Shown: positions 1 through 64,000 of the stretch, piece after piece | Layout: each line of letters opens with the position of its first letter | Numbering within the stretch: the stretch's first letter is position 1 | Program-made: the position numbers and the translations under genes | Notes under the pieces: model-generated | Seen by the model: the letters and a program-made list of their open reading frames with translations, nothing else | Told to the model about the DNA's origin: nothing | Databases searched by the model: none | Assembly: GCA_038225385.1 (NCBI GenBank) | Contig: JBBRRC010000005.1 | Location: forward strand, 18,743 to 82,742 | Source of the DNA: Sphingomonadales bacterium | Lineage (GTDB): Bacteria > Pseudomonadota > Alphaproteobacteria > Sphingomonadales > Sphingomonadaceae | DNA: 64,000 bases | Direction of reading: 5' to 3'

Positions 1-1323
1 GGTCGTGCCGGTGCGTCGGTCGAAGCGCTGCGTAATCCAGCGATCAATTCGATACGCCAGCGCCGGGCCGAGCTGGCTGCAGAATACAGTCGATTGATGC
101 TTCAGTTTGAGCCCGGATATCCCGCGGCGCGTGCCGTCCAGTCGCAACTCGATGAGCTTGACCGAAGCATTGCCCGTGAGGAAGGTCGTGTATCGGGGTC
201 GTTACGTGCCGATTATCGCGAAGCTCAAGAGCGCGAAGCGTCGCTCCAGAGCAAGGTGGACCAGCTCAAGACTGGGTATCTCGATCTGCGGCGTCGCAGT
301 ATTCAGTACAATATTTACCAGCAGGAAGTGGACACCAACCGAGCACTTTATGACGGGCTGTTGCAGCGTTTCAAGGAGATCGGCGTCGCAGGGGGCGTTG
401 GCATTAACAACATCTCCATTGTGGATCCTGCAGATGTTCCGGAGAAGCCCTCAAGCCCGCGACTGCTGATCAATCTGGCGGTGGCGCTGCTTGTAGGGCT
501 TGTGCTCAGCGCACTAACGGCGTTCGCGCTCGAGCAGATCGATGAGGCAATCGCGGATCCGATGGAGATCGAGCGACGCCTTGGTTTGCCGCTTCTGGGG
601 TCTGTGCCCAAACTCGACAGCGGAACACCAAAGGAAGCTCTGCTCGATCGCAAGTCCGATCTGGTCGATGCATATCTCGCCGTTCAAACCAATCTTAGCT
701 TCTCGACCGAGCACGGCGTACCGCGGTCGATCGCAATTACTTCGACCCGTCCGTCGGAAGGAAAGTCGACCACAGCGCTCGCCCTTGCGACGATGCTCGC
801 CCGGTCGCAGCGCAAGGTGATCCTGGTAGATGGCGACATGCGATCGCCGTCAATCCATCATCTTGGAGGCGTGGATCACGAGCGTGGTCTCAGCAATTTC
901 CTGGCAGGACAGGACAATATCGAGACTATGACCTTCCAGATGGCAGATCTCGGCCTTACGGCGATGTCAGCTGGACCTATCCCGCCGAACGCCGCGGAAC
1001 TATTGACCGGCCCAAGGCTGGCGCTGCTCATCACACGACTTCTGGAGACCTATGATCACGTCGTGATTGATTCGCCCCCAGTAATGGGGCTGGCCGATGC
1101 GCCGCTGATCGCGAGTCGGGTTGAAGGCGTGATCTATGCGGTTGAATCACACGGTATCCGCTCGAGCGTGGTAAAGACCGCGCTCAACCGCCTTGCGCAT
1201 GCCAACGCTCGTATCGTCGGCGGAGTGCTGACCAAGTTCGACGCGCGCAAGGCCCATTACGGCCACGGCTACGAATATGGGTATAATTACGGTCGTGCCG
1301 ACGAGAAGGCATTGCGCAGCTGA
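1..1323 (+). CDS. wzc: Wzc-type polysaccharide co-polymerase / BY tyrosine kinase (5'-truncated by window edge)
   Basis: Frame 1 is open from base 1; coiled-coil region, TM segment, Walker A (PSEGKST), VLVDGDMR, IDSPP and C-terminal Tyr cluster (HYGHGYEYGYNYG). Confidence 0.9.
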   Translation, partial: GRAGASVEALRNPAINSIRQRRAELAAEYSRLMLQFEPGYPAARAVQSQLDELDRSIAREEGRVSGSLRADYREAQEREASLQSKVDQLKTGYLDLRRRSIQYNIYQQEVDTNRALYDGLLQRFKEIGVAGGVGINNISIVDPADVPEKPSSPRLLINLAVALLVGLVLSALTAFALEQIDEAIADPMEIERRLGLPLLGSVPKLDSGTPKEALLDRKSDLVDAYLAVQTNLSFSTEHGVPRSIAITSTRPSEGKSTTALALATMLARSQRKVILVDGDMRSPSIHHLGGVDHERGLSNFLAGQDNIETMTFQMADLGLTAMSAGPIPPNAAELLTGPRLALLITRLLETYDHVVIDSPPVMGLADAPLIASRVEGVIYAVESHGIRSSVVKTALNRLAHANARIVGGVLTKFDARKAHYGHGYEYGYNYGRADEKALRS

Positions 1324-2540
1324 TGAGGCGACGCCGAGTCCGTGTCCGGCGATCCTTGGGCGAATGGGGCGTTCGGGGCATATTAGCGCTGGCTGTCGCG
1401 AGCCTTGGCTATGTAGGTATCGTCCAGAGCCTCGCTTATGGTTTGCGAGATTCGAACGCCGAACGCGCGCATGCCTTGGCGCCGTGGGACGGTCGCATTT
1501 CGGCCGCTCTCGCGCAGACGCTTTCCGGCCCGGAGGCTACGTCGGCTATGCGAGCGCAGGCCAGTAGTCTTGCACGCGCTGCGCTGCGCCAAGACCCAAC
1601 GGCGGTAGCAGCCGCATCGGTCTTGGCGATCAACGTCCAGATTTTAGGTGACGCCCGTGGAGCCGATCGACTTGCCACTTACGCCCAACTCCTATCCCGG
1701 CGCGACTTAGCGACGCAGATGTTGCTGATCGAACACGCCGTTTCTCAAAACGATGTTCCGGGCGCATTGCGGCATTACGATATCGCTCTGCGGACGACAC
1801 CCAACTCCACCAGCCTTTTGTTTCCTATTCTCGCAGGTGTTATAGCTGATCCCGAGATCAGGCCAGCGCTGGCCGGAACTCTCGCCAAGCGGCCACCTTG
1901 GTCCGCGCTGTTCCTCGAATACGCCGCAGCCAATAGCCCCGATCCGCGTGCAACTTCGTTGCTGTTCAGAGATCTTGCTGGAACGGAATATCCTATATCT
2001 GAGGTGTCCCGGATGCTGTTGATCGATACATTGGCTTCCCGAGGTCTGTTCGATGACGCCTGGTCTCTCTACGTATCGTTCAGTCCGGGTGCCGACCGGC
2101 AAAGCTCTCGGGACCCCAAGTTTACTGCCGATCTTAACCATCCGACGATATTCGATTGGCGCGTCGTTACCAACGGCGGGATCAGCGCGTCGATTCAGCG
2201 GGGGATGTTGGACTTCGCGGCCCCTTCGAGCGTGGGCGGAACCTTGGTCGAGCAACTGCAATTGCTGGCCCCGGGGCAATACCGTATTGCGGGACACAGC
2301 ATTGGAATCGATCAACCGCCAGGTTCGTCCCCCTACTGGCAATTGCGATGCCGTGATGGGCGCGAGCTGGGACGGACGGACGTGCCGAACTCGGCGTCCG
2401 CGAACGGTGACTTCGCGGGTCAATTCACCGTGCCGAAAGAATGTCCGACGCAGATACTTGCGCTGATAGCCAAACCCTTGGATGCGATTTCGGGCATATC
2501 CGGGCAGATTGATCGCGTAAGTCTCGCGCCGTTGCGGTAA
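1323..2540 (+). CDS. Membrane-anchored TPR-like helical protein coupled to wzc
   Basis: 405-aa ORF whose start overlaps the wzc stop (TGATG); N-terminal TM helix, Ala-rich helical repeats, probable C-terminal beta domain. Confidence 0.7.
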   Translation: MRRRRVRVRRSLGEWGVRGILALAVASLGYVGIVQSLAYGLRDSNAERAHALAPWDGRISAALAQTLSGPEATSAMRAQASSLARAALRQDPTAVAAASVLAINVQILGDARGADRLATYAQLLSRRDLATQMLLIEHAVSQNDVPGALRHYDIALRTTPNSTSLLFPILAGVIADPEIRPALAGTLAKRPPWSALFLEYAAANSPDPRATSLLFRDLAGTEYPISEVSRMLLIDTLASRGLFDDAWSLYVSFSPGADRQSSRDPKFTADLNHPTIFDWRVVTNGGISASIQRGMLDFAAPSSVGGTLVEQLQLLAPGQYRIAGHSIGIDQPPGSSPYWQLRCRDGRELGRTDVPNSASANGDFAGQFTVPKECPTQILALIAKPLDAISGISGQIDRVSLAPLR

Positions 2541-2553
2541 AGGTACAAGACGT

Positions 2554-2883
2554 ATGACCGGTCACAGCCATCGCTCCTTCTTAAATGCCGGTCTCTTCGC
2601 GGTATCGAGCATAATCGCCGTAGCGCCGGGGTCTAGTCAGGAGACGGCGACCGGACATCTGGCGACGTCGTCGGTCGGTCAAGTCGGACGACGTCAGGAC
2701 CAAAGCCAAGCGGCACCGAATGCCGAACCAATGGTACGCCTAAACAATCGTATTCAAAACCGAATCGAGTCGCGCATCAGGTCTAGAATTGATCGCGATT
2801 ACTTCCCGTCAACACTTACGCTATCGTCGTTTAAGGTGGCTGCCGCACGGGCTAGTGCTCCAACACAGACTAGCGGGCGCTAA
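2554..2883 (+). CDS. Small putative exported protein with RI-x-x repeats
   Basis: 109-aa ORF 13 nt after the previous gene; hydrophobic N-terminus; RLNNRIQNRIESRIRSRIDRDY periodic motif. Confidence 0.55.
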   Translation: MTGHSHRSFLNAGLFAVSSIIAVAPGSSQETATGHLATSSVGQVGRRQDQSQAAPNAEPMVRLNNRIQNRIESRIRSRIDRDYFPSTLTLSSFKVAAARASAPTQTSGR

Positions 2884-3391
2884 ATGGTGGACAATGCTCG
2901 TTGGTATATGATCGTGTTCTCGTAGAGATATTTTACTGTTGAAGAAGCAGAGTCGCCGGGTTTGGCGATCTGCATCAAGCAGTGCGCGAGAGGTTAATTG
3001 TTTGCGGCGGCGATTAGCGGGCCGCGTTGTCGAACCGCCGCATAGCTTTCTCGGAAGGTGGTGAAGCATCGCGGGGTAGGATACGAAATACGCGCGACCG
3101 AATCCGATCCGAGCATTGCGGCGGTAGAGACGTATGAGCACTTCCCCGTCCCAGATGGCCGCGCGCTAAGCATGCAAAGCCAATTAAGCGGACGGTCCTC
3201 TCGCAGCGCCGCCGTCTTATCAAGTAAGCCGCGCCTGCGGCGGCAGAACCTCACCGAGATCGACGATAATATGTCTCATGGCGTCTGCTCGCAACGTTCT
3301 GCACCCCATTTCGAGATTCAGCAGATTGTCTCACCGCTGTCTGATCGAACCAATAAGAGCCGGGAGCTCACCGGAGGATGTCGGTGGACAT

Positions 3392-4681
3392 CTACGGGTT
3401 AATCGGCAGGGTCCCACTTCTCAATGCTCGATTCACGGTCACAACGAAATATAGACCCATAAAGAGCTGGGGAAACAGCGCCGCGAACGCCATGCCGACT
3501 ACGCCGTATGCGCGTACTAGAACTGGTGCAAGAACCAGAAAGGTAAGACCGGTGAAGCGGTAGATACTTGCAAGACTCCTATCACGGTGCATTGCAACCA
3601 TCACTGGACTAAGAGAGACGCAAATAACCGTGAAAAATGATGCAAACAACCAGATTGTAAATATCGTTATGCCAGCAGCGTTGTGCTGACCTGCAAAGAA
3701 CGAATAAACCGTTTCCCGCATAAAAAAGATGACCCCTAGCATTAGTGCTGAGATACCGGCGACGGAGAGCAAGTACATCTTTACCATTCGAGCAAATCCT
3801 TCGTCACCTCGTGCGAAGCGACGCACTAAGGTCGGAAAAAGCGTCTGGGCGGCGATATTGAACAAGGACACGAAAGCCTGAGATATGCGCTCGGCAATAC
3901 TGTAAAACCCAACGCTTTGTGCGGGGAGCATCACGCCGATGATTATTATCGTTCCATAGGCGTGGACAATGCCCCAAGCTGTCGCCGAAAATAATTTCCA
4001 ATTATCTCGAAGAAGTATTTTGATGTCAGCTTTCGCCGTACCGTTCGAGCGCAAAGGCAAAGATCGTCGAAATAGCATTCCTGCTGCAATCAGTGCAATC
4101 AATGCCGCGATAGCTTGCGTCATCGGAACGACATAAGTGTCTGCTGGAGAACGAATAAGCGCGAACGCGGACCCGGCAGCTAAGAAACGAGTGGTGACGA
4201 GTATTCGAGCTGCCTTGGGTACAATGAGCAGCCCTTGGAAAAGCCAAAGTGGGAAAAGGGCCGCCGTTCCCGCGGAAGCGATCGACCAGAGGTATACCAC
4301 GAAATGCTCTCGAACCTGCGGCACGACTAGCGCGGCAAGGCAAAAAACTGCTGCTATTCCTGTGAACAGAAGAGTTTTAAGCGCTGATGTAGCGATGAGG
4401 TAACGATTAAGGGCTTCAGGTTCAGAGCCATGGCTCGCTGCATAACGTGCGCCAGACTGAAGGATGCCATAGTCGATAATCACGCCGCCCGCCATTGCCA
4501 CGGCGTTCGCAACCGCAATTTGCCCCAACCCAGCAATTGTTAAGACGCGAGCGAAGTATGGAACCGTTATAATTGGTATAAGGTAAGATACGGCTTGGAT
4601 CGCCGAGAAGGCGCTGAAGTTCGATAAGTAAAGTCTAAATGGCCGGATGAATGTAGCAAGGAGCTTAAAAATCTTGGACAT
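3392..4681 (-). CDS. wzx: Wzx-type oligosaccharide flippase
   Basis: 429 aa, many TM helices, N-terminal YLIPIITVPYFARVL motif typical of the flippase family; AT-richer than flanks. Confidence 0.8.
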   Translation of the reverse strand: MSKIFKLLATFIRPFRLYLSNFSAFSAIQAVSYLIPIITVPYFARVLTIAGLGQIAVANAVAMAGGVIIDYGILQSGARYAASHGSEPEALNRYLIATSALKTLLFTGIAAVFCLAALVVPQVREHFVVYLWSIASAGTAALFPLWLFQGLLIVPKAARILVTTRFLAAGSAFALIRSPADTYVVPMTQAIAALIALIAAGMLFRRSLPLRSNGTAKADIKILLRDNWKLFSATAWGIVHAYGTIIIIGVMLPAQSVGFYSIAERISQAFVSLFNIAAQTLFPTLVRRFARGDEGFARMVKMYLLSVAGISALMLGVIFFMRETVYSFFAGQHNAAGITIFTIWLFASFFTVICVSLSPVMVAMHRDRSLASIYRFTGLTFLVLAPVLVRAYGVVGMAFAALFPQLFMGLYFVVTVNRALRSGTLPINP

Positions 4682-4725
4682 GCTAGCGGCCGCGGCCTTC
4701 AGCTATTCGTTAAATCAAAAACATT

Positions 4726-5460
4726 TCATCGAACGAAAACCAGATTTTCGCGATTGATGAATAACTCAAAATCTCGCTTTGCCAGTTCCTGCTGAAACAT
4801 TCGACTTGTCCGTTTACCTGGAAAAAGCCAGTCATGGGGCTCGATATAGACCACAAAAGCTTGATCGATCCAATCGGTGTTGGACGCAAACAGGTCGCTT
4901 TCGAAGCCCTCGATGTCCACCTTTGCGATGAAAAGTTCGCCATCTGGAACTGACAAAACCGCGTCCTCTACAGTGATAACCTTAACTCCTGACTGCGCAC
5001 GCTCCGTCTGGACGCCCCAAGAGTGACCACTCTTTAATACGGATACGAAGCCCGTCTGGCTCCCGATGGCTGCTTCCATTACGGTGATACCGCGGCCTAC
5101 GGCATTGCGTTTAAGAATTTTAGCATTTTGCGGGTCTGGTTCGATCGCGACAACTGCGGCGTGTGGATATTGCTGTCTGAACCATAGGGAGGCGGTTCCA
5201 ATGTTAGCGCCAGCATCTACCACCACCGGCCGTTTTCCAGACGCGACGATCTCCTCGTATCTTGAGCGAACGCGATCAGCCACCTCCCGGATAACGAGCG
5301 CGTATTCCTCGCCCCGGAATACCTGCCGCACACTTTCAAAGTCGCTGTCGCCGGCGCGCACAATCACTGATCCGACGCCGGCCACCTTCACGGGAAAGGT
5401 GGCCTTCGAACCTCGTGCTGCTCGCAGCCCGCTCAAGAAAAAGCGCGGCCCCATTTTCAC
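4726..5460 (-). CDS. FkbM-family SAM-dependent methyltransferase
   Basis: VVDAGANIG SAM motif, AIEPDPQN and KVDIEGFE motifs. Confidence 0.9.
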   Translation of the reverse strand: MKMGPRFFLSGLRAARGSKATFPVKVAGVGSVIVRAGDSDFESVRQVFRGEEYALVIREVADRVRSRYEEIVASGKRPVVVDAGANIGTASLWFRQQYPHAAVVAIEPDPQNAKILKRNAVGRGITVMEAAIGSQTGFVSVLKSGHSWGVQTERAQSGVKVITVEDAVLSVPDGELFIAKVDIEGFESDLFASNTDWIDQAFVVYIEPHDWLFPGKRTSRMFQQELAKRDFELFINRENLVFVR

Positions 5461-5990
5461 GATGTCGAGCGTACTCTGGTATAAAAACGTCTTGATATCG
5501 AAAACCTAACTAAATCCGTGAACGATTAACCGACTGCCTTGAGGCGGCCCTATCGGCGCGATGCTTCGTCCGCATCTTGAATTGGTAATGTCATAAAGAT
5601 CGGACCGCCAAGGTCAGCCATAGCTTGCTAATAAACCCTCCGCGGGGAAGCTTGGAGCACGGTGGCCGACGATCGATCATCCCGTCCAAGGAGCTACAGG
5701 ATGGGGTATTACGTGGCAAGCACGGTCGTACGCCGAGATGTGGCAATTTGAGTTTGGGCGGAGCCGCTGTCGTTTTCATCCCTCGCTCGCGAGATGGTCG
5801 TCTGCGATCACGGGGGCAGCAGTCGGCGTGAAAACCTCGCTTGAACGCAGGTTGGCACAGCCACGCCTCAGCACCGACGCCCAAATTTCGGGCGACTTTG
5901 GCGGCGGACGATAATGCTCGCCCGACTTGAAACGAAGACGCTCGGCGCTAGAATCTTGCATCGGAACTGTCGCTGCGCAATGGCGCAGCA

Positions 5991-7679
5991 ATGAGTTATG
6001 CCTTCCAAGTTGCCGAACAGCGTTTCCTGCTCGAAACGGTATCGGCTATCGGCGCACTCGGCGTCGACCAGGACATCCTCGACGCCATCCTCGAAGGCGC
6101 TGCCGCCTTCGCCGAAGGTGAGTTCGCCCCCCTCAACCGCATCGGCGACACCGTCGGCGCGCGCTGGGCGGGTGGCAGGGTGACGATGCCCGACGGCTAC
6201 CGGGCGGCCTACCGCGCTTATGTCGAGGGGGGCTGGGGGTCGCTCGACGGGCCGGAATCGGCGGGCGGGCAGGGGCTGCCATTTGCGCTGGCGACGATCG
6301 TCCTCGAGGATCTCGGCACGGCCAATATGGCGTTCACGCTCTGCCCGATGCTCACCGTCGGCGCGATCGAGGCCATTCATGCGCATGGGTCCGACCAGCA
6401 GAAGGCGACCTATCTGCCAAAACTCGTCAGCGGCGAATGGACCGGCACGATGAACCTGACCGAGCCGCAGGCCGGGTCCGATGTCGGGGCGCTCAGGACG
6501 AGCGCAACGCCGAACGGCGACGGCAGCTGGTCGGTGACCGGCCAGAAGATCTACATCACGTTCGGCGACCACGACCTGACCGACAACATCATCCACCTCG
6601 TCCTTGCCCGGACGCCGGGCGCGCCCGCCGGGACAAAGGGTATCTCGCTGTTCCTGGTGCCGAAATTCCGTGCCGACGACCACGGCGCCTTCACCGTGCC
6701 GAACGACGTCCGCTGTGCGTCGATCGAACACAAGCTGGGGATCAACGCCTCGCCGACCTGCACGATGGTCTATGGCGACGGCGGGGACTGTCACGGTTGG
6801 CTGATCGGCCCCGAAATGGGCGGGATGCGCGCGATGTTCACGATGATGAACAATGCGCGGCTGAACGTCGGGTTGCAGGGCGTGCAGATCGGCGAGCGCG
6901 CGACCCAGGCGGCGGTCGCCTATGCCCGCGACCGCGTGCAGGGAAAGCCGATCATCGATCATCCCGACGTCCGCCGGATGCTGATGCGGATGAAGGCGCT
7001 GACCCAGGGTGCCCGCGCGCTGATCTACGAGGCGGCGGCGAACGTCGACCGGGCGAGGGCGGGGGTCGCAGGCGCGCGGTCGCGGCTCGATCTGCTCACG
7101 CCGCTCGCCAAATCCTGGGGGACGGACGTCGGCTGCGAAGTCGCCTCGCTCGGGGTGCAGGTCCACGGCGGCATGGGCTTTGTCGAGGAAACCGGTGCGG
7201 CACAGCATTATCGCGATATCCGCATCGCGCCGATCTACGAGGGGACCAACGGCATTCAGGCCGCCGATCTGGTCGGGCGCAAGCTTGGCCTCGACGGCGG
7301 CGCGGCGGTTGCAGACCTGATCGCCGACGTGCGCGCCGACGCGGGTGACGCGGCGCCGCTGCTGGCGCTGGCCGATGCGGTCGAGCGCAGCGTCGCCTGG
7401 ATGAACGGCCACGGCGGCGACGACCGGCTGGCCGGGAGCGCCGCGCTGCTCGACATGATGGCGGTGGCCACCGCGGGCGGGCTGCTCGCGCGCCAGGCGC
7501 GGATCGCCGGGGAACGGCTGGCGAAGGGCGTGGGTGATCCGGGCTTCCTTCAGGCAAAGATCGCCGTCGCGCGCTTCTTCCTCGACCGGATCGTTCCTGA
7601 GGCGGCCGGGAAAGAGGCCTCGGCCTGTGCCGGCGCGACCGGCCTGTTCAGTCTTTCGGCTGACGCACTGGCAGGGTAG
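5991..7679 (+). CDS. Acyl-CoA dehydrogenase (3-methylmercaptopropionyl-CoA dehydrogenase-like long form)
   Basis: GTMNLTEPQAGSDVG, GQKIYIT, QVHGGMG and IYEGTNGIQ motifs. Confidence 0.9.
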   Translation: MSYAFQVAEQRFLLETVSAIGALGVDQDILDAILEGAAAFAEGEFAPLNRIGDTVGARWAGGRVTMPDGYRAAYRAYVEGGWGSLDGPESAGGQGLPFALATIVLEDLGTANMAFTLCPMLTVGAIEAIHAHGSDQQKATYLPKLVSGEWTGTMNLTEPQAGSDVGALRTSATPNGDGSWSVTGQKIYITFGDHDLTDNIIHLVLARTPGAPAGTKGISLFLVPKFRADDHGAFTVPNDVRCASIEHKLGINASPTCTMVYGDGGDCHGWLIGPEMGGMRAMFTMMNNARLNVGLQGVQIGERATQAAVAYARDRVQGKPIIDHPDVRRMLMRMKALTQGARALIYEAAANVDRARAGVAGARSRLDLLTPLAKSWGTDVGCEVASLGVQVHGGMGFVEETGAAQHYRDIRIAPIYEGTNGIQAADLVGRKLGLDGGAAVADLIADVRADAGDAAPLLALADAVERSVAWMNGHGGDDRLAGSAALLDMMAVATAGGLLARQARIAGERLAKGVGDPGFLQAKIAVARFFLDRIVPEAAGKEASACAGATGLFSLSADALAG

Positions 7680-7701
7680 AGGGCGGCAGAATCAGCGACG
7701 G

Positions 7702-8235
7702 ATGGAGATACGGGCAGTGACCAGAACCGCCAAGCTTGCCACGGTGTTTGCCCTTATCGCCGGTGCTGCCGGCCCCTCGCTGGCCGTACCCCGGCATCAT
7801 GCCCATCCGGTGGTCAGCCATATCGGGCCGGGGTGCACCGGTCCGGCCGAGGCGTTCCTCGCCTGTCACGCAAAGCTGCCCGGCGTGCACACGACGCCAT
7901 CCGGCCTCCAGTATCAGATCATCGTCCCCGGGGCGGGGGGCAAGCCGACGACCGACGATATCGTCACCGTCAACTACACCGGCACCCTGACCACGGGCGC
8001 GCCGTTCGATCAGGGGGTCAAATCCGACTTTCCGGTGTCGGGCGTCGTGCCGGGCTTTGCCGAGGGGCTGCAACTGATGCCGCTGGGCGCGAAATACCGT
8101 TTCTGGATTCCGCCGCTGCTTGCCTATGGCGATGCCTCACCGACGCCCGTTATCCCGCCGCATTCGGTGCTGGTGTTCGAGGTCGATCTGCTCACCTTCC
8201 GTAACAAGGCGGCGGATGGTCCCGAACAGGAATAG
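7702..8235 (+). CDS. FKBP-type peptidyl-prolyl isomerase, exported
   Basis: TPSGLQY, VNYTGTL, VVPGFAEGL and IPPHSVLVFEVDLL motifs; signal peptide; start moved to ATG 7702. Confidence 0.9.
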   Translation: MEIRAVTRTAKLATVFALIAGAAGPSLAVPRHHAHPVVSHIGPGCTGPAEAFLACHAKLPGVHTTPSGLQYQIIVPGAGGKPTTDDIVTVNYTGTLTTGAPFDQGVKSDFPVSGVVPGFAEGLQLMPLGAKYRFWIPPLLAYGDASPTPVIPPHSVLVFEVDLLTFRNKAADGPEQE

Positions 8236-8755
8236 CATCATCCGCCGTGCGATCCCTGCCGATCGCGACGCACTCCATAGCCTGATCGAGCGCGCCTATC
8301 GCGGTGCTGCGGCGCGGCGCGGATGGACGCACGAGGCCGATCTGCTCGGCGGACAGCGGACCGATCGCGCGGCGCTGACCGCGATGCTCGACGATCCCCT
8401 GTCGCGGCTCCTGCTCGCTTTCGACGATGGAGCGCTGGTCGGGTGCGTCCACGTCGCCGCCAGGGGCGATGGTCTTTGTTATCTCGGATTGCTGTCGGTC
8501 GATCCCGACTGTCAGGGGCGGGGGATCGGCAGCCGGCTGATCGCCGCGGCGGAGGATTGCGCGCGGACAGAGCTGCACGCGACGACGATGGAAATGACCG
8601 TGATCGCGCGGCGGACGGAACTGATCGCCTATTATGCGCGGCGAAACTATCTTCCCACGGGCGAGGTGCGCCCGTTTCCCCGCACCGACTCGCGCTTTGG
8701 TCTGCCGCTTGCCGACGATCTCGATTTCGCGGTGCTTGCCAGGAGTCTTGTCTGA
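8216..8755 (+). CDS. GNAT-family N-acetyltransferase
   Basis: LSVDPDCQGRGIGSRL acetyl-CoA binding motif; exact start uncertain. Confidence 0.85.
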   Translation: MVPNRNSIIRRAIPADRDALHSLIERAYRGAAARRGWTHEADLLGGQRTDRAALTAMLDDPLSRLLLAFDDGALVGCVHVAARGDGLCYLGLLSVDPDCQGRGIGSRLIAAAEDCARTELHATTMEMTVIARRTELIAYYARRNYLPTGEVRPFPRTDSRFGLPLADDLDFAVLARSLV

Positions 8756-8799
8756 CGCCCTCCCGGCCTTATCTTGACCGGGATCAGAGGAGACAGGCC

Positions 8800-9348
8800 A
8801 TGACGACCGAAACCGCGACCCTTGCTGCTGGATGTTTCTGGTGCGTGGAGGCGGTGTTCGACGGGCTGGCCGGCGTTCAGTCGGTCGAAAGCGGGTATAT
8901 CGGCGGTCACGTGCCCCACCCGACCTACAAGCAGGTGTGCAGTGGCTCGACCGGTCATGCCGAGGCGATCCGCATCGTGTTCGACCCTGCTGTCGTCGGG
9001 TTCGACGAGATCCTCGACATCTTTTTCGAAATCCACGACCCGACCCAGCTCAATCGCCAGGGCAATGACGTCGGCACCCAGTATCGGTCGGCGATCTTTC
9101 CCCATTCGCCCGATCAGGACGCGGCGGCACGGGCCGCCATCGCGCGGGCGCAGGCCGACCACGACCGGCCGATCGTCACGACGATCGAGCCGCTGTCCGA
9201 GTGGACCGTTGCCGAGGACTATCATCAGGAATATTTCGAGCGGGAAGGGAATTCCAATCCCTATTGTCAGATCGTCGTCGCCCCCAAGCTCGCCAAATTC
9301 CGCAAGAAACACGCGGACCGGCTGAAGGCGTCAGCCCCCGTAGCGTAG
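8800..9348 (+). CDS. msrA: Peptide methionine sulfoxide reductase A
   Basis: AGCFWC active site, GHAEAI and AEDYHQEY motifs; RBS GAGGAGA before ATG 8800. Confidence 0.95.
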   Translation: MTTETATLAAGCFWCVEAVFDGLAGVQSVESGYIGGHVPHPTYKQVCSGSTGHAEAIRIVFDPAVVGFDEILDIFFEIHDPTQLNRQGNDVGTQYRSAIFPHSPDQDAAARAAIARAQADHDRPIVTTIEPLSEWTVAEDYHQEYFEREGNSNPYCQIVVAPKLAKFRKKHADRLKASAPVA

Positions 9349-10317
9349 GCGGAACCAGCCGACGAAGCGCGCAATGCCCACATCCAGCGGGACGCGGGGC
9401 GCATAGCCGAGGTCGCGGCGACTGGCCCCTATATCCGCCCAGGTGGCGGGCACGTCACCGGGCTGCATCGGCTGGTAATCGATGATCGCCGTGTGCCCCG
9501 TCGCTTCCTCGATCTGTGCGATGAATGCCATCAGCGGCACCGGACTGTCGTTGCCGAGGTTATAAAGCGCGTGCGGGGCGACGCTGCCGCCGGGTTTCGG
9601 ATTGCCGTCGTCGGGCGGTGGCCGGTCGATCGCCGCGACGACGCCGGCAACCACGTCGTCGATATAGGTAAAATCCCGCCGCATCTGGCCATGATTGAAC
9701 ACGCTGATCGGCTCCCCCGCCAGGATTGCGCGGGTGAACAGCCAGGGGGCCATGTCGGGCCGTCCCCACGGGCCATAGACCGTAAAAAAACGCAGTCCGG
9801 TCAGTGGAATACGATAGAGATGCGCATAGCTTTCGCTCATCAGCTCGTCGGCCTTCTTGGTCGCGGCGTAGAGCGAGACGGGATGATCGACGCGCGCATC
9901 GACGGCAAAGGGCAGGTCGCTGGTGCCGCCATAGACCGACGACGACGAGGCATAGACCATCGGCACCTGCCGCGCGCGGGCGACTTCGAGCAGGTTCAGG
10001 TGACCGACGAGGTTGGACTGGACATAGGCGCGCGGATTGTCGAGCGAGTAACGCACTCCCGCCTGTGCGCCGAGGTGGACGATGGCATCCACATCGTGCG
10101 GGGCGAGCGCCGGTTCGAGCGCGGCATGATCGGCGAAATCGAGTTCGTGAAAGCCGAAGCGCGTCGTGCCGATGTCCGCCAGTCGGTCGCGCTTCAGACC
10201 GACATTGTAATAATCGTTCAGATTGTCGATTCCGACGACGCTGTCGCCCCGCGTGATCAGCGCCCTGGCAACCGCATGGCCGATGAACCCGGCGACTCCG
10301 GTGACCAGGACCCTCAC
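9331..10317 (-). CDS. NAD-dependent nucleotide-sugar epimerase (UDP-glucuronate 4-epimerase-like)
   Basis: TGVAGFIG, HLGAQAGVRYS, YAATKKA and RDFTYIDD motifs; GTG start overlaps the tsaC stop. Confidence 0.9.
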   Translation of the reverse strand: MRVLVTGVAGFIGHAVARALITRGDSVVGIDNLNDYYNVGLKRDRLADIGTTRFGFHELDFADHAALEPALAPHDVDAIVHLGAQAGVRYSLDNPRAYVQSNLVGHLNLLEVARARQVPMVYASSSSVYGGTSDLPFAVDARVDHPVSLYAATKKADELMSESYAHLYRIPLTGLRFFTVYGPWGRPDMAPWLFTRAILAGEPISVFNHGQMRRDFTYIDDVVAGVVAAIDRPPPDDGNPKPGGSVAPHALYNLGNDSPVPLMAFIAQIEEATGHTAIIDYQPMQPGDVPATWADIGASRRDLGYAPRVPLDVGIARFVGWFRLRYGG

Positions 10318-11249
10318 GCCGCCGTGTCCACCCGGGCACCGGCCGCGGCCCGGCGCAGGCGATCGTTGATGGCGATGCCGAGGCCATGTCGGGGCACCGG
10401 GGCGACCGCAATGCGCGCGCACGGTCCGGCATCGGCCTCATGCAGCCGCTCGAACAGCTGCGCCGCCGCCTCGACCACATCGCCCGCGGCACTCAGGCTG
10501 GCGTCGCCCGCGACCGCGCCGAAACCGATCAGCCACTCGTTCCCGGTTGCGGTGACGGCGTCGAGGCGTAGCGGCTTCGACGGGGCGTAATGCGCCTCGA
10601 GCTGGCCCGGTGCCTCGATGGTCGCCGATGTGCCCGTCACGGCCCCGCTGATCTCGATCGGGCCGGGGCGGAGCAGACGCAGGCCAGCGCCATCGCTCGC
10701 CACGATCGTCGACTCGATCCCTGCCGTCGTCGCCCCGTCGTCGATGACCAGCGGGATACGACCGTCGAGACTGCGCATGACATGGGCAGCGCGCGTCGGG
10801 CTGATCGCGCCACTTGCATTGGCACTGGGCGCGGCGAGCGGCCTGCCCGTCGCCGCGAGCATCGCCCGCATCGCCCGGTGGGCGGGAACCCGCAGCGCCA
10901 CCGTCTCCAGCCCCGCCGTCGCCAGGGGCGCAATCCCGCTGTCACGGCGCAGGGGGACGACGAGTGTCAGCGGCCCCGGCCAGTGCGCATGCGCCAGCGC
11001 CGTCGACGCCGCGTCGAAAATCCCGATCGCGCGCGCCGCACCCAAGTCGGCGACATGGATGATCAGGGGATTGAACTGCGGTCGTCCCTTGGCGGCAAAG
11101 ATGGCCGCAACCGCGTCGGGCCGTGTCGCGTCGCCGGCCAGCCCGTAAACCGTTTCAGTCGGTACCGCGACCACCCCGCCGCCGGCGATGATCGCCGCGC
11201 CGGCCGCGATCGCGTCGTCATCATATGGCAGGCAGCGGGTCGCGGCCAT
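10314..11249 (-). CDS. tsaC: Threonylcarbamoyl-AMP synthase (Sua5-type)
   Basis: PTETVYGL, KGRPQFNPLI and APSAN motifs plus Sua5 C-terminal domain (APGQLEAHYAP). Confidence 0.92.
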   Translation of the reverse strand: MAATRCLPYDDDAIAAGAAIIAGGGVVAVPTETVYGLAGDATRPDAVAAIFAAKGRPQFNPLIIHVADLGAARAIGIFDAASTALAHAHWPGPLTLVVPLRRDSGIAPLATAGLETVALRVPAHRAMRAMLAATGRPLAAPSANASGAISPTRAAHVMRSLDGRIPLVIDDGATTAGIESTIVASDGAGLRLLRPGPIEISGAVTGTSATIEAPGQLEAHYAPSKPLRLDAVTATGNEWLIGFGAVAGDASLSAAGDVVEAAAQLFERLHEADAGPCARIAVAPVPRHGLGIAINDRLRRAAAGARVDTAA

Positions 11250-11251
11250 CT

Positions 11252-12508
11252 TCAGGCTCCGCCCCAGATGCCCCGCGTGTCATAGACGATCTTGCCCGCG
11301 CGTTCGTCGGCGGGCACCGATTTGAAGATGTCATGATCAACCAGCACGACGAACGCTTCGCATTCCGCAAGCGCCGTGTCGATGTCGATCAATGTTGCCC
11401 CGGCCTGGTCCAGTGAAACCGGCAGGTCGGCGATATGGGGTTCGACGATCGCGATCCGCTTGCCGAACCGATCGGCCAGTGCCTCGGCCACCCTCAGCGC
11501 CGGGCTTTCGCGGAAATCGTCGACATTGGCCTTGAACGCGAGTCCGAGCAGGGCGACGCGCGCCGACGGACTCGCCTCGATCATGGCGGTCGCGCGCGCG
11601 ATGACGTGGTCGGTCTTGCCATCGTTCACCAGTCGCGCGGTACGGATCAGCGGCGTTGCCTCGGGCGCGCTGTGCACGATGAACCACGGATCGACCGCGA
11701 TGCAGTGGCCGCCGACGCCGGGGCCCGGCGACAGGATGTTGACGCGCGGGTGACGGTTGGCAAGCGCAATGACGTCCCACACGTCGATGCCCAGCTTGTC
11801 GGACACCAGTGACAATTCATTGGCAAAGGCGATGTTGACGTCGCGGAACGCATTTTCGCTCAGCTTGACCAGTTCGGCCACGCGCGCCGTCGTCGTGATA
11901 CACGCGCCCCGCACGAAGCTGCGGTAAAAGGTCAGCGCCTTGCGCGCGCAGCGCGGCGTGATCCCGCCGATGCAGCGGTCGTTGTCGATCAGTTCGACCA
12001 GGATGCGGCCCGGCAGGACGCGTTCCGGGCAATAGGCGATGGCGATGTCTGCCGACCCGTTGCCCGCGTGGGGGAATGTCAGATCGGGCCGCATCGCTGC
12101 GAGGACATCGCGCACCTGTTCGGTCGTCCCCACCGGCGACGTCGATTCGAGGATGACGATATCGCCCCGCTTCAGCACCGGTGCGATGGTCTGCGCGGCG
12201 GACATGACATGGGTGACATCGGGCGCATGGTCGTCGTCGAACGGCGTCGGCACCGCGATCAGAAAGATGTCGCACGGCTCGATCTTGGTCGACGCGCGCA
12301 GCAGCCCGCGTTGCACGACACCCTGGACCAGCGCATCCAGATCGACCTCCTCGATATGGACGCCGCCCGAATTGACCGTCTCGACGACATGGTCATGGAT
12401 ATCGATGCCGAGCACCTGTGCCCCCGAACGCGCCACGACCGCCGCCGTTGGCAGGCCGATATAGCCGAGGCCGATCACCGCGACCTGCCGCACGGGTTTA
12501 GCTTGCAT
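11252..12508 (-). CDS. wecC: UDP-N-acetyl-D-mannosamine dehydrogenase
   Basis: GLGYIGLP, CPERVLPG, GVGGHCIAVDPWF and GLAFKANVDDFRES motifs. Confidence 0.93.
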   Translation of the reverse strand: MQAKPVRQVAVIGLGYIGLPTAAVVARSGAQVLGIDIHDHVVETVNSGGVHIEEVDLDALVQGVVQRGLLRASTKIEPCDIFLIAVPTPFDDDHAPDVTHVMSAAQTIAPVLKRGDIVILESTSPVGTTEQVRDVLAAMRPDLTFPHAGNGSADIAIAYCPERVLPGRILVELIDNDRCIGGITPRCARKALTFYRSFVRGACITTTARVAELVKLSENAFRDVNIAFANELSLVSDKLGIDVWDVIALANRHPRVNILSPGPGVGGHCIAVDPWFIVHSAPEATPLIRTARLVNDGKTDHVIARATAMIEASPSARVALLGLAFKANVDDFRESPALRVAEALADRFGKRIAIVEPHIADLPVSLDQAGATLIDIDTALAECEAFVVLVDHDIFKSVPADERAGKIVYDTRGIWGGA

Positions 12509-13613
12509 CGACGATCACCTTTGCAATTCGTTCACTGGCGCGCCCGTCGCCATAGGGGCTGTGGGCACGTGCCATCGCCTCATAGGCCAAAGCATCGTCG
12601 AGGAGGTAGCTGGTCTCGCGGACGATAGCATCGGGGTCGGCTCCGACGAGTTTCGCCGTGCCCGCCGCGACCCCCTCGGGCCGCTCTGTCGTCTCGCGCA
12701 TGACCAGCACGGGTTTGCCGAACGACGGCGCTTCCTCCTGGATGCCGCCGCTGTCGGTCAGGACCAAGTGCGCCCGGTCCAGCAGCCTGACGAACGAGGG
12801 ATAGTCGAGCGGCTCGATCACCGCGATCGATGCCGATTGCGCCAGGCTGGTCATCGCCTCGCGGACGATCGGATTGGGATGGATCGGAAAGATGATGCCG
12901 ACGTCGCTGCGTGACGCGATGCGGGTCAGCGCCTCGGCAATGCCGCGCAGCGCTTCGAAATTCTCGCGCCGGTGCGTCGTCACCGCGATGATCCGGCGAC
13001 CGGCGAACCCGTCCGCGACCGCGTCCAGCTTCGCGGCCAGCGCGGGCCGCTCGCCCAGCAGGTCGCGCATCGCCTGCAGCGCATCGATGACGGTGTTGCC
13101 GGTCTGGTAAATCGTCGCCGGATCGATCGCCTCTGCCCTCAGCGCGGCCGCGGCCGTCGCCGTCGGCGCGAAATGCTGGTCGGCGATCGTCGCGACGATC
13201 TTGCGATTGACCTCTTCGGGCCAGGGGTGGTGAATGTCATGACTGCGCAGGCCCGCCTCGACGTGCGAGACCGGGATTTTGCGATAATAGCCGGCAAGCG
13301 CCCCGACCATCGCCGACGCGGTGTCGCCCTGCACCACGATCCGGTCCGGTCGCTCCGTATCGAGCGTCTCACCGATCCCGGAAAGCAGCCGCGCGGTCAG
13401 CGTGTCGAGCGACTGGCCCGGTTGCATGATCGCCAGGTCGATATCGGGCACGATCGCCGTCAGTGCCAGAATGTCGTCGACCATCGCGCCGTGCTGCCCG
13501 GTGAGGCATACCCGCACGTCGAGCGAGGCCTCACGCTTCAGCGCCTGGATGACGGGGAACAGCTTGATGGCTTCCGGGCGCGTCCCGAAGATGACCAGAA
13601 TGCGTGCGCTCAC
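12498..13613 (-). CDS. wecB: UDP-N-acetylglucosamine 2-epimerase (non-hydrolysing)
   Basis: GTRPEAIK, HVEAGLRS, TDSGGIQEEAP and RETTERPE motifs; GTG start inferred. Confidence 0.93.
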   Translation of the reverse strand: MSARILVIFGTRPEAIKLFPVIQALKREASLDVRVCLTGQHGAMVDDILALTAIVPDIDLAIMQPGQSLDTLTARLLSGIGETLDTERPDRIVVQGDTASAMVGALAGYYRKIPVSHVEAGLRSHDIHHPWPEEVNRKIVATIADQHFAPTATAAAALRAEAIDPATIYQTGNTVIDALQAMRDLLGERPALAAKLDAVADGFAGRRIIAVTTHRRENFEALRGIAEALTRIASRSDVGIIFPIHPNPIVREAMTSLAQSASIAVIEPLDYPSFVRLLDRAHLVLTDSGGIQEEAPSFGKPVLVMRETTERPEGVAAGTAKLVGADPDAIVRETSYLLDDALAYEAMARAHSPYGDGRASERIAKVIVDAS

Positions 13614-13710
13614 GACTGGCCCGCCCGCCGCGCTGTCGTCATTTTCGTATCGCCCCGGCTGCTGCAAGCGCCGCATATCGGCGCGGCCGGACCCTGCCTA
13701 GCCATCATTT

Positions 13711-14493
13711 TCATTCGGGTAAACGCGCGCTCTGCGTCTCCGCGCTCGACAGAAACCAGCGCTGCGTTCCTTCGAGTCCCACCGCCGTCAGTCTGCCGCT
13801 GCCATAGGCACCGGTATCGATCCCGATGCGGTTGGGTCGCTCCTCGACCTGGGCGGAGATCGAATGACCGTGCACGACCATCGCGCCGTGGTCGCGGTCG
13901 TCGTCGAGGAAAGTGTTGCGGATCCAGCGCATGTCCCGGGGCGATTGCGCCTCGATCGCGACGCCGGGCTTTACCCCGGCATGCACGAACAGATAGTCGC
14001 CCGACCGGTACGAGTCCCTGAATTTCCTCAGGAATCCGATATGCGCGGCCGGGACATGCTCGCCGACCATCCGCGTCACCCGGTCGATGTCGGCGGCGTC
14101 GTAATCGACCTCGGTCACGCCATAGCTGATCAGCGTTTCGCGCCCGCCGACGCGGTGGAGCAGGCGGGTCGACGGCGTGTCGCCTTCCCACGCCGAAATC
14201 AGGATCTCCTCGTGGTTGCCTATGACGAACACGCACGACCGCTCCGTCTCCAGCGCCATCAGCCGCTCGACGACCGCTCTCGACTGGCCGCCCCGGTCGA
14301 TCAGATCGCCGAGGAAGACGAGCGTCGTCGCCGCTTTCCCCCGCCGGGCGTCGTCGGCATCGATCGCCCGCAACAGCGCATCGAGGCAGTCACGCCGCCC
14401 GTGAATGTCGCCGATCGCATAGATGCGCTCGCCCTCGGGCAGGGCATGGACCCTCGGGCGGGGCTTGCGGGCAAACATCGACGTTTTGAGCAT
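13711..14493 (-). CDS. Metallophosphoesterase (bacterial Ser/Thr protein phosphatase family)
   Basis: GDIHG, GDLIDRG, GNHE and HGH..GIDTG calcineurin-like motifs. Confidence 0.9.
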   Translation of the reverse strand: MLKTSMFARKPRPRVHALPEGERIYAIGDIHGRRDCLDALLRAIDADDARRGKAATTLVFLGDLIDRGGQSRAVVERLMALETERSCVFVIGNHEEILISAWEGDTPSTRLLHRVGGRETLISYGVTEVDYDAADIDRVTRMVGEHVPAAHIGFLRKFRDSYRSGDYLFVHAGVKPGVAIEAQSPRDMRWIRNTFLDDDRDHGAMVVHGHSISAQVEERPNRIGIDTGAYGSGRLTAVGLEGTQRWFLSSAETQSARLPE

Positions 14494-14518
14494 TGGTTCC
14501 CGGCACTAGCACAAGCTT

Positions 14519-14872
14519 TCAGGCGAGGCTCTGTTCCATCAGGGCGCGCGGGTCGAGGCCCAGGCGCACGATCTGGGCCTGCACCGACGGCCATGTTTGC
14601 GTCATGAAGATGTCGCGCTCCTGATCGCGCAGCCGTTCGACCGCACCATCGGCCACGAACATCCCGACGCCGCGCCGGACGGTGACGAATCCCTCGTCCT
14701 GCAGTGTCTGATAGGCCTTGGCGACGGTCAGCGGATTGGCACCGTGGCGCGCGGCGAATGTGCGCACCGAGGGGAGCTGCTCGCCCTCGCCATAGTCCCC
14801 GCCCAGGATCGCCGTTGCCAGCATCGCGCGCAGACGAAGGTAAACGGGTGCCGGGGACTCTGCCGCTGTCAT
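14519..14872 (-). CDS. GntR-family regulator (short YtrA type)
   Basis: LPSVR, NPLTVAKAY and RRGVGMFV winged-HTH motifs. Confidence 0.9.
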   Translation of the reverse strand: MTAAESPAPVYLRLRAMLATAILGGDYGEGEQLPSVRTFAARHGANPLTVAKAYQTLQDEGFVTVRRGVGMFVADGAVERLRDQERDIFMTQTWPSVQAQIVRLGLDPRALMEQSLA

Positions 14873-14916
14873 GCCGTGCTAATACAGCAGCGCAGCCGGT
14901 TTGTCAGCCCTGCCCG

Positions 14917-15507
14917 TTACGTCCAGTTGCGGACCACTGTATCGAAATCGGGACGCGGCCGTTCGTCGAGCGGTCGCCCTGGGCTGCCGATGAAGATGAA
15001 ACCGGCAATTCGTTCGTGTGCCTCCCCGAACGCGTCGCGCACGGCATCGCTGTAGGCCGGCCAGCCGGTCAGCCAGCCGCCGACGAATCCCGACGCATGC
15101 ACCGCCGTCAGCAGGGTCATGATCGCCGCGCCCGCCGACAATTGCTGTTCCCATTCGGGTATCTTGCTGCCCGGCACCGGCGATGACAGCACGACGACAA
15201 GCGTCGGCGCCTGATGCGCGAAACTCTCCATTGCCTCGATTTCGAGGCGACCGGCATCGGGCTTTTCCGCCCGATAGGCTCGTGTCAGCAGCCAGGCGAG
15301 GCGCGCACGCTGCGCCTCGCCGACGATGATGAACCGCCACGGTGCCAGCTTGCCGTGGTCGGGCACGCGCGTCGCCGCTGCCAGCATTGTCCGCAATTGT
15401 TCAGGGGTCGGCCCCGGTGCGACCATGTCGCGCGGCTTGCCCGAGCGGCGCGTGGCGAGCAGCGATAATGTGGATGAGGTGTCGTTGAGCGGGGGGGCGT
15501 CGGGCAT
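14917..15507 (-). CDS. Nitroreductase family protein (YdjA-like)
   Basis: RRS, PDHGKLAPWRF and GWLTGW motifs. Confidence 0.9.
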   Translation of the reverse strand: MPDAPPLNDTSSTLSLLATRRSGKPRDMVAPGPTPEQLRTMLAAATRVPDHGKLAPWRFIIVGEAQRARLAWLLTRAYRAEKPDAGRLEIEAMESFAHQAPTLVVVLSSPVPGSKIPEWEQQLSAGAAIMTLLTAVHASGFVGGWLTGWPAYSDAVRDAFGEAHERIAGFIFIGSPGRPLDERPRPDFDTVVRNWT

Positions 15508-15563
15508 CGTCGGCGGCTAACAGCCCCCTCGCGCGGCGGCAAGCGACGGGTTAGGACGACCGG

Positions 15564-16517
15564 ATGTTCCCGGCCTTTCTCGCCGCTCTGGCCACTGTCT
15601 CGCTGGCCAGTGCCTCGCCTTCCCAGACAAACGCCGTGCGGGCGCTTGCCGCTCAAGATGTCCGGCTCGCGGGGATTGCCTGGCGCCTGGCGCGCGGGGG
15701 TGACGGACCTGCGAACGACCGCCTGTGCAGCGGGCGGGTCAGCCTTCCGGGGCTCGTCGTTCAGGATGCGGCCCAATATCCGGAGGCAGAGCGCGCGGCG
15801 GCTCGGGCTGCGCTCGGTCTCGGGGCGGGACCGACGATCGTTGCCGTGGTGCCGCAAAGCGGGGCCGACCGGGCGGGCTTTATGGCAGGGGACGAAATCC
15901 TGGCGGTCGGCGGGACGGCGATCACCGCCAGCGTCGCGCGCGACGCCTATGCCCGCGTCCAGCAGCTGGAGGACCTGGTCGAGGCGAAGACGGCCACCGG
16001 CCCGGTCCAGATCGACCTTCGTCGTGCGGACGGGGTGACCCGCCTGTCCTATTCTCCCGAACCCGGCTGCGCGTCGCGCGTCCAGATCGTTCCCGGCCGG
16101 TCGATCAACGCCTCGGCCGATGGGCGTTACGTTCAGATCACGGCGGCAATGGTCGACTTCACGCGGAACGACGACGAACTCGCCGTCGTGACTGCCCACG
16201 AAATGGCCCACAACATCCTGCGCCACAAGGCGCTCGGGACGCCGTCCAAAACCGCCGAATATGAGGCCGACCGCCTCGGCGTATGGCTCGTGGCGCGCGG
16301 CGGCTATGACGTCGATGCGGTCGTCCCGTTCTGGACCCGGCTCGGCAAAAGCACGGGTCTGGGGATTTTGTCCGATGGCTCGCACCCCCGCTGGCGCCCA
16401 CGCGTCGCGCGTGTCGCAGAGGCGGTCGCGGCGGTGAAGGCGCAGCGCGCGGCGAAACAGGCGCTGGTCCCGCCGCCGGTGGGTGCCCCGCAACAATCTT
16501 CTTCACAGGCGCAATAA
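15564..16517 (+). CDS. M48 metallopeptidase with PDZ domain
   Basis: Signal peptide, PDZ-like (GADRAGFMAGDEI), HEMAH zinc motif, EYEADRLG. Confidence 0.85.
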   Translation: MFPAFLAALATVSLASASPSQTNAVRALAAQDVRLAGIAWRLARGGDGPANDRLCSGRVSLPGLVVQDAAQYPEAERAAARAALGLGAGPTIVAVVPQSGADRAGFMAGDEILAVGGTAITASVARDAYARVQQLEDLVEAKTATGPVQIDLRRADGVTRLSYSPEPGCASRVQIVPGRSINASADGRYVQITAAMVDFTRNDDELAVVTAHEMAHNILRHKALGTPSKTAEYEADRLGVWLVARGGYDVDAVVPFWTRLGKSTGLGILSDGSHPRWRPRVARVAEAVAAVKAQRAAKQALVPPPVGAPQQSSSQAQ

Positions 16518-16586
16518 CCGCGTTAGTGTCGGCGCAAAGCCCGTGCGTCAGACACGGCAAGGATTTCAGGGAGTTCGCACGAATTT

Positions 16587-18395
16587 ATGGATAGCCCCAC
16601 CGCCGACACGCCGAGCGAACCCGACATCAGCCATGTGAACCCGGCGAGCGGCGACACGTGGTTCGGCCATCCCCGCCAGCTTGCCCGGCTGTTCACGACC
16701 GAGGCGATGGAACGCTTCGGCTATTACGGGATGCGGGCGCTGCTGACGCTCTATCTGGCCGACCATTTTCTGTTCAGCGACCAGACGACGACCGGCCTCT
16801 ACGGCGGCTTTACCGCGCTCGTCTATCTCACGCCGCTGGTCGGCGGCCTGATGGCCGACCGTTATCTCGGGTCGAAGCGGTCGGTAAAGTTCGGCGCGAT
16901 CCTGATGTCGCTCGGGTATCTGACGCTGTGTTTCGGCGGCGATGCGGCCACGCCGTTCGCGACCATCGACGGGCAGCGCTACGACGTCCAGATCGACAAG
17001 GCATCGCCGACCAAGCAGCAATATCTGATCGACGGCACCCGTCGCCTCGCGATCAAGGGGCTCGATGACGGTTCGGTTCAGCTGGTGGCGCCCGGCGGGA
17101 CGGTCACGCGGACGATTGCCAAGGGCGGATTCAAGCCCGACGGCACGCGCAATCGTCTGAATGTCTTTCTGCTCCTGATCGGCCTGTCGATGGTCACCGT
17201 CGGCAACGGTTTCTTCAAACCCAATATCTCGACGATGGTCGGCAGTCTTTACGAACAGGGCGACCGGCGTCGCGACGCGGGCTTCACCATTTTCTACATG
17301 GGGATCAACCTCGGTTCGCTGTTCTCGCAATTGCTGTGCCCGGTGCTGGCGGTGGGCATGTTCGGCTGGCCGGGGCTCGGCTGGTGGGCGGGCTTCGGCC
17401 TTGCCGCGATCGGCATGTTCGTTTCGTGGATGCTGATCCAGTTCAGCGGCAACCAGCTGACGGGATACGGCGATCCGCCGCCCCAGACCGGCGGGGACAA
17501 ATCGCTGCTCATCTATCTCGGCGCGGTGCTGGCCGTGCCCGTGGTCTGGTTCCTCTTCACCAATCTGATGGACACGCCGCAACCGGTGCCGGGGTCGGGC
17601 ATCATCGGTTACATCCTGTCGCTGTCGCTGATGGGCAAGGCGCTGTTCCTGACTTTCCTGATCGGCGTGCCCGGCATCCTGATCTGGTCGTCGCTCAATG
17701 CCAGCCGCAAGGAGCTGGAAATGATGCTGGCGGCGATGGTGCTCGTCGTCTTCAACGTTGTGTTCTGGACATTGTTCGAACAGGCGGGGTCGTCGCTGAC
17801 GCTCTTTGCCGACCGCAACACCAACCTCAGCATCTTCGGGCTGTTCGACATTTCGGCGGGGCAGACGCAATTCTTCAACGCCGCCTTCATCGTCCTGCTG
17901 GCACCGCTGTTCTCGGCGATGTGGACCTCGCTCGCGCGCGCCGGGCGCGAACCCTCGATCCCGGTGAAATTCGCGATCGCGCTGATCGGGGTCGGCGCCG
18001 GGTTCCTGTTCCTCGTCTGGGGCGCTCAGTTTGCGGGTCCCGATTTCAAGGTCGGCATCTGGTGGCTCGCCGGACTTTACCTGATCCATTCGATGGCCGA
18101 ATTGTGCATTTCGCCCGTCGGTCTCAGCATGATTACCAAGCTGTCGATCGCCCGCATCGTCGGGCTGATGATGGGCGTCTGGTTCCTGTCGATCTCGGTC
18201 GCGCAATATGTCGCAGGCGTCGTCGCCCAGGTCGCGAGCGTCGAGACGGTCGGCGGTCAGGTCACCAATCTGAAGGTCAGCCTCGACACCTATATCGGCA
18301 CCTTCACGACGATCGCGTGGATTGCGATTGGCGCCGGCGTCCTGCTTTTCATCCTGTCCTTACTGCTCAAGAAGTGGATGCACGGTGTTCAATAG
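16587..18395 (+). CDS. POT/PTR-family peptide:H+ symporter
   Basis: EAMERFGYYG (ExxERFxYY), GNGFFKPNIS and FYMGINLG motifs. Confidence 0.93.
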   Translation: MDSPTADTPSEPDISHVNPASGDTWFGHPRQLARLFTTEAMERFGYYGMRALLTLYLADHFLFSDQTTTGLYGGFTALVYLTPLVGGLMADRYLGSKRSVKFGAILMSLGYLTLCFGGDAATPFATIDGQRYDVQIDKASPTKQQYLIDGTRRLAIKGLDDGSVQLVAPGGTVTRTIAKGGFKPDGTRNRLNVFLLLIGLSMVTVGNGFFKPNISTMVGSLYEQGDRRRDAGFTIFYMGINLGSLFSQLLCPVLAVGMFGWPGLGWWAGFGLAAIGMFVSWMLIQFSGNQLTGYGDPPPQTGGDKSLLIYLGAVLAVPVVWFLFTNLMDTPQPVPGSGIIGYILSLSLMGKALFLTFLIGVPGILIWSSLNASRKELEMMLAAMVLVVFNVVFWTLFEQAGSSLTLFADRNTNLSIFGLFDISAGQTQFFNAAFIVLLAPLFSAMWTSLARAGREPSIPVKFAIALIGVGAGFLFLVWGAQFAGPDFKVGIWWLAGLYLIHSMAELCISPVGLSMITKLSIARIVGLMMGVWFLSISVAQYVAGVVAQVASVETVGGQVTNLKVSLDTYIGTFTTIAWIAIGAGVLLFILSLLLKKWMHGVQ

Positions 18396-19779
18396 AGTCC
18401 TTGTCGCTGCTGCCTGTCTGGTCGTTGCCGGGTGCGCGAGCCACCCCGCGCCACCCGTATCGGCGTCCGCCAAGCCAAAGCCCGCAACGCCCAGATGGAA
18501 CGCGGACCCCTATCCGTCCACGTACAAGCCTTATCCGTCGACACCGACGGTCATCCGCGGCGCGACCGTCTATGACGGTGAGGGACAGCGGATCGAGCGC
18601 GGCGTCGTTTTCATGAGCGGCGGCAAGATTACCGCCGTCGGCGGCCCTGACACGCCGATCCCCGCCGACACGCAGGTGATCGACGGCACCGGCAAGTTCG
18701 TGACGCCCGGCATCATCGACATTCACTCGCACCTCGGCGACTATCCCAGTCCCCAGGTTGCGGCCGTGTCCGACGGCAATGAGGCGACGGGCCCCGTCCG
18801 GCCAGAGGTCTGGGCCGAACACAGCGTCTGGCCGCAAGACCCGGGGTTCAGCCGTGCGCTGGTCAACGGCGGCGTGACGACGCTCGAAATCCTGCCCGGC
18901 TCCGCCAATCTGTTCGGCGGCCGCTCGGTGGTGCTGAAGAACGTCTATGCCCGCACCACCCAGGGGATGAAGTTTCCCGGCGCGCCCTATGGCCTGAAGA
19001 TGGCGTGCGGGGAAAATCCCAAGCGCGTTTACGGCGAACGCGGCCAGATGCCGTCGACCCGCATGGGCAATATCGCCGTCGACCGCGGCGTCTGGGCCAA
19101 GGCGGTCGAATACAAGAAGAAACTGGATAAAGGCGGCGACATCACCCGCGACATCGCGATGGATACGCTTGCCGGGGTGCTCGCGGGCGATATCCTCGTC
19201 CAGAACCATTGCTACCGCGCCGACGAAATGGCGACGGTCATCGATATGGCAAAGGAATTCGGCTATCACGTCGCGGCGTTCCACCACGCGGTAGAGGCGT
19301 ACAAGATCGCCGACCTGCTGAAGGCGAACGGCATTTGCGCAGCGATGTGGGCCGACTGGTGGGGCTTCAAGCTCGAGGCCTATGACGCCATCCCGGAAAA
19401 TATCGCGCTGGTGCAAAATGCCGGTGCCTGCGCGATCGTGCATTCGGACGACCCCAACGGCATCCAGCGGCTGAATCAGGAAGCGGCCAAGGCACTGGCG
19501 GCGGGCCGGCGGGCGGGCATCGTCATCCCTGACGAGGTTGCGTGGGAATGGCTGACCTATAATCCGGCCAAGGCGCTCGGCATCGTTGCCAAGACCGGCA
19601 GCCTGAAACCCGGCAAGATGGCCGATGTCGTCCTGTGGAACGGCAATCCGTTCAGTGTCTATACCCGGCCCGAACGCGTCTGGATCGACGGCGCGCTGAT
19701 GTACGATGCCAACGATCCGAAGCGCCGCCCGGTGAGTGATTTCGAGCTGGGCCAGGTCGGCGAAGGAGATGTGAAGTGA
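18385..19779 (+). CDS. Amidohydrolase, probable lipoprotein
   Basis: Lipobox-like VAGC; IDIHSH, HCY, FHH and HSDD metal ligands; GTG start inferred. Confidence 0.85.
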   Translation: MFNRVLVAAACLVVAGCASHPAPPVSASAKPKPATPRWNADPYPSTYKPYPSTPTVIRGATVYDGEGQRIERGVVFMSGGKITAVGGPDTPIPADTQVIDGTGKFVTPGIIDIHSHLGDYPSPQVAAVSDGNEATGPVRPEVWAEHSVWPQDPGFSRALVNGGVTTLEILPGSANLFGGRSVVLKNVYARTTQGMKFPGAPYGLKMACGENPKRVYGERGQMPSTRMGNIAVDRGVWAKAVEYKKKLDKGGDITRDIAMDTLAGVLAGDILVQNHCYRADEMATVIDMAKEFGYHVAAFHHAVEAYKIADLLKANGICAAMWADWWGFKLEAYDAIPENIALVQNAGACAIVHSDDPNGIQRLNQEAAKALAAGRRAGIVIPDEVAWEWLTYNPAKALGIVAKTGSLKPGKMADVVLWNGNPFSVYTRPERVWIDGALMYDANDPKRRPVSDFELGQVGEGDVK

Positions 19780-21071
19780 AGGCGTTGCTCCTCGCCGGCG
19801 CGGCACTCCTCGCCACCCCCGCGCTTGCCGAAACGATCGCCATCACCGGCGGCACGGTCGCGATCGGCGATGGCTCTGCTCCGGCCCCCGGCACCGTCGT
19901 CGTCCGCGATGGCCGGATCGTCGCGGCGGGCGCGGGCGTCGCCGTCCCGCCGGGCGCCCGCGTCATCGACGCCTCGGGCAAATGGGTTGCCGCTGGCATC
20001 GTCGCGGGCTTTACCCGGCTTGGCCTCGTCAACATCGATGCCGTCGACTCGACCAACGATGCTCAGCCGCATTCGTCGCCGTTCAATGCCTCGCTCGACG
20101 TGGCGGACGCGATCAACCCTCAGGTGCCGGCGATGGCGATCAGCCGCGCGCGCGGCGTCACCCGGGCGATCGTCGCACCCGGCACCGCGAACAGCATGTT
20201 CGCCGGACAGGGGGCGGTGATCGACACCGCCGTCCACGCCGATGCCATGACCCGCTCGCACGCCTTTCAGTTCGTCGAGTTCGGCGAAGCGGGCTCACGC
20301 CTCGCGGGCGGCAGCCGCCCCGCCGCCTTCGCCATGTTCCGCAACGCCCTGGCGGAGGCGCGCGACTACGCGCGCAACCCGGCGACCTATGACGGACGGT
20401 CGAAGGAATCGATGCTTCAGCGGCGCGATGCCGAGGCGTTGCTGCCGGTCATCGACGGCCGTGAGCCGCTGATGATCCACGTCGAATCGGGTCCCGATAT
20501 CCTGCGCATGCTGGCGCTGAAGACCGAGTTTTCCCGGCTGCGCATCATCCTTGTCGGTGCCTCCGAAGGGTGGACGGTCGCGCCCCAGATTGCCGCCGCG
20601 GGCGTGCCGGTGATCGCGTCGGCGCTCAACGATCTGCCTGACCAGTTCGAATCGATCGCGTCGACCCAATCGAATATCGGCCGGATGAAGGCGGCGGGCG
20701 TCCAGGTCTCGATCGGCATGATCGATGACAATGACGCGCGCCAGGCCGGACTGACGACCCAGCTTGCCGGCAATCTCGTAGGGGTCGGGCGGTTGCCCGG
20801 CGCGACCGGCCTCGACTGGGCATCGGCCTTTGCCGCGATCACCTCGAAACCGGCCGAGGCGCTGGGCATGGGGGGAGAGATCGGCTCGCTGCGTCCCGGG
20901 CGGCGTGCCGATGTCGTGATCTGGTCGGGCGACCCGCTGGAATTGTCGAGCGCGCCCGAGAAAGTGTGGATCGACGGCATCGACCAGAGCCTCGTCACCC
21001 GGCAGACTCGCCTGCGCGATCGGTATATGAAGCCCGAGGAGGGCAATCTGCCCAAGGCTTACGACCATTAG
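19776..21071 (+). CDS. Amidohydrolase-fold protein lacking the HxH metal motif
   Basis: Same N- and C-terminal beta-sandwich motifs (IDASGKWV, GSLRPGRRADVVIW) but GFTRLG in place of DIHSH. Confidence 0.8.
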   Translation: MKALLLAGAALLATPALAETIAITGGTVAIGDGSAPAPGTVVVRDGRIVAAGAGVAVPPGARVIDASGKWVAAGIVAGFTRLGLVNIDAVDSTNDAQPHSSPFNASLDVADAINPQVPAMAISRARGVTRAIVAPGTANSMFAGQGAVIDTAVHADAMTRSHAFQFVEFGEAGSRLAGGSRPAAFAMFRNALAEARDYARNPATYDGRSKESMLQRRDAEALLPVIDGREPLMIHVESGPDILRMLALKTEFSRLRIILVGASEGWTVAPQIAAAGVPVIASALNDLPDQFESIASTQSNIGRMKAAGVQVSIGMIDDNDARQAGLTTQLAGNLVGVGRLPGATGLDWASAFAAITSKPAEALGMGGEIGSLRPGRRADVVIWSGDPLELSSAPEKVWIDGIDQSLVTRQTRLRDRYMKPEEGNLPKAYDH

Positions 21072-21098
21072 CAATTGTCACTCATGTAGGGGCATTCG

Positions 21099-21791
21099 AT
21101 GACCGGTCTGGCACTTGCGCTCCTCGCGTTCGTCGGCACCCATTTCCTCATGTCGCACCCGCTGCGCGCGCCGATGGTCGCGCGGCTCGGCGCGGGCGGG
21201 TTCATGGCGGTCTATGTACTGGTCTCGTTCGCCACGCTCGGCTGGGCGGCATCGGCGTTCAGGCAGGCCCCGCTCGGTGAGCCGCTGTGGATCGCCGGCG
21301 GTGCGCTGTGGGTACCGGCGACACTGCTGATGCTGCTCGGCAGCATCCTGTTTGCCGGGTCGCTGGCCGGCAACCCCGCGCTGCCCGATCCGCGCGGTGC
21401 ACAGCTTGCCATGGGCGAACCGCACGGCGTCCTTGCGATCACCCGCCATCCGATGATGTGGGGCTTTACGGCCTGGGCGGTAACCCACGCCCTCGTTTCG
21501 CCGCGACCGCCGGTGCTCCTGCTGACGACGGCCATCGCGGTCCTCGCCCTCGGCGGCGCGGCGGGGCAGGACGCCAAAAAGCGCGTGCTGATGGGCAACG
21601 CCTGGACGCACTGGGTGTCACGCACGGCGTTCGTGCCCTTTGCCGGACAGCTCGGCGGGCGGATCGGCTGGGCCGCCGCATGGCCGGGCTGGGTCGTCCT
21701 CATCGGCGGCACTGCGCTGTGGCTCGTCGCGACCTGGGCGCATCCGCTGGGCGGCGCGGGCGTCGCGGCGGGTATCTGGCGCTGGCTCTGA
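21099..21791 (+). CDS. NnrU-family membrane protein
   Basis: FVGTHF and ITRHPMMWG motifs, multiple TM helices. Confidence 0.8.
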   Translation: MTGLALALLAFVGTHFLMSHPLRAPMVARLGAGGFMAVYVLVSFATLGWAASAFRQAPLGEPLWIAGGALWVPATLLMLLGSILFAGSLAGNPALPDPRGAQLAMGEPHGVLAITRHPMMWGFTAWAVTHALVSPRPPVLLLTTAIAVLALGGAAGQDAKKRVLMGNAWTHWVSRTAFVPFAGQLGGRIGWAAAWPGWVVLIGGTALWLVATWAHPLGGAGVAAGIWRWL

Positions 21792-21792
21792 C

Positions 21793-22803
21793 CTAGAGCC
21801 GCACCATCCGCATGCCGCGCTCGGCATAGCGCGGGCCCGCCGTCCCGCCGCGTGGTACGGCAGCATCGAGCGCGGCAAGGTCGGCGCCGCTCAGTACCAG
21901 GTCGACGGCCCCGACGCTGTCCGCCATCGTGGCGCGCCGTTTGGTGCCGGGGATCGGCACGACGTCGTCGCCCTGGGCCAGCAGCCAGGCGAGTGCCACC
22001 TGCGCCTTCGACACGCCGCGCCGGTCGGCAACGACCCCGATCGCATCGACGATCTTCAGATTGCCGGGGAGGTTTTCGGCGGAATAGCGGGGGTCCTGTC
22101 GCCGCCAGTCATTGGCCGGGAGGTCGTCGATGCTGGTTATCCCGCCCGCCAGGAACCCGCGACCCAGCGGCGAATAGGGGATGAACCCGATGCCCAGCTC
22201 GCGGCAGGTTGCGAGCACATCGTCCTCGACATCGCGTTCCCACAATGAATATTCGGATTGCAGCGCCGTGATCGGATGGACCATCGCCGCCCGCCGGATC
22301 GTCGCCGGTGCCGCTTCCGACAGCGCGATGTGGCGGACCTTGCCCTCCTTCACCAGCTCGGCCATCCCGCCGACGGTCTCCTCGATCGGCACATTGGGAT
22401 CGACCCGGTGCTGATAGAACAGGTCGATGGTATCGATGCCGAGCGGCTTCAGCGATCCTTCGCATGACAGTCGGGCATTGTCGGGGGTGCCGTCGACGCC
22501 GGTGATCTGCGTGCCTTCGAATTTGAAACCGAACTTGGTGGCGATGACCAGCTCATCGCGCTTGCCCTTGCCCAGACTCGCCAGCGCCCGTCCGACCAGT
22601 TCCTCGTTGGTGAACGGGCCGTAGATCTGCGCGGTATCGAAAAACGTCACGCCCATTTCGATCGCGCGGTGGATGGTGGCGATCGATTCGTCGCCCGACG
22701 CCGCCTCGCCGTAGAGGATGTTCCCGCCGCCGCCGATCATCGGCATGCAGCCGATGCCGATCGCGGATACCTTCAGCCCCTGGCCCAGCGTGCGATATTT
22801 CAT
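21793..22803 (-). CDS. Aldo/keto reductase
   Basis: IGIGCM, FFDTAQIYG, DLFYQHRVD and PYSPLGRG motifs; real start is MKYRTLG at 22803. Confidence 0.92.
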   Translation of the reverse strand: MKYRTLGQGLKVSAIGIGCMPMIGGGGNILYGEAASGDESIATIHRAIEMGVTFFDTAQIYGPFTNEELVGRALASLGKGKRDELVIATKFGFKFEGTQITGVDGTPDNARLSCEGSLKPLGIDTIDLFYQHRVDPNVPIEETVGGMAELVKEGKVRHIALSEAAPATIRRAAMVHPITALQSEYSLWERDVEDDVLATCRELGIGFIPYSPLGRGFLAGGITSIDDLPANDWRRQDPRYSAENLPGNLKIVDAIGVVADRRGVSKAQVALAWLLAQGDDVVPIPGTKRRATMADSVGAVDLVLSGADLAALDAAVPRGGTAGPRYAERGMRMVRL

Positions 22804-24035
22804 GGTCTGCCTCTCCCTGATCCTGCGTTCACTGCGGTCGTCAACGCGACATCCATCTGAGCGTTGCCGAGCGTTCGAAAAATATCGGGGAGCGTCTCGA
22901 CCGCGATCAGCAGCGCGAGCGGCTCGACCGGGATGCCGATCGCCAGGCAGATGGGGGCGATCGACGTCACGAAGCTGACCTGCCCGGGCAGGCTGACGGC
23001 ACCCATCGACGTGAGGACGGCGGCAACGATGGCAACCGCCCACTGCGCCGGCCCCATCGCGACGTGAAACCAGTTGGCCACGTACAGGGCGACGGCCAGG
23101 TTCATCGCGGGTCCGGTCACGCGCAGCAGCGCCACCGCCATCGGCAGCACCAGCCCGGCGGTCGCCTCGGGCACGCCCAGCGCCTCCGACCGCTTGAGCA
23201 TCAGCGGCAGGCAGGCAAGCGACGACTGGGTGCTGATGGCCAGTGCCTGGACCGGCGCGACCTCGCGGACGAAACGCATGAACGGCACGCGGCCCGCGAC
23301 GACCGCGACCGGATAGGCGCAAAGGCCGACGACGAGCCCGACGCTCGCCACGATGATCACGTAATGGAGCAGCGCGCCGAACGCCGCCGCCCCCGACCGT
23401 GCCCCGACGACGAAGGCCAGCGCGAACACCCCGATCGGCGCAAGTTTCAGGACCCATTCGATGACGATGACCATCGCATCGGCGAGGGCGGCAAAAAAAC
23501 CGGTCAGGGTCTTTCGCGGCTCCGGTGGCAGGCGGGTCAGCGCGAACGCGAAAACGCCGGTAAAGATGATCAGCGGCAGGATGGCATCGCTTGCCGCTGC
23601 GGCGACCGGATTGGTGGGGACGATCGCGCGCAGAAAGTCGCCGAAGGGCGGGACGGCTGCGACCTTGGGCACGGTCGTCAGCGCTGCTCTCAGCGCGTCG
23701 GCGGACGCGACAGGCATCGGCCAGATGGCGAGGAAAATCGGGGTCAGCACGGCTCCCATTACGGCCGAAAAGCTCATCAGCGCGATGATCCAGGTCAGCG
23801 TCCGTGCGGCCATCCGTCCCGCCCGCGCTGCCTCTGCGGTCTGGGCAATGCCGGTGATCAGCAACGCCACGACCAGCGGGACGATCGTCATGCGCAGCCC
23901 GTTGAGCCACAGCGCACCGATCGGGTCGGCAACGTCGGCGATCGACCGGGCAGGGGCGGGGGCATAGGCCTGCGCCACGATGCCGAGGACCAGCCCGGCA
24001 AAAAGGGCGAGCAGGATGCGGGTCGCGTTGGACAT
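22800..24035 (-). CDS. Dicarboxylate/amino acid:cation symporter (DAACS)
   Basis: LRMTIVPLV, STQSSLACLP and IAVETLPDIFRT motifs. Confidence 0.88.
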   Translation of the reverse strand: MSNATRILLALFAGLVLGIVAQAYAPAPARSIADVADPIGALWLNGLRMTIVPLVVALLITGIAQTAEAARAGRMAARTLTWIIALMSFSAVMGAVLTPIFLAIWPMPVASADALRAALTTVPKVAAVPPFGDFLRAIVPTNPVAAAASDAILPLIIFTGVFAFALTRLPPEPRKTLTGFFAALADAMVIVIEWVLKLAPIGVFALAFVVGARSGAAAFGALLHYVIIVASVGLVVGLCAYPVAVVAGRVPFMRFVREVAPVQALAISTQSSLACLPLMLKRSEALGVPEATAGLVLPMAVALLRVTGPAMNLAVALYVANWFHVAMGPAQWAVAIVAAVLTSMGAVSLPGQVSFVTSIAPICLAIGIPVEPLALLIAVETLPDIFRTLGNAQMDVALTTAVNAGSGRGRP

Positions 24036-24150
24036 TGCTTCTCTCTTGCCTTCTCCGTCATTCGCGCGAAAGCGGGAATCCGGCTTTTCTTCATGCCCCG
24101 CACGAAGAATATGGCTCCCCGCGTTCGCCGGGTGATGGAGACCACGACGC

Positions 24151-25488
24151 ATGACACGCAAGTTTTTCGGCACCGATGGCATTCGCGGCCTGACCAATGC
24201 GCCCCCGATGACGGCCGAGATCGCGATGAAGGTTGGCATGGCGGCGGGCACCTACTTCCTGCGCGGCGGCCACCGTCACCGGGTCGTCATTGGCAAGGAC
24301 ACGCGCCTGTCGGGTTACATGGTCGAAAATGCGCTCGTTGCCGGTTTCACCAGCGTCGGCATGGACGTCGTGCAGTTCGGCCCGATCCCGACACCGGCGG
24401 TTGCGATGCTGACCCAGACGATGCGCGCGGACCTTGGCGTCATGATTTCGGCGAGTCACAACCCCTATCAGGACAATGGTATCAAATTGTTCGGCCCCGA
24501 TGGCTACAAACTGTCCGACGAGGCCGAGGCCGAGATCGAGGCGTTGCTGACCGTGGAACCAGCGCTCGCCGCCGCGCCCGATATCGGGCGAGCCCGCCGC
24601 ATCGAGGATGCACGGGGCCGTTACATCCACTTCGCAAAATCGACGTTTCCGGCGCATCTGCGGCTCGACGGGCTGAAGGTCGCGATCGACTGCGCCAATG
24701 GTGCCGCTTATCAGGTGGCCCCTGCCGCCCTGTGGGAACTGGGGGCAGAGATCGTGCCGCTGGGCGTCTCGCCCGATGGCAAGAACATCAATCAGGGATG
24801 CGGCTCGACCGCGCCCGCACTGTTGCAGGAAACCGTCGTCGCCAGTGGTGCCGACATCGGCATCGCGCTCGATGGCGACGCCGACCGCCTGATTGTCGTC
24901 GATGAGAACGGGACGGTCGTCGACGGTGATCAGCTGATGGCCCTGATCGCGATCAGCTGGGCGCACAGCGGTCGCCTGACCGGCGGCGGTCTTGTGGCGA
25001 CCGTCATGTCGAACCTGGGTCTCGAGCGCCGCCTGACCGACGAGGGCCTGACCCTGGCGCGGACCCGCGTCGGCGACCGTTATGTGCTTGAAGGGATGCG
25101 CAGCGGCGGTTTCAACGTCGGCGGCGAACAGTCGGGCCACATCATCCTGTCGGATCATGCGACGACGGGCGACGGCCTCATCGCCGCGCTGCAGATCCTT
25201 GCCGAACTGGTCGCGGGCGGACGCGCGGCCAGCGGCCTGCTCAACCAGTTCGACCCCGTGCCCCAGCTGCTGAAGAACGTTCGCTTTTCGGGTGGCAAGC
25301 CGCTCGACGATGCGCGCGTCAAATCCGCGATCGCCCAGGCCGAGGCCGAACTCGCCGGGCGTGGCCGCCTCGTCATCCGCCCCTCGGGCACCGAGCCGCT
25401 GATCCGGGTGATGGCGGAGGGCGACGACGCCGGTCAGGTCGAGCGGCTGGTCGACATGATCTGCGAAACGGTCAAAGACGCCGCGTGA
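24151..25488 (+). CDS. glmM: Phosphoglucosamine mutase
   Basis: [29 protein letters not shown] and IRPSGTEP motifs. Confidence 0.96.
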
Positions 25489-26594
25489 TTCCCCGCATCC
25501 TCATCATCGCCGGGTCCGACAGCGGTGGCGGTGCCGGTATCCAGGCGGACATCAGGACCGTCACGATGTTCGGCGGGCATGCAATGACGGCCATTACAGC
25601 GGTCACGGCGCAGAACACGCTTGGCGTGCAGGCCGTGCACCCGGTCCCGACCGATGTCGTGATCGCGCAGATCAGATCCTGCCTCGGCGACATCGGGGCC
25701 GACGCGGTCAAGATCGGCATGATCGGCTCTGCGGAGACGGCGGGGGCAGTGGCCGACTGTCTGACGGGCCGCGACCTCCCCATCGTCTTCGACCCCGTGA
25801 TGATCGCGACGAGCGGCGCGGCGCTCGCCGATGCGGCGACGATTGCAGCGTTCGGGCGGCTGATGGCGATTGCCACGGTGACGACGCCGAACCTGGCCGA
25901 ACTCGCGGTCCTCGGTGGCGAGGCGGCGGCGCTGGCCCACGCGCCCTCGCTCCTCGTCAAGGGAGGGCACGGCGACGGCAGCGTTCTGACCGATCGCCTG
26001 CTTGACCGTTCGGGTGAAGTCGCCCGCTGGTCGGACCCGCGCATCGAAACCCGTCACACCCACGGGACCGGGTGCACGCTCGCCACGGCGCTCGCGACGG
26101 GCCTGGCGGAGGGCATGACGCTGGCGGCGGCCATCGCCCGCGCGCGAACCTTCGTCCGGCTGGCGTTGCACGGTGCGCCGGGGCTGGGGCAGGGGCACGG
26201 CCCGATGGGCCACGCGTCCGTGCGGCTCGATGTCGGGCGCGGCGTGCGGCTCAATCAGGTTGCCGTCCGTCTGGACGACTATCCGTCGTCACGCGATTTC
26301 TATGCGCGGCTCGGGCTGACGCTGATTGTCGATGCGCCGCCTGATTATGCCCGGTTCGAGGCGGCGGGCGGTGCGACTTTTTCCATCCACCGCGGTGGCG
26401 GCGGCACCTATTTCGAATGCGACGACCTCGCGGCGACAGTCGTTCGGCTGAGGGCGGATGGCGTGGTCATCGACGCCGATCCCGTCGACCAGTCCTGGCT
26501 CTGGCGTGAGCTGTGGCTCTCCGACCCCGCCGGCAATGCGATCTGTCTCTATCAGGCCGGTGAGAACCGCAGGTATCCGCCATGGCGCGTCTGA
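25485..26594 (+). CDS. thiD: Hydroxymethylpyrimidine/phosphomethylpyrimidine kinase fused to a C-terminal VOC/glyoxalase domain
   Basis: [14 protein letters not shown] and [10 protein letters not shown] motifs, followed in frame by a VOC domain (LNQV...[19 protein letters not shown]). Confidence 0.88.
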
Positions 26595-27189
26595 GCCGCC
26601 CGTCACTGCATCACGAGCGCAGCCACCCGTCCCCCGTCGCGGGTGTCGATGAGGCCGGTCGCGGCCCGCTGGCCGGGCCGGTAGTTGCGGCGGCCGTCAT
26701 CCTGCCGGCACGCGGCGTCCCGCGCGGTATCGACGATTCGAAAAGGCTCTGCGCGGCCGAACGCGCCCGGCTCCACGACCGCCTGCGCGGCTGTGCCCAG
26801 GTCGGGGTGGGCATCGTCGAGGCGGGGGAGATCGACACGCTCAACATCCACTGGGCGACGATGAAAGCGATGACGCTCGCGGTTGCCGCACTCGACTGCG
26901 CGCCCGCGCACGTCCTCGTCGATGGCAACCGCCTGCCGCGCTGGGCGTGGTCGGCATCCGCGATCGTCGGTGGCGACACGGTCTGCCTGTCGATCGCCGC
27001 CGCCTCGATCATCGCCAAGCACGTCCGCGACCGGATCATGCTCGCCCATGCCGAGATCCACCCGCAATACGGCTGGACGACGAACAAGGGCTATGGTTGC
27101 CCGCAGCACCTCCGCGCCCTCGCCGAACATGGGCCCACCCCGCTTCACCGGCGCAGTTTCGCGCCTGTCGCAAAGTTTTTTGCCGAGCA

Positions 27190-29558
<2,369 letters not shown>

Positions 29559-29588
29559 CGACGGCGTTCTCCCCCCATGATTTACTGC

Positions 29589-29617
29589 TTGACAAATAAA
29601 ACCAGATAGGTTATATG
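29589..29617 (+). promoter_or_regulatory. Near-consensus sigma70 promoter
   Basis: TTGACA (29589-94), 17-nt spacer, TATATG (29612-17); the spacer region contains the inverted repeat AACC-N5-GGTT. Confidence 0.7.
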
Positions 29618-29624
29618 CGCCCAT

Positions 29625-30170
29625 CTGAGACCGGCTGTCCATGATCAAGGCAGCCGGGATCGGGCGCGGCCCGTCACACGGCGGCGCGTTGCGACCGGCG
29701 CGGAGCCATCCGGTTTGTCAAAGCCGATGCATCGCAGTCGGACTAGCTTGCTGATCCGCCGTTCGACACCCTCGGTGTCCCCCTCGGCCGTCCGCGTCAC
29801 CGCAGCGATGCGGTGATCAAGAGCCCGGACAACGGGCCATAAGCAGGCGTCACCGGCTCCCCCGCAAGAACGCTGCGGGACAGGTGTGGAGCGAATCCGT
29901 AACCGTCGGCGCCGCCACATATGCGCAGGCAGGTCAGCAGGCGATCAGGCACCCCTCCAACCAAGGCGTGCCCAGACTGGAACGACCCTCAAAGTCGTCC
30001 CGCCCCGGATGCCCGTGGCAAGGACGCGCCGGTCGCACATCGTCCCCTGGGGAATCGGATATACCCGCGCGGCCACAGATGTTGGAAATGCGCCGCCCCG
30101 CTCTTAACTCTTGCCCACGGCGCGTGATTGGAGGACAGCACGTCCAACCACATGCACTTCAGGACAGGTC
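29625..30170 (+). ncRNA. Candidate structured ncRNA or long leader (unclassified)
   Basis: No convincing ORF; chain of perfect hairpins downstream of the promoter (see finding). Confidence 0.35.
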
Positions 30171-30171
30171 T

Positions 30172-31389
30172 ATGGCCACGCTTCTCGCTCCCGCTCCCCT
30201 GAGCGCTCCCGCCCCGAAATGGGCATCGTTCGACTGGACGGACCCGCTGCTGCTCGATGCCGAGCTGACCGATGAAGAACGGATGGTGCGCGACACCGCC
30301 CGCGCCTTCGCCGATGCCGAGCTTGCGCCGATCGTGCGCGAATCGAACCGCCACGAAACCTTCGACCGCTCGCTGATGACGAAGTTCGGGGAGGCCGGGC
30401 TACTGGGCCCGACGATCAAGGGCTATGGCTGTCCCGGTGTCTCCTATGTCGCCTACGGCCTGATCGCGCGTGAGGTTGAGCGGGTCGACAGCGCCTATCG
30501 CTCGGCAATGTCGGTGCAATCCAGCCTCGTCATGTATCCCATCCACGCTTACGGCGACGAGGCGCAGCGTGCGGCCTATCTGCCGAAACTCGCGACCGGT
30601 GAATGGATCGGCGCGTTCGGGCTGACGGAGCCTGACGCGGGGTCAGACCCGGGCGGCATGAAGACGCGCGCGCGCACCGTGCCCGGCGGCTATGTTCTGT
30701 CGGGTGCGAAGATGTGGATCACCAACTCGCCGATTGCCGACGTCTTCGTCGTCTGGGCGAAATGCGACGACGGCCAGATTCGCGGTTTCATCCTGGAGCG
30801 CGGGGATAAGGGGCTCTCGACGCCGAAGATCGAGGGCAAGTTCTCGCTGCGCGCCTGGGTGACGGGCGAAATCGTGATGGACGACGTCCACATCCCGGCC
30901 GACCGCCTGCTTGCCGGGGTCGCCGGGCTGAAGGGGCCGTTCGGCTGCCTCAACAATGCGCGTTACGGCATCGCCTGGGGCGTGATGGGGGCGGCTGAAT
31001 TCTGCTGGCACGCCGCGCGTCAATATACGCTCGACCGCAAGCAGTTCGGGCGGCCGCTGGCGGCGACCCAGCTTATCCAGAAAAAGCTCGCCGACATGCA
31101 GACCGAAATCACGCTCGGGCTGTGCGCGACGCTCCGCGCGGGACGGCTGATGGACGATCACCGGCTGGCACCCGAGGCGATCAGCCTGATCAAGCGCAAC
31201 AATTGCGGCAAGGCGCTCGATATCGCGCGCGTTGCCCGCGACATGCATGGCGGCAACGGGATCAGCGACGAATACGGCGTCATCCGCCACGTCATGAACC
31301 TCGAAGCGGTGAACACCTATGAGGGGACGCACGACGTCCACGCTCTCATCCTCGGGCGCGCGCAGACCGGCATTCAGGCGTTCAGTTGA
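30172..31389 (+). CDS. gcdH: Glutaryl-CoA dehydrogenase
   Basis: [33 protein letters not shown] and [10 protein letters not shown] motifs; the upstream extension in the ORF track is considered spurious. Confidence 0.9.
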
Positions 31390-31410
31390 CGGCTGGCAGC
31401 TGACCGGCTG

Positions 31411-31426
31411 GCAGCGGACCCGCTGC
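31411..31426. terminator. Small GC hairpin between convergent gcdH and TBDR genes
   Basis: GCAGCG-GACC-CGCTGC; no clear U-tract. Confidence 0.35.
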
Positions 31427-34278
31427 TAGAGCCGCCCGCGGATGCCGAAGAAAAAGGCCCGTCCGGTATATTCGTAGAATGACGGGACGTTGGCGTAGGT
31501 GCTGTAGCGCTGCGTCGCCTGACCGAGCAGGTTCGACCCCTGAACATAGACGGTCAAACTCGGCAGGATGTCATAGGCAAGGCTCGCCGACAGTTCGTGA
31601 TATGGCCGTTCCTTGTCGACGAGAGAGCTGATGTACTGCGTCGGATTGGCGGTGAAGCGCGACTGGTATTCATACGATACCGAGGCGTTGATCCCGTGCT
31701 TTTCGTAAAAGATCTTGGCATTCGCGGAAAACGGTACGGCGCCGAACAATTCGGTGGTCTGGCCGGCACTCAGCGCCTGCGAGTGGTTGTAGGTGGCGTT
31801 CGCCTGAAAGCCGAGGCCGTTGTCGAGGAAATACTGGCCGCCCAGTTCGATACCCCACACCTTGGCGCTGTCACCATTGATGGTGACGACCTCGGTGAAG
31901 TCGAAGCTTTGCGGCGCGTTCGCGGGCTGGTTGGTCGGCACCAGCTTGAACGGTACTGAGGTCGTCGTCACGAAATTGGTGATATGCTTGTAGAACGCCG
32001 CCGCGCTCAGCGAGAGCCGCCGGTTCGGATTATATTCCAGCGAGACGTCGAGTTGGTCCGCCGATGTCGGCTTCAGGTTGGGATTGCCGGCATCGATGAT
32101 CGTCGGGGTGTTCGACTGCGCCGCCGAATAATCCTTGGCCGCCGACAATTCGCCGAACGTCGGTCGCGAGATCGCCTTCGACGCGGCCAGCCGGAGGCGC
32201 AGCGCATCGGTCAGGTCGTACTGAAAATTGGCCGACGGCAACAGGCGCAGGTAATTGCCACCGCCGACAATCGCCTGGACCGGGTTGAAGACGACGGTGG
32301 CCGACCCGGCACCGAACACGACATAGCTGGCGACACTCGCGCCGTAGCCGACCGACGATACCTTCGTGTCGACCAGACGTGCGCCGAGGTCGGCGCGCCA
32401 GCGCTCGCCCTCGAAATTATACTGGACATAGCCTGCCCAGGTCCGCTCGCTGATCGCATATGAGCCAAGCAGATCGGGCTGGACGACCTGCGTCGCGTAG
32501 CCGGTGGGATAGGGCGACAGCGTGCAGCCTGGGATCGGGTTGCCGTCGCCGTCCTTGCAGCTGTTGGGATCGGGGACGTTCGGGTTGTTCTCTGCCGCAG
32601 GGAGTGCCGCCAGATAGGCCGCAATGTCGAACGAGGGGAAGTTTCGCGGGAAATTCCCCGTCAGCGTCGGCAGGATGTTCGTGACGAGGCCGGGGCGCAC
32701 GACATCGGCGCCGATCGCGCTGAACGGGAACGGATAGCCGCAGAAGTTGCACGACGTCGTGAACTGGTTGTCGATGACATCGACCGTTTTCTTGCGGTCG
32801 GTATAGTTAACGCCGAACGTGATCGATTTGAGGACGCCGGCATCGATCGCGAATTCGCCGTCGATCTTGCCGCCCTTGGTCTTGTCGGCGATGTTCTGGC
32901 CCTGGATGCCGATATAATGGACGCGCAGATCGGCATTGCCTGCCTGGTCGAGCGTCCGGTTGGTCACCGTCCCGTCGGCATTGGGGATCGTCAGGACCAT
33001 GTCGGGAATGCCGTTGTCCCGCGTGGTGACGACGGCGCGCGAGCCCGGGATGCCGGCGACGACGAATTCGTTCTGGCCGCCGGTATCGTCGCTTGCCTTG
33101 CCGTAATAGGCATCGATCGTGAACTTCAGCCTGTCCGACGGTTTCCAGTCGATATGGCCGCCGAACTGATAGGTGATCGAATTGCGCGGTTCGTTGGTGG
33201 TCAGCACGTCGATCGTCGCGGGCTGGACCGTGTAGTTGGTCACGACCTTGTTGCTGTCGATCGTCAGGTTGTTCAGGTCCCAGCGCAAATTGCCGTCGTC
33301 GTCGAACGGCGTCAGGCCGACCGACGTCCGGTAATTCTGCTGGCTGACCTTGTAATTGCTGTAGATGCCGTCGAGCCGCAATTCGAACCGGTCCGACGGG
33401 CGCCACTGATACGCCGCCGATCCGCCCCAGCGCTCACGCTCGCCCAGCACATAGCCGACGCTGTAGAAATACGGCACGATCACGCCGCCCCTCACCTGGT
33501 CGAACCGGGGATCGTCCATGGTGATGACTTCGCGCTGGCCGTCGGCGTTGGTGACGACGTCGAACGTATTCTGGCTCGAATATTCGCCCAGATTGTCGGT
33601 CCGGAACTTGTACCGGTTATAGCTCCCTGAAATCAGGAACCCCATCGTGTCGTTCGCAAATGTCGTGCTGACGACGCCCGATGCCTTGAACCCGCCCTTT
33701 TTCGCAAAGTCGTTATACTGCCCCTCGATCGAGCCCGCCGCATGCAGCCCCTTGTGGTCGAACGGCCGCGCGGTGCGCAGGTCGATGTTGCCGCCGATGC
33801 TGCCCTCGTTCTGCGACGACTGGACGGCCTTTTGAATTTCTGCCCCGGCGATCATTTCCGACGGCAGCACGTCGAACGCGAACGCCCGGTCGGGCCCGTC
33901 GGTTGGCAGGATACGGCCGTTGAGCGTCGTGATCGCGAAGTTTTCACCGAGGCCGCGGATCGTGATGTTCTTGCCCTCGCCGCGCCCGTCACGCCCGACC
34001 GTGACTCCGGGGATGTTCGCAAGCGCTTCGGCAACATTGCGATTGGGGAATTTACCCAGTTCTTCGGCAGAGATGGCATCGACGATCGTCGTTGCCGACC
34101 GTTTGATGTCGGTTGAGCGCAGCAGGCTGCCCCGCACGCCCGTCACGATGATTTCGGAATCCGACTGGGGATCGGCTGCCTGGGGCGCGGTCTGCGCGCG
34201 TGCCGGCAGGGCGGTGGCCAGCGCGCACACTGCGGCGGTTCCCAGGATATGGATACGAACCTGACCGATGCGTCGCAT
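31426..34278 (-). CDS. TonB-dependent receptor (carbohydrate-uptake type)
   Basis: Signal peptide, TonB box EIIVTG, plug motif (NVAEALANIPGV, IRGLG), GNPNLKP, C-terminal GRAFFFGIRGRL. Confidence 0.93.
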   Translation of the reverse strand: MRRIGQVRIHILGTAAVCALATALPARAQTAPQAADPQSDSEIIVTGVRGSLLRSTDIKRSATTIVDAISAEELGKFPNRNVAEALANIPGVTVGRDGRGEGKNITIRGLGENFAITTLNGRILPTDGPDRAFAFDVLPSEMIAGAEIQKAVQSSQNEGSIGGNIDLRTARPFDHKGLHAAGSIEGQYNDFAKKGGFKASGVVSTTFANDTMGFLISGSYNRYKFRTDNLGEYSSQNTFDVVTNADGQREVITMDDPRFDQVRGGVIVPYFYSVGYVLGERERWGGSAAYQWRPSDRFELRLDGIYSNYKVSQQNYRTSVGLTPFDDDGNLRWDLNNLTIDSNKVVTNYTVQPATIDVLTTNEPRNSITYQFGGHIDWKPSDRLKFTIDAYYGKASDDTGGQNEFVVAGIPGSRAVVTTRDNGIPDMVLTIPNADGTVTNRTLDQAGNADLRVHYIGIQGQNIADKTKGGKIDGEFAIDAGVLKSITFGVNYTDRKKTVDVIDNQFTTSCNFCGYPFPFSAIGADVVRPGLVTNILPTLTGNFPRNFPSFDIAAYLAALPAAENNPNVPDPNSCKDGDGNPIPGCTLSPYPTGYATQVVQPDLLGSYAISERTWAGYVQYNFEGERWRADLGARLVDTKVSSVGYGASVASYVVFGAGSATVVFNPVQAIVGGGNYLRLLPSANFQYDLTDALRLRLAASKAISRPTFGELSAAKDYSAAQSNTPTIIDAGNPNLKPTSADQLDVSLEYNPNRRLSLSAAAFYKHITNFVTTTSVPFKLVPTNQPANAPQSFDFTEVVTINGDSAKVWGIELGGQYFLDNGLGFQANATYNHSQALSAGQTTELFGAVPFSANAKIFYEKHGINASVSYEYQSRFTANPTQYISSLVDKERPYHELSASLAYDILPSLTVYVQGSNLLGQATQRYSTYANVPSFYEYTGRAFFFGIRGRL

Positions 34279-34314
34279 GCGCTTCCCCTTGATGCTGATC
34301 CCTCGTCCCGGCCC

Positions 34315-34400
34315 AATATGTTTCGGTTAGCCGATCCTGATTGCGATTCGGTAGCACGGGTTTTTGTACAGTGCCATACCGAAAAGAAGCGAAACTTTCG
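34315..34400. promoter_or_regulatory. Divergent TBDR/agaR control region with GAAA/TTTC repeats
   Basis: CGAAAAGAAGCGAAACTTTCG near 34380-34400 and TTTCG near 34321; resembles AgaR/DeoR direct-repeat operators (inference). Confidence 0.35.
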
Positions 34401-34453
34401 GCCGGCATTGAACCGGCCCGCGATGTTTGTTAGGCGCGCCGGGCAATCAATCA

Positions 34454-35245
34454 ATGAGGAAGCGGATGTCGGCGATGCGCGACACGAGCGGGCGACGCCA
34501 GCAGATCAGCACGATGGTGAAGGCGCAGGGCAGCGTGCAGGTCGCGCCGCTGGCCGAGCAATTCGGGGTGTCGATGCAGACGATCCGCAAGGACCTGCAT
34601 TATCTGAGCGAGCGGGGCATCGCCTCGCGAGCCTATGGCGGCGCGATCGCTTCGGAAGTGGTCGGCGCGCTGGTCGAACCGCCGGTCGATGCAAAGCGCA
34701 ACGTCAACCTCGAACAAAAAGAGCGGATCGGCCGCCTCGCCGCGGCGATGGTGCGTCCCGGTGACTCGATCGTCCTCGATTCGGGCACGACGACGCTGCA
34801 GATCGCGCGCTTCCTTGCGGATGACGAGGGGACGACGGTCGTGACGAACGATTTCGGCGTCCTCGCGATGCTGGCGCAGAAAAGCCGCATCAAGATCGTC
34901 ATGCTGGGTGGGGAGCTGCGCCGCCGCAACATGGCCTTCTACGGCGGGCAAACGGTCGACGCGCTTGATGATTTGCACGTCGACAAGCTGTTCCTCGGTG
35001 TCGATGGGTTCCACCTCGACCGCGGCATTACCACGCATCACGAGCCCGAAGCGCTGCTCAACCGCAAGATGGCAAAGGCTGCGCAATCGGTGATCGCGGT
35101 GACCGACAGCGCGAAATTCGGCCGCGTCTGCCTGCACCGGATCGTCGACATCGCCGACCTCGACGCGCTGGTCACCGATACCGGCGCGCCCGACTATATC
35201 CGCGCCGCGAGTGCTACCGCGGGGTTTGCCCTGCACCTCGCCTGA
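34454..35245 (+). CDS. agaR: DeoR/GlpR-family regulator (AgaR-like)
   Basis: VSMQTIRKDL HTH, RAYGGA, LDSGTTT and DKLFLGVDG motifs; context of agaS/agaZ genes. Confidence 0.8.
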   Translation: MRKRMSAMRDTSGRRQQISTMVKAQGSVQVAPLAEQFGVSMQTIRKDLHYLSERGIASRAYGGAIASEVVGALVEPPVDAKRNVNLEQKERIGRLAAAMVRPGDSIVLDSGTTTLQIARFLADDEGTTVVTNDFGVLAMLAQKSRIKIVMLGGELRRRNMAFYGGQTVDALDDLHVDKLFLGVDGFHLDRGITTHHEPEALLNRKMAKAAQSVIAVTDSAKFGRVCLHRIVDIADLDALVTDTGAPDYIRAASATAGFALHLA

Positions 35246-35264
35246 GGTCAGCGCCTGAGGTCAG
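35239..35264. repeat. 13-bp tandem direct repeat at a convergent gene junction
   Basis: CGCCTGAGGTCAG x2, containing the stop codons of both convergent genes. Confidence 0.85.
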
Positions 35265-36370
35265 CGCTTCTTCAAAAAGACCCGTCGGGCATTGCCATAA
35301 TAGATTTTGTCGATGACCGTCCGGGGCAGCGCCAGCCCTGGCACATCCGCATTGATCGCATCGATGCGCTGCGTGGTGTCGGTCGCGAGGTACGCCCAGT
35401 CCGACCGCCAGAAATCATCCGCCTCCTTGGCAAAATCGGCGCTCGTCGATGGCGGGTTCTGTGCGCGCTCGCTTGCCGACGGCGGGTTTTGTGTCAGGTC
35501 GGATCCGTACAGGAGGCGATCCTGGTATTTGACGAAAAACGCCCGCACCTTGGCGGGATCGCGGACCGACTGATACTGGACCTGAGTCATCCGCGCGGCC
35601 AGGTCCACCGTGGCATTCGGGTATCGGTCGAGGAACGCGGCGAGCACGTCGACGCTCCACTCGAGGCTTGCCATATGGGCGCCGACGAAGCTCAATCCGG
35701 GGTGCCGGCTCACAAACGCGTCGCGATGCGCCATCAGGGTTTCGTAGCCCGGCTGCTCGGGATGCAGATACATGTGGTATTCGGGGTGGTCCCTGAAATA
35801 GCTGCGGTCGTTGTCGGTCGTCATCTGGTCGAGCGGCAGCCAGCAGTTCTTGGGCTCCGCCTGATGCGCGATCAGGGGCACGTGCGCCTGTTCGATATGC
35901 GCCATCACCTCATCGAAACGCGGATCGTCGAGGAAAATCTGGTTTCCGCTGGCGTCCTTCTCGACCATGCCGATGTTCTTCCAGACCTTAACGCCCAGTG
36001 CCCCGTGGGCGAACGCGGTATCCAGCGCCGCATTGGTTGCCTGCGTCCAGCCGGGCGACGCAAACCCCTTCATCGTGAAGGTCGTGGCGAAATGGAAATG
36101 CTTCGGATCCGCTGCCTTGAGCGCCTGCGCCACGGCCGACTGCGTCTTCAGATCGGGAAAGTCGGGATAGTCGACGTTGATCGACATCAGCTCGAACCCG
36201 TCCTTGCGGGCGATGGCCAGGAACTGCGGCCCGTTGACGTTGGCATGCACATGCGCGTCGAACTTGCGGACATGAGCAAAGTCCGCGACCCGGTAGGTCG
36301 ACGACGACGTCGCCATCGCCGCGCTGCCGAGGGCCGCGACGAAAATCAGGGCTACAGATCTCATCCGCAT
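35261..36370 (-). CDS. Exported amidohydrolase (Amidohydro_2-like)
   Basis: Signal peptide MRMRSVALIFVAALGSAAMA; FDAHVH, IAHQAEP, GAHMAS and LLYGSD metal motifs. Confidence 0.85.
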   Translation of the reverse strand: MRMRSVALIFVAALGSAAMATSSSTYRVADFAHVRKFDAHVHANVNGPQFLAIARKDGFELMSINVDYPDFPDLKTQSAVAQALKAADPKHFHFATTFTMKGFASPGWTQATNAALDTAFAHGALGVKVWKNIGMVEKDASGNQIFLDDPRFDEVMAHIEQAHVPLIAHQAEPKNCWLPLDQMTTDNDRSYFRDHPEYHMYLHPEQPGYETLMAHRDAFVSRHPGLSFVGAHMASLEWSVDVLAAFLDRYPNATVDLAARMTQVQYQSVRDPAKVRAFFVKYQDRLLYGSDLTQNPPSASERAQNPPSTSADFAKEADDFWRSDWAYLATDTTQRIDAINADVPGLALPRTVIDKIYYGNARRVFLKKR

Positions 36371-36385
36371 GGTCACGCTCCCGTA

Positions 36386-36411
36386 GAAACAAACAAAACG
36401 AAACTCAAAAC
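36386..36411. promoter_or_regulatory. (G/A)AAAC repeat array between divergent amidohydrolase and GH36 genes
   Basis: GAAACAAACAAAACGAAACTCAAAAC; AT-rich patch in a GC-rich context, candidate AgaR operator. Confidence 0.4.
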
Positions 36412-36483
36412 TTCCCAACCGCGCCTTTTTGATTGCATGGTTTATCACCCCCGTGCAATGCCTCTGGCGCGAAGGGAGTCTGC

Positions 36484-38583
36484 ATGAACAAGGATCGCGG
36501 CAACTCGGCTATCTGCATGCGCCGCCGTGCGCTGCTGCAACTGCTCGGTGGATCGGCCTGCATCCCGATGCTCGCCACCCGCGCTGCCGCCGCAACGCTT
36601 CGCCCGGTCGTCGCGGTGAAAACCGCCGGCAAGGGACTCTCGATCGATTTCGACGGTGCGCTGCGCAGCAGGGTGTCACTCGACGGCGTCGCGCTGACCG
36701 GATTCGACGCGGGCGAGGCGCTCCTGCTCGATCACGGCGCGGCGGTCGACCGCTTCGTCATGGTGGATCATCGGCGCACGACCGTGGAGGATGCGCATGG
36801 TCGCGGCGACCGCCACACGTTGCGCGGCCTGGCGTCCGCTGGCGTCGAAAAGGTCGTTTATCTGACCTATTACGATCGTCACCCGGGGTTTGTCATCGTG
36901 CAGGCCGAGTTTGTTAACCGGGGCACGGTGCCGCTCGCGGTATCGGGATGGCGCGCCGCTGCCCACACCCTTTTGCCGGCACCGGGCGGCAGCTGGTCCT
37001 ACTCGGGCGCCAGCTATGAAAATCGCCGCGACTGGGTGCAGCCGGTGAAGCCGGGCTTCGACCAGCGCAATTTCATGGGCATGAACGCATCGGACTATGG
37101 CGGCGGCACCCCCGTTGCCGACGTCTGGCACCGGCGCGCGGGCATTGCCGTCGGCCATGTCGAGGTCACGCCAAAGCTCGTGTCGCTGCCGATCCGGGAC
37201 GTTTCCGGGGCGACCAGTCTTGCGATCGAAAGCGATACGGGCATGACGCTGGCACCCGGCGAACGGCTGGCGACCCACGATTGCTTCATCGCTGCCCACC
37301 GGGGCGATCACTTTGCCGCGCTTGACGGCTACCGCAAGCTGATGGCCGAGCGCGGTCTGGCTGCCCCGGCGACCCCGGCGACGAGCTACGAGCCGATCTG
37401 GTGCGCCTGGGGTTATGAGCGCAATTTCACCACCGAACAGATCATCGCGACCCTGCCCAAGGCCAAGTCGCTGGGTCTCGACTGGGCGGTGCTCGATGAC
37501 GGCTGGCAGACCAGCGAAGGCGACTGGAAGGTCGATCGCACAAAGTTTCCGCGCGGTGATGACGATATGAAAGCGTTTGCCGAGGCCGTCCTCGCGCAGG
37601 GCATGAAACCCCGGCTATGGTATTCGCCACTCGCCGTCGATCCGGGCACCGACCTGCTTCATGACCACGTCGACATGTTGTTGCTCGACAAGAGCGGCGC
37701 GGTCCAGAACGTCAGCTGGTGGAACGCCTTTACCCTGTGCCCCGCCTATCCCCCGACGGTCGATTATTACAAGAAGCAGGTGGCGCGGATCATCGGCGAC
37801 TGGGGCTACAAAGGGCTGAAGCTCGACGGCCAGCATCTGAACGGCGTGGCACCCTGCTACAACCCCGCGCACAATCATGCCCGGCCCGAGGAATCGGTCG
37901 AAAAACTGCAGGACTTCTGGAAGGCGCTCTACGACACCGCCATCGCGATCGACCCGGCAACGGTCGTCGAAATCTGTCCGTGCGGCACGGCGTTCGCCTT
38001 TCACAACATTCCGGCGATAAACCAGACCCCCGCCTCCGACCCTGAATCATCGTGGCAGGTGCGGCTGAAGGGCAAGACGATGAAGGCGCTGATGGGGCCA
38101 TCGGCCCCCTTTGCGGGCGATCATGTCGAACTGAGCGATCATGGTGACGATTTCGCCTCGACCTTTGGCATCGGCGGCATTCTGTCGACCAAATTCACCT
38201 GGCCGGCCGACACCACCCGTCCCAGCGGCGACAGGCTCCCACCGGGCGGTTATGTTCTGACGCCTGCCAAGGAAGCGCTGTGGCGCAAGTGGATCGCGCT
38301 TTACCGGGAACAGATGCTGCCGACGGGCAAATATCTCGGTGGGCTGTACGATATCGGTTTCGACAAGCCGGAGGCACATGCGGTCGAAAAAGACGGCACC
38401 ATGCACTATGCGTTTTTTGCGGACCGCTGGAGCGGCCCGCTCGAACTGCGCGGGCTGGGTGCCGGGCGCTTCGCCCTGAGAGACGGCTTTACCGGGCGGC
38501 CGCTGGGCCATGTGACCGCGGCCACGTCGCGCATCCCTGCTGCATTTGAGCGGTTCCTGCTGATCGAGGCGACCCCGGCATGA
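36484..38583 (+). CDS. GH36 alpha-galactosidase / alpha-N-acetylgalactosaminidase-like, Tat-exported
   Basis: Tat-like RRRALL signal; WCAWGY, VLDDGWQ and GLKLDG motifs of GH36/GH27 clan D. Confidence 0.85.
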   Translation: MNKDRGNSAICMRRRALLQLLGGSACIPMLATRAAAATLRPVVAVKTAGKGLSIDFDGALRSRVSLDGVALTGFDAGEALLLDHGAAVDRFVMVDHRRTTVEDAHGRGDRHTLRGLASAGVEKVVYLTYYDRHPGFVIVQAEFVNRGTVPLAVSGWRAAAHTLLPAPGGSWSYSGASYENRRDWVQPVKPGFDQRNFMGMNASDYGGGTPVADVWHRRAGIAVGHVEVTPKLVSLPIRDVSGATSLAIESDTGMTLAPGERLATHDCFIAAHRGDHFAALDGYRKLMAERGLAAPATPATSYEPIWCAWGYERNFTTEQIIATLPKAKSLGLDWAVLDDGWQTSEGDWKVDRTKFPRGDDDMKAFAEAVLAQGMKPRLWYSPLAVDPGTDLLHDHVDMLLLDKSGAVQNVSWWNAFTLCPAYPPTVDYYKKQVARIIGDWGYKGLKLDGQHLNGVAPCYNPAHNHARPEESVEKLQDFWKALYDTAIAIDPATVVEICPCGTAFAFHNIPAINQTPASDPESSWQVRLKGKTMKALMGPSAPFAGDHVELSDHGDDFASTFGIGGILSTKFTWPADTTRPSGDRLPPGGYVLTPAKEALWRKWIALYREQMLPTGKYLGGLYDIGFDKPEAHAVEKDGTMHYAFFADRWSGPLELRGLGAGRFALRDGFTGRPLGHVTAATSRIPAAFERFLLIEATPA

Positions 38584-39512
38584 CCGGTTCGCCCATTGCC
38601 GCGCCGCACCGCGGCTGGCTGTTCAATGCGCTGACCACGGTTGCCCTCTGGGGCGTCTGGGGCGCATTTTCGGGCCTCTCGCCACAGCACGGCTTTCCCG
38701 AAACGCTGGTTTACTGTGTCTGGTCGCTGACGATGATCCCGCCCGCGCTCATCGTGCTGAAACTGGCGAACTGGCGGCTGGACCGTGATCCGGTCGCGAT
38801 CGGTTACGGCCTGATCATTGGTTTACTGGGTGCCGGCGGCCAGATGGTCCTGTTCTACGCGGTGACCAAAGGGCCGCCCTATCTGATCTTTCCCATCATC
38901 TCGCTGTCGCCGGTGGTGACGATCGCCATGTCGTTCGCGCTGCTTGGGGAACGCACGACCCGGCTGGGGGCGGCCGGCATCGTCCTCGCGCTGCTGGCGC
39001 TCCCCACGTTCGACTTCTCCTTTGGCGGGGACGGGGCCGGGCAGGGGGTCGGCTGGTTCATCCTCGCGCTGATCGTCATGCTGTGCTGGGGCGTGCAGGC
39101 CTATTTCATGAAAGCGGCCAACGCCGTCATGAGCGGAGAGAGCATCTTTTTCTTCATGGCGCTGACCGGCCTGATGCTCGCCCCTGTTGCCTGGCTGATG
39201 ACCGATTTTTCAAGGCCGGTGAATATGGGCATTGACGGACCTGTCCTCGCGGCGGGCATTCAGGTGCTGAACGCCATCGGGGCCCTGACGCTGGTCTTCG
39301 CCTTTCGCTATGGGAAGGCGATTGTCGTCGCGCCGCTGACCAATGCGGGCGCCCCGCTCGTCACCGCACTGATTTCGCTCGCCGTCATCGGCATCGTGCC
39401 AGGCGAACTGAAGATCGTCGGCCTCGTCCTCGCGACGGTCGCGTCCATGCTCCTGGCCCTCGAACCAGAGGCGGTCAGCGAAGACGCCCCGGCAGGGGCT
39501 GCGCTCACATGA
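38580..39512 (+). CDS. DMT/EamA-family transporter
   Basis: About 10 TM helices in two repeats; PIISLSPVVT and APLTNAGAPLVT; coupled to GH36. Confidence 0.85.
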   Translation: MTGSPIAAPHRGWLFNALTTVALWGVWGAFSGLSPQHGFPETLVYCVWSLTMIPPALIVLKLANWRLDRDPVAIGYGLIIGLLGAGGQMVLFYAVTKGPPYLIFPIISLSPVVTIAMSFALLGERTTRLGAAGIVLALLALPTFDFSFGGDGAGQGVGWFILALIVMLCWGVQAYFMKAANAVMSGESIFFFMALTGLMLAPVAWLMTDFSRPVNMGIDGPVLAAGIQVLNAIGALTLVFAFRYGKAIVVAPLTNAGAPLVTALISLAVIGIVPGELKIVGLVLATVASMLLALEPEAVSEDAPAGAALT

Positions 39513-40792
39513 ATGCGTTGCTCGATTTGGTCACCCGCCACAAAGCAGGCGAACGCGTGGGCATCACCTCGGTGTGCTCGGCCCATCCGATCGTTCTCGA
39601 GGCCGTTCTCCGGCACGCACGCGACATGGGTTCACCGCTTGCCCTGATCGAGGCGACCTCCAACCAGGTCAATCAGGACGGCGGCTATACCGGCATGGTG
39701 CCGTCGGCCTTCCGCGATTTTGTCTATTCGATTGCCGATCGGGTCGATTTTCCGCGCGACCGCATCGCGCTCGGCGGGGATCATCTCGGGCCCAATGCCT
39801 GGAGTGCGATGCCCGCCGAGGAGGCGATGGCCAGGGCAGCGGTGATGATCGATCACTATGTCCGCGCGGGCTTTCGCAAGATTCACCTCGACTGTTCGAT
39901 GTCGTGCGCCGACGATCCGACGCCGCTGCCCGAAGAGGTGGTTGCCACGCGGGCGGCCAGCCTCTGCGCCGTCGCCGAGGCGGCGTACCGGGATGCGGGC
40001 GGAGAAGCCCCGCTATACGTGATCGGCACGGAAGTGCCCGTGCCGGGGGGGGCGGCCGAAGATGTTGCGACGCTTCAGGTGACGACGCCCGACGCAGCGC
40101 GATCGACAATCGACCTGCATGAGCGCGTGTTTCTCGGCGCTGGTCTAGGGGACGCGTGGCAGCGCGTGATTGCAACCGTCGTGCAACCCGGCGTTGAATT
40201 CGATCATCACAAGGTCGTCGATTACGATCCCGCCGCTGCCCGGGCACTCAGCGCGAGCATCGGCGCCGTACCACGGATCGTGTTCGAGGCGCACTCGACC
40301 GATTATCAGACGCCGGCATCGCTCGCTGCACTCGTCGCGGATCACTTTGCCATTCTGAAAGTGGGGCCGGGCGTTACCTTTGCCCTTCGCGAAGCCCTTT
40401 GGGCACTCGATGCGATCGAGAGCGAACTCTTCCCCGCCGCGAGCAGTGCCGGTTTCCGCAGCGTCGTTCTTGCCCGCATGAAGGCCGAACCGCAGTATTG
40501 GGCGAAATATTATGAGACGACCGGCGACGCGCTCGACATCGACCTCCAGTACAGCCTGAGCGACCGCGTCCGCTATTACTGGCCGGATGCCGCGATCGTC
40601 GCGGCGCAGGAAACCCTGTTCGACAATCTTACCCGCAAGCCACCTCCGCCCGCGCTGATCAGTCAGTATCTGCCGCTTTCCTATGCGGCGGTCCGCGCGG
40701 GCGAAGCGGCCGCGACTCCAAAGGGCCTCGTCATGGCGCATATAACTTCGGTCCTGGAGGCGTATCGGAAGGCCTGCACTGCCCATGGCTGA
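39509..40792 (+). CDS. agaZ: KbaZ/GatZ/AgaZ family protein (tagatose-6-phosphate 4-epimerase-like)
   Basis: SVCSAHP, IEATSNQVNQDGGYTG, LGGDHLGP, YVIGTEVPVPGG, FEAHSTDYQ and SLSDRVRYYW motifs. Confidence 0.92.
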   Translation: MNALLDLVTRHKAGERVGITSVCSAHPIVLEAVLRHARDMGSPLALIEATSNQVNQDGGYTGMVPSAFRDFVYSIADRVDFPRDRIALGGDHLGPNAWSAMPAEEAMARAAVMIDHYVRAGFRKIHLDCSMSCADDPTPLPEEVVATRAASLCAVAEAAYRDAGGEAPLYVIGTEVPVPGGAAEDVATLQVTTPDAARSTIDLHERVFLGAGLGDAWQRVIATVVQPGVEFDHHKVVDYDPAAARALSASIGAVPRIVFEAHSTDYQTPASLAALVADHFAILKVGPGVTFALREALWALDAIESELFPAASSAGFRSVVLARMKAEPQYWAKYYETTGDALDIDLQYSLSDRVRYYWPDAAIVAAQETLFDNLTRKPPPPALISQYLPLSYAAVRAGEAAATPKGLVMAHITSVLEAYRKACTAHG

Positions 40793-41933
40793 GCTTGGTC
40801 TGGACGATAATCTGCTCGATGGGCGCGGCGGCCGCTGGACCGCGCGCGAAATCGTGCAACAGCCGGAAATGCTGCGTGCGACCCAACGGCTGCTGGCGGC
40901 GCAGGCCGAGGGGTTGCGCACATTCCTGACGCCATTCACAGCCGACCCCGGCGCGCGGATCATATTGACCGGCGCCGGTACGTCGTCGTTCATCGGCGAT
41001 TGCCTCGCCCCCTGGCTCGACCACTGCCTTGCGGCGCGGGTAGAGGCGATCGCCACGACCGACATCGTCAGCGCGCCTCACCTCTATCTTGATAGACGGT
41101 CACCGACCCTGATCGTCTCGTTCGGGCGGTCGGGAAACAGTCCCGAAAGTGCGGCGACGGTGAACCTCGCCAACGACCTCGTGCCCGGCGTCCGGCACCT
41201 CGTCATCACCTGCAACGCCGACGGTGCGCTGGCCCGCAACGCCAGGCCCGGCGACTATGTCATTCAATTGCCTGAACTCACCCATGATCGCGGGTTTGCG
41301 ATGACGTCGAGTTTCACATCGATGACCTATGCGGCACTCGCGGCACTGACGGGCGTTGACGCAATGGCCGACAGGATCGAACCGATTGCCAGTGCGGTGG
41401 AAGCCGCGATCGCGGCGTCGGTGCCCCTGGCTGCCGAACTGGCCGGCGCGGACTATGCGCGCGTTGCCTACCTGGGCAGCCATATTTTCAGGGGCCTCGC
41501 GCGGGAGGCGGCCCTGAAACTGATGGAACTTACCGACGGCGGCATCGTCGCGACCTCCGACTCGCCGCTGGGCTTCCGGCATGGTCCCAAGACGATCGTC
41601 ACCGACCGCACGCTCGTCGTCGTCTTCCTGTCCAACGACCCGCTGACCCGGCGGTACGATCTGGATCTCTTTGCCGAACTTCAGCGCGATGGCCGCGCCG
41701 CGCTTGTCATTGCGATTTCCGCCGGAGGAGCGTCACCGCCGGCTGGACTGCTCGTCGACGGGCTGGCCCGGGCAACCGATATCGACCTGCTGTTTCCCTA
41801 TATCGTTCTGCCACAGGTGTTTGCCCTGCATGCGTCGTTCGCGGTCGGCCTGACGCCCGACAACCCGAACGCGTCGGGTGTCGTCAACCGCGTCGTTCAG
41901 GGCGTTGCTATCCACTGCCTGACGGACGCGTGA
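40785..41933 (+). CDS. agaS: SIS-domain galactosamine-6-phosphate deaminase/isomerase
   Basis: TAREIVQQP, LTGAGTS, SFGRSGNSPES, FAMTSSFT and GFRHGPK motifs. Confidence 0.9.
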   Translation: MAELGLDDNLLDGRGGRWTAREIVQQPEMLRATQRLLAAQAEGLRTFLTPFTADPGARIILTGAGTSSFIGDCLAPWLDHCLAARVEAIATTDIVSAPHLYLDRRSPTLIVSFGRSGNSPESAATVNLANDLVPGVRHLVITCNADGALARNARPGDYVIQLPELTHDRGFAMTSSFTSMTYAALAALTGVDAMADRIEPIASAVEAAIAASVPLAAELAGADYARVAYLGSHIFRGLAREAALKLMELTDGGIVATSDSPLGFRHGPKTIVTDRTLVVVFLSNDPLTRRYDLDLFAELQRDGRAALVIAISAGGASPPAGLLVDGLARATDIDLLFPYIVLPQVFALHASFAVGLTPDNPNASGVVNRVVQGVAIHCLTDA

Positions 41934-42874
41934 GCCGCGAGGGCTTCATTGGCGTCGATGGCGGTGGGACGAAGACCCATTTCATCCTTATCGACCGCGC
42001 TGGCGAGGTGCTCGCCGAACATACCGGCGGCACCACCTACCATCTTCAGGTCGGCATCGAGGGCGTAAAGCAGGCGCTGGCAGAAGGCTTGAGCGCGGTC
42101 ACGCAATCGGCTTCGGGAGCCATCGACCGTGTCGCCCACGCCTTCATCGGCTTGCCCGCCTTTGGTGAGGACGCAGCCGTCGATCCTGTGCTTCAGGAAC
42201 TGCCGGCCGCGATTCTTGGCCATCGTCGCTACACCTGCGGAAACGACATGATCTGCGGCTGGGCGGGCTCGCTCGGCGGCGCAGATGGCATCAACATCGT
42301 CGCCGGTACCGGTTCGATCGGTTATGGCGAGCGCCAGGGACGCGCGGCCCGCGCCGGCGGCTGGGGCGAAGTTTTCAGCGACGAGGGCTCGGGCTACTGG
42401 CTGGCAATCCAGGGGCTGAACGCCTTTTCCAGGGCCAGTGACGGCCGCTCGGATAAAGGGCTGCTTTACCAGTCCTTTCGCACCTATCTTGGTCTTGCCG
42501 ACGATATCGATGTCTGCAGCAGGATCATGGGACCGGACGCCATGTCGCGCCAGGAAATCGCCGCGCTGAGTCCTCTGGTGACCGAGGCGGCGCTGGCCGG
42601 CGACCTGGCCGCACTGGACATCTGCAACCGCGCCGGGGCGGAGCTTGCCGCGATCGCGGACGCTATCCGGAAAGCATCGGGCTTTCTTCCCGACGAAGAT
42701 GTGCTCGTGTCCTATTCGGGCGGCGTTCTCGAAAACTCGAGCACGATACTCGCCTCGTTCCGCCAGAACCTCGACCGGAGTTTCGGCCGCTATAAGTTAT
42801 GCACACCGAAGTTTTCGCCAGCCTATGGCGCTGCTTTATACGCTATGCGATGTCCGGCTGCTGTCGCGACCTGA
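41930..42874 (+). CDS. BadF/BadG/BcrA/BcrD-type N-acetylhexosamine/hexosamine kinase (AgaK candidate)
   Basis: GVDGGGTKT, AGTGSIGYG and GGWGEVFSDEGSGYW motifs. Confidence 0.85.
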   Translation: MSREGFIGVDGGGTKTHFILIDRAGEVLAEHTGGTTYHLQVGIEGVKQALAEGLSAVTQSASGAIDRVAHAFIGLPAFGEDAAVDPVLQELPAAILGHRRYTCGNDMICGWAGSLGGADGINIVAGTGSIGYGERQGRAARAGGWGEVFSDEGSGYWLAIQGLNAFSRASDGRSDKGLLYQSFRTYLGLADDIDVCSRIMGPDAMSRQEIAALSPLVTEAALAGDLAALDICNRAGAELAAIADAIRKASGFLPDEDVLVSYSGGVLENSSTILASFRQNLDRSFGRYKLCTPKFSPAYGAALYAMRCPAAVAT

Positions 42875-42901
42875 TATGGCGCCATTGCGCGGGCGCCCTT
42901 G

Positions 42902-43051
42902 TCAACCTTGCTGACGCGCCTTCACGAATACAGATGCAATGACCTGGTTCACCCGCTCGACGCTGCGCCGGGCAGCTTCTTCGGTACTCGGAGCGCGCCG
43001 CTCGCGCTTCTCGAGGCTTGGTGCTGCTTGATCGAATACGCTGTGTGGCAT
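42902..43051 (-). CDS. 49-aa peptide downstream of the proteasome-like gene (not in ORF track)
   Basis: Manual translation MPHSVFDQAAPSLEKRERRAPSTEEAARRSVERVNQVIASVFVKARQQG*; GGGAAG SD-like sequence; ATG 9 nt after the upstream stop. Confidence 0.55.
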   Translation of the reverse strand: MPHSVFDQAAPSLEKRERRAPSTEEAARRSVERVNQVIASVFVKARQQG

Positions 43052-43060
43052 CAGCTTCCC

Positions 43061-44398
43061 CTACTGTGGTTCGAGTTTGTTAGCGAACTGCTCGCCGCCT
43101 TGGTTCCCACCATATCGCCGGAAGAAATATCGAGGGTTAAGGCTTGCATCAAAATAGTGTTTTCTCTTCACCCATACAAAACCCTCTGCGCGGGTTATCA
43201 CGGCGACATCGATGGGACCACCCACTGACTCTGCACCCGCTGAAAATTTGCGCTTCAAAGAGGTGATGTGCACCAGGCTCTCAGCTAACGCTGCGAGCTC
43301 CTGCTTCGGCATCGATCGTATCATGTCTGAAAATTGGCTTTTGAGACGGTTTATATGGTCAGGCACGACCTCTCTCTGAAACTCAGCGAGGATGGAATCC
43401 ACGGCAGGAGAAAGCGGGGCGCGGACGGCATCATCAAATGCCTCGAGGTGCTGATCGAGATTTGATTTCAGTGAAGCAAGCGCCCCGGAAAAATAGGTTG
43501 TGCAAAGGTCGAGAAACTCTTTGTCCAATCCATACATGAATCGATCGACCATCTCTTGCTGCGCGAAAGGGAACGCGGCGGCGTCAGGTACGAGTTGCCG
43601 ATCAACATCAAACTTTAATTGCCGATCGTGCTTAAGCTTGCCGGCAATGGTCCCGTACACCTCCACGCTAAATAGCGAAGGAAAGATTTCGTCGCGGCCA
43701 AACCCAGCGAATACCATGCCGGTCAGCATATTGCGCTGCCATTCCTTCAGAAGGCTCCACGCCAATATCCGGGTGATCCGGTCACCTCGCTCAACCGACA
43801 AGTCGTCACCTTCAAAGATGGCTCCGATGTACTCCCTGATCGCATCTCCATGATGAGCCAACACGTCTTCCTCACCCAAGCCTTCTGCCCAAGCCGGCAA
43901 CGGGAGGCCCGCCAACGTCACGATCTGCTCGTCGAGCACACTCAGTGCGTGCGCTTCGACCGCTTCGAACAAATCATCGATCGACGAGTACTTTTCAGTT
44001 GTAGCCGTTCTAAAAAAATCCTCACTAACCTCTCTCAGCTGCTCTTTGATAGCAGTCGCGCGGCCGTGAATGAGCCCCCAGACGTTGTTCCTTATTGTTA
44101 TTTTCGGCGTTTCGAACTGTTCGACATGCTCGAGAAAAGCATCGGCAAAATCGAAGACAGTAGCAAATTGACCAGGGCAATGCCGATCTCTATACATCTT
44201 CACGATGGTCTCGACCGGCACACCACATAGCTCAGGACTGTTATAAACCATAACGCCTATCGGGTCGTACGTGGTAGCTTCAAATATTTTGTCGGCTGAA
44301 TTATAGACCTTTGGCCCGTCGGCATTTCCGATCGTAACCGCACTGTCTGCAGCTAGGGTTACCGCCAGCTTGTTCAAGACGGCTATTTCCGCTGTCAC
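43061..44398 (-). CDS. Proteasome beta-subunit-like Ntn-hydrolase with large insertion
   Basis: M-T1...LAAD17S..T, ADK36IF, MVFAGFG and SVGGPIDVAVITRAEGF motifs; AAGGGGG RBS before the GTG start; AT-richer than the core. Confidence 0.75.
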   Translation of the reverse strand: MTAEIAVLNKLAVTLAADSAVTIGNADGPKVYNSADKIFEATTYDPIGVMVYNSPELCGVPVETIVKMYRDRHCPGQFATVFDFADAFLEHVEQFETPKITIRNNVWGLIHGRATAIKEQLREVSEDFFRTATTEKYSSIDDLFEAVEAHALSVLDEQIVTLAGLPLPAWAEGLGEEDVLAHHGDAIREYIGAIFEGDDLSVERGDRITRILAWSLLKEWQRNMLTGMVFAGFGRDEIFPSLFSVEVYGTIAGKLKHDRQLKFDVDRQLVPDAAAFPFAQQEMVDRFMYGLDKEFLDLCTTYFSGALASLKSNLDQHLEAFDDAVRAPLSPAVDSILAEFQREVVPDHINRLKSQFSDMIRSMPKQELAALAESLVHITSLKRKFSAGAESVGGPIDVAVITRAEGFVWVKRKHYFDASLNPRYFFRRYGGNQGGEQFANKLEPQ

Positions 44399-44466
44399 GC
44401 TGCCCCCTTGTATTCCGTATTCATTCTGTACTAGCGGGCCGCAACCGCGCTAAGCCATTGAAACGA

Positions 44467-44543
44467 TGGCGCACCGGAAGGGATTCGAACCCCTGACCCC
44501 TGCCTTCGGAGGGCAGTGCTCTATCCAGCTGAGCTACCGGTGC
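44467..44543 (-). tRNA. tRNA-Arg(CCG)
   Basis: Reverse complement GCACCGGTAGCTCAGCTGGATAGAGCACTGCCCTCCGAAGGCAGGGGTCAGGGGTTCGAATCCCTTCCGGTGCGCCA; anticodon stem CTGCC/GGCAG with CCG; TTCGAAT T-loop; encoded CCA. Confidence 0.97.
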
Positions 44544-44592
44544 CTGGCCAGGACGCGCCCTTAGCAAGCGCGTCCCCGCTTCGCCAGCCCTA

Positions 44593-44979
44593 TCACTTCA
44601 CCGGCTTGACCAGCTTCACCGGCTGAAATTCGCCCAGGCCGCACGTCGCTCCCCGGCTGATGCCCGGCCCCTGCAGCACGGTGATCGTATCGACTGAACA
44701 CAGCTGGCCAGTCGATGTCTTGTACGCGAACCGCTCCTCGAACCCCAGCGACGGGCATGAATTGGGCAAAGTGTTGCGATAGACCTTGCCGCCGTTCATG
44801 TGAAAATCGATCACACTGTCGCCGTGCACGCGCGTGTCGCGGATCTGGTAGGTCTGGACGCAGCTGACCGGCTTGCCGTCGGGAGTCGCCTCGGGAACGG
44901 TACGATCGATCTTTGCCGAGGCGGGTGCGAGAGCCGACAGCGCGGCAAGGGCGGCAAGTGGGGCGATGAAGGGTTTCAT
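44593..44979 (-). CDS. Small exported hypothetical protein with paired cysteines
   Basis: Signal peptide, four Cys, GC-rich codon usage and RBS GGAGGA. Confidence 0.75.
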   Translation of the reverse strand: MKPFIAPLAALAALSALAPASAKIDRTVPEATPDGKPVSCVQTYQIRDTRVHGDSVIDFHMNGGKVYRNTLPNSCPSLGFEERFAYKTSTGQLCSVDTITVLQGPGISRGATCGLGEFQPVKLVKPVK

Positions 44980-44980
44980 G

Positions 44981-45649
44981 TCATCCTCCTGTGGTTATGC
45001 CCGGCTTATGCGCCGGTGCGGCTGTCTTGGGCCTGAACGCGCACAGGTCGCACACGCTGCAGCGCCAGCATTCGGGTGTCCTTGCCTTGCAGGTATAGCG
45101 ACCGTGCAGGATCAGCCAATGGTGGGCGTGGACGCGGAACGGGGCCGGGGTCTGGCGCTCGAGGATCGTCTCTACCGCGGTCGGGGTTTTGCCCTTGGCG
45201 AGGCCGGTCCGGTTGGCGACGCGAAAGACATGCGTGTCGACCGGAAAGGTTTCGGCCCCCAGCGCCACGTTCAAGACGACATTGGCCGTCTTGCGCCCCA
45301 CGCCGGGCAACGCGGTCAGCGCGTCGCGGTCGGTCGGCACCACGCCGCCGTGGACGTCGACCAGAATCCGCGACAGCGCGATAACGTTCTTCGCCTTGGT
45401 ATTGTAGAGCCCGATCGTCTTGATGTGCTGCTTCAGCGCGTCCTCCCCCAGGTCCAGCATGGCCTGCGGATCGCGCACCGCGGCGAATAACTGGCGTGTC
45501 GCCTTGTTCACGCCGACGTCGGTCGACTGGGCCGACAGGACGACGGCGACAAGTAGCGTGTAGATGTTGGGCGCTTCCAGCTCGGTTTCGGGCGAGGGGT
45601 TGGCCTCGGCCAGGCGCCGGTAGAATTCGAAGATGTCCGCCTTCTTCAA
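44981..45649 (-). CDS. nth: Endonuclease III
   Basis: LLVAVVLSAQSTD, HhH LPGVGRKTANV, VDTHV and C-x6-C-x2-C-x5-C Fe-S motif; TTG start overlaps the dapB stop. Confidence 0.95.
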   Translation of the reverse strand: MKKADIFEFYRRLAEANPSPETELEAPNIYTLLVAVVLSAQSTDVGVNKATRQLFAAVRDPQAMLDLGEDALKQHIKTIGLYNTKAKNVIALSRILVDVHGGVVPTDRDALTALPGVGRKTANVVLNVALGAETFPVDTHVFRVANRTGLAKGKTPTAVETILERQTPAPFRVHAHHWLILHGRYTCKARTPECWRCSVCDLCAFRPKTAAPAHKPGITTGG

Positions 45650-46374
45650 AGCCCGAGCACGTCCGCCATGGTATAGCGCCCGGCGGCCTGGCCAGTCAGC
45701 CACAGTGCGGCACGCACCGCGCCGCGCGCGAAGATATCCCGGCTTTCGGCGCGGTGGCCGAGTTCGAGCCGTTCGCCGTCGGCCGCGAGGATGACGACAT
45801 GATCGCCGGCGACCGACCCGCCACGCAGCGAAGCAAAGCCGATCGTGCCCTCTTCGCGTGCCGCGTGGCTTTCGAACCGGTCGAAGCGGCTGAGTTCGGG
45901 CAGGCTGCGCCCGCGTCCGTTGGCGGCCGCCTGCGCCAGCAGCAGCGCGGTCCCCGACGGCGCATCGACCTTGTGGCGATGATGCATCTCGAGCACCTCG
46001 ATATCCCAGTCAGGTCCCAGCCGCGCTGCGGCCTGCTGGACCAGTGCTGCGAGCAGGTTGATGCCGAGTGAGGTATTCGCCGCCTGCAGCACCGCGATCT
46101 CGGTCGCTGCCGCATCGATCAGCGCGTGGTGGCCGGCATCGAGTCCGGTCGTCCCGACGAGGATTGGTGTCCGGGCCGCGCGCGCCGCGGCCAGATGCGC
46201 CGCCAGCGCCGCCGGGGACGAGAAATCGACCAGGACGTCGCTGGCCTGCGCCAGCGCCGTTTCGTCGTCGCCCGTATCGGCTCCCCCGGCGAGGACCGCG
46301 CCCATGGGTGCAATCGCCTGCGCAAGGGCAAGCCCCATGCGGCCCCGGCTGCCCAAGATACCGATCCGTGTCAT
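45646..46374 (-). CDS. dapB: 4-hydroxy-tetrahydrodipicolinate reductase
   Basis: GSRGRMG, VGTTG and EMHHRHKVDAPSGTA motifs. Confidence 0.95.
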   Translation of the reverse strand: MTRIGILGSRGRMGLALAQAIAPMGAVLAGGADTGDDETALAQASDVLVDFSSPAALAAHLAAARAARTPILVGTTGLDAGHHALIDAAATEIAVLQAANTSLGINLLAALVQQAAARLGPDWDIEVLEMHHRHKVDAPSGTALLLAQAAANGRGRSLPELSRFDRFESHAAREEGTIGFASLRGGSVAGDHVVILAADGERLELGHRAESRDIFARGAVRAALWLTGQAAGRYTMADVLGL

Positions 46375-46427
46375 CGTCCCCAAGCGTTCATCGCGGCGGG
46401 TACGAAAGTCAACGGTATCTGCCTCGC

Positions 46428-48734
46428 TCATCCGGTCGTCACGAACGTATCGAGCACGCGCTTTCGCCCGGCTTGCTCGAATTCGACCTCCAGCTTGTTG
46501 CCTTCGATCAGGGCAATCGCGCCATAGCCGAATTTGGTGTGGAACACGCGCTGGCCGATCGCCAGATCGCCGCGTCCCGCATTGCCGAGCGAAACGGCGC
46601 TGCCCCGTGCCTCGACGATGCGCGATGGGGTGGAGGTGAAGCCGCCCCCGCCCGACCCGATGCCGCTTGCCGCCCGCTGCCAGCCGGGACCGCGCGTACC
46701 GGCACGCGTGGCATTGGTCGCGGCGAGGTGGGCAAACGGGTCCGCATTGGCCGTCCAGTTCGCCCGCCACAGGCTTTCGCCACCCGACATCGTTGTTTCA
46801 TGCTCGACACTGGCGTCAGGCAGTTCGCCGACGAAACGGCTCGGGATGCTCGACGTCCACTGCCCGTAGATGCGGCGATTGGCGGCATGGAGGATCATCG
46901 CCTCGCGCCGCGCCCGGGTGATGGCGACATAGGCCAGGCGGCGTTCCTCCTCGAGGCTGGCACTGCCCCCTTCGTCGAGCGCGCGCTGTGACGGGAATAC
47001 GCCCTCCTCCCAGCCGACCAGGAACACCTTGTCGAACTCCAGACCCTTGGCCGCGTGGATCGTCATGATCGTGACCTTGGCCTCGTCGCGCTGCGCCTCA
47101 TTGTCCATGACCAGGCTGACATGTTCGAGGAACGCGCCCAGCGTTTCATATTCCTCCATTGCCCGCGCCAGTTCGGTCAGGTTTTCGAGGCGGCCGGCGG
47201 CCTCGACCGAACGATCCGCCTGCAGCATCGCGGTATAGCCGCTTTCGTCCAGCATCTGCCGGGCGAGGTCCGCGTGCGCGATGTCGCGCGCCAGATCACG
47301 CCACCGGGCAATGTCGCCGACGAAATTACCCAGTGTCCGGCGTGCCTGGCTGGTCAGCTCGTCGGTGTCGAGGATGCGCGCGGCGGCGAGCATCAGCGGC
47401 ACCCCCTCTGCCCGCGCCAGCTGCTGGACCTTGGCCACCGCCTTGTCGCCCAGTCCGCGTTTGGGGACGTTGACGATCCGTTCGAAGGCGAGGTCGTCGT
47501 TCGGCTGGTTGATGAGGCGGAGGTAGGCCAGGGCGTCGCGGATTTCCGCGCGCTCATAGAAGCGAAAGCCGCCGACGATGCGATAGGGCATGCCGATCGC
47601 GATGAAGCGGTCCTCGAACTCGCGCGTCTGGAATTGAGCGCGGACGAGGATGGCGATGCCGTCGAGCGAATTGCCCGCGCGCTGCCAGCTCTCGATCTCG
47701 TCGCCGACCCGCCGCGCTTCTTCCGGGCCGTCCCAGACGCCGACGACGCGCAGCTTTTCGCCGGCATTCAGGTCGGTGAACAGCGTCTTGCCGAGGCGAC
47801 CCGAATTATGAGCGATCACGCCGCTGGCGGCCGCCAGAATGTGCGGCGTGCTGCGGTAATTCTGTTCCAGACGAATGACCTTTGCGCCCGGGAAATCCTT
47901 TTCAAAGCGCAGGATGTTTTCGACCTGCGCGCCGCGCCAGCTGTAGATCGACTGGTCGTCGTCGCCAACACAGCACAAATTCTTGCGCTGCTGCGCCAGC
48001 AGGCGGAGCCACAGATACTGCGACGAATTCGTATCCTGATATTCGTCGACCATGATGTAGCGAAAGCGGTTCTGATAAGATTCGAGGACGTCGCGGTGCG
48101 CCTTCAGAATGACCAGCATGTGCAACAGCAGATCGCCGAAGTCGCACGCATTGAGCGTGCGCAGCCGTTCCTGATACGCCGTATAGAGTTCGCCGCCTTT
48201 GCCGTTCGCGAACCGTTCCGACTCGCCTGCCCCGATGTCGGCCGGGACCAGCCCTTTGTTCTTCCACTGATCGATCAGGCCGGCGAGGGCGCGATTGGTC
48301 CAGCGCTTTTCGTCGAGATCGGCCGCCTGGATCAGCTGTTTCAGGACCCGCAGCTGGTCGTCGGTATCGAGGATCGTGAAATTCGCCTGCAGTCCGACCA
48401 GTTCGGCATGACGGCGCAGCATCCTGGCGGCGATGGCATGGAAGGTGCCTAGCCACGGCATCCCCTCGACCGCATCACCGACCAGCCCGCGTACCCGCTC
48501 ACGCATTTCGCGTGCGGCCTTGTTGGTGAAGGTAACGCTCAGGATTTCGGACGGCCATGCCTTGCGCGTGTAGATCAGGTGCGCGAGCCGGGCGGTCAGC
48601 GCCGCCGTCTTGCCCGTGCCGGCACCGGCGAGGACGAGCACGGGGCCTTCCGTGGTCAGCACGGCGTCGCGCTGGGGCGGGTTGAGGCCGCGAAGATAAG
48701 GCGGGTCCGGGTCGGTCGTCTGGGGAAGCGTCAC
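46428..48734 (-). CDS. uvrD: UvrD/PcrA ATP-dependent DNA helicase
   Basis: AGAGTGKT, VDEYQDTN, VGDDDQSIY, LEQNYRST, TIHAAKGLEF and EEERRLAYVAITRA motifs. Confidence 0.95.
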   Translation of the reverse strand: MTLPQTTDPDPPYLRGLNPPQRDAVLTTEGPVLVLAGAGTGKTAALTARLAHLIYTRKAWPSEILSVTFTNKAAREMRERVRGLVGDAVEGMPWLGTFHAIAARMLRRHAELVGLQANFTILDTDDQLRVLKQLIQAADLDEKRWTNRALAGLIDQWKNKGLVPADIGAGESERFANGKGGELYTAYQERLRTLNACDFGDLLLHMLVILKAHRDVLESYQNRFRYIMVDEYQDTNSSQYLWLRLLAQQRKNLCCVGDDDQSIYSWRGAQVENILRFEKDFPGAKVIRLEQNYRSTPHILAAASGVIAHNSGRLGKTLFTDLNAGEKLRVVGVWDGPEEARRVGDEIESWQRAGNSLDGIAILVRAQFQTREFEDRFIAIGMPYRIVGGFRFYERAEIRDALAYLRLINQPNDDLAFERIVNVPKRGLGDKAVAKVQQLARAEGVPLMLAAARILDTDELTSQARRTLGNFVGDIARWRDLARDIAHADLARQMLDESGYTAMLQADRSVEAAGRLENLTELARAMEEYETLGAFLEHVSLVMDNEAQRDEAKVTIMTIHAAKGLEFDKVFLVGWEEGVFPSQRALDEGGSASLEEERRLAYVAITRARREAMILHAANRRIYGQWTSSIPSRFVGELPDASVEHETTMSGGESLWRANWTANADPFAHLAATNATRAGTRGPGWQRAASGIGSGGGGFTSTPSRIVEARGSAVSLGNAGRGDLAIGQRVFHTKFGYGAIALIEGNKLEVEFEQAGRKRVLDTFVTTG

Positions 48735-48902
48735 CGTTGAACAGTTAGGGAACGCGAGTGCGCGCGGCAACCGGCGGTTTCGTTGCGCAGGCGCATTGAC
48801 TCGGGCACCGGCCGAGCAGACGTTCCGCGCGGGGCGCAAACAACGAGTCGTATTCTTCGTGACGGCACGCGCCAGACGCCGTCGAACTCAGGGGAGATCA
48901 TC

Positions 48903-49391
48903 ATGCATATCATACCGAAAGCGGTCCTTCGCGCCGCGACTGCCGCCGCACTGCTCGGCTTTGTTGCACCGCCCGTGTTCGCCGCCGACAATGCCGCCGT
49001 CGCCAATGACGTGATGGCCGTCGTTCGTGCGCAATGGGCGGCCGAGATCGCGGGCAAGCCTGCGGCGGATGAACTGGTCAGCGCGGCGGACGACTATACC
49101 GAATTCAATCCTGCTTACCCGGCTCTGGTCATTGGTAAGGCGACCACCGTCCGACTTTACGACGCCCTGGCACCGGACAGTAAGACGCTCGTCGGCGAAA
49201 TGATGAACCCGCATGTGCAGGTCTATGGCGATACGGCGATCGTATCGTACAATTACGGCGGCGTCATCAAGACCAGCGATGGCAAGACGAAGCCGACGGT
49301 GGGCAATTCGACGCGGGTCTATGTTCGTCAGGGTGGGAAATGGATGCTCGTCCATGGGCATTTCTCGCCGGTTGGCGCGCCACAGAACTAG
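48903..49391 (+). CDS. Exported NTF2-like / DUF4440-type protein
   Basis: Signal peptide; VQVYGDTAIVSY and TRVYVRQGGKWMLVHGHFS motifs; RBS GGGGAG. Confidence 0.8.
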   Translation: MHIIPKAVLRAATAAALLGFVAPPVFAADNAAVANDVMAVVRAQWAAEIAGKPAADELVSAADDYTEFNPAYPALVIGKATTVRLYDALAPDSKTLVGEMMNPHVQVYGDTAIVSYNYGGVIKTSDGKTKPTVGNSTRVYVRQGGKWMLVHGHFSPVGAPQN

Positions 49392-49476
49392 GCTGAGGTC
49401 ACTCGCCGTGCAGACATGATCGCGACTGTGCAGACCGTCACGATAATGTCATGCACGGCGGGTTAAGCCGAAAAGC

Positions 49477-51102
49477 ATGGCGACATCCGCATTGATCGAG
49501 CCGCGGGCTCCTGTCGAACCCGAGGGGTCGCGATTCGAGTCGCACACCCATCCGAGCGCGCGGTGGATTTTCCTCGCGGTGCTCATCGGTGGTGTGGCCT
49601 ATGCCGCCTTCAGCGTCGTGATCGACACCCAGAATGTCGGGGAGACGATGGCGACGGGCGTGTTCGCCTTCCTCGCGCTGGCGCTCATGATCGCGCTCGG
49701 CTTCGAATTCGTGAATGGCTTCCACGATACGGCAAACGCGGTTGCGACGGTTATCTACACCAATTCGATGCCCGCGCCGCTCGCGGTGGTCTGGTCGGGG
49801 GCGTTCAACTTCCTCGGCGTGATGCTGTCGACCGGTGCGGTCGCCTATTCGATCATTACCCTGCTGCCCGTCGACCTGATTCTCAACGTTGGCAGTGGCG
49901 CGGGCTTTGCGATGATCTTCGCGCTTTTGCTCGCAGCGGTCCTATGGAATCTGGCGACCTGGTATGTCGGCCTGCCCAATTCGTCGAGCCATTCGCTCAT
50001 CGGCTCGATCCTCGGCGTCGGGCTTGCCAACCAGCTGATCCAGTCGGGCAGCAAGGGCGGCACCGCCGGCGTCGACTGGAGCCAGGTGCAGAAAGTGCTT
50101 TCGGCGCTGCTGTTCAGCCCGCTGATCGGCTTTGTCGCGGCGCTGGTGCTCATGGTCCTGCTGCGCGTCGTGCTGCGCAATCCCAAGCTGTACAGCAAAC
50201 CCGAGCCCGGGGCGCCGCCGCCGACGGGCATTCGCGCGCTGCTCATCTTTACATGCACCGCCGTCAGTTTCGCGCATGGTGGTAATGACGGGCAAAAGGG
50301 CATGGGCCTGATCATGCTCATCCTGATCGGTTGCGCGCCGACCGCCTATGCCCTCAACCGTACCGTGCCTGTCGGTCAGACCCCGGCGTTCATCGCGTCG
50401 GCGAACGGCGCGGCCTCGGCATTTGCCTCGCATGGCGGCGGCATCAACCTTGCCGCGCCGGAGGCACGCCAGGTGCTGAAGGATGTGCTACAGACGAAAA
50501 CGGCGAGCGACCCTCGCGCCTATGCCGCGCTGGCGACACTCTCCGCCGACCTCGGTCGCAGTGTCGGCAGCTATGGTTCGTTGAAGCAGGTGCCGGCGGC
50601 GGCGACGCCCAATCTGCGAGGCGACATGTATCTCGTCCTCGACGCAAGCAAACTTGCAGTAAAGGGCGCGGTGGCCGACGAGCCGGCGATGAAGCCGGTC
50701 AAGGCGTTTCAGGGCAAGCTCGAGGACGGCACGCGCTTCATTCCGACCTGGGTGAAAATCGCCGTGGCGATCGCGCTGGGCCTTGGCACGATGGTCGGGT
50801 GGAAACGCATCGTGATCACCGTGGGGGAAAAGATCGGCAAGAGCGAATTCACTTATGCCATGGGGGCGTCCGCCGAACTCGTCGCGGCGACGACGATCCT
50901 GCTTGCCGAACGCTTCGGGCTGCCGGTTTCGACAACCCATATCCTGACGTCGGGCGTCGCGGGCGCGGCGGTCGGTCAGGGGCAAGGGCTGAACCTCACC
51001 ACGATCCGCAACATGGCGCTGGCCTGGGTTCTGACCCTGCCTGTGGCCATAACACTCTCGGGGGGACTATACTGGCTCCTCCTTCGGGTGTTCGTGGGGT
51101 AA
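49477..51102 (+). CDS. pit: PiT-family inorganic phosphate transporter
   Basis: NGFHDTANA, GLPNSSSHS, HGGNDGQK and GLPVSTTH motifs. Confidence 0.93.
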   Translation: MATSALIEPRAPVEPEGSRFESHTHPSARWIFLAVLIGGVAYAAFSVVIDTQNVGETMATGVFAFLALALMIALGFEFVNGFHDTANAVATVIYTNSMPAPLAVVWSGAFNFLGVMLSTGAVAYSIITLLPVDLILNVGSGAGFAMIFALLLAAVLWNLATWYVGLPNSSSHSLIGSILGVGLANQLIQSGSKGGTAGVDWSQVQKVLSALLFSPLIGFVAALVLMVLLRVVLRNPKLYSKPEPGAPPPTGIRALLIFTCTAVSFAHGGNDGQKGMGLIMLILIGCAPTAYALNRTVPVGQTPAFIASANGAASAFASHGGGINLAAPEARQVLKDVLQTKTASDPRAYAALATLSADLGRSVGSYGSLKQVPAAATPNLRGDMYLVLDASKLAVKGAVADEPAMKPVKAFQGKLEDGTRFIPTWVKIAVAIALGLGTMVGWKRIVITVGEKIGKSEFTYAMGASAELVAATTILLAERFGLPVSTTHILTSGVAGAAVGQGQGLNLTTIRNMALAWVLTLPVAITLSGGLYWLLLRVFVG

Positions 51103-51108
51103 CGCGGT

Positions 51109-51648
51109 TCAGCCCGCCGGGCGCAGCAGGGTAAGCATGGCCTTGCCGACCACGCGCTCGACGTCGACGTCGAACCCATCGACCGTCACCGCCTCGCCCT
51201 TGGCGGTTTCCACGCTGATCAATGCGGCCGGGGCGATCCAGCCGAGACGCTGCAACCGTTCAAGCGCAACGACGCCGGCACCCGTGCCATAAGGCGGATC
51301 GAGCAGCAGCAGATCGCAGGGCGTGGGCGCGGGTCCCAATGTCATGACCGACTGCGCCCTGATCTCGGCCCTCGCACCCAATTTGGCGATGTTCAGCCGC
51401 AGCGCGTCGAGTGCCGGCCCGTCCTGCTCGACGAAGGTGCAGCTCGCCGCCCCTCGCGACAAAGCCTCCAGCCCCAGCGCACCCGACCCGGCGAACAGGT
51501 CGGCGACGCGCAGGTCGTCGAGCGAACCGAGGCGACTGACCAGCATCGAGAACAATGCCTCGCGCGTGCGGTCGGCGGTCGGGCGCGTCGCCAGGCCCTT
51601 GGGCGCGACCAGCGGACGACCGCGCCACTGTCCGGCAATGATCCTCAT
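51109..51648 (-). CDS. rsmD: 16S rRNA (guanine966-N2)-methyltransferase
   Basis: MRIIAGQWRG, TRPTADRTRE, DLFAGSGALG and DPPY motifs. Confidence 0.93.
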   Translation of the reverse strand: MRIIAGQWRGRPLVAPKGLATRPTADRTREALFSMLVSRLGSLDDLRVADLFAGSGALGLEALSRGAASCTFVEQDGPALDALRLNIAKLGARAEIRAQSVMTLGPAPTPCDLLLLDPPYGTGAGVVALERLQRLGWIAPAALISVETAKGEAVTVDGFDVDVERVVGKAMLTLLRPAG

Positions 51649-51658
51649 GCGCGCGCAA

Positions 51659-52660
51659 TCATTTTTTGGGGCCGCGCGAAGGCTTTGGTTTGGGCCTGGC
51701 CCAGCCGGTGCGGTCGACCTTGGCGCGGACGGGGCGTGGTGTCGCTGTGGCGGGGACGGCCGTACGCGCGGGCGCACGGGTCCTGGCAGCAGCGGCAGCC
51801 ATCGGCGCACGAACGGTTGTGCGCGGCTTGACGCCGACGGCCTTTGGCGGGGCGATGCGCCAGTGTTTGCGCAGGGCTTTGCCGGGTGCGACCGGCTCGG
51901 TCGTGAGAGCAACGGGCTTTGTTTCGTCCAGCTGTTTCAGGAATTCGACCAGTTCGTGTTGCTTGACCTCCTCGACCGCGCCCGGCGGCAGGTCGCCGAG
52001 GGCGAACGGGCCATAGCGCGTGCGGATCAGCCGGCTGACGCGCAGGCCAAGATGTTCGAGCACGCGCCGGACCTCGCGATTCTTGCCTTCGGTGAGCGTC
52101 ATCTCGATCCACACGTTGGTGCCGGTGCGCCGTTCGAGATTGGCATCGATCTGGCCATAGCGAACGCCGTCGATCTCGATGCCGTGGATCAGCTCTTCCA
52201 GCTGGGCCTGGCTGACCGGACCATAGGCGCGGGCGCGGTAACTGCGCGGGACGCCGGTCGACGGCAGCTCGAGGCGACGTTTGAATTCGCCGTCGGTCGT
52301 CATCAGCAACAGGCCCTCGGTATTGAGGTCGAGCCGACCCACGGGCACGGTGCGGGGCAGGTCGGCGGGGAGCCTGTCGTAAATCGTTGCGCGACCCCTT
52401 GCGTCCCGCTCGGCGGTCAGCAGGCCGGTTGGCTTGTGATAACGGAACAGCCGGGTTGGTTCCGCCGCCGCGACGGGTTTGCCGTCGACCGTTATGCCTT
52501 TCAGGCTGGTCAATATCGTTGCCGGTGTCTCCAGCGGAACGCCGTCGAGCGCGATCCGCCGCTCATCGATCATGCGCTCGATCTCGCGACGACTGGCGAT
52601 CCCCGCACGCGCGAGGAGCTTGGCAATGCGTTGCCCGTTTCGTGATGCACTCTCGGCCAT
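51659..52660 (-). CDS. rRNA pseudouridine synthase (RsuA/RluB family) with S4 domain
   Basis: RIAKLLARAGIASRRE S4 domain, VGRLDLNTEGLLL and EGKNREVRR motifs; basic C-terminal tail. Confidence 0.92.
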   Translation of the reverse strand: MAESASRNGQRIAKLLARAGIASRREIERMIDERRIALDGVPLETPATILTSLKGITVDGKPVAAAEPTRLFRYHKPTGLLTAERDARGRATIYDRLPADLPRTVPVGRLDLNTEGLLLMTTDGEFKRRLELPSTGVPRSYRARAYGPVSQAQLEELIHGIEIDGVRYGQIDANLERRTGTNVWIEMTLTEGKNREVRRVLEHLGLRVSRLIRTRYGPFALGDLPPGAVEEVKQHELVEFLKQLDETKPVALTTEPVAPGKALRKHWRIAPPKAVGVKPRTTVRAPMAAAAARTRAPARTAVPATATPRPVRAKVDRTGWARPKPKPSRGPKK

Positions 52661-52785
52661 CGGCAGCCGATACCCGCTTCGACCTCATCGTGAAAGACAC
52701 GGCTGCGTGCGCGCGTTCACAGCATGCTTCCCTTGCCGCCATATCCGGCTAGGTTCGCGCCAGACCGACCAGGGAGCAATTAAAG

Positions 52786-54480
52786 GTGAGCGATCAGGCG
52801 CAAGGCCCGGCTGTCCGGCCGAAACCCAAGGGCTGGCGCCTCCTTCGCGCGGCGCTGCAGACGCGCAAATCCGCGTCGATGCTGGCCTTCGGCTTTTCGT
52901 CGGGGCTGCCCTATGCGCTGTTGATCGGGACCCTCAACGCCTGGCTGGGAGAGGTGAAGATCAATCTTGCCACGATCGGCGTGCTGTCGTGGATCGGTCT
53001 GGCCTATTCGTTCAAATTCCTCTGGTCGCCGCTCGTCGATCGTTTCCACCTGCCCGGTCTCGACAGGCTCGGGCGGCGGAAAAGCTGGATCGTCCTCTGT
53101 CAGCTTATCATGATTGCGGCGTTTGCCGGGCTGGCGGCAACCGACCCTGTCGCCAATATCGGCTGGTTCGCGATCTTTGCGGTCGTTGCCGCGCTCGCCT
53201 CGGCGACGCAGGACGTGGCGGTCGACGCATGGCGGATCGATGTCGCCGACGAGAGCACGCCGGTCGAATTGCTCTCGGCTATCTACCAGTTCGGCTATCG
53301 CATCGCGAGCATCATCGGGGGCGCACTCGCTCTGGTGCTGGCGGCGCGGATGTCATGGCCGGCGGTCTATCTGCTGATGGCGGCACTGATCGGGGCGATG
53401 GTCTTTGCCGCGCTGCGCGCGCCCGATACCGCGCGCCCGGCCCGGGGGGCATTGTATGAGGGCCTGGCGGAAGCGGGCGAAATCGCGCCGCGCGCTCGGA
53501 CCGTGGCGCTGGCGATCGTCGGGATCAGCTGGCTGTGGGCGATTACCGCGATCGGACGCTTCATGATCTCCATGCTGGAAACTTTGCCGCCCGGCACCGC
53601 GCGGCCTTCGGCATCCGATTTCCTCAAGGCGACAGGGCCGTGGATCGTCGTCGCGACGGTTCTGGTTCCCTTGTGCGTCGCGGCGGCGACCAACTGGCTC
53701 CGGGCAAACGGGCGCTATGTGCTGACTGCCGCCGATCCGACGGTGTCGCCGGGCCGGACGGCACTCAATCATCTTTACATCGCGCTGGTCGCCCCGCTCG
53801 CGGAACTGTGCGCGCGCCTTGGCTGGGGCGTCCTGATCGTGATCGGGCTGATCCTGACATACACGCTCTGCTATAATGTCTGGTCGGCGTTTGCCTTCCC
53901 CTTCTACCTCGATTTCCTCCACTATTCGAAGGACGAGGTCGCCTTCGCGTCCAAGGTTTTCGGCATTTTCATGACCATCATCGGGATCAGCCTCGGCGGC
54001 TATTTGTTCGCGCGACTGGGCCGGCTGCCGACCGTGATGATCGGCGCGGTGCTGCCGATCTTCGGCAACCTCGTCTATGCCGATCTGGCGGAGGGTGGAG
54101 CTAAGATCGACTTTGTCGCCAATCTGTTCGGTCTCAACATGCTGGCGACGATGCTGGGATCGGACGCGCGAATGGTTCGCCTGTTGCTGGCGATATCGGG
54201 CGAGAATATTTCGACGGGGATCGCCGGCGCAGCGTTCATCGCGTATCTCTCCGGGATCGTCAGCCGGCGTTATACGGCGGTTCAATATGCCCTGCTGTCG
54301 TCGCTGACCTTCCTCATCGGCTCACTGGGGCGCGGCATCGCCGGTGAGGCTTTCGACACCCTCGGCTATGCCGTCGTGTTTCGCTACACGGCGGCGGTCG
54401 GCCTGTTGGCGGTCCTCTTCGTCGCGCTGGAATGGGTGCGAACGTCGCGCTTCAGTCGGGGAACTCCCGGTTCAGTCTGA
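52786..54480 (+). CDS. ampG: AmpG-family muropeptide MFS transporter
   Basis: GFSSGLP, KFLWSPLVD, SATQDVAVDAWRI and TAVQYALLSSL motifs. Confidence 0.9.
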   Translation: MSDQAQGPAVRPKPKGWRLLRAALQTRKSASMLAFGFSSGLPYALLIGTLNAWLGEVKINLATIGVLSWIGLAYSFKFLWSPLVDRFHLPGLDRLGRRKSWIVLCQLIMIAAFAGLAATDPVANIGWFAIFAVVAALASATQDVAVDAWRIDVADESTPVELLSAIYQFGYRIASIIGGALALVLAARMSWPAVYLLMAALIGAMVFAALRAPDTARPARGALYEGLAEAGEIAPRARTVALAIVGISWLWAITAIGRFMISMLETLPPGTARPSASDFLKATGPWIVVATVLVPLCVAAATNWLRANGRYVLTAADPTVSPGRTALNHLYIALVAPLAELCARLGWGVLIVIGLILTYTLCYNVWSAFAFPFYLDFLHYSKDEVAFASKVFGIFMTIIGISLGGYLFARLGRLPTVMIGAVLPIFGNLVYADLAEGGAKIDFVANLFGLNMLATMLGSDARMVRLLLAISGENISTGIAGAAFIAYLSGIVSRRYTAVQYALLSSLTFLIGSLGRGIAGEAFDTLGYAVVFRYTAAVGLLAVLFVALEWVRTSRFSRGTPGSV

Positions 54481-55741
54481 GCGCTTCACCAGCGAGATAG
54501 AGCGAGCCGCATATCAAAATTGTTGGCGCGCCGCCCGTATCCGCCGCCAGCCGGTCGATTGCCTCGTCGAGGCTGAATGCAGGGTAGCAGTGCCTTGGCA
54601 TCGCCTGCGCCTGCGCGAACATGGCGATATCGCGCGGGTCATGATGGTCATGTCCGTCGAGCGGCACGACATGCGCCACGCGCACGGTCGGCGCGATCGG
54701 GCCCAGCACGTCGGCGATCCGGCGATTGCGCATCAGACCGAAGACGAGGTCGATGGAACCAGCACCATCCAGCGTCCGTGCAATGGCCTGGGCGGCATCG
54801 GCATTATGGCCACCGTCGACCAGGACCTGTCGACCCGGCAGTCGTTCGGTCAACGGTCCCGGACCGAGCCGCTGGAGCCGGGCCGGCCAGCGGGTGGTGG
54901 CGATTCCCCGACGAATGTGCCGGGGGTCGATTTTCAGTGTGTCATGCCCTTGGCCGGCGGGAACACGGGCGAGCATCTGCGCCGCCAAATTGGCATTGCG
55001 GACCTGGTGCGCGCCCGACAGCCCGGGCTCGATCGCCGGATCGATTTGCCAGTCGCGCCCCTCCAGCCACGGCGATACGCCCGCGTTGGCCGCAACCGCC
55101 TCGATGCGGGTCAGCGCTTCCGGCAACTGCATCAGGCAGACCAGCGGCACGCCGGGTTTGACGATCCCTGCCTTTTCGCCCGCGATCTCGGCCAGCGTCT
55201 CCCCCAGAAACGACTGATGATCAACGCCGACCTGCGCGATGCCGCAGACGAGCGGGGTGATGACATTCGTCGCATCGAGCCGCCCGCCCAGTCCCACTTC
55301 CACGACACAGGCGTCGGCGGCTGTCCGGCTGAACGCCAGAAAGGCGGCGGCAGTGGTCGCCTCGAAGAAACTTGGCCCGATGCGCTCGGCGTCGGCGGTG
55401 TCGAGAACCTCGGCCAGCAGCGGTGCCAGCATCGCATCCTCGATCAGCCGGCCTGCCAGCCGGATGCGTTCGTTGAAGCGGACGAGATGCGGGCTGGTGT
55501 AGACGTGGACAGTCTTGTCCGCCGCTTCGAGTGCACCCCTCAGGAAGGCACACGTCGACCCCTTGCCGTTGGTACCCGCGACATGAAAGGTCGGTGGCAG
55601 GCGCCTTTCCGGGTTGCCAAGCGCCGCCAGCAACGCTGTGATACGTTCCAGTCCCAGGATGTCCCGCCCTGGCGAAAGCTGGGCAAACCGGTCCAGCTGT
55701 GCCTGAACGGCGGGGTCGGAGGATCGGGCGTGGTCGGGCAT
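54452..55741 (-). CDS. folC: Folylpolyglutamate synthase / dihydrofolate synthase
   Basis: HVAGTNGKGST, YTSPHL, EVGLGGRLDATN, WPARLQ and DGGHN motifs. Confidence 0.95.
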   Translation of the reverse strand: MPDHARSSDPAVQAQLDRFAQLSPGRDILGLERITALLAALGNPERRLPPTFHVAGTNGKGSTCAFLRGALEAADKTVHVYTSPHLVRFNERIRLAGRLIEDAMLAPLLAEVLDTADAERIGPSFFEATTAAAFLAFSRTAADACVVEVGLGGRLDATNVITPLVCGIAQVGVDHQSFLGETLAEIAGEKAGIVKPGVPLVCLMQLPEALTRIEAVAANAGVSPWLEGRDWQIDPAIEPGLSGAHQVRNANLAAQMLARVPAGQGHDTLKIDPRHIRRGIATTRWPARLQRLGPGPLTERLPGRQVLVDGGHNADAAQAIARTLDGAGSIDLVFGLMRNRRIADVLGPIAPTVRVAHVVPLDGHDHHDPRDIAMFAQAQAMPRHCYPAFSLDEAIDRLAADTGGAPTILICGSLYLAGEALRLNREFPD

Positions 55742-55770
55742 TGGCTAGCGGGTGGCGGATCGACCAGCGC

Positions 55771-56622
55771 TCACGCCGCCTTTTTTCCGGGCATCAGATA
55801 GGCGATCGTCTGGGCCAGCGTCGCGCGCAGATCCTTTCGCGCGACCACCGCGTCGAGCATGCCATGTTCGAGCAGATATTCGGCACGCTGGAACCCCTCG
55901 GGCAGTTTTTCGCGGATCGTGCTCTCGATCACGCGCTGGCCGGCGAAACCGATCAGGGCACCGGGCTCGGCGAACTGGATATCACCGAGCATCGCATAGC
56001 TTGCGGTGACCCCTCCGGTCGTCGGGTCGGTCATCACGACAATATACGGCAACCGCGCCTCGGCGAGCATCGCGATCGCGACCGTCGTCTTTGGCATTTG
56101 CATCAGCGACAATATGCCCTCTTGCATCCGGGCGCCGCCAGCCGCGGTGAAGATGACATAGGGCGCATCGGCCGCGATGGCGGCCTCGACCCCGGCGACG
56201 AAGGCGGCACCGACGCCGATCCCCATCGATCCGCCCATGAACGCAAAATCCTGGACCGCCACGATCGCGCGCAATCCTTCGATTGCGCCGCGTGCCGTGA
56301 TCAGCGCGTCCTGCTCCCCGGTTGCCGCCCGGGCCGCGCGCAGGCGATCGACATATCGCTTGGAGTCGCGGAATTTCAGCGGGTCCTCGGCCACTTTGGG
56401 TGCCGGCACCAGCGTATATCCCGGATCGAAAATCTGGTCGAACCGCGCCTGCGGCCCGATCCGCCCGTGGTGGTTGCAGCTTGGGCAGACGGACAGATTC
56501 TCGAGATATTCGCGCGTGAACACCATCTGCCCGCACCCGGGACATTTGACCCACAGATTGTCGGGTGTCTCGCGCTTGGCGATGAAGGGAATGCGTTTGC
56601 GAACGCTGTCGAGCCAGCTCAT
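55771..56622 (-). CDS. accD: Acetyl-CoA carboxylase carboxyltransferase beta subunit
   Basis: WVKCPGC zinc finger, [15 protein letters not shown] and PTTGGVTAS motifs. Confidence 0.96.
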
Positions 56623-57104
56623 GGCCGGCCCCTATGGCTGCCTGCCGTCATCATGCCGTTGGACCGCTCGCTGATTTTCTCGAAAGTGCGCCGGGAAATG
56701 AACAAGCTCGACCTCACCGCCGTTCCGAAATTCAGTCGTTTGTAGGGAAACACGAACAACAGCTTGGCGTCTTCGCTTTCGATGCGCTGCCACGGCACAA
56801 AGAACGGCTTGCACCACAGGCCCCGAAATAACCACATCAGCGAAACTCTCAAGCCCGATCGACAAATCCCGAAACTGAGGCAATTGCCGTAATTCACGTG
56901 ATTATACCCCATCAGCGAGGTGCCCATCGCTCCCGACTGGAAATTGAGCCTGCAGGTCGCTTCTTCCTCGCGATCGGGATAGGCCTCCTGCAGGTCGGAC
57001 CATCCGGACATCTTCCAGACCAGACCCGACGCGATCAGCCACATCGCCACGAACAGGACCGGAAATACGACCGGAAAATAAATCCCAAACTCGCGCGCGG
57101 TCAC
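56619..57104 (-). CDS. Hypothetical membrane-anchored protein inserted between trpA and accD
   Basis: 161 aa; GTG overlaps the trpA stop and its own stop overlaps the accD start; N-terminal [11 protein letters not shown] motif; AT-richer. Confidence 0.75.
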
Positions 57105-57907
57105 GCCCCGGCTCCGTGCACGGCCTCTGCGAGGGTCCCGACATAGGCTTCGATATGGCGGGCCGCGTCTGCCCCGTGCCGTGCGACGATTTCGACAATG
57201 GCCGAACCGACGACGACACCGTCGGCGACCTCGGCAATTGCCGACGCCTGTTCGGCGGTGCGCACGCCAAAGCCGACCGCGACGGGCAGGTCGGTCGCCG
57301 CTTTCAGCCTGCCGACCGCTTCTTCGATACTCGTCTGTGCCGCCTGTTGCAGGCCGGTGATCCCGGCCACGGAAACATAATAAAGAAAACCACTTGCGCC
57401 ATCGAGCACGGCGGGCAGGCGCGCCGCATCGGTCGTCGGTGTGGCGAGGCGGATCGGCGCGATATAATGCGCGCGGAGAGCAAAGGCGAGTTCGTCTTCC
57501 TCGGGCGGCAGGTCGACACAGATGACGCCGTCGACCCCAGCTTCGGACGCCGCGCGCGCGAACCACTCCGGCCCGCGGATCGTCATCGGGTTGGCATAGC
57601 CCATCAGGACAAGGGGGACGTCCGGGTGGCGCGCACGAAATCCCGTGGCGATCGCCAATATATCGGCGGTGGTCGTACCCGCCGCGAGACTCCGTAAGTT
57701 CGCCGCCTGGATTGCCGGGCCGTCGGCCATCGGGTCGGTGAACGGCATGCCCAGCTCGACCACATCCGCACCGCCCGCGACAAGCGCATCGAGGATGTCG
57801 GCGGTATGGGCAGGGGTCGGGTCGCCGGCGGTCACGAAGGTAATGAGCGCGGGGCCGCGCGAGAAGGCAGCGGCGAGGCGATCGTCTATCGCAGCGGCGA
57901 CACTCAC
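57101..57907 (-). CDS. trpA: Tryptophan synthase alpha chain
   Basis: [24 protein letters not shown] and VGFGV motifs. Confidence 0.96.
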
Positions 57908-59112
57908 AAGCTGACGCCCAGGGCATCCGCCACGGTGAAGATGTCCTTGTCACCCCGCCCGCAGAGGTTGACGACGATGATCTGATCCTTCGGCATCGCG
58001 CCCGCGCGCTTCATGACGGCAGCGATGGCGTGGCTCGGTTCCAGCGCCGGGATGATGCCCTCGATCCGGCACATCAGCTGGAATGCCTCCAGCGCTTCGT
58101 CGTCGGTGATGCTGGTATATTCCACGCGGCCGATGTCGTGGAGCCAGCTGTGTTCCGGCCCGATGCCGGGATAGTCGAGCCCCGCGCTGATCGAATGACC
58201 CTCGGTGATCTGGCCGTCGCCATCCTGCAGCAGAAACGTCTTGTTGCCATGGAGAATGCCCGGACGACCGCCCGTGAGCGATGCGGCATGGTCCTTGTCG
58301 AGGCCATAGCCGCCCGCCTCGACGCCCAGCATCGCCACGTCGGTATCGTCGAGGAACGGATGAAACAGGCCGAGGGCGTTCGATCCGCCGCCGATGCAAG
58401 CGACCAGCAGATCGGGCAGGCGACCTTCGCGCTTCAGCACCTGTTCGCGCGCTTCCTTGCCGATCACGCTTTGGAAATCGCGGACAAGCTCGGGGTAGGG
58501 ATGCGGGCCTGCCGCCGTCCCGATGATGTAGAAAGTGTCGTGGACGTTCGCGACCCAGTCGCGCAGCGCCTCATTCATCGCGTCCTTCAGCGTTTGTGCG
58601 CCGCTGGTGACCGGCACGACCTCGGCACCGAGCAATTTCATGCGAAAGACATTGGGCGATTGGCGCTCCACGTCGCGCGCACCCATGAAGATCGTACACG
58701 GCAGTCCGAACCGCGCCGCAACCGTTGCGGTCGCCACACCGTGCTGGCCCGCCCCCGTCTCGGCAATGATCCGCGTCTTGCCCATCCGGATGGCGAGCAG
58801 GATCTGGCCGATGCAGTTGTTGATCTTGTGCGCGCCGGTATGGTTCAGCTCGTCGCGCTTGAAATAGATTTTGGCCCCGCCGAGGTGGTCGGTCAGGCGC
58901 TCGGCATAATAGAGCGGACTGGGACGCCCGACATAATGTTCGAGCAGGTCGTCGAACTGCGCGGCGAACGCCGGATCGATCTTGGCCGCCCGATATTCGC
59001 GCTCAAGCTCGAGCACGAGCGGCATTAGCGTTTCGGCGACATAGCGACCGCCGAACTGGCCGAAATGTCCGCGATCGTCCGGCTGTGTGCGTAGGCTGTT
59101 TGGAAGGGTCAT
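57904..59112 (-). CDS. trpB: Tryptophan synthase beta chain
   Basis: [17 protein letters not shown] and [15 protein letters not shown] motifs. Confidence 0.97.
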
Positions 59113-59735
59113 AGCGTGGAGGTCGCTTTAAGGAACGCGGCAATCTTGTCCACATCCTTGACGCCGGGCGCGCTTTCGACGCCCGACGACACGTCGACCA
59201 GGGGCGCGCCGGTGACGCGGACTGCGTCGGCGACGTTGTCGGCATCGAGACCGCCCGAAAGGGCCCAGGGCAGGGGGTGCGCGAAATCGTTCAGCAGTGT
59301 CCAGTCGAAACGCAACCCCATTCCCCCGGGCAGGGTGCCCTCGGGCGTCTTTGCATCATAGAGGATCCGCGATGCGGCTCCCCGATACGTCATCGCCGCG
59401 TGGAGGTCTGCCCGCTTGCGAACCGAAACCACTTTCCAGACTTCGCCGCTCAGCGATGCCGAAAATTGCGGCGTTTCCTGCCCGTGAAGCTGGATAACAT
59501 CGAGGCGAACCGTTTCGCGGAGCGCCGTCAGCCATGCCGGGTCGGGATCGACGAACACACCAACCGTCTTGATGTGGCGTGGCACGCGCGCGGCCAGCGA
59601 AGCTGCCCTGTCGGACGTGACATTGCGCGGACTTTTGGGAAAGAAGATCAGCCCAACATGGCTTGCGCCGTGACGGATCGCGGCATCGAGCGTCTCCGTT
59701 GAGGAGAGCCCACAGATTTTGGTGAAGAGAGGCAT
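59109..59735 (-). CDS. trpF: Phosphoribosylanthranilate isomerase
   Basis: KICGL, QLHGQE and DVSSGVE motifs. Confidence 0.95.
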
Positions 59736-59775
59736 GTCAGCGCTCCCTAGCCGTCCCGGATGCGGCTAGGAAAGG

Positions 59776-60450
59776 CTAAAGCGTCGCCTCGATCGCCCGT
59801 ACCGCAGCATCGGGGTCACTCGCCCCGGTGATCGGCCTGCCAACCACGAGGATCGACGCGCCTGCATCCAGCGCCGCCCTTGGCGTGACGACGCGCTTTT
59901 GGTCGCGCGCGTCGCCGTTGGCGGGCCGGACGCCGGGCACGACGAAGAATCCCTCGGGCCACAGCTTCTTGGCATATCGGACCTCGGCGCCGGAACAGAC
60001 CACACCGTCAAGGCCCGCTTCCCGGGCCCCTGCCGTCAGGCGCATCACCTGATCATGCGCGGTGCCAGCCACGCCTGACGCAAGCAGGTCGCTTTCATCG
60101 AGACTGGTCAGCACGGTCACCGCGACCACTTTGGTCCCGACGGGCGCGGCCGCCTTGGCGTCTTCCATCATCGAACGCCCGCCCGCTGCATGAACCGTCA
60201 GAATTGCGGGTTCGAGCGCGGACAGCGCCTGTACCGCCTTTGCGACGGTATTGGGAATATCGTGCAATTTCAGGTCGAGAAACACTGGCAGGCCCAGCTT
60301 TGCCATGTCATGGACACCGGCGCGTCCGTTGGCGGAGAAGAATTCGAGGCCCAGCTTGATCCCCCCGACATGGCGCCGCACCTTTTCGGCAATTAGCTTC
60401 GCCCGCTCGAGGTCGGGCGTGTCGATCGCAACCCAGATCGGGCTGGTCAT
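59776..60450 (-). CDS. pyrF: Orotidine-5'-phosphate decarboxylase
   Basis: FLDLKLHDIPNTV, VPGVRP, DQKRV and LVVGRPIT motifs; start MTSPIW at 60450. Confidence 0.95.
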   Translation of the reverse strand: MTSPIWVAIDTPDLERAKLIAEKVRRHVGGIKLGLEFFSANGRAGVHDMAKLGLPVFLDLKLHDIPNTVAKAVQALSALEPAILTVHAAGGRSMMEDAKAAAPVGTKVVAVTVLTSLDESDLLASGVAGTAHDQVMRLTAGAREAGLDGVVCSGAEVRYAKKLWPEGFFVVPGVRPANGDARDQKRVVTPRAALDAGASILVVGRPITGASDPDAAVRAIEATL

Positions 60451-60767
60451 GGCGACAGCGGCGTCGGCACGACGGGCGTGCCGTCGGGGGTCGCAAAATT
60501 GCCTGCCGGTTCGGTGCCGATGCGTGTCTCGGTCAGCGCCCGGTTGGCGGTGTCGAGCTTGCGCTTCAGGCTCCAGCGGGTTGCGCGGTGCAGGATGAGC
60601 ACCGGAAGCAGCCCCATGAGGAACGTTGCCAGCAGCAGGATGGGCAACCGGGTATCGACGACGATCCCGCTCCACAAATTGACCGTTACCTGCGTCCAGT
60701 TGTTCAACGCGAATATCACGCCCAAAACCGCCAGCACGACCCAGAAAACAGTGCGCAGGAATCGCAT
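60447..60767 (-). CDS. LapA-family (lipopolysaccharide assembly protein A domain) membrane protein
   Basis: Two TM segments with FALNNWTQVTVNLW; position upstream of pyrF. Confidence 0.75.
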   Translation of the reverse strand: MRFLRTVFWVVLAVLGVIFALNNWTQVTVNLWSGIVVDTRLPILLLATFLMGLLPVLILHRATRWSLKRKLDTANRALTETRIGTEPAGNFATPDGTPVVPTPLSP

Positions 60768-60800
60768 CTAGGGATTTGCCTCGTTCGCCTTTTGGTGCCG

Positions 60801-63017
60801 TCAGTCTATTCCCGACCCGGCGCGATTGCCAGCCATCGTTGAAACCCGCCGGCGCAGCTCCTCGATGAGCTCGGGTATCGCGGCCAGACGGGGCGTTTCG
60901 ACATCGAGGATGGCCGCGAACGCCGTGGCCTTTGCCGACAGGATTGTTGCATCGTCGATCTTCATCGGGAATGTCGAGACGACGATATCGATCAGTCTCT
61001 CCGCGCCGTGCAGTCGACCCCAGAGATAATCATTCTCACGGTAGGTGCGGCTGAAAAACGCACCGAAACTGTTGAACTGGACACCTTTCAGCACGGGTCC
61101 GTTGCCGAGCGACGTCGCATCCTCCGGCGCGATGCGGTCGACGTTGACCGGGTCGAATTCATCGAACCCCTCGCCCTGCAATAGCGCAAGCGTCGCGACA
61201 TCGTAAAAGGGGAAACCCAGATAGGCGAGCAGCGGTGCCCGCCGGCGAACGCGCAGGCAGGCCCCGATTGCATCGGCCAGCGCGGCATCGGTGCGGGCAT
61301 CGAGCGCGGGCAGGTTCCATCGGCCCTCGACAAGGCTGATCAGCACACCCGCGTCGTCCGTCTCGATGCGCATGAGGTGCGATGATTCGAGGTCGAGGTA
61401 GTTTGCGAGGCAGGCAAAGACCGTACGACGCAGATCGTCATATTCTCCGCATGGATCCTGTTCGATCAGGATGGACATCCGGCGGGCAACGAACCGCAGG
61501 CGCCGGATACGATAACGCAGGTCGAGGCGCGACAGGTCGGCGTGCCGTGCCAATGCGGCGTGGAGCGCGCTGACGGAAACCCTGTCGCCGCTCAGCCGGG
61601 CGAGGGCATCGCCGATGCCCGCGCGGACGATTTCACGATAGGCCACGTAGGAATGGCCGGCGTCACGACCGGCGCGCTCCGCGGCGCGGGCCCGCCAGGT
61701 CGCCAGCCTCGCGGCCGTAGGCCGGTCGAGGAACAGCGTGCGCCCGAACAGGCTCTCGACCGAGGTTTCGACATCGGGACGCAGCGCCTCGATGATGCGC
61801 CGCGTCCGGGCAATCCTGCCACTGCGCGCCGCGATCGATTCCAGATTGTCGCGGATCGGCTGTTCGCGCGGAATATCGGACAGCGCGCCGAACAGCGTGG
61901 TGAAGAATCCGGGCACCTCCCCGCGCTTGCTGCCGAAACCGATGCTCTTACGTCCGGGCTTGGGGTCGATGTAGACGAATCGCCGATCGACTTCACGGCG
62001 GGCAGGGCGGTCGCGAAGCGCCTCGATCGCGGGCCGGAACGGGGCGTTGGCGAGCACCGACCCGTCGATCAAGACGGTCTGTTCGGCGATATTTTCGTCA
62101 GTCTGCCGGGGCAGGATGCGTGACAGAAACGCATCGCGACCGGGCCATGCACGCTGGCGATCCTTCAACACCCGGTCGAGTTCGCCGACGGTAAACGGAG
62201 GGAAGGCGCCCGGAAAACTCGCGGTGGCACGCGCCGCGAACACAAGCTCTGCGGCATCACCCAGTTGATCCGGTACTCCCGGGTCATCACGAAAGGCCAG
62301 CGTCAGCCGGTGCTCGGTCTCGATGATCATCGGCGGGGAATGGATCGGCAGGTTTTCAGGATGGCCGTTGAAGTCGGTCACCGTGACGAACAGGTCGAGC
62401 GGCTGCTCGTCGGGGAGAAGGCGCGGCCCGGCCCGGCCGGTCGCCATCGCGTCGAATGCGTTCAGCAGCAGCGTATCGAACTCGGGGCCGCCAAAGGGCG
62501 GTTCGAACCAACGCGACCGGACGAAGCGGGTCAGCTTGGTATGGATTTCCTCTCGGGCACTCGGGTCCAGACCGTCGTCCCAGGTATCGCCTTGTCGACC
62601 GGCGAAGGCCCAGGCGATCGGCGACGCCCACAGCTTTGAGATGCGCGACGGTGCCCGCGCCTCCGGATCGAGCAGCGCATCCACATCGGCCTTGTCCAGC
62701 CACATTGCCGTCAGGGGATCGAGCGACTGTCCGGTCGTGATCGCCTGGGCAAGGAAGATGCCATTGATGCCGCCGGCCGAGGCACCGGCAATGATGTCCG
62801 CCAGGATGCGCACGCGGACGCCGGTTGCCCGTTCCAGTGTGTTCAGAAGATCGACATAGGCTTGCTCGACGGGGTCGTCCGGCGTCACACCATCATGGAA
62901 CGCACGGCTCGCACGCGCCAGATGCCAGACCTCTTTCGTGACACCGTGCATGTAGACCGCAAGGCTGATACCGCCGTAGCAGACAAGGCCGAGCCGAAGT
63001 TCTTTTTCTCGCATCAT
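60801..63017 (-). CDS. Patatin-like protein (long DUF3376-type form)
   Basis: LVCYGGISLAVYMHG, GASAG nucleophile, DGSVLANAPF and NDYLWGRLHGAERLID motifs. Confidence 0.88.
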   Translation of the reverse strand: MMREKELRLGLVCYGGISLAVYMHGVTKEVWHLARASRAFHDGVTPDDPVEQAYVDLLNTLERATGVRVRILADIIAGASAGGINGIFLAQAITTGQSLDPLTAMWLDKADVDALLDPEARAPSRISKLWASPIAWAFAGRQGDTWDDGLDPSAREEIHTKLTRFVRSRWFEPPFGGPEFDTLLLNAFDAMATGRAGPRLLPDEQPLDLFVTVTDFNGHPENLPIHSPPMIIETEHRLTLAFRDDPGVPDQLGDAAELVFAARATASFPGAFPPFTVGELDRVLKDRQRAWPGRDAFLSRILPRQTDENIAEQTVLIDGSVLANAPFRPAIEALRDRPARREVDRRFVYIDPKPGRKSIGFGSKRGEVPGFFTTLFGALSDIPREQPIRDNLESIAARSGRIARTRRIIEALRPDVETSVESLFGRTLFLDRPTAARLATWRARAAERAGRDAGHSYVAYREIVRAGIGDALARLSGDRVSVSALHAALARHADLSRLDLRYRIRRLRFVARRMSILIEQDPCGEYDDLRRTVFACLANYLDLESSHLMRIETDDAGVLISLVEGRWNLPALDARTDAALADAIGACLRVRRRAPLLAYLGFPFYDVATLALLQGEGFDEFDPVNVDRIAPEDATSLGNGPVLKGVQFNSFGAFFSRTYRENDYLWGRLHGAERLIDIVVSTFPMKIDDATILSAKATAFAAILDVETPRLAAIPELIEELRRRVSTMAGNRAGSGID

Positions 63018-63060
63018 TTTCGAGTCGCACGCGAGGCCACCGGGGGAAAGTGGGCGTTCT

Positions 63061-63717
63061 TCAGAATCCGACGGCGCGCGTCCGGCCGTGGCCTGGCTGC
63101 GGCCGGTCGTTCGGATTGCCGTGCATGACACGCCGGAGGACCTCGGCAAGGTTGCGCACACCCAGCTTTTCCATAAGCTTGGCGCGGTGCATCTCGACCG
63201 TGCGGGGTGCTATATCCAATTTGGCAGCGATTTGTTTGTTGCTGAGTCCGTCAATCATCCCCGTAAGAACATCGAGCTGCCGTTCGGTGAGCAAGTCTGC
63301 AAAAGACGAGACGAGAGATGAGGTGGGCAAAACGTCTCGAGTATTCTCGATCGTCGCAAGTGCCGCCCGGAGAACCTGACCCAGACGGTCGAGTGTAAAC
63401 GGCTTAAGCAGCACATCGCGCGCGCCCAACTTCATTGCACATACTGTCGTCGGAATGTCGCCCTGCCCGGTAATCAAAATGGCAGGAATATGATTTTGCA
63501 AACCGGACATTGCCTCCAGAACGCCCAGTCCGTTCATTTCGGGCATGCAAAGGTCGATTAAAACACATCCACTTTGCAAATGATCGAGAGAATCGATGAA
63601 GTCCTGTCCGCTGGAAAAAGGATGATAACGGTAACCAAGTGCCTGCACCATGGCACTCAGCGTAACGCGCAGCTCAAGGTCGTCATCGATCACATAAACT
63701 GTATTCGCCTCTGACAT
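63061..63717 (-). CDS. FixJ/LuxR-type response regulator
   Basis: REC domain (IDDD, LIDLCMP, ITGQGD, KPF) plus LuxR HTH (LSNKQIAAKLDIAPRTVEMHR); AT-richer. Confidence 0.9.
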   Translation of the reverse strand: MSEANTVYVIDDDLELRVTLSAMVQALGYRYHPFSSGQDFIDSLDHLQSGCVLIDLCMPEMNGLGVLEAMSGLQNHIPAILITGQGDIPTTVCAMKLGARDVLLKPFTLDRLGQVLRAALATIENTRDVLPTSSLVSSFADLLTERQLDVLTGMIDGLSNKQIAAKLDIAPRTVEMHRAKLMEKLGVRNLAEVLRRVMHGNPNDRPQPGHGRTRAVGF

Positions 63718-63741
63718 CTGCTAACCGGTCCCCTTGAACGC

Positions 63742-63763
63742 CGTTACACTAAATCGTTACACT
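63742..63763. repeat. 9-bp direct repeat upstream of the response regulator
   Basis: CGTTACACT at 63742-63750 and 63755-63763, followed by TATAAT at 63766-63771. Confidence 0.6.
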
Positions 63764-63854
63764 TGTATAATAAGGTTAATTTAGCCCATAAACATCCTAT
63801 GCGCACGCCTTTCTTGAGCTTTCTATACCGTATTGGCCGCATGTCCTGTTTGAA

Positions 63855-64000
63855 GGAGGTGTAAAGTCCCTCCGGCTAGTAAGGTCTTACCGGGTCTGGT
63901 CCCCCGGTCACCGTAAGGAGGGACAAAGCGTACCCCACACGCTCCTTATTTACGGTGCCCCATCTGAACGGCAGGTCGCTCATCCCTCCCGAGCAACCTG
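63855..64000 (+). other. Highly base-paired non-coding element, truncated by window edge
   Basis: Several complementary segments (see finding); no ORF in the track. Confidence 0.4.

Follow-up and report, generated by a model that had tools for sequence, protein, structure and literature searches.

[quoted passage not shown] The largest PMI group, PMI-4, is found across bacterial phyla, in Euryarchaeota and in phages (Table 1 of that paper) and carries a long insertion following H1/H2 and a further one between H3 and H4. PMI-3 has the same insertion sites, but it is rare and unreported in phages. Fuchs et al. reason that insertions in these positions ought to impede assembly into a ring or double ring. 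The same paper describes Connectase, in which H1 and H2 are missing and a two-helix insert (the lid) lies between S3 and S4.

A second described system is Rrp (SP_1145), the 'Ribosome rescue protease' of Streptococcus pneumoniae TIGR4 (bioRxiv 10.64898/2026.08.10.744006). The only studied member of the family treated here, it came to light by chance, as a stand-in for a step of ribosomal processing. It cleaves bL27 with relaxed specificity and hydrolyses substrates at several sites. Rrp co-purifies with ribosomes, and lysates of growing pneumococci show its activity. Expressed alone it is toxic and slows the growth of E. coli, and its deletion in pneumococcus brings a slight growth defect and no benefit. 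Hydrolysis by Rrp was shown; a Thr1 mutant is not reported in the preprint.

The locus and its surroundings

The window analysed here is a stretch of 64,000 nucleotides from a Sphingomonadales bacterium (GenBank assembly GCA_038225385.1, contig JBBRRC010000005.1), and the features of the locus are collected in Table 1. The protease ORF has a GTG start, its stop codon inside 43061-44398, and an N-terminus reading M-T-A-E, with a Shine-Dalgarno-like AAGGGGG at 44403-44409. An initial annotation of this DNA had listed a series of motifs, all of which are found in the ORF: MTAEIAVLNKLAVTLAADSAVT, ADKIF, GMVFAGFG...PSLFSV and SVGGPIDVAVITRAEGFVWV. It had also placed the gene in an AT-richer, tRNA-adjacent position, which is confirmed by the GC profile (0.51-0.55 over 43000-44499 vs 0.63-0.69 in the flanks) and by the tRNA-Arg(CCG), which lies 68 nt upstream on the same strand. 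The gene is not solitary, as had been thought, because a conserved ORF of 49 residues lies directly downstream. This partner ORF starts 9 nt past the protease stop codon, in the same frame, with GGGAAG (43055-43060) ahead of it.

Table 1. Features of the protease locus, with positions counted in the window.
Feature	Position	Strand	Basis or remark
Protease gene, 445-aa Thr1 Ntn hydrolase, PMI-4/Rrp/phrog_5990 family	43061..44398	-	ORF, profile, fold
Insertion 1, residues 62-218, six-helix block at H1/H2	~43745..44215	-	DSSP of model
Insertion 2, residues 293-361, extra helices between H3 and H4	~43316..43522	-	Model
Partner ORF, 49 aa, MPHSVFDQ...SVERVNQVIASVFVKARQQG	42902..43051	-	Conserved 3' of family genes
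tRNA-Arg (CCG)	44467..44543	-	ARAGORN; congener synteny breaks at tRNA 3' end
Two-gene low-GC islet, ~1.55 kb	42900..44466	.	GC profile; repeat and tRNA 3'-end searches

BLAST against four congeners gives an alignment that starts at about 44449-44467 and runs rightwards only. The islet contains no integrase; a search for bounding direct repeats found none, and a search for an att-like copy of the tRNA 3' end matched only the tRNA itself. The neighbours of the protease locus are sugar-catabolism and repair genes. Scans of the locus found no sigma-70-like promoter and no intrinsic terminator; neither they nor a folding analysis of the 3' end proved informative.

Adjacency to a tRNA was considered as a hallmark of the family and rejected, a tRNA being present within 1 kb in 5 of 68 cellular loci.

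Family, active site and fold

The window protein matches phrog_5990 over its full length (E = 9.8e-87). The family comprises 4981 clusters at 50% identity, its members span many bacterial phyla as well as archaea, and it occurs on 123 viral contigs. Judged by published architecture and distribution, the protein fits PMI-4. It also aligns over its full length with a 396-residue pneumococcal protein, P0396 (26% identity, E = 1e-44), and matches a Streptococcus satellite protein (E = 1e-49). The 396-residue pneumococcal members of the family have masses of 44.76-44.88 kDa, compared with 44.8 kDa for Rrp in the preprint, and they lie on an int-rep-dnaD-dnaI...HTH element as in the preprint, followed by a 58-residue ORF. 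On mass and element layout, they are probably Rrp/SP_1145. The window protein is almost certainly a member of this family (PMI-4, Rrp and phrog_5990), and its earlier description as uncharacterised has been overtaken, in that PMI-4 was catalogued in 2021 (PMC8665760), phrog_5990 exists as a group, and pneumococcal Rrp is shown to be a protease in the preprint. Literature searches on proteasome homologues in defence or toxin-antitoxin systems, and on later citations of the 2021 catalogue, turned up no additional work.

The active-site residues T2, D18 and K37 (counting Met) are the equivalents of Thr1, Asp17 and Lys33. Chance does not account for the motifs: in a MAFFT alignment of 363 members, T2 is retained in 354 of the 354 relatives aligned there and D18 in 362 of 363, and both K37 and D397 of the GGPID motif are present in all 363. 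The catalytic triad is conserved in >99% of 363 diverse relatives. When a profile of the family is compared with PDB sequences, the Thermoplasma 20S beta subunit ranks first (E = 0.056), a hit that depends on ESVGGPIDVAVISRAEGFV being aligned with SGGMIDVAVITRKDGYV. A separate N-terminal stretch of the profile, non-significant alone, sets T2/D18/K37 on Thermoplasma Thr1/Glu17/Lys33. A phmmer search of the PDB with the single sequence returned only noise, and an NCBIfam search gave no match. The Pfam Proteasome model PF00227 scores 12.8 bits (E = 0.095), which is below its gathering cut-off of 22.4 bits; the protease family is too divergent for this model.

[quoted passage not shown] The best 50 Foldseek matches in the PDB are all proteasome beta or alpha subunits or Anbu, with a probability of 0.92-1.0, a target-normalised TM of 0.34-0.57 (mostly about 0.5) and E-values of only about 1e-3. 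A fold search of BFVD gave one clear viral match, a 219-residue phage 'proteasome beta'. The model predicts a four-layer alpha-beta-beta-alpha sandwich, and the sequence would place a nucleophilic Thr at the mature N-terminus once Met is removed. The AF2 model, the Foldseek matches and the 363-member alignment all agree with the initial annotation in describing an Ntn hydrolase of the proteasome fold that lacks a propeptide and keeps its triad intact, and it is likely that the window protein is an active protease.

The annotation had further proposed a large helical insertion inside the fold. In the AF2 model the extra length is indeed helical, but it is divided between two insertions and not confined to one. 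At the site of insertion 1, where the canonical fold has just H1 and H2, DSSP assigns helices H62-73, H81-94, H99-131, H140-163, H176-194 and H202-218. Column entropy here is 3.1-3.5 bits vs 0.6-1.8 in the core, and the length of the M50-G227 segment is 157-196 residues across the 363 relatives. Around insertion 2 the model has helices H281-289, H293-317, H323-361 and H365-386, compared with two helices in the canonical fold; this segment, with an entropy of about 3.2 bits, measures 45-82 residues in relatives. Both insertions are hypervariable in sequence and conserved in length. By analogy with the argument of Fuchs et al. (PMC8665760), ring assembly by the window protein is doubtful, and so is the idea that it is a self-compartmentalising protease, because insertions at both sites are expected to hinder such assembly.

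Three more specific identities were considered and rejected. For HslV, there is no hslU neighbour and the protein is not a compact subunit of ~180 residues; the genome has its own HslV, a separate 188-residue gene on another contig that scores 94.7 bits with PF00227. For Anbu, the window locus has no ATP-grasp/transglutaminase operon, and the genome's own Anbu adjoins a transglutaminase-like gene, again on another contig. The initial annotation was therefore right to call the protein neither HslV nor Anbu: the neighbours differ, and the real copies lie elsewhere. Its suggestion of a Connectase-like ligase fails on architecture, as the model has H1/H2 and no two-helix insert between S3 and S4.

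The small downstream ORF and the spread of the cassette

A survey of homologues for a conserved small downstream ORF, which had been suggested at the outset, finds one well beyond the window: a small same-strand ORF lies 3' of 118 of 143 family genes (83%), compared with 126 of 381 controls (33%), and about 17% of family genes are without one by the criterion used. Nine close relatives have partner orthologues downstream, in which F6, A27 and F42 are invariant. The partner, of about 50 residues, combines a conserved Phe motif at the N-terminal end (x-F-D/N-Q) with an amphipathic helix at the C-terminal end. It evolves fast, with a dN roughly double the protease value, while its frame stays open. 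It appears to be translationally linked to the protease gene, and a functional link between the two is probable. We infer that the partner binds the protease, restraining or directing it in the manner of an antitoxin or a pseudo-substrate. AF2 was also run on the natural read-through fusion of protease and partner (TAG as Gln) and on three related fusions. In the read-through fusion the N-terminal 22 residues of the partner have pLDDT <50 and its helix about 70; judged by pLDDT, this model showed no sign of partner docking, which counts if anything against the binding proposed here.

The in-frame arrangement of the two ORFs was considered as a meaningful feature and set aside, being found at 4 of 9 distinct close-clade loci (the window, L002, L199 and L202) vs 1 in 3 by chance.

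The distribution of the family is patchy and mobile. Beyond the genome of the window, only 2 of 60 other relatives carry a family member, at 33-37% identity. In an E. coli prophage (WP_000123148.1 with a 49-residue ORF) and in a Providencia phage the cassette is placed between Q and the lysis genes, and in Streptococcus satellites it stands at the end. A tRNA and an integrase flank it in Sphingobium, at another locus it adjoins an integrase and AlpA, and in phage accessory contexts it is also found next to integrase or terminase genes. In cellular genomes the immediate neighbours are mostly ordinary, with only a few restriction-modification or candidate-defence hits (an uncontrolled count); the 114 nearest neighbours at 68 cellular loci hit 111 Pfam families, none of which occurs more than twice, and this favours an autonomous cassette. 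A jackhmmer search for tyrosine recombinases, judged too insensitive, gave hits at 4 of the 68 loci. No defence model in PADLOC-DB 2.0.0 matches the window protein or its E. coli, Providencia and Streptococcus homologues. The best explanation is that the cassette was acquired horizontally, as a self-contained two-gene unit.

Possible roles and comparison with known systems

Our best guess is that this is a partner-controlled protease with a role in conflict or as a toxin-antitoxin. Methionine aminopeptidase would strip Met1 and expose Thr1 of the protease, which would then act together with Asp17 (D18) and Lys33 (K37), the arrangement known from 20S beta subunits. The two insertions are predicted to make an extra domain on the conserved sandwich, one that probably prevents assembly of a heptameric barrel of the classical kind and serves to gate or select substrates, while the partner of about 50 residues would bind the protease and restrain or direct it. 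The role would be one of conflict, as a toxin-antitoxin-like or phage-exclusion module carried on prophages, satellites and islets, and not housekeeping proteolysis; a housekeeping role is unlikely here because separate HslV and Anbu genes are already present in the genome. As an overall explanation, we would give the two-gene conflict cassette an even chance of being right. A conflict or defence role, considered by itself, falls a little short of even, with phage defence being plausible from the genomic contexts. We put forward with more hesitation, as rather unlikely, a wider reading in which the family is an unrecognised pan-prokaryotic mobile conflict module, with a non-barrel Thr1 protease as its effector and a fast-evolving partner of about 50 residues to check it. 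Under this conflict-module reading, infection or loss of the partner would free the protease to cut ribosome-associated or phage proteins, the hypervariable helical cap would set the specificity for target or trigger, and the module would act in abortive infection, phage exclusion or addiction.

The authors of the Rrp preprint propose a general-purpose quality-control or ribosome-associated protease. Such an enzyme would be constitutively active and would remove aberrant or unprocessed proteins, and the small ORF would then be an adaptor or irrelevant. This agrees with the activity of Rrp in growing pneumococcal lysates, its presence in purified ribosomes, its relaxed specificity and the slight growth defect on deletion, and with the many cellular copies that lie between housekeeping genes; indeed, expression and activity in growing cells, with a slight cost and no gain on deletion, suit a constitutive enzyme no less well than a latent toxin. 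It agrees poorly with a family that is present in only 2 of 60 other relatives and is carried by prophages and satellites, and with a window copy of low GC, at a variable tRNA flank, in a genome already equipped with HslV and Anbu. Lone expression is moreover toxic in E. coli, and the conserved micro-partner would account for the difficulty of expressing the protease alone. In the genome of the window, bL27 begins MAHKKAGGS, without an N-terminal extension, and Prp (PF04327) is absent; the named Rrp substrate is therefore missing, and the named Rrp function cannot apply here. For this locus we consider constitutive quality control to be improbable.

We give a similarly low rating to the possibility that the cassette serves the mobile element, in counter-defence, in interference with a helper or competitor phage, or in lysogeny control, with the window copy as a stranded remnant. 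The phage accessory slots that hold the cassette (between Q and lysis, at satellite ends, beside integrase or terminase) would suit such a role, and the window islet abuts a tRNA but has no integrase or att repeat. However, both window ORFs are intact, and the triad is kept in >99% of members across cellular genomes, a sign that selection acts in the host too; furthermore, accessory slots more often hold genes expressed from the prophage state.

It is very improbable that the enzyme is a Connectase-like sequence-specific transpeptidase or ligase acting on the N-terminal motif of the partner: ligation is within the reach of the fold, as Connectase demonstrates, and the short motif has an invariant Phe, but Rrp hydrolyses its substrates at several sites, and the model has H1/H2 and lacks the Connectase hallmarks. 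Equally hard to credit is a non-functional relic of transfer, unexpressed and unselected in the window strain, for although the promoter and terminator scans found neither element, both frames are open, all invariant family residues are retained, and Shine-Dalgarno-like sequences stand ahead of both ORFs.

Returning to the partner-controlled protease, should the pair turn out to be a toxin-antitoxin or defence system built on a protease, prokaryotic immunity would gain a new enzymatic logic; failing that, the pair still marks a branch of proteasome evolution that is unexplored and accessible in laboratory strains. Proteasome-fold enzymes are usually seen as housekeeping barrels. The present family, with roughly 5000 clusters at 50% identity, is found in bacteria, archaea, phages and phage satellites, moving as a two-gene unit, and the bL27 processing step that lay behind the discovery of Rrp is absent in most of its hosts, that of the window included. 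What is already known is the family itself, catalogued in 2021, and the activity of Rrp; the micro-partner is mentioned neither in PMC8665760 nor in the Rrp preprint (bioRxiv 10.64898/2026.08.10.744006), and it offers a direct handle on the function of the protease.

Among known systems, none matches the window protein better in structure and profile than the 20S beta subunit of Thermoplasma acidophilum (PDB 1PMA and related). The triad register and the GGxIDVAVI strand are the same in both, whereas the window protein is twice as large, carries two helical insertions and lacks an alpha-subunit partner. HslV is likewise a Thr1 Ntn protease from which Met is removed, but the HslV of this genome scores 94.7 bits with PF00227 and the window protein 12.8. 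Anbu is among the top Foldseek matches, with 5NYJ and 5NYW, and shares the Met-Thr start and the absence of a propeptide. Connectase is also a proteasome-fold enzyme that probably forms no barrel, and the insertions of the window protein are placed elsewhere.

With PMI-4 the window protein shares a proteasome-like core, the Thr1/Asp17/Lys33 triad and the absence of a propeptide. Both PMI-4 insertion sites are present in its model, and the breadth of its family, including phages and Euryarchaeota, agrees with the PMI-4 distribution, while the paper that defined PMI-4 (PMC8665760) makes no mention of the partner micro-ORF or of cassette mobility. Rrp differs from the window protein in that identity is only 26-28%, the streptococcal insertions are shorter, and the N-terminal extension of bL27 that serves as its substrate is missing in the window host. 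Nevertheless, the N-terminal MTAEI...DSAVT and C-terminal GGP(I/V)DV motifs are common to both, and the pneumococcal member, like the window protease, is trailed by a small ORF, in its case on a mobile element.

Sequence, fold and catalytic residues of the protease

The 445-residue frame proposed in the initial annotation proves to be a real minus-strand frame, and every motif quoted for its product was found in it. Curated libraries barely detect the protein at the sequence level: the Pfam Proteasome model gives 12.8 bits (E = 0.095), under its cut-off of 22.4, and searches of NCBIfam and PADLOC gave no match. Judged by sequence searches, the family is nevertheless very large. A word-indexed search returned more than 4000 related proteins, and in an exhaustive search, clustering at 50% identity left 4981 groups, of which 2017 had E-values under 1e-30. 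Nearly all members are 415-455 aa long, and all are named "hypothetical".

With residues numbered from the initiator Met, T2, D18, S19, K30, K37 and a C-terminal V-G-G-P-I-D block are invariant in 27 diverse members. A 363-member alignment has T2 in all 354 aligned sequences, D18 in all members but one (362), and K37 and D397 in all 363. It is worth adding that 358 of 363 members keep the second Gly in V-G-G-P-V-D, a nearly invariant motif; comparison of the pneumococcal proteins P0396 and P0395 shows this Gly replaced by Asp in the latter, the commonest pneumococcal allele (236 S. pneumoniae contigs).

When the family profile was compared with PDB sequences, the Thermoplasma acidophilum β subunit ranked first (E = 0.056), the match resting on ESVGGPIDVAVISRAEGFV aligned to SGGMIDVAVITRKDGYV. 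A further N-terminal segment of the alignment, which falls short of significance by itself, places T2 on Thr1, D18 on Glu17 and K37 on Lys33, and the catalytic residues assigned in the initial annotation therefore look correct, the lysine being shifted by three residues because of a short insertion.

An AlphaFold2 model built from the 27-sequence alignment (mean pLDDT 81.6, pTM 0.75) has six strands (4-53), six helices (62-218), four strands (226-277), four helices (281-386) and finally two strands (396-411), and the predicted topology is that of a proteasome β subunit, expanded by additional helices at two sites. The 50 best PDB matches from Foldseek are all proteasome β/α subunits or Anbu, with probabilities of 0.92-1.0 and target-normalised TM scores of 0.34-0.57, mostly about 0.5. 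Its E-values were only about 1e-3 to 2e-2, a modest significance that is unsurprising for a query of which half is insertion. The original structural interpretation, a proteasome-fold enzyme whose extra length is helical, is borne out by this model. The two insertions are the most variable sequence in the family (3.1-3.5 bits per column, compared to 0.6-1.8 in the core), and their lengths are conserved (157-196 and 45-82 residues). Taken as a whole, it is well supported that the family consists of proteasome-fold Thr1 enzymes, with strong purifying selection on the triad.

The partner gene and mobile contexts

The gene had been described as solitary, which is wrong, as a small partner ORF follows it closely, and orthologues of that ORF sit 3' of the protease gene in each of the nine close relatives inspected. 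Aligning the window ORF with those from eight of these relatives shows F6, A27 and F42 to be invariant in all nine, and the common layout is an N-terminal x-F-D/N-Q motif, a variable linker, and then S-V-E-R-V...V-F..A-K/R. The partner has roughly double the dN of the protease gene, and dN/dS is below 0.5, these figures being rough because synonymous sites are saturated.

Features of the cassette and its surroundings in the window
Feature	Position	Strand	Remarks
Left neighbours	36433-42874		melibiase-like hydrolase, EamA transporter, GatZ/KbaZ, SIS protein, BadF/BadG-type kinase
Partner ORF	42902-43051		49 aa; opens 9 nt past the protease stop, behind GGGAAG
Protease ORF	43061-44398	-	445 aa; GTG start, AAGGGGG ahead of start
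tRNA-Arg(CCG)	44467-44543	-	68 nt upstream of the protease ORF
Right neighbours			DUF6491 protein, endonuclease III

The neighbourhood survey suggested in the initial annotation extends this pairing across the family. A small ORF (same strand, 35-100 aa, starting from 40 nt before to 45 nt after the stop) was found at 118 of the 143 family loci with room downstream (83%), against 126 of 381 (33%) when the other genes at those loci that encode 300 aa or more were counted, an odds ratio of 9.6 from loci that are not phylogenetically independent. The small proteins are too divergent for a family-wide alignment. Many have an aromatic motif (E-F-E-K-K-Y-F-P, E-W-Q-K-K-F-N-P or D-F-F) followed by a helix, and annotated examples include "hypothetical proteins" of 58 aa (Providencia phage) and 55 aa (Streptococcus satellite). 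No third conserved gene was found: the 114 nearest neighbours at 68 cellular loci fall into 111 Pfam families, each seen at most twice.

We note that the partner lies in the frame of the protease at four of nine distinct close-clade loci (the window, L002, L199 and L202), the pairs being parted by only one or two stop codons (in the window, 43052-43063, TAG). The shared frame is probably chance. Read-through would yield a fusion protein, and a predicted model of this fusion gave no clear docking signal.

The cassette lies between Q and the lysis genes in an E. coli prophage (an allele found in 9 of 5426 complete genomes) and in Providencia phage PSTRCR_117lys, at the far end of Streptococcus satellites, and between tRNA-Leu and an integrase in Sphingobium. 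One further locus has an integrase and AlpA alongside, another is 3' of a large terminase gene, and 123 IMG/VR contigs carry family members. It is well supported that the family moves on mobile DNA as a pair with its small partner. Adjacency to tRNA is occasional (within 1 kb at 5 of 68 cellular loci). A few neighbours match restriction-modification or candidate-defence models, which, with no control set, is only suggestive.

The locus and its genome

The AT-richer, tRNA-adjacent position was borne out, the GC content being 0.51-0.55 across 43000-44499 and 0.63-0.69 on either flank. In four congeners synteny runs rightwards from the tRNA 3' end (window 44449-44467), with none to the left of it; the BadF/BadG-type kinase gene is missing in seven congeners; and in three, similarity to the window ends at about 31.4 kb, so that a strain-specific stretch of about 13-15 kb (about 31400-44466) adjoins the tRNA. 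Within this stretch the low-GC cassette occupies the end nearest the tRNA. The block is absent from the congeners checked. It includes the genes listed as left neighbours, which have normal GC, and it looks like an acquired sugar-catabolism island, distinct from the cassette. In this genus the tRNA-Arg flank acts as a hot spot for insertions, occupied in other congeners by a recombinase-like fragment and an IS6-like transposase (G005, L196 2410-4329) or by low-GC DNA (G018, L194 about 3000-4000, 0.44-0.53 GC). The window locus shows no recognisable integrase, att repeat, promoter or terminator; a GC-rich hairpin between the DUF6491 gene and the tRNA (GGACGCGC...GCGCGTCC, 44555-44590, minus strand) looks like the terminator of the upstream gene.

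The genome has one copy of the family, and only two of 60 relatives have members, which are distant (33-37% identity). A distant member in congener G017 (C387:4302-5602, L191 and L192) lies in two separate open frames covering query residues 1-88 and 126-436, and may be a disrupted copy. The genome also encodes a canonical HslV (contig C3, 182886-183398, minus strand, L204; 188 aa, 94.7 bits on PF00227) and an Anbu-type homologue (contig C11, L205 799-1962, plus strand, internal start MTYCVGLLV...), directly preceded by a transglutaminase-like gene (390-1193, plus strand). Counting HslV and the cassette protease as well, the Anbu-type gene is therefore the third of this fold in the genome.

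Function and comparison with known systems

[quoted passage not shown] It is a 44.8 kDa protein from a phage-like element, resembles proteasome β and Anbu "with additional extended domains", shows relaxed specificity in cutting the bL27 N-terminal extension, is present in purified ribosomes, and elutes in early fractions on SEC; expressed alone it markedly slows E. coli growth, and its deletion causes a slight growth defect (bioRxiv 10.64898/2026.08.10.744006).

We suggest that removal of Met1 would free Thr1, that the two insertions would cap the enzyme, preventing a barrel from forming and controlling the access of substrates, and that the partner would bind the enzyme and restrain or direct it. 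This view of the partner leans on the toxicity of Rrp in the absence of its neighbour, and on a build reminiscent of an antitoxin, in which a disordered linker joins a short conserved motif to an amphipathic helix. The module may serve in conflict, excluding phage or working like a toxin-antitoxin system, and a role in defence can be hypothesised. The main rival is the constitutive quality-control protease proposed by the Rrp authors, which fits the constitutive activity and mild deletion phenotype in pneumococcus, but is opposed by the patchy, mobile distribution of the family and by a genome that already has its own HslV and Anbu. "Ribosome rescue" itself cannot be the function here, since bL27 of this genome starts MAHKKAGGS and Prp was not found in the genome.

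The description of the protein as uncharacterised is out of date. Among 22 new proteasome homologues, Fuchs, Alva and Lupas (2021; PMC8665760) catalogued PMI-3 and PMI-4 ("Proteasome homolog with Multiple Insertions"), two groups that lack a propeptide and whose long insertions follow H1/H2 and lie between H3 and H4. PMI-4, which spans most bacterial phyla as well as Euryarchaeota and phages, is the large one. Insertions so placed should, the authors argued, make it hard for rings and double rings to assemble. Compared with the published description rather than with representative sequences, our family agrees with PMI-4 on every point that was compared. It is also phrog_5990 ("unknown function"; full-length match, E = 9.8e-87). 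The family link to Rrp is strong: the Streptococcus satellite proteins are family members (E = 1e-49 against the window protein), a 396-aa pneumococcal member aligns over its full length with the window protein (26% identity, E = 1e-44), and such members end an int-repressor-DnaD-DnaI...HTH element, with a 58-aa ORF next. Their mass of 44.76-44.88 kDa is like that of Rrp, and very probably they are SP_1145 itself. The window copy thus belongs to a catalogued family, and its undescribed partner gene, together with the size of the family, keeps it moderately interesting.
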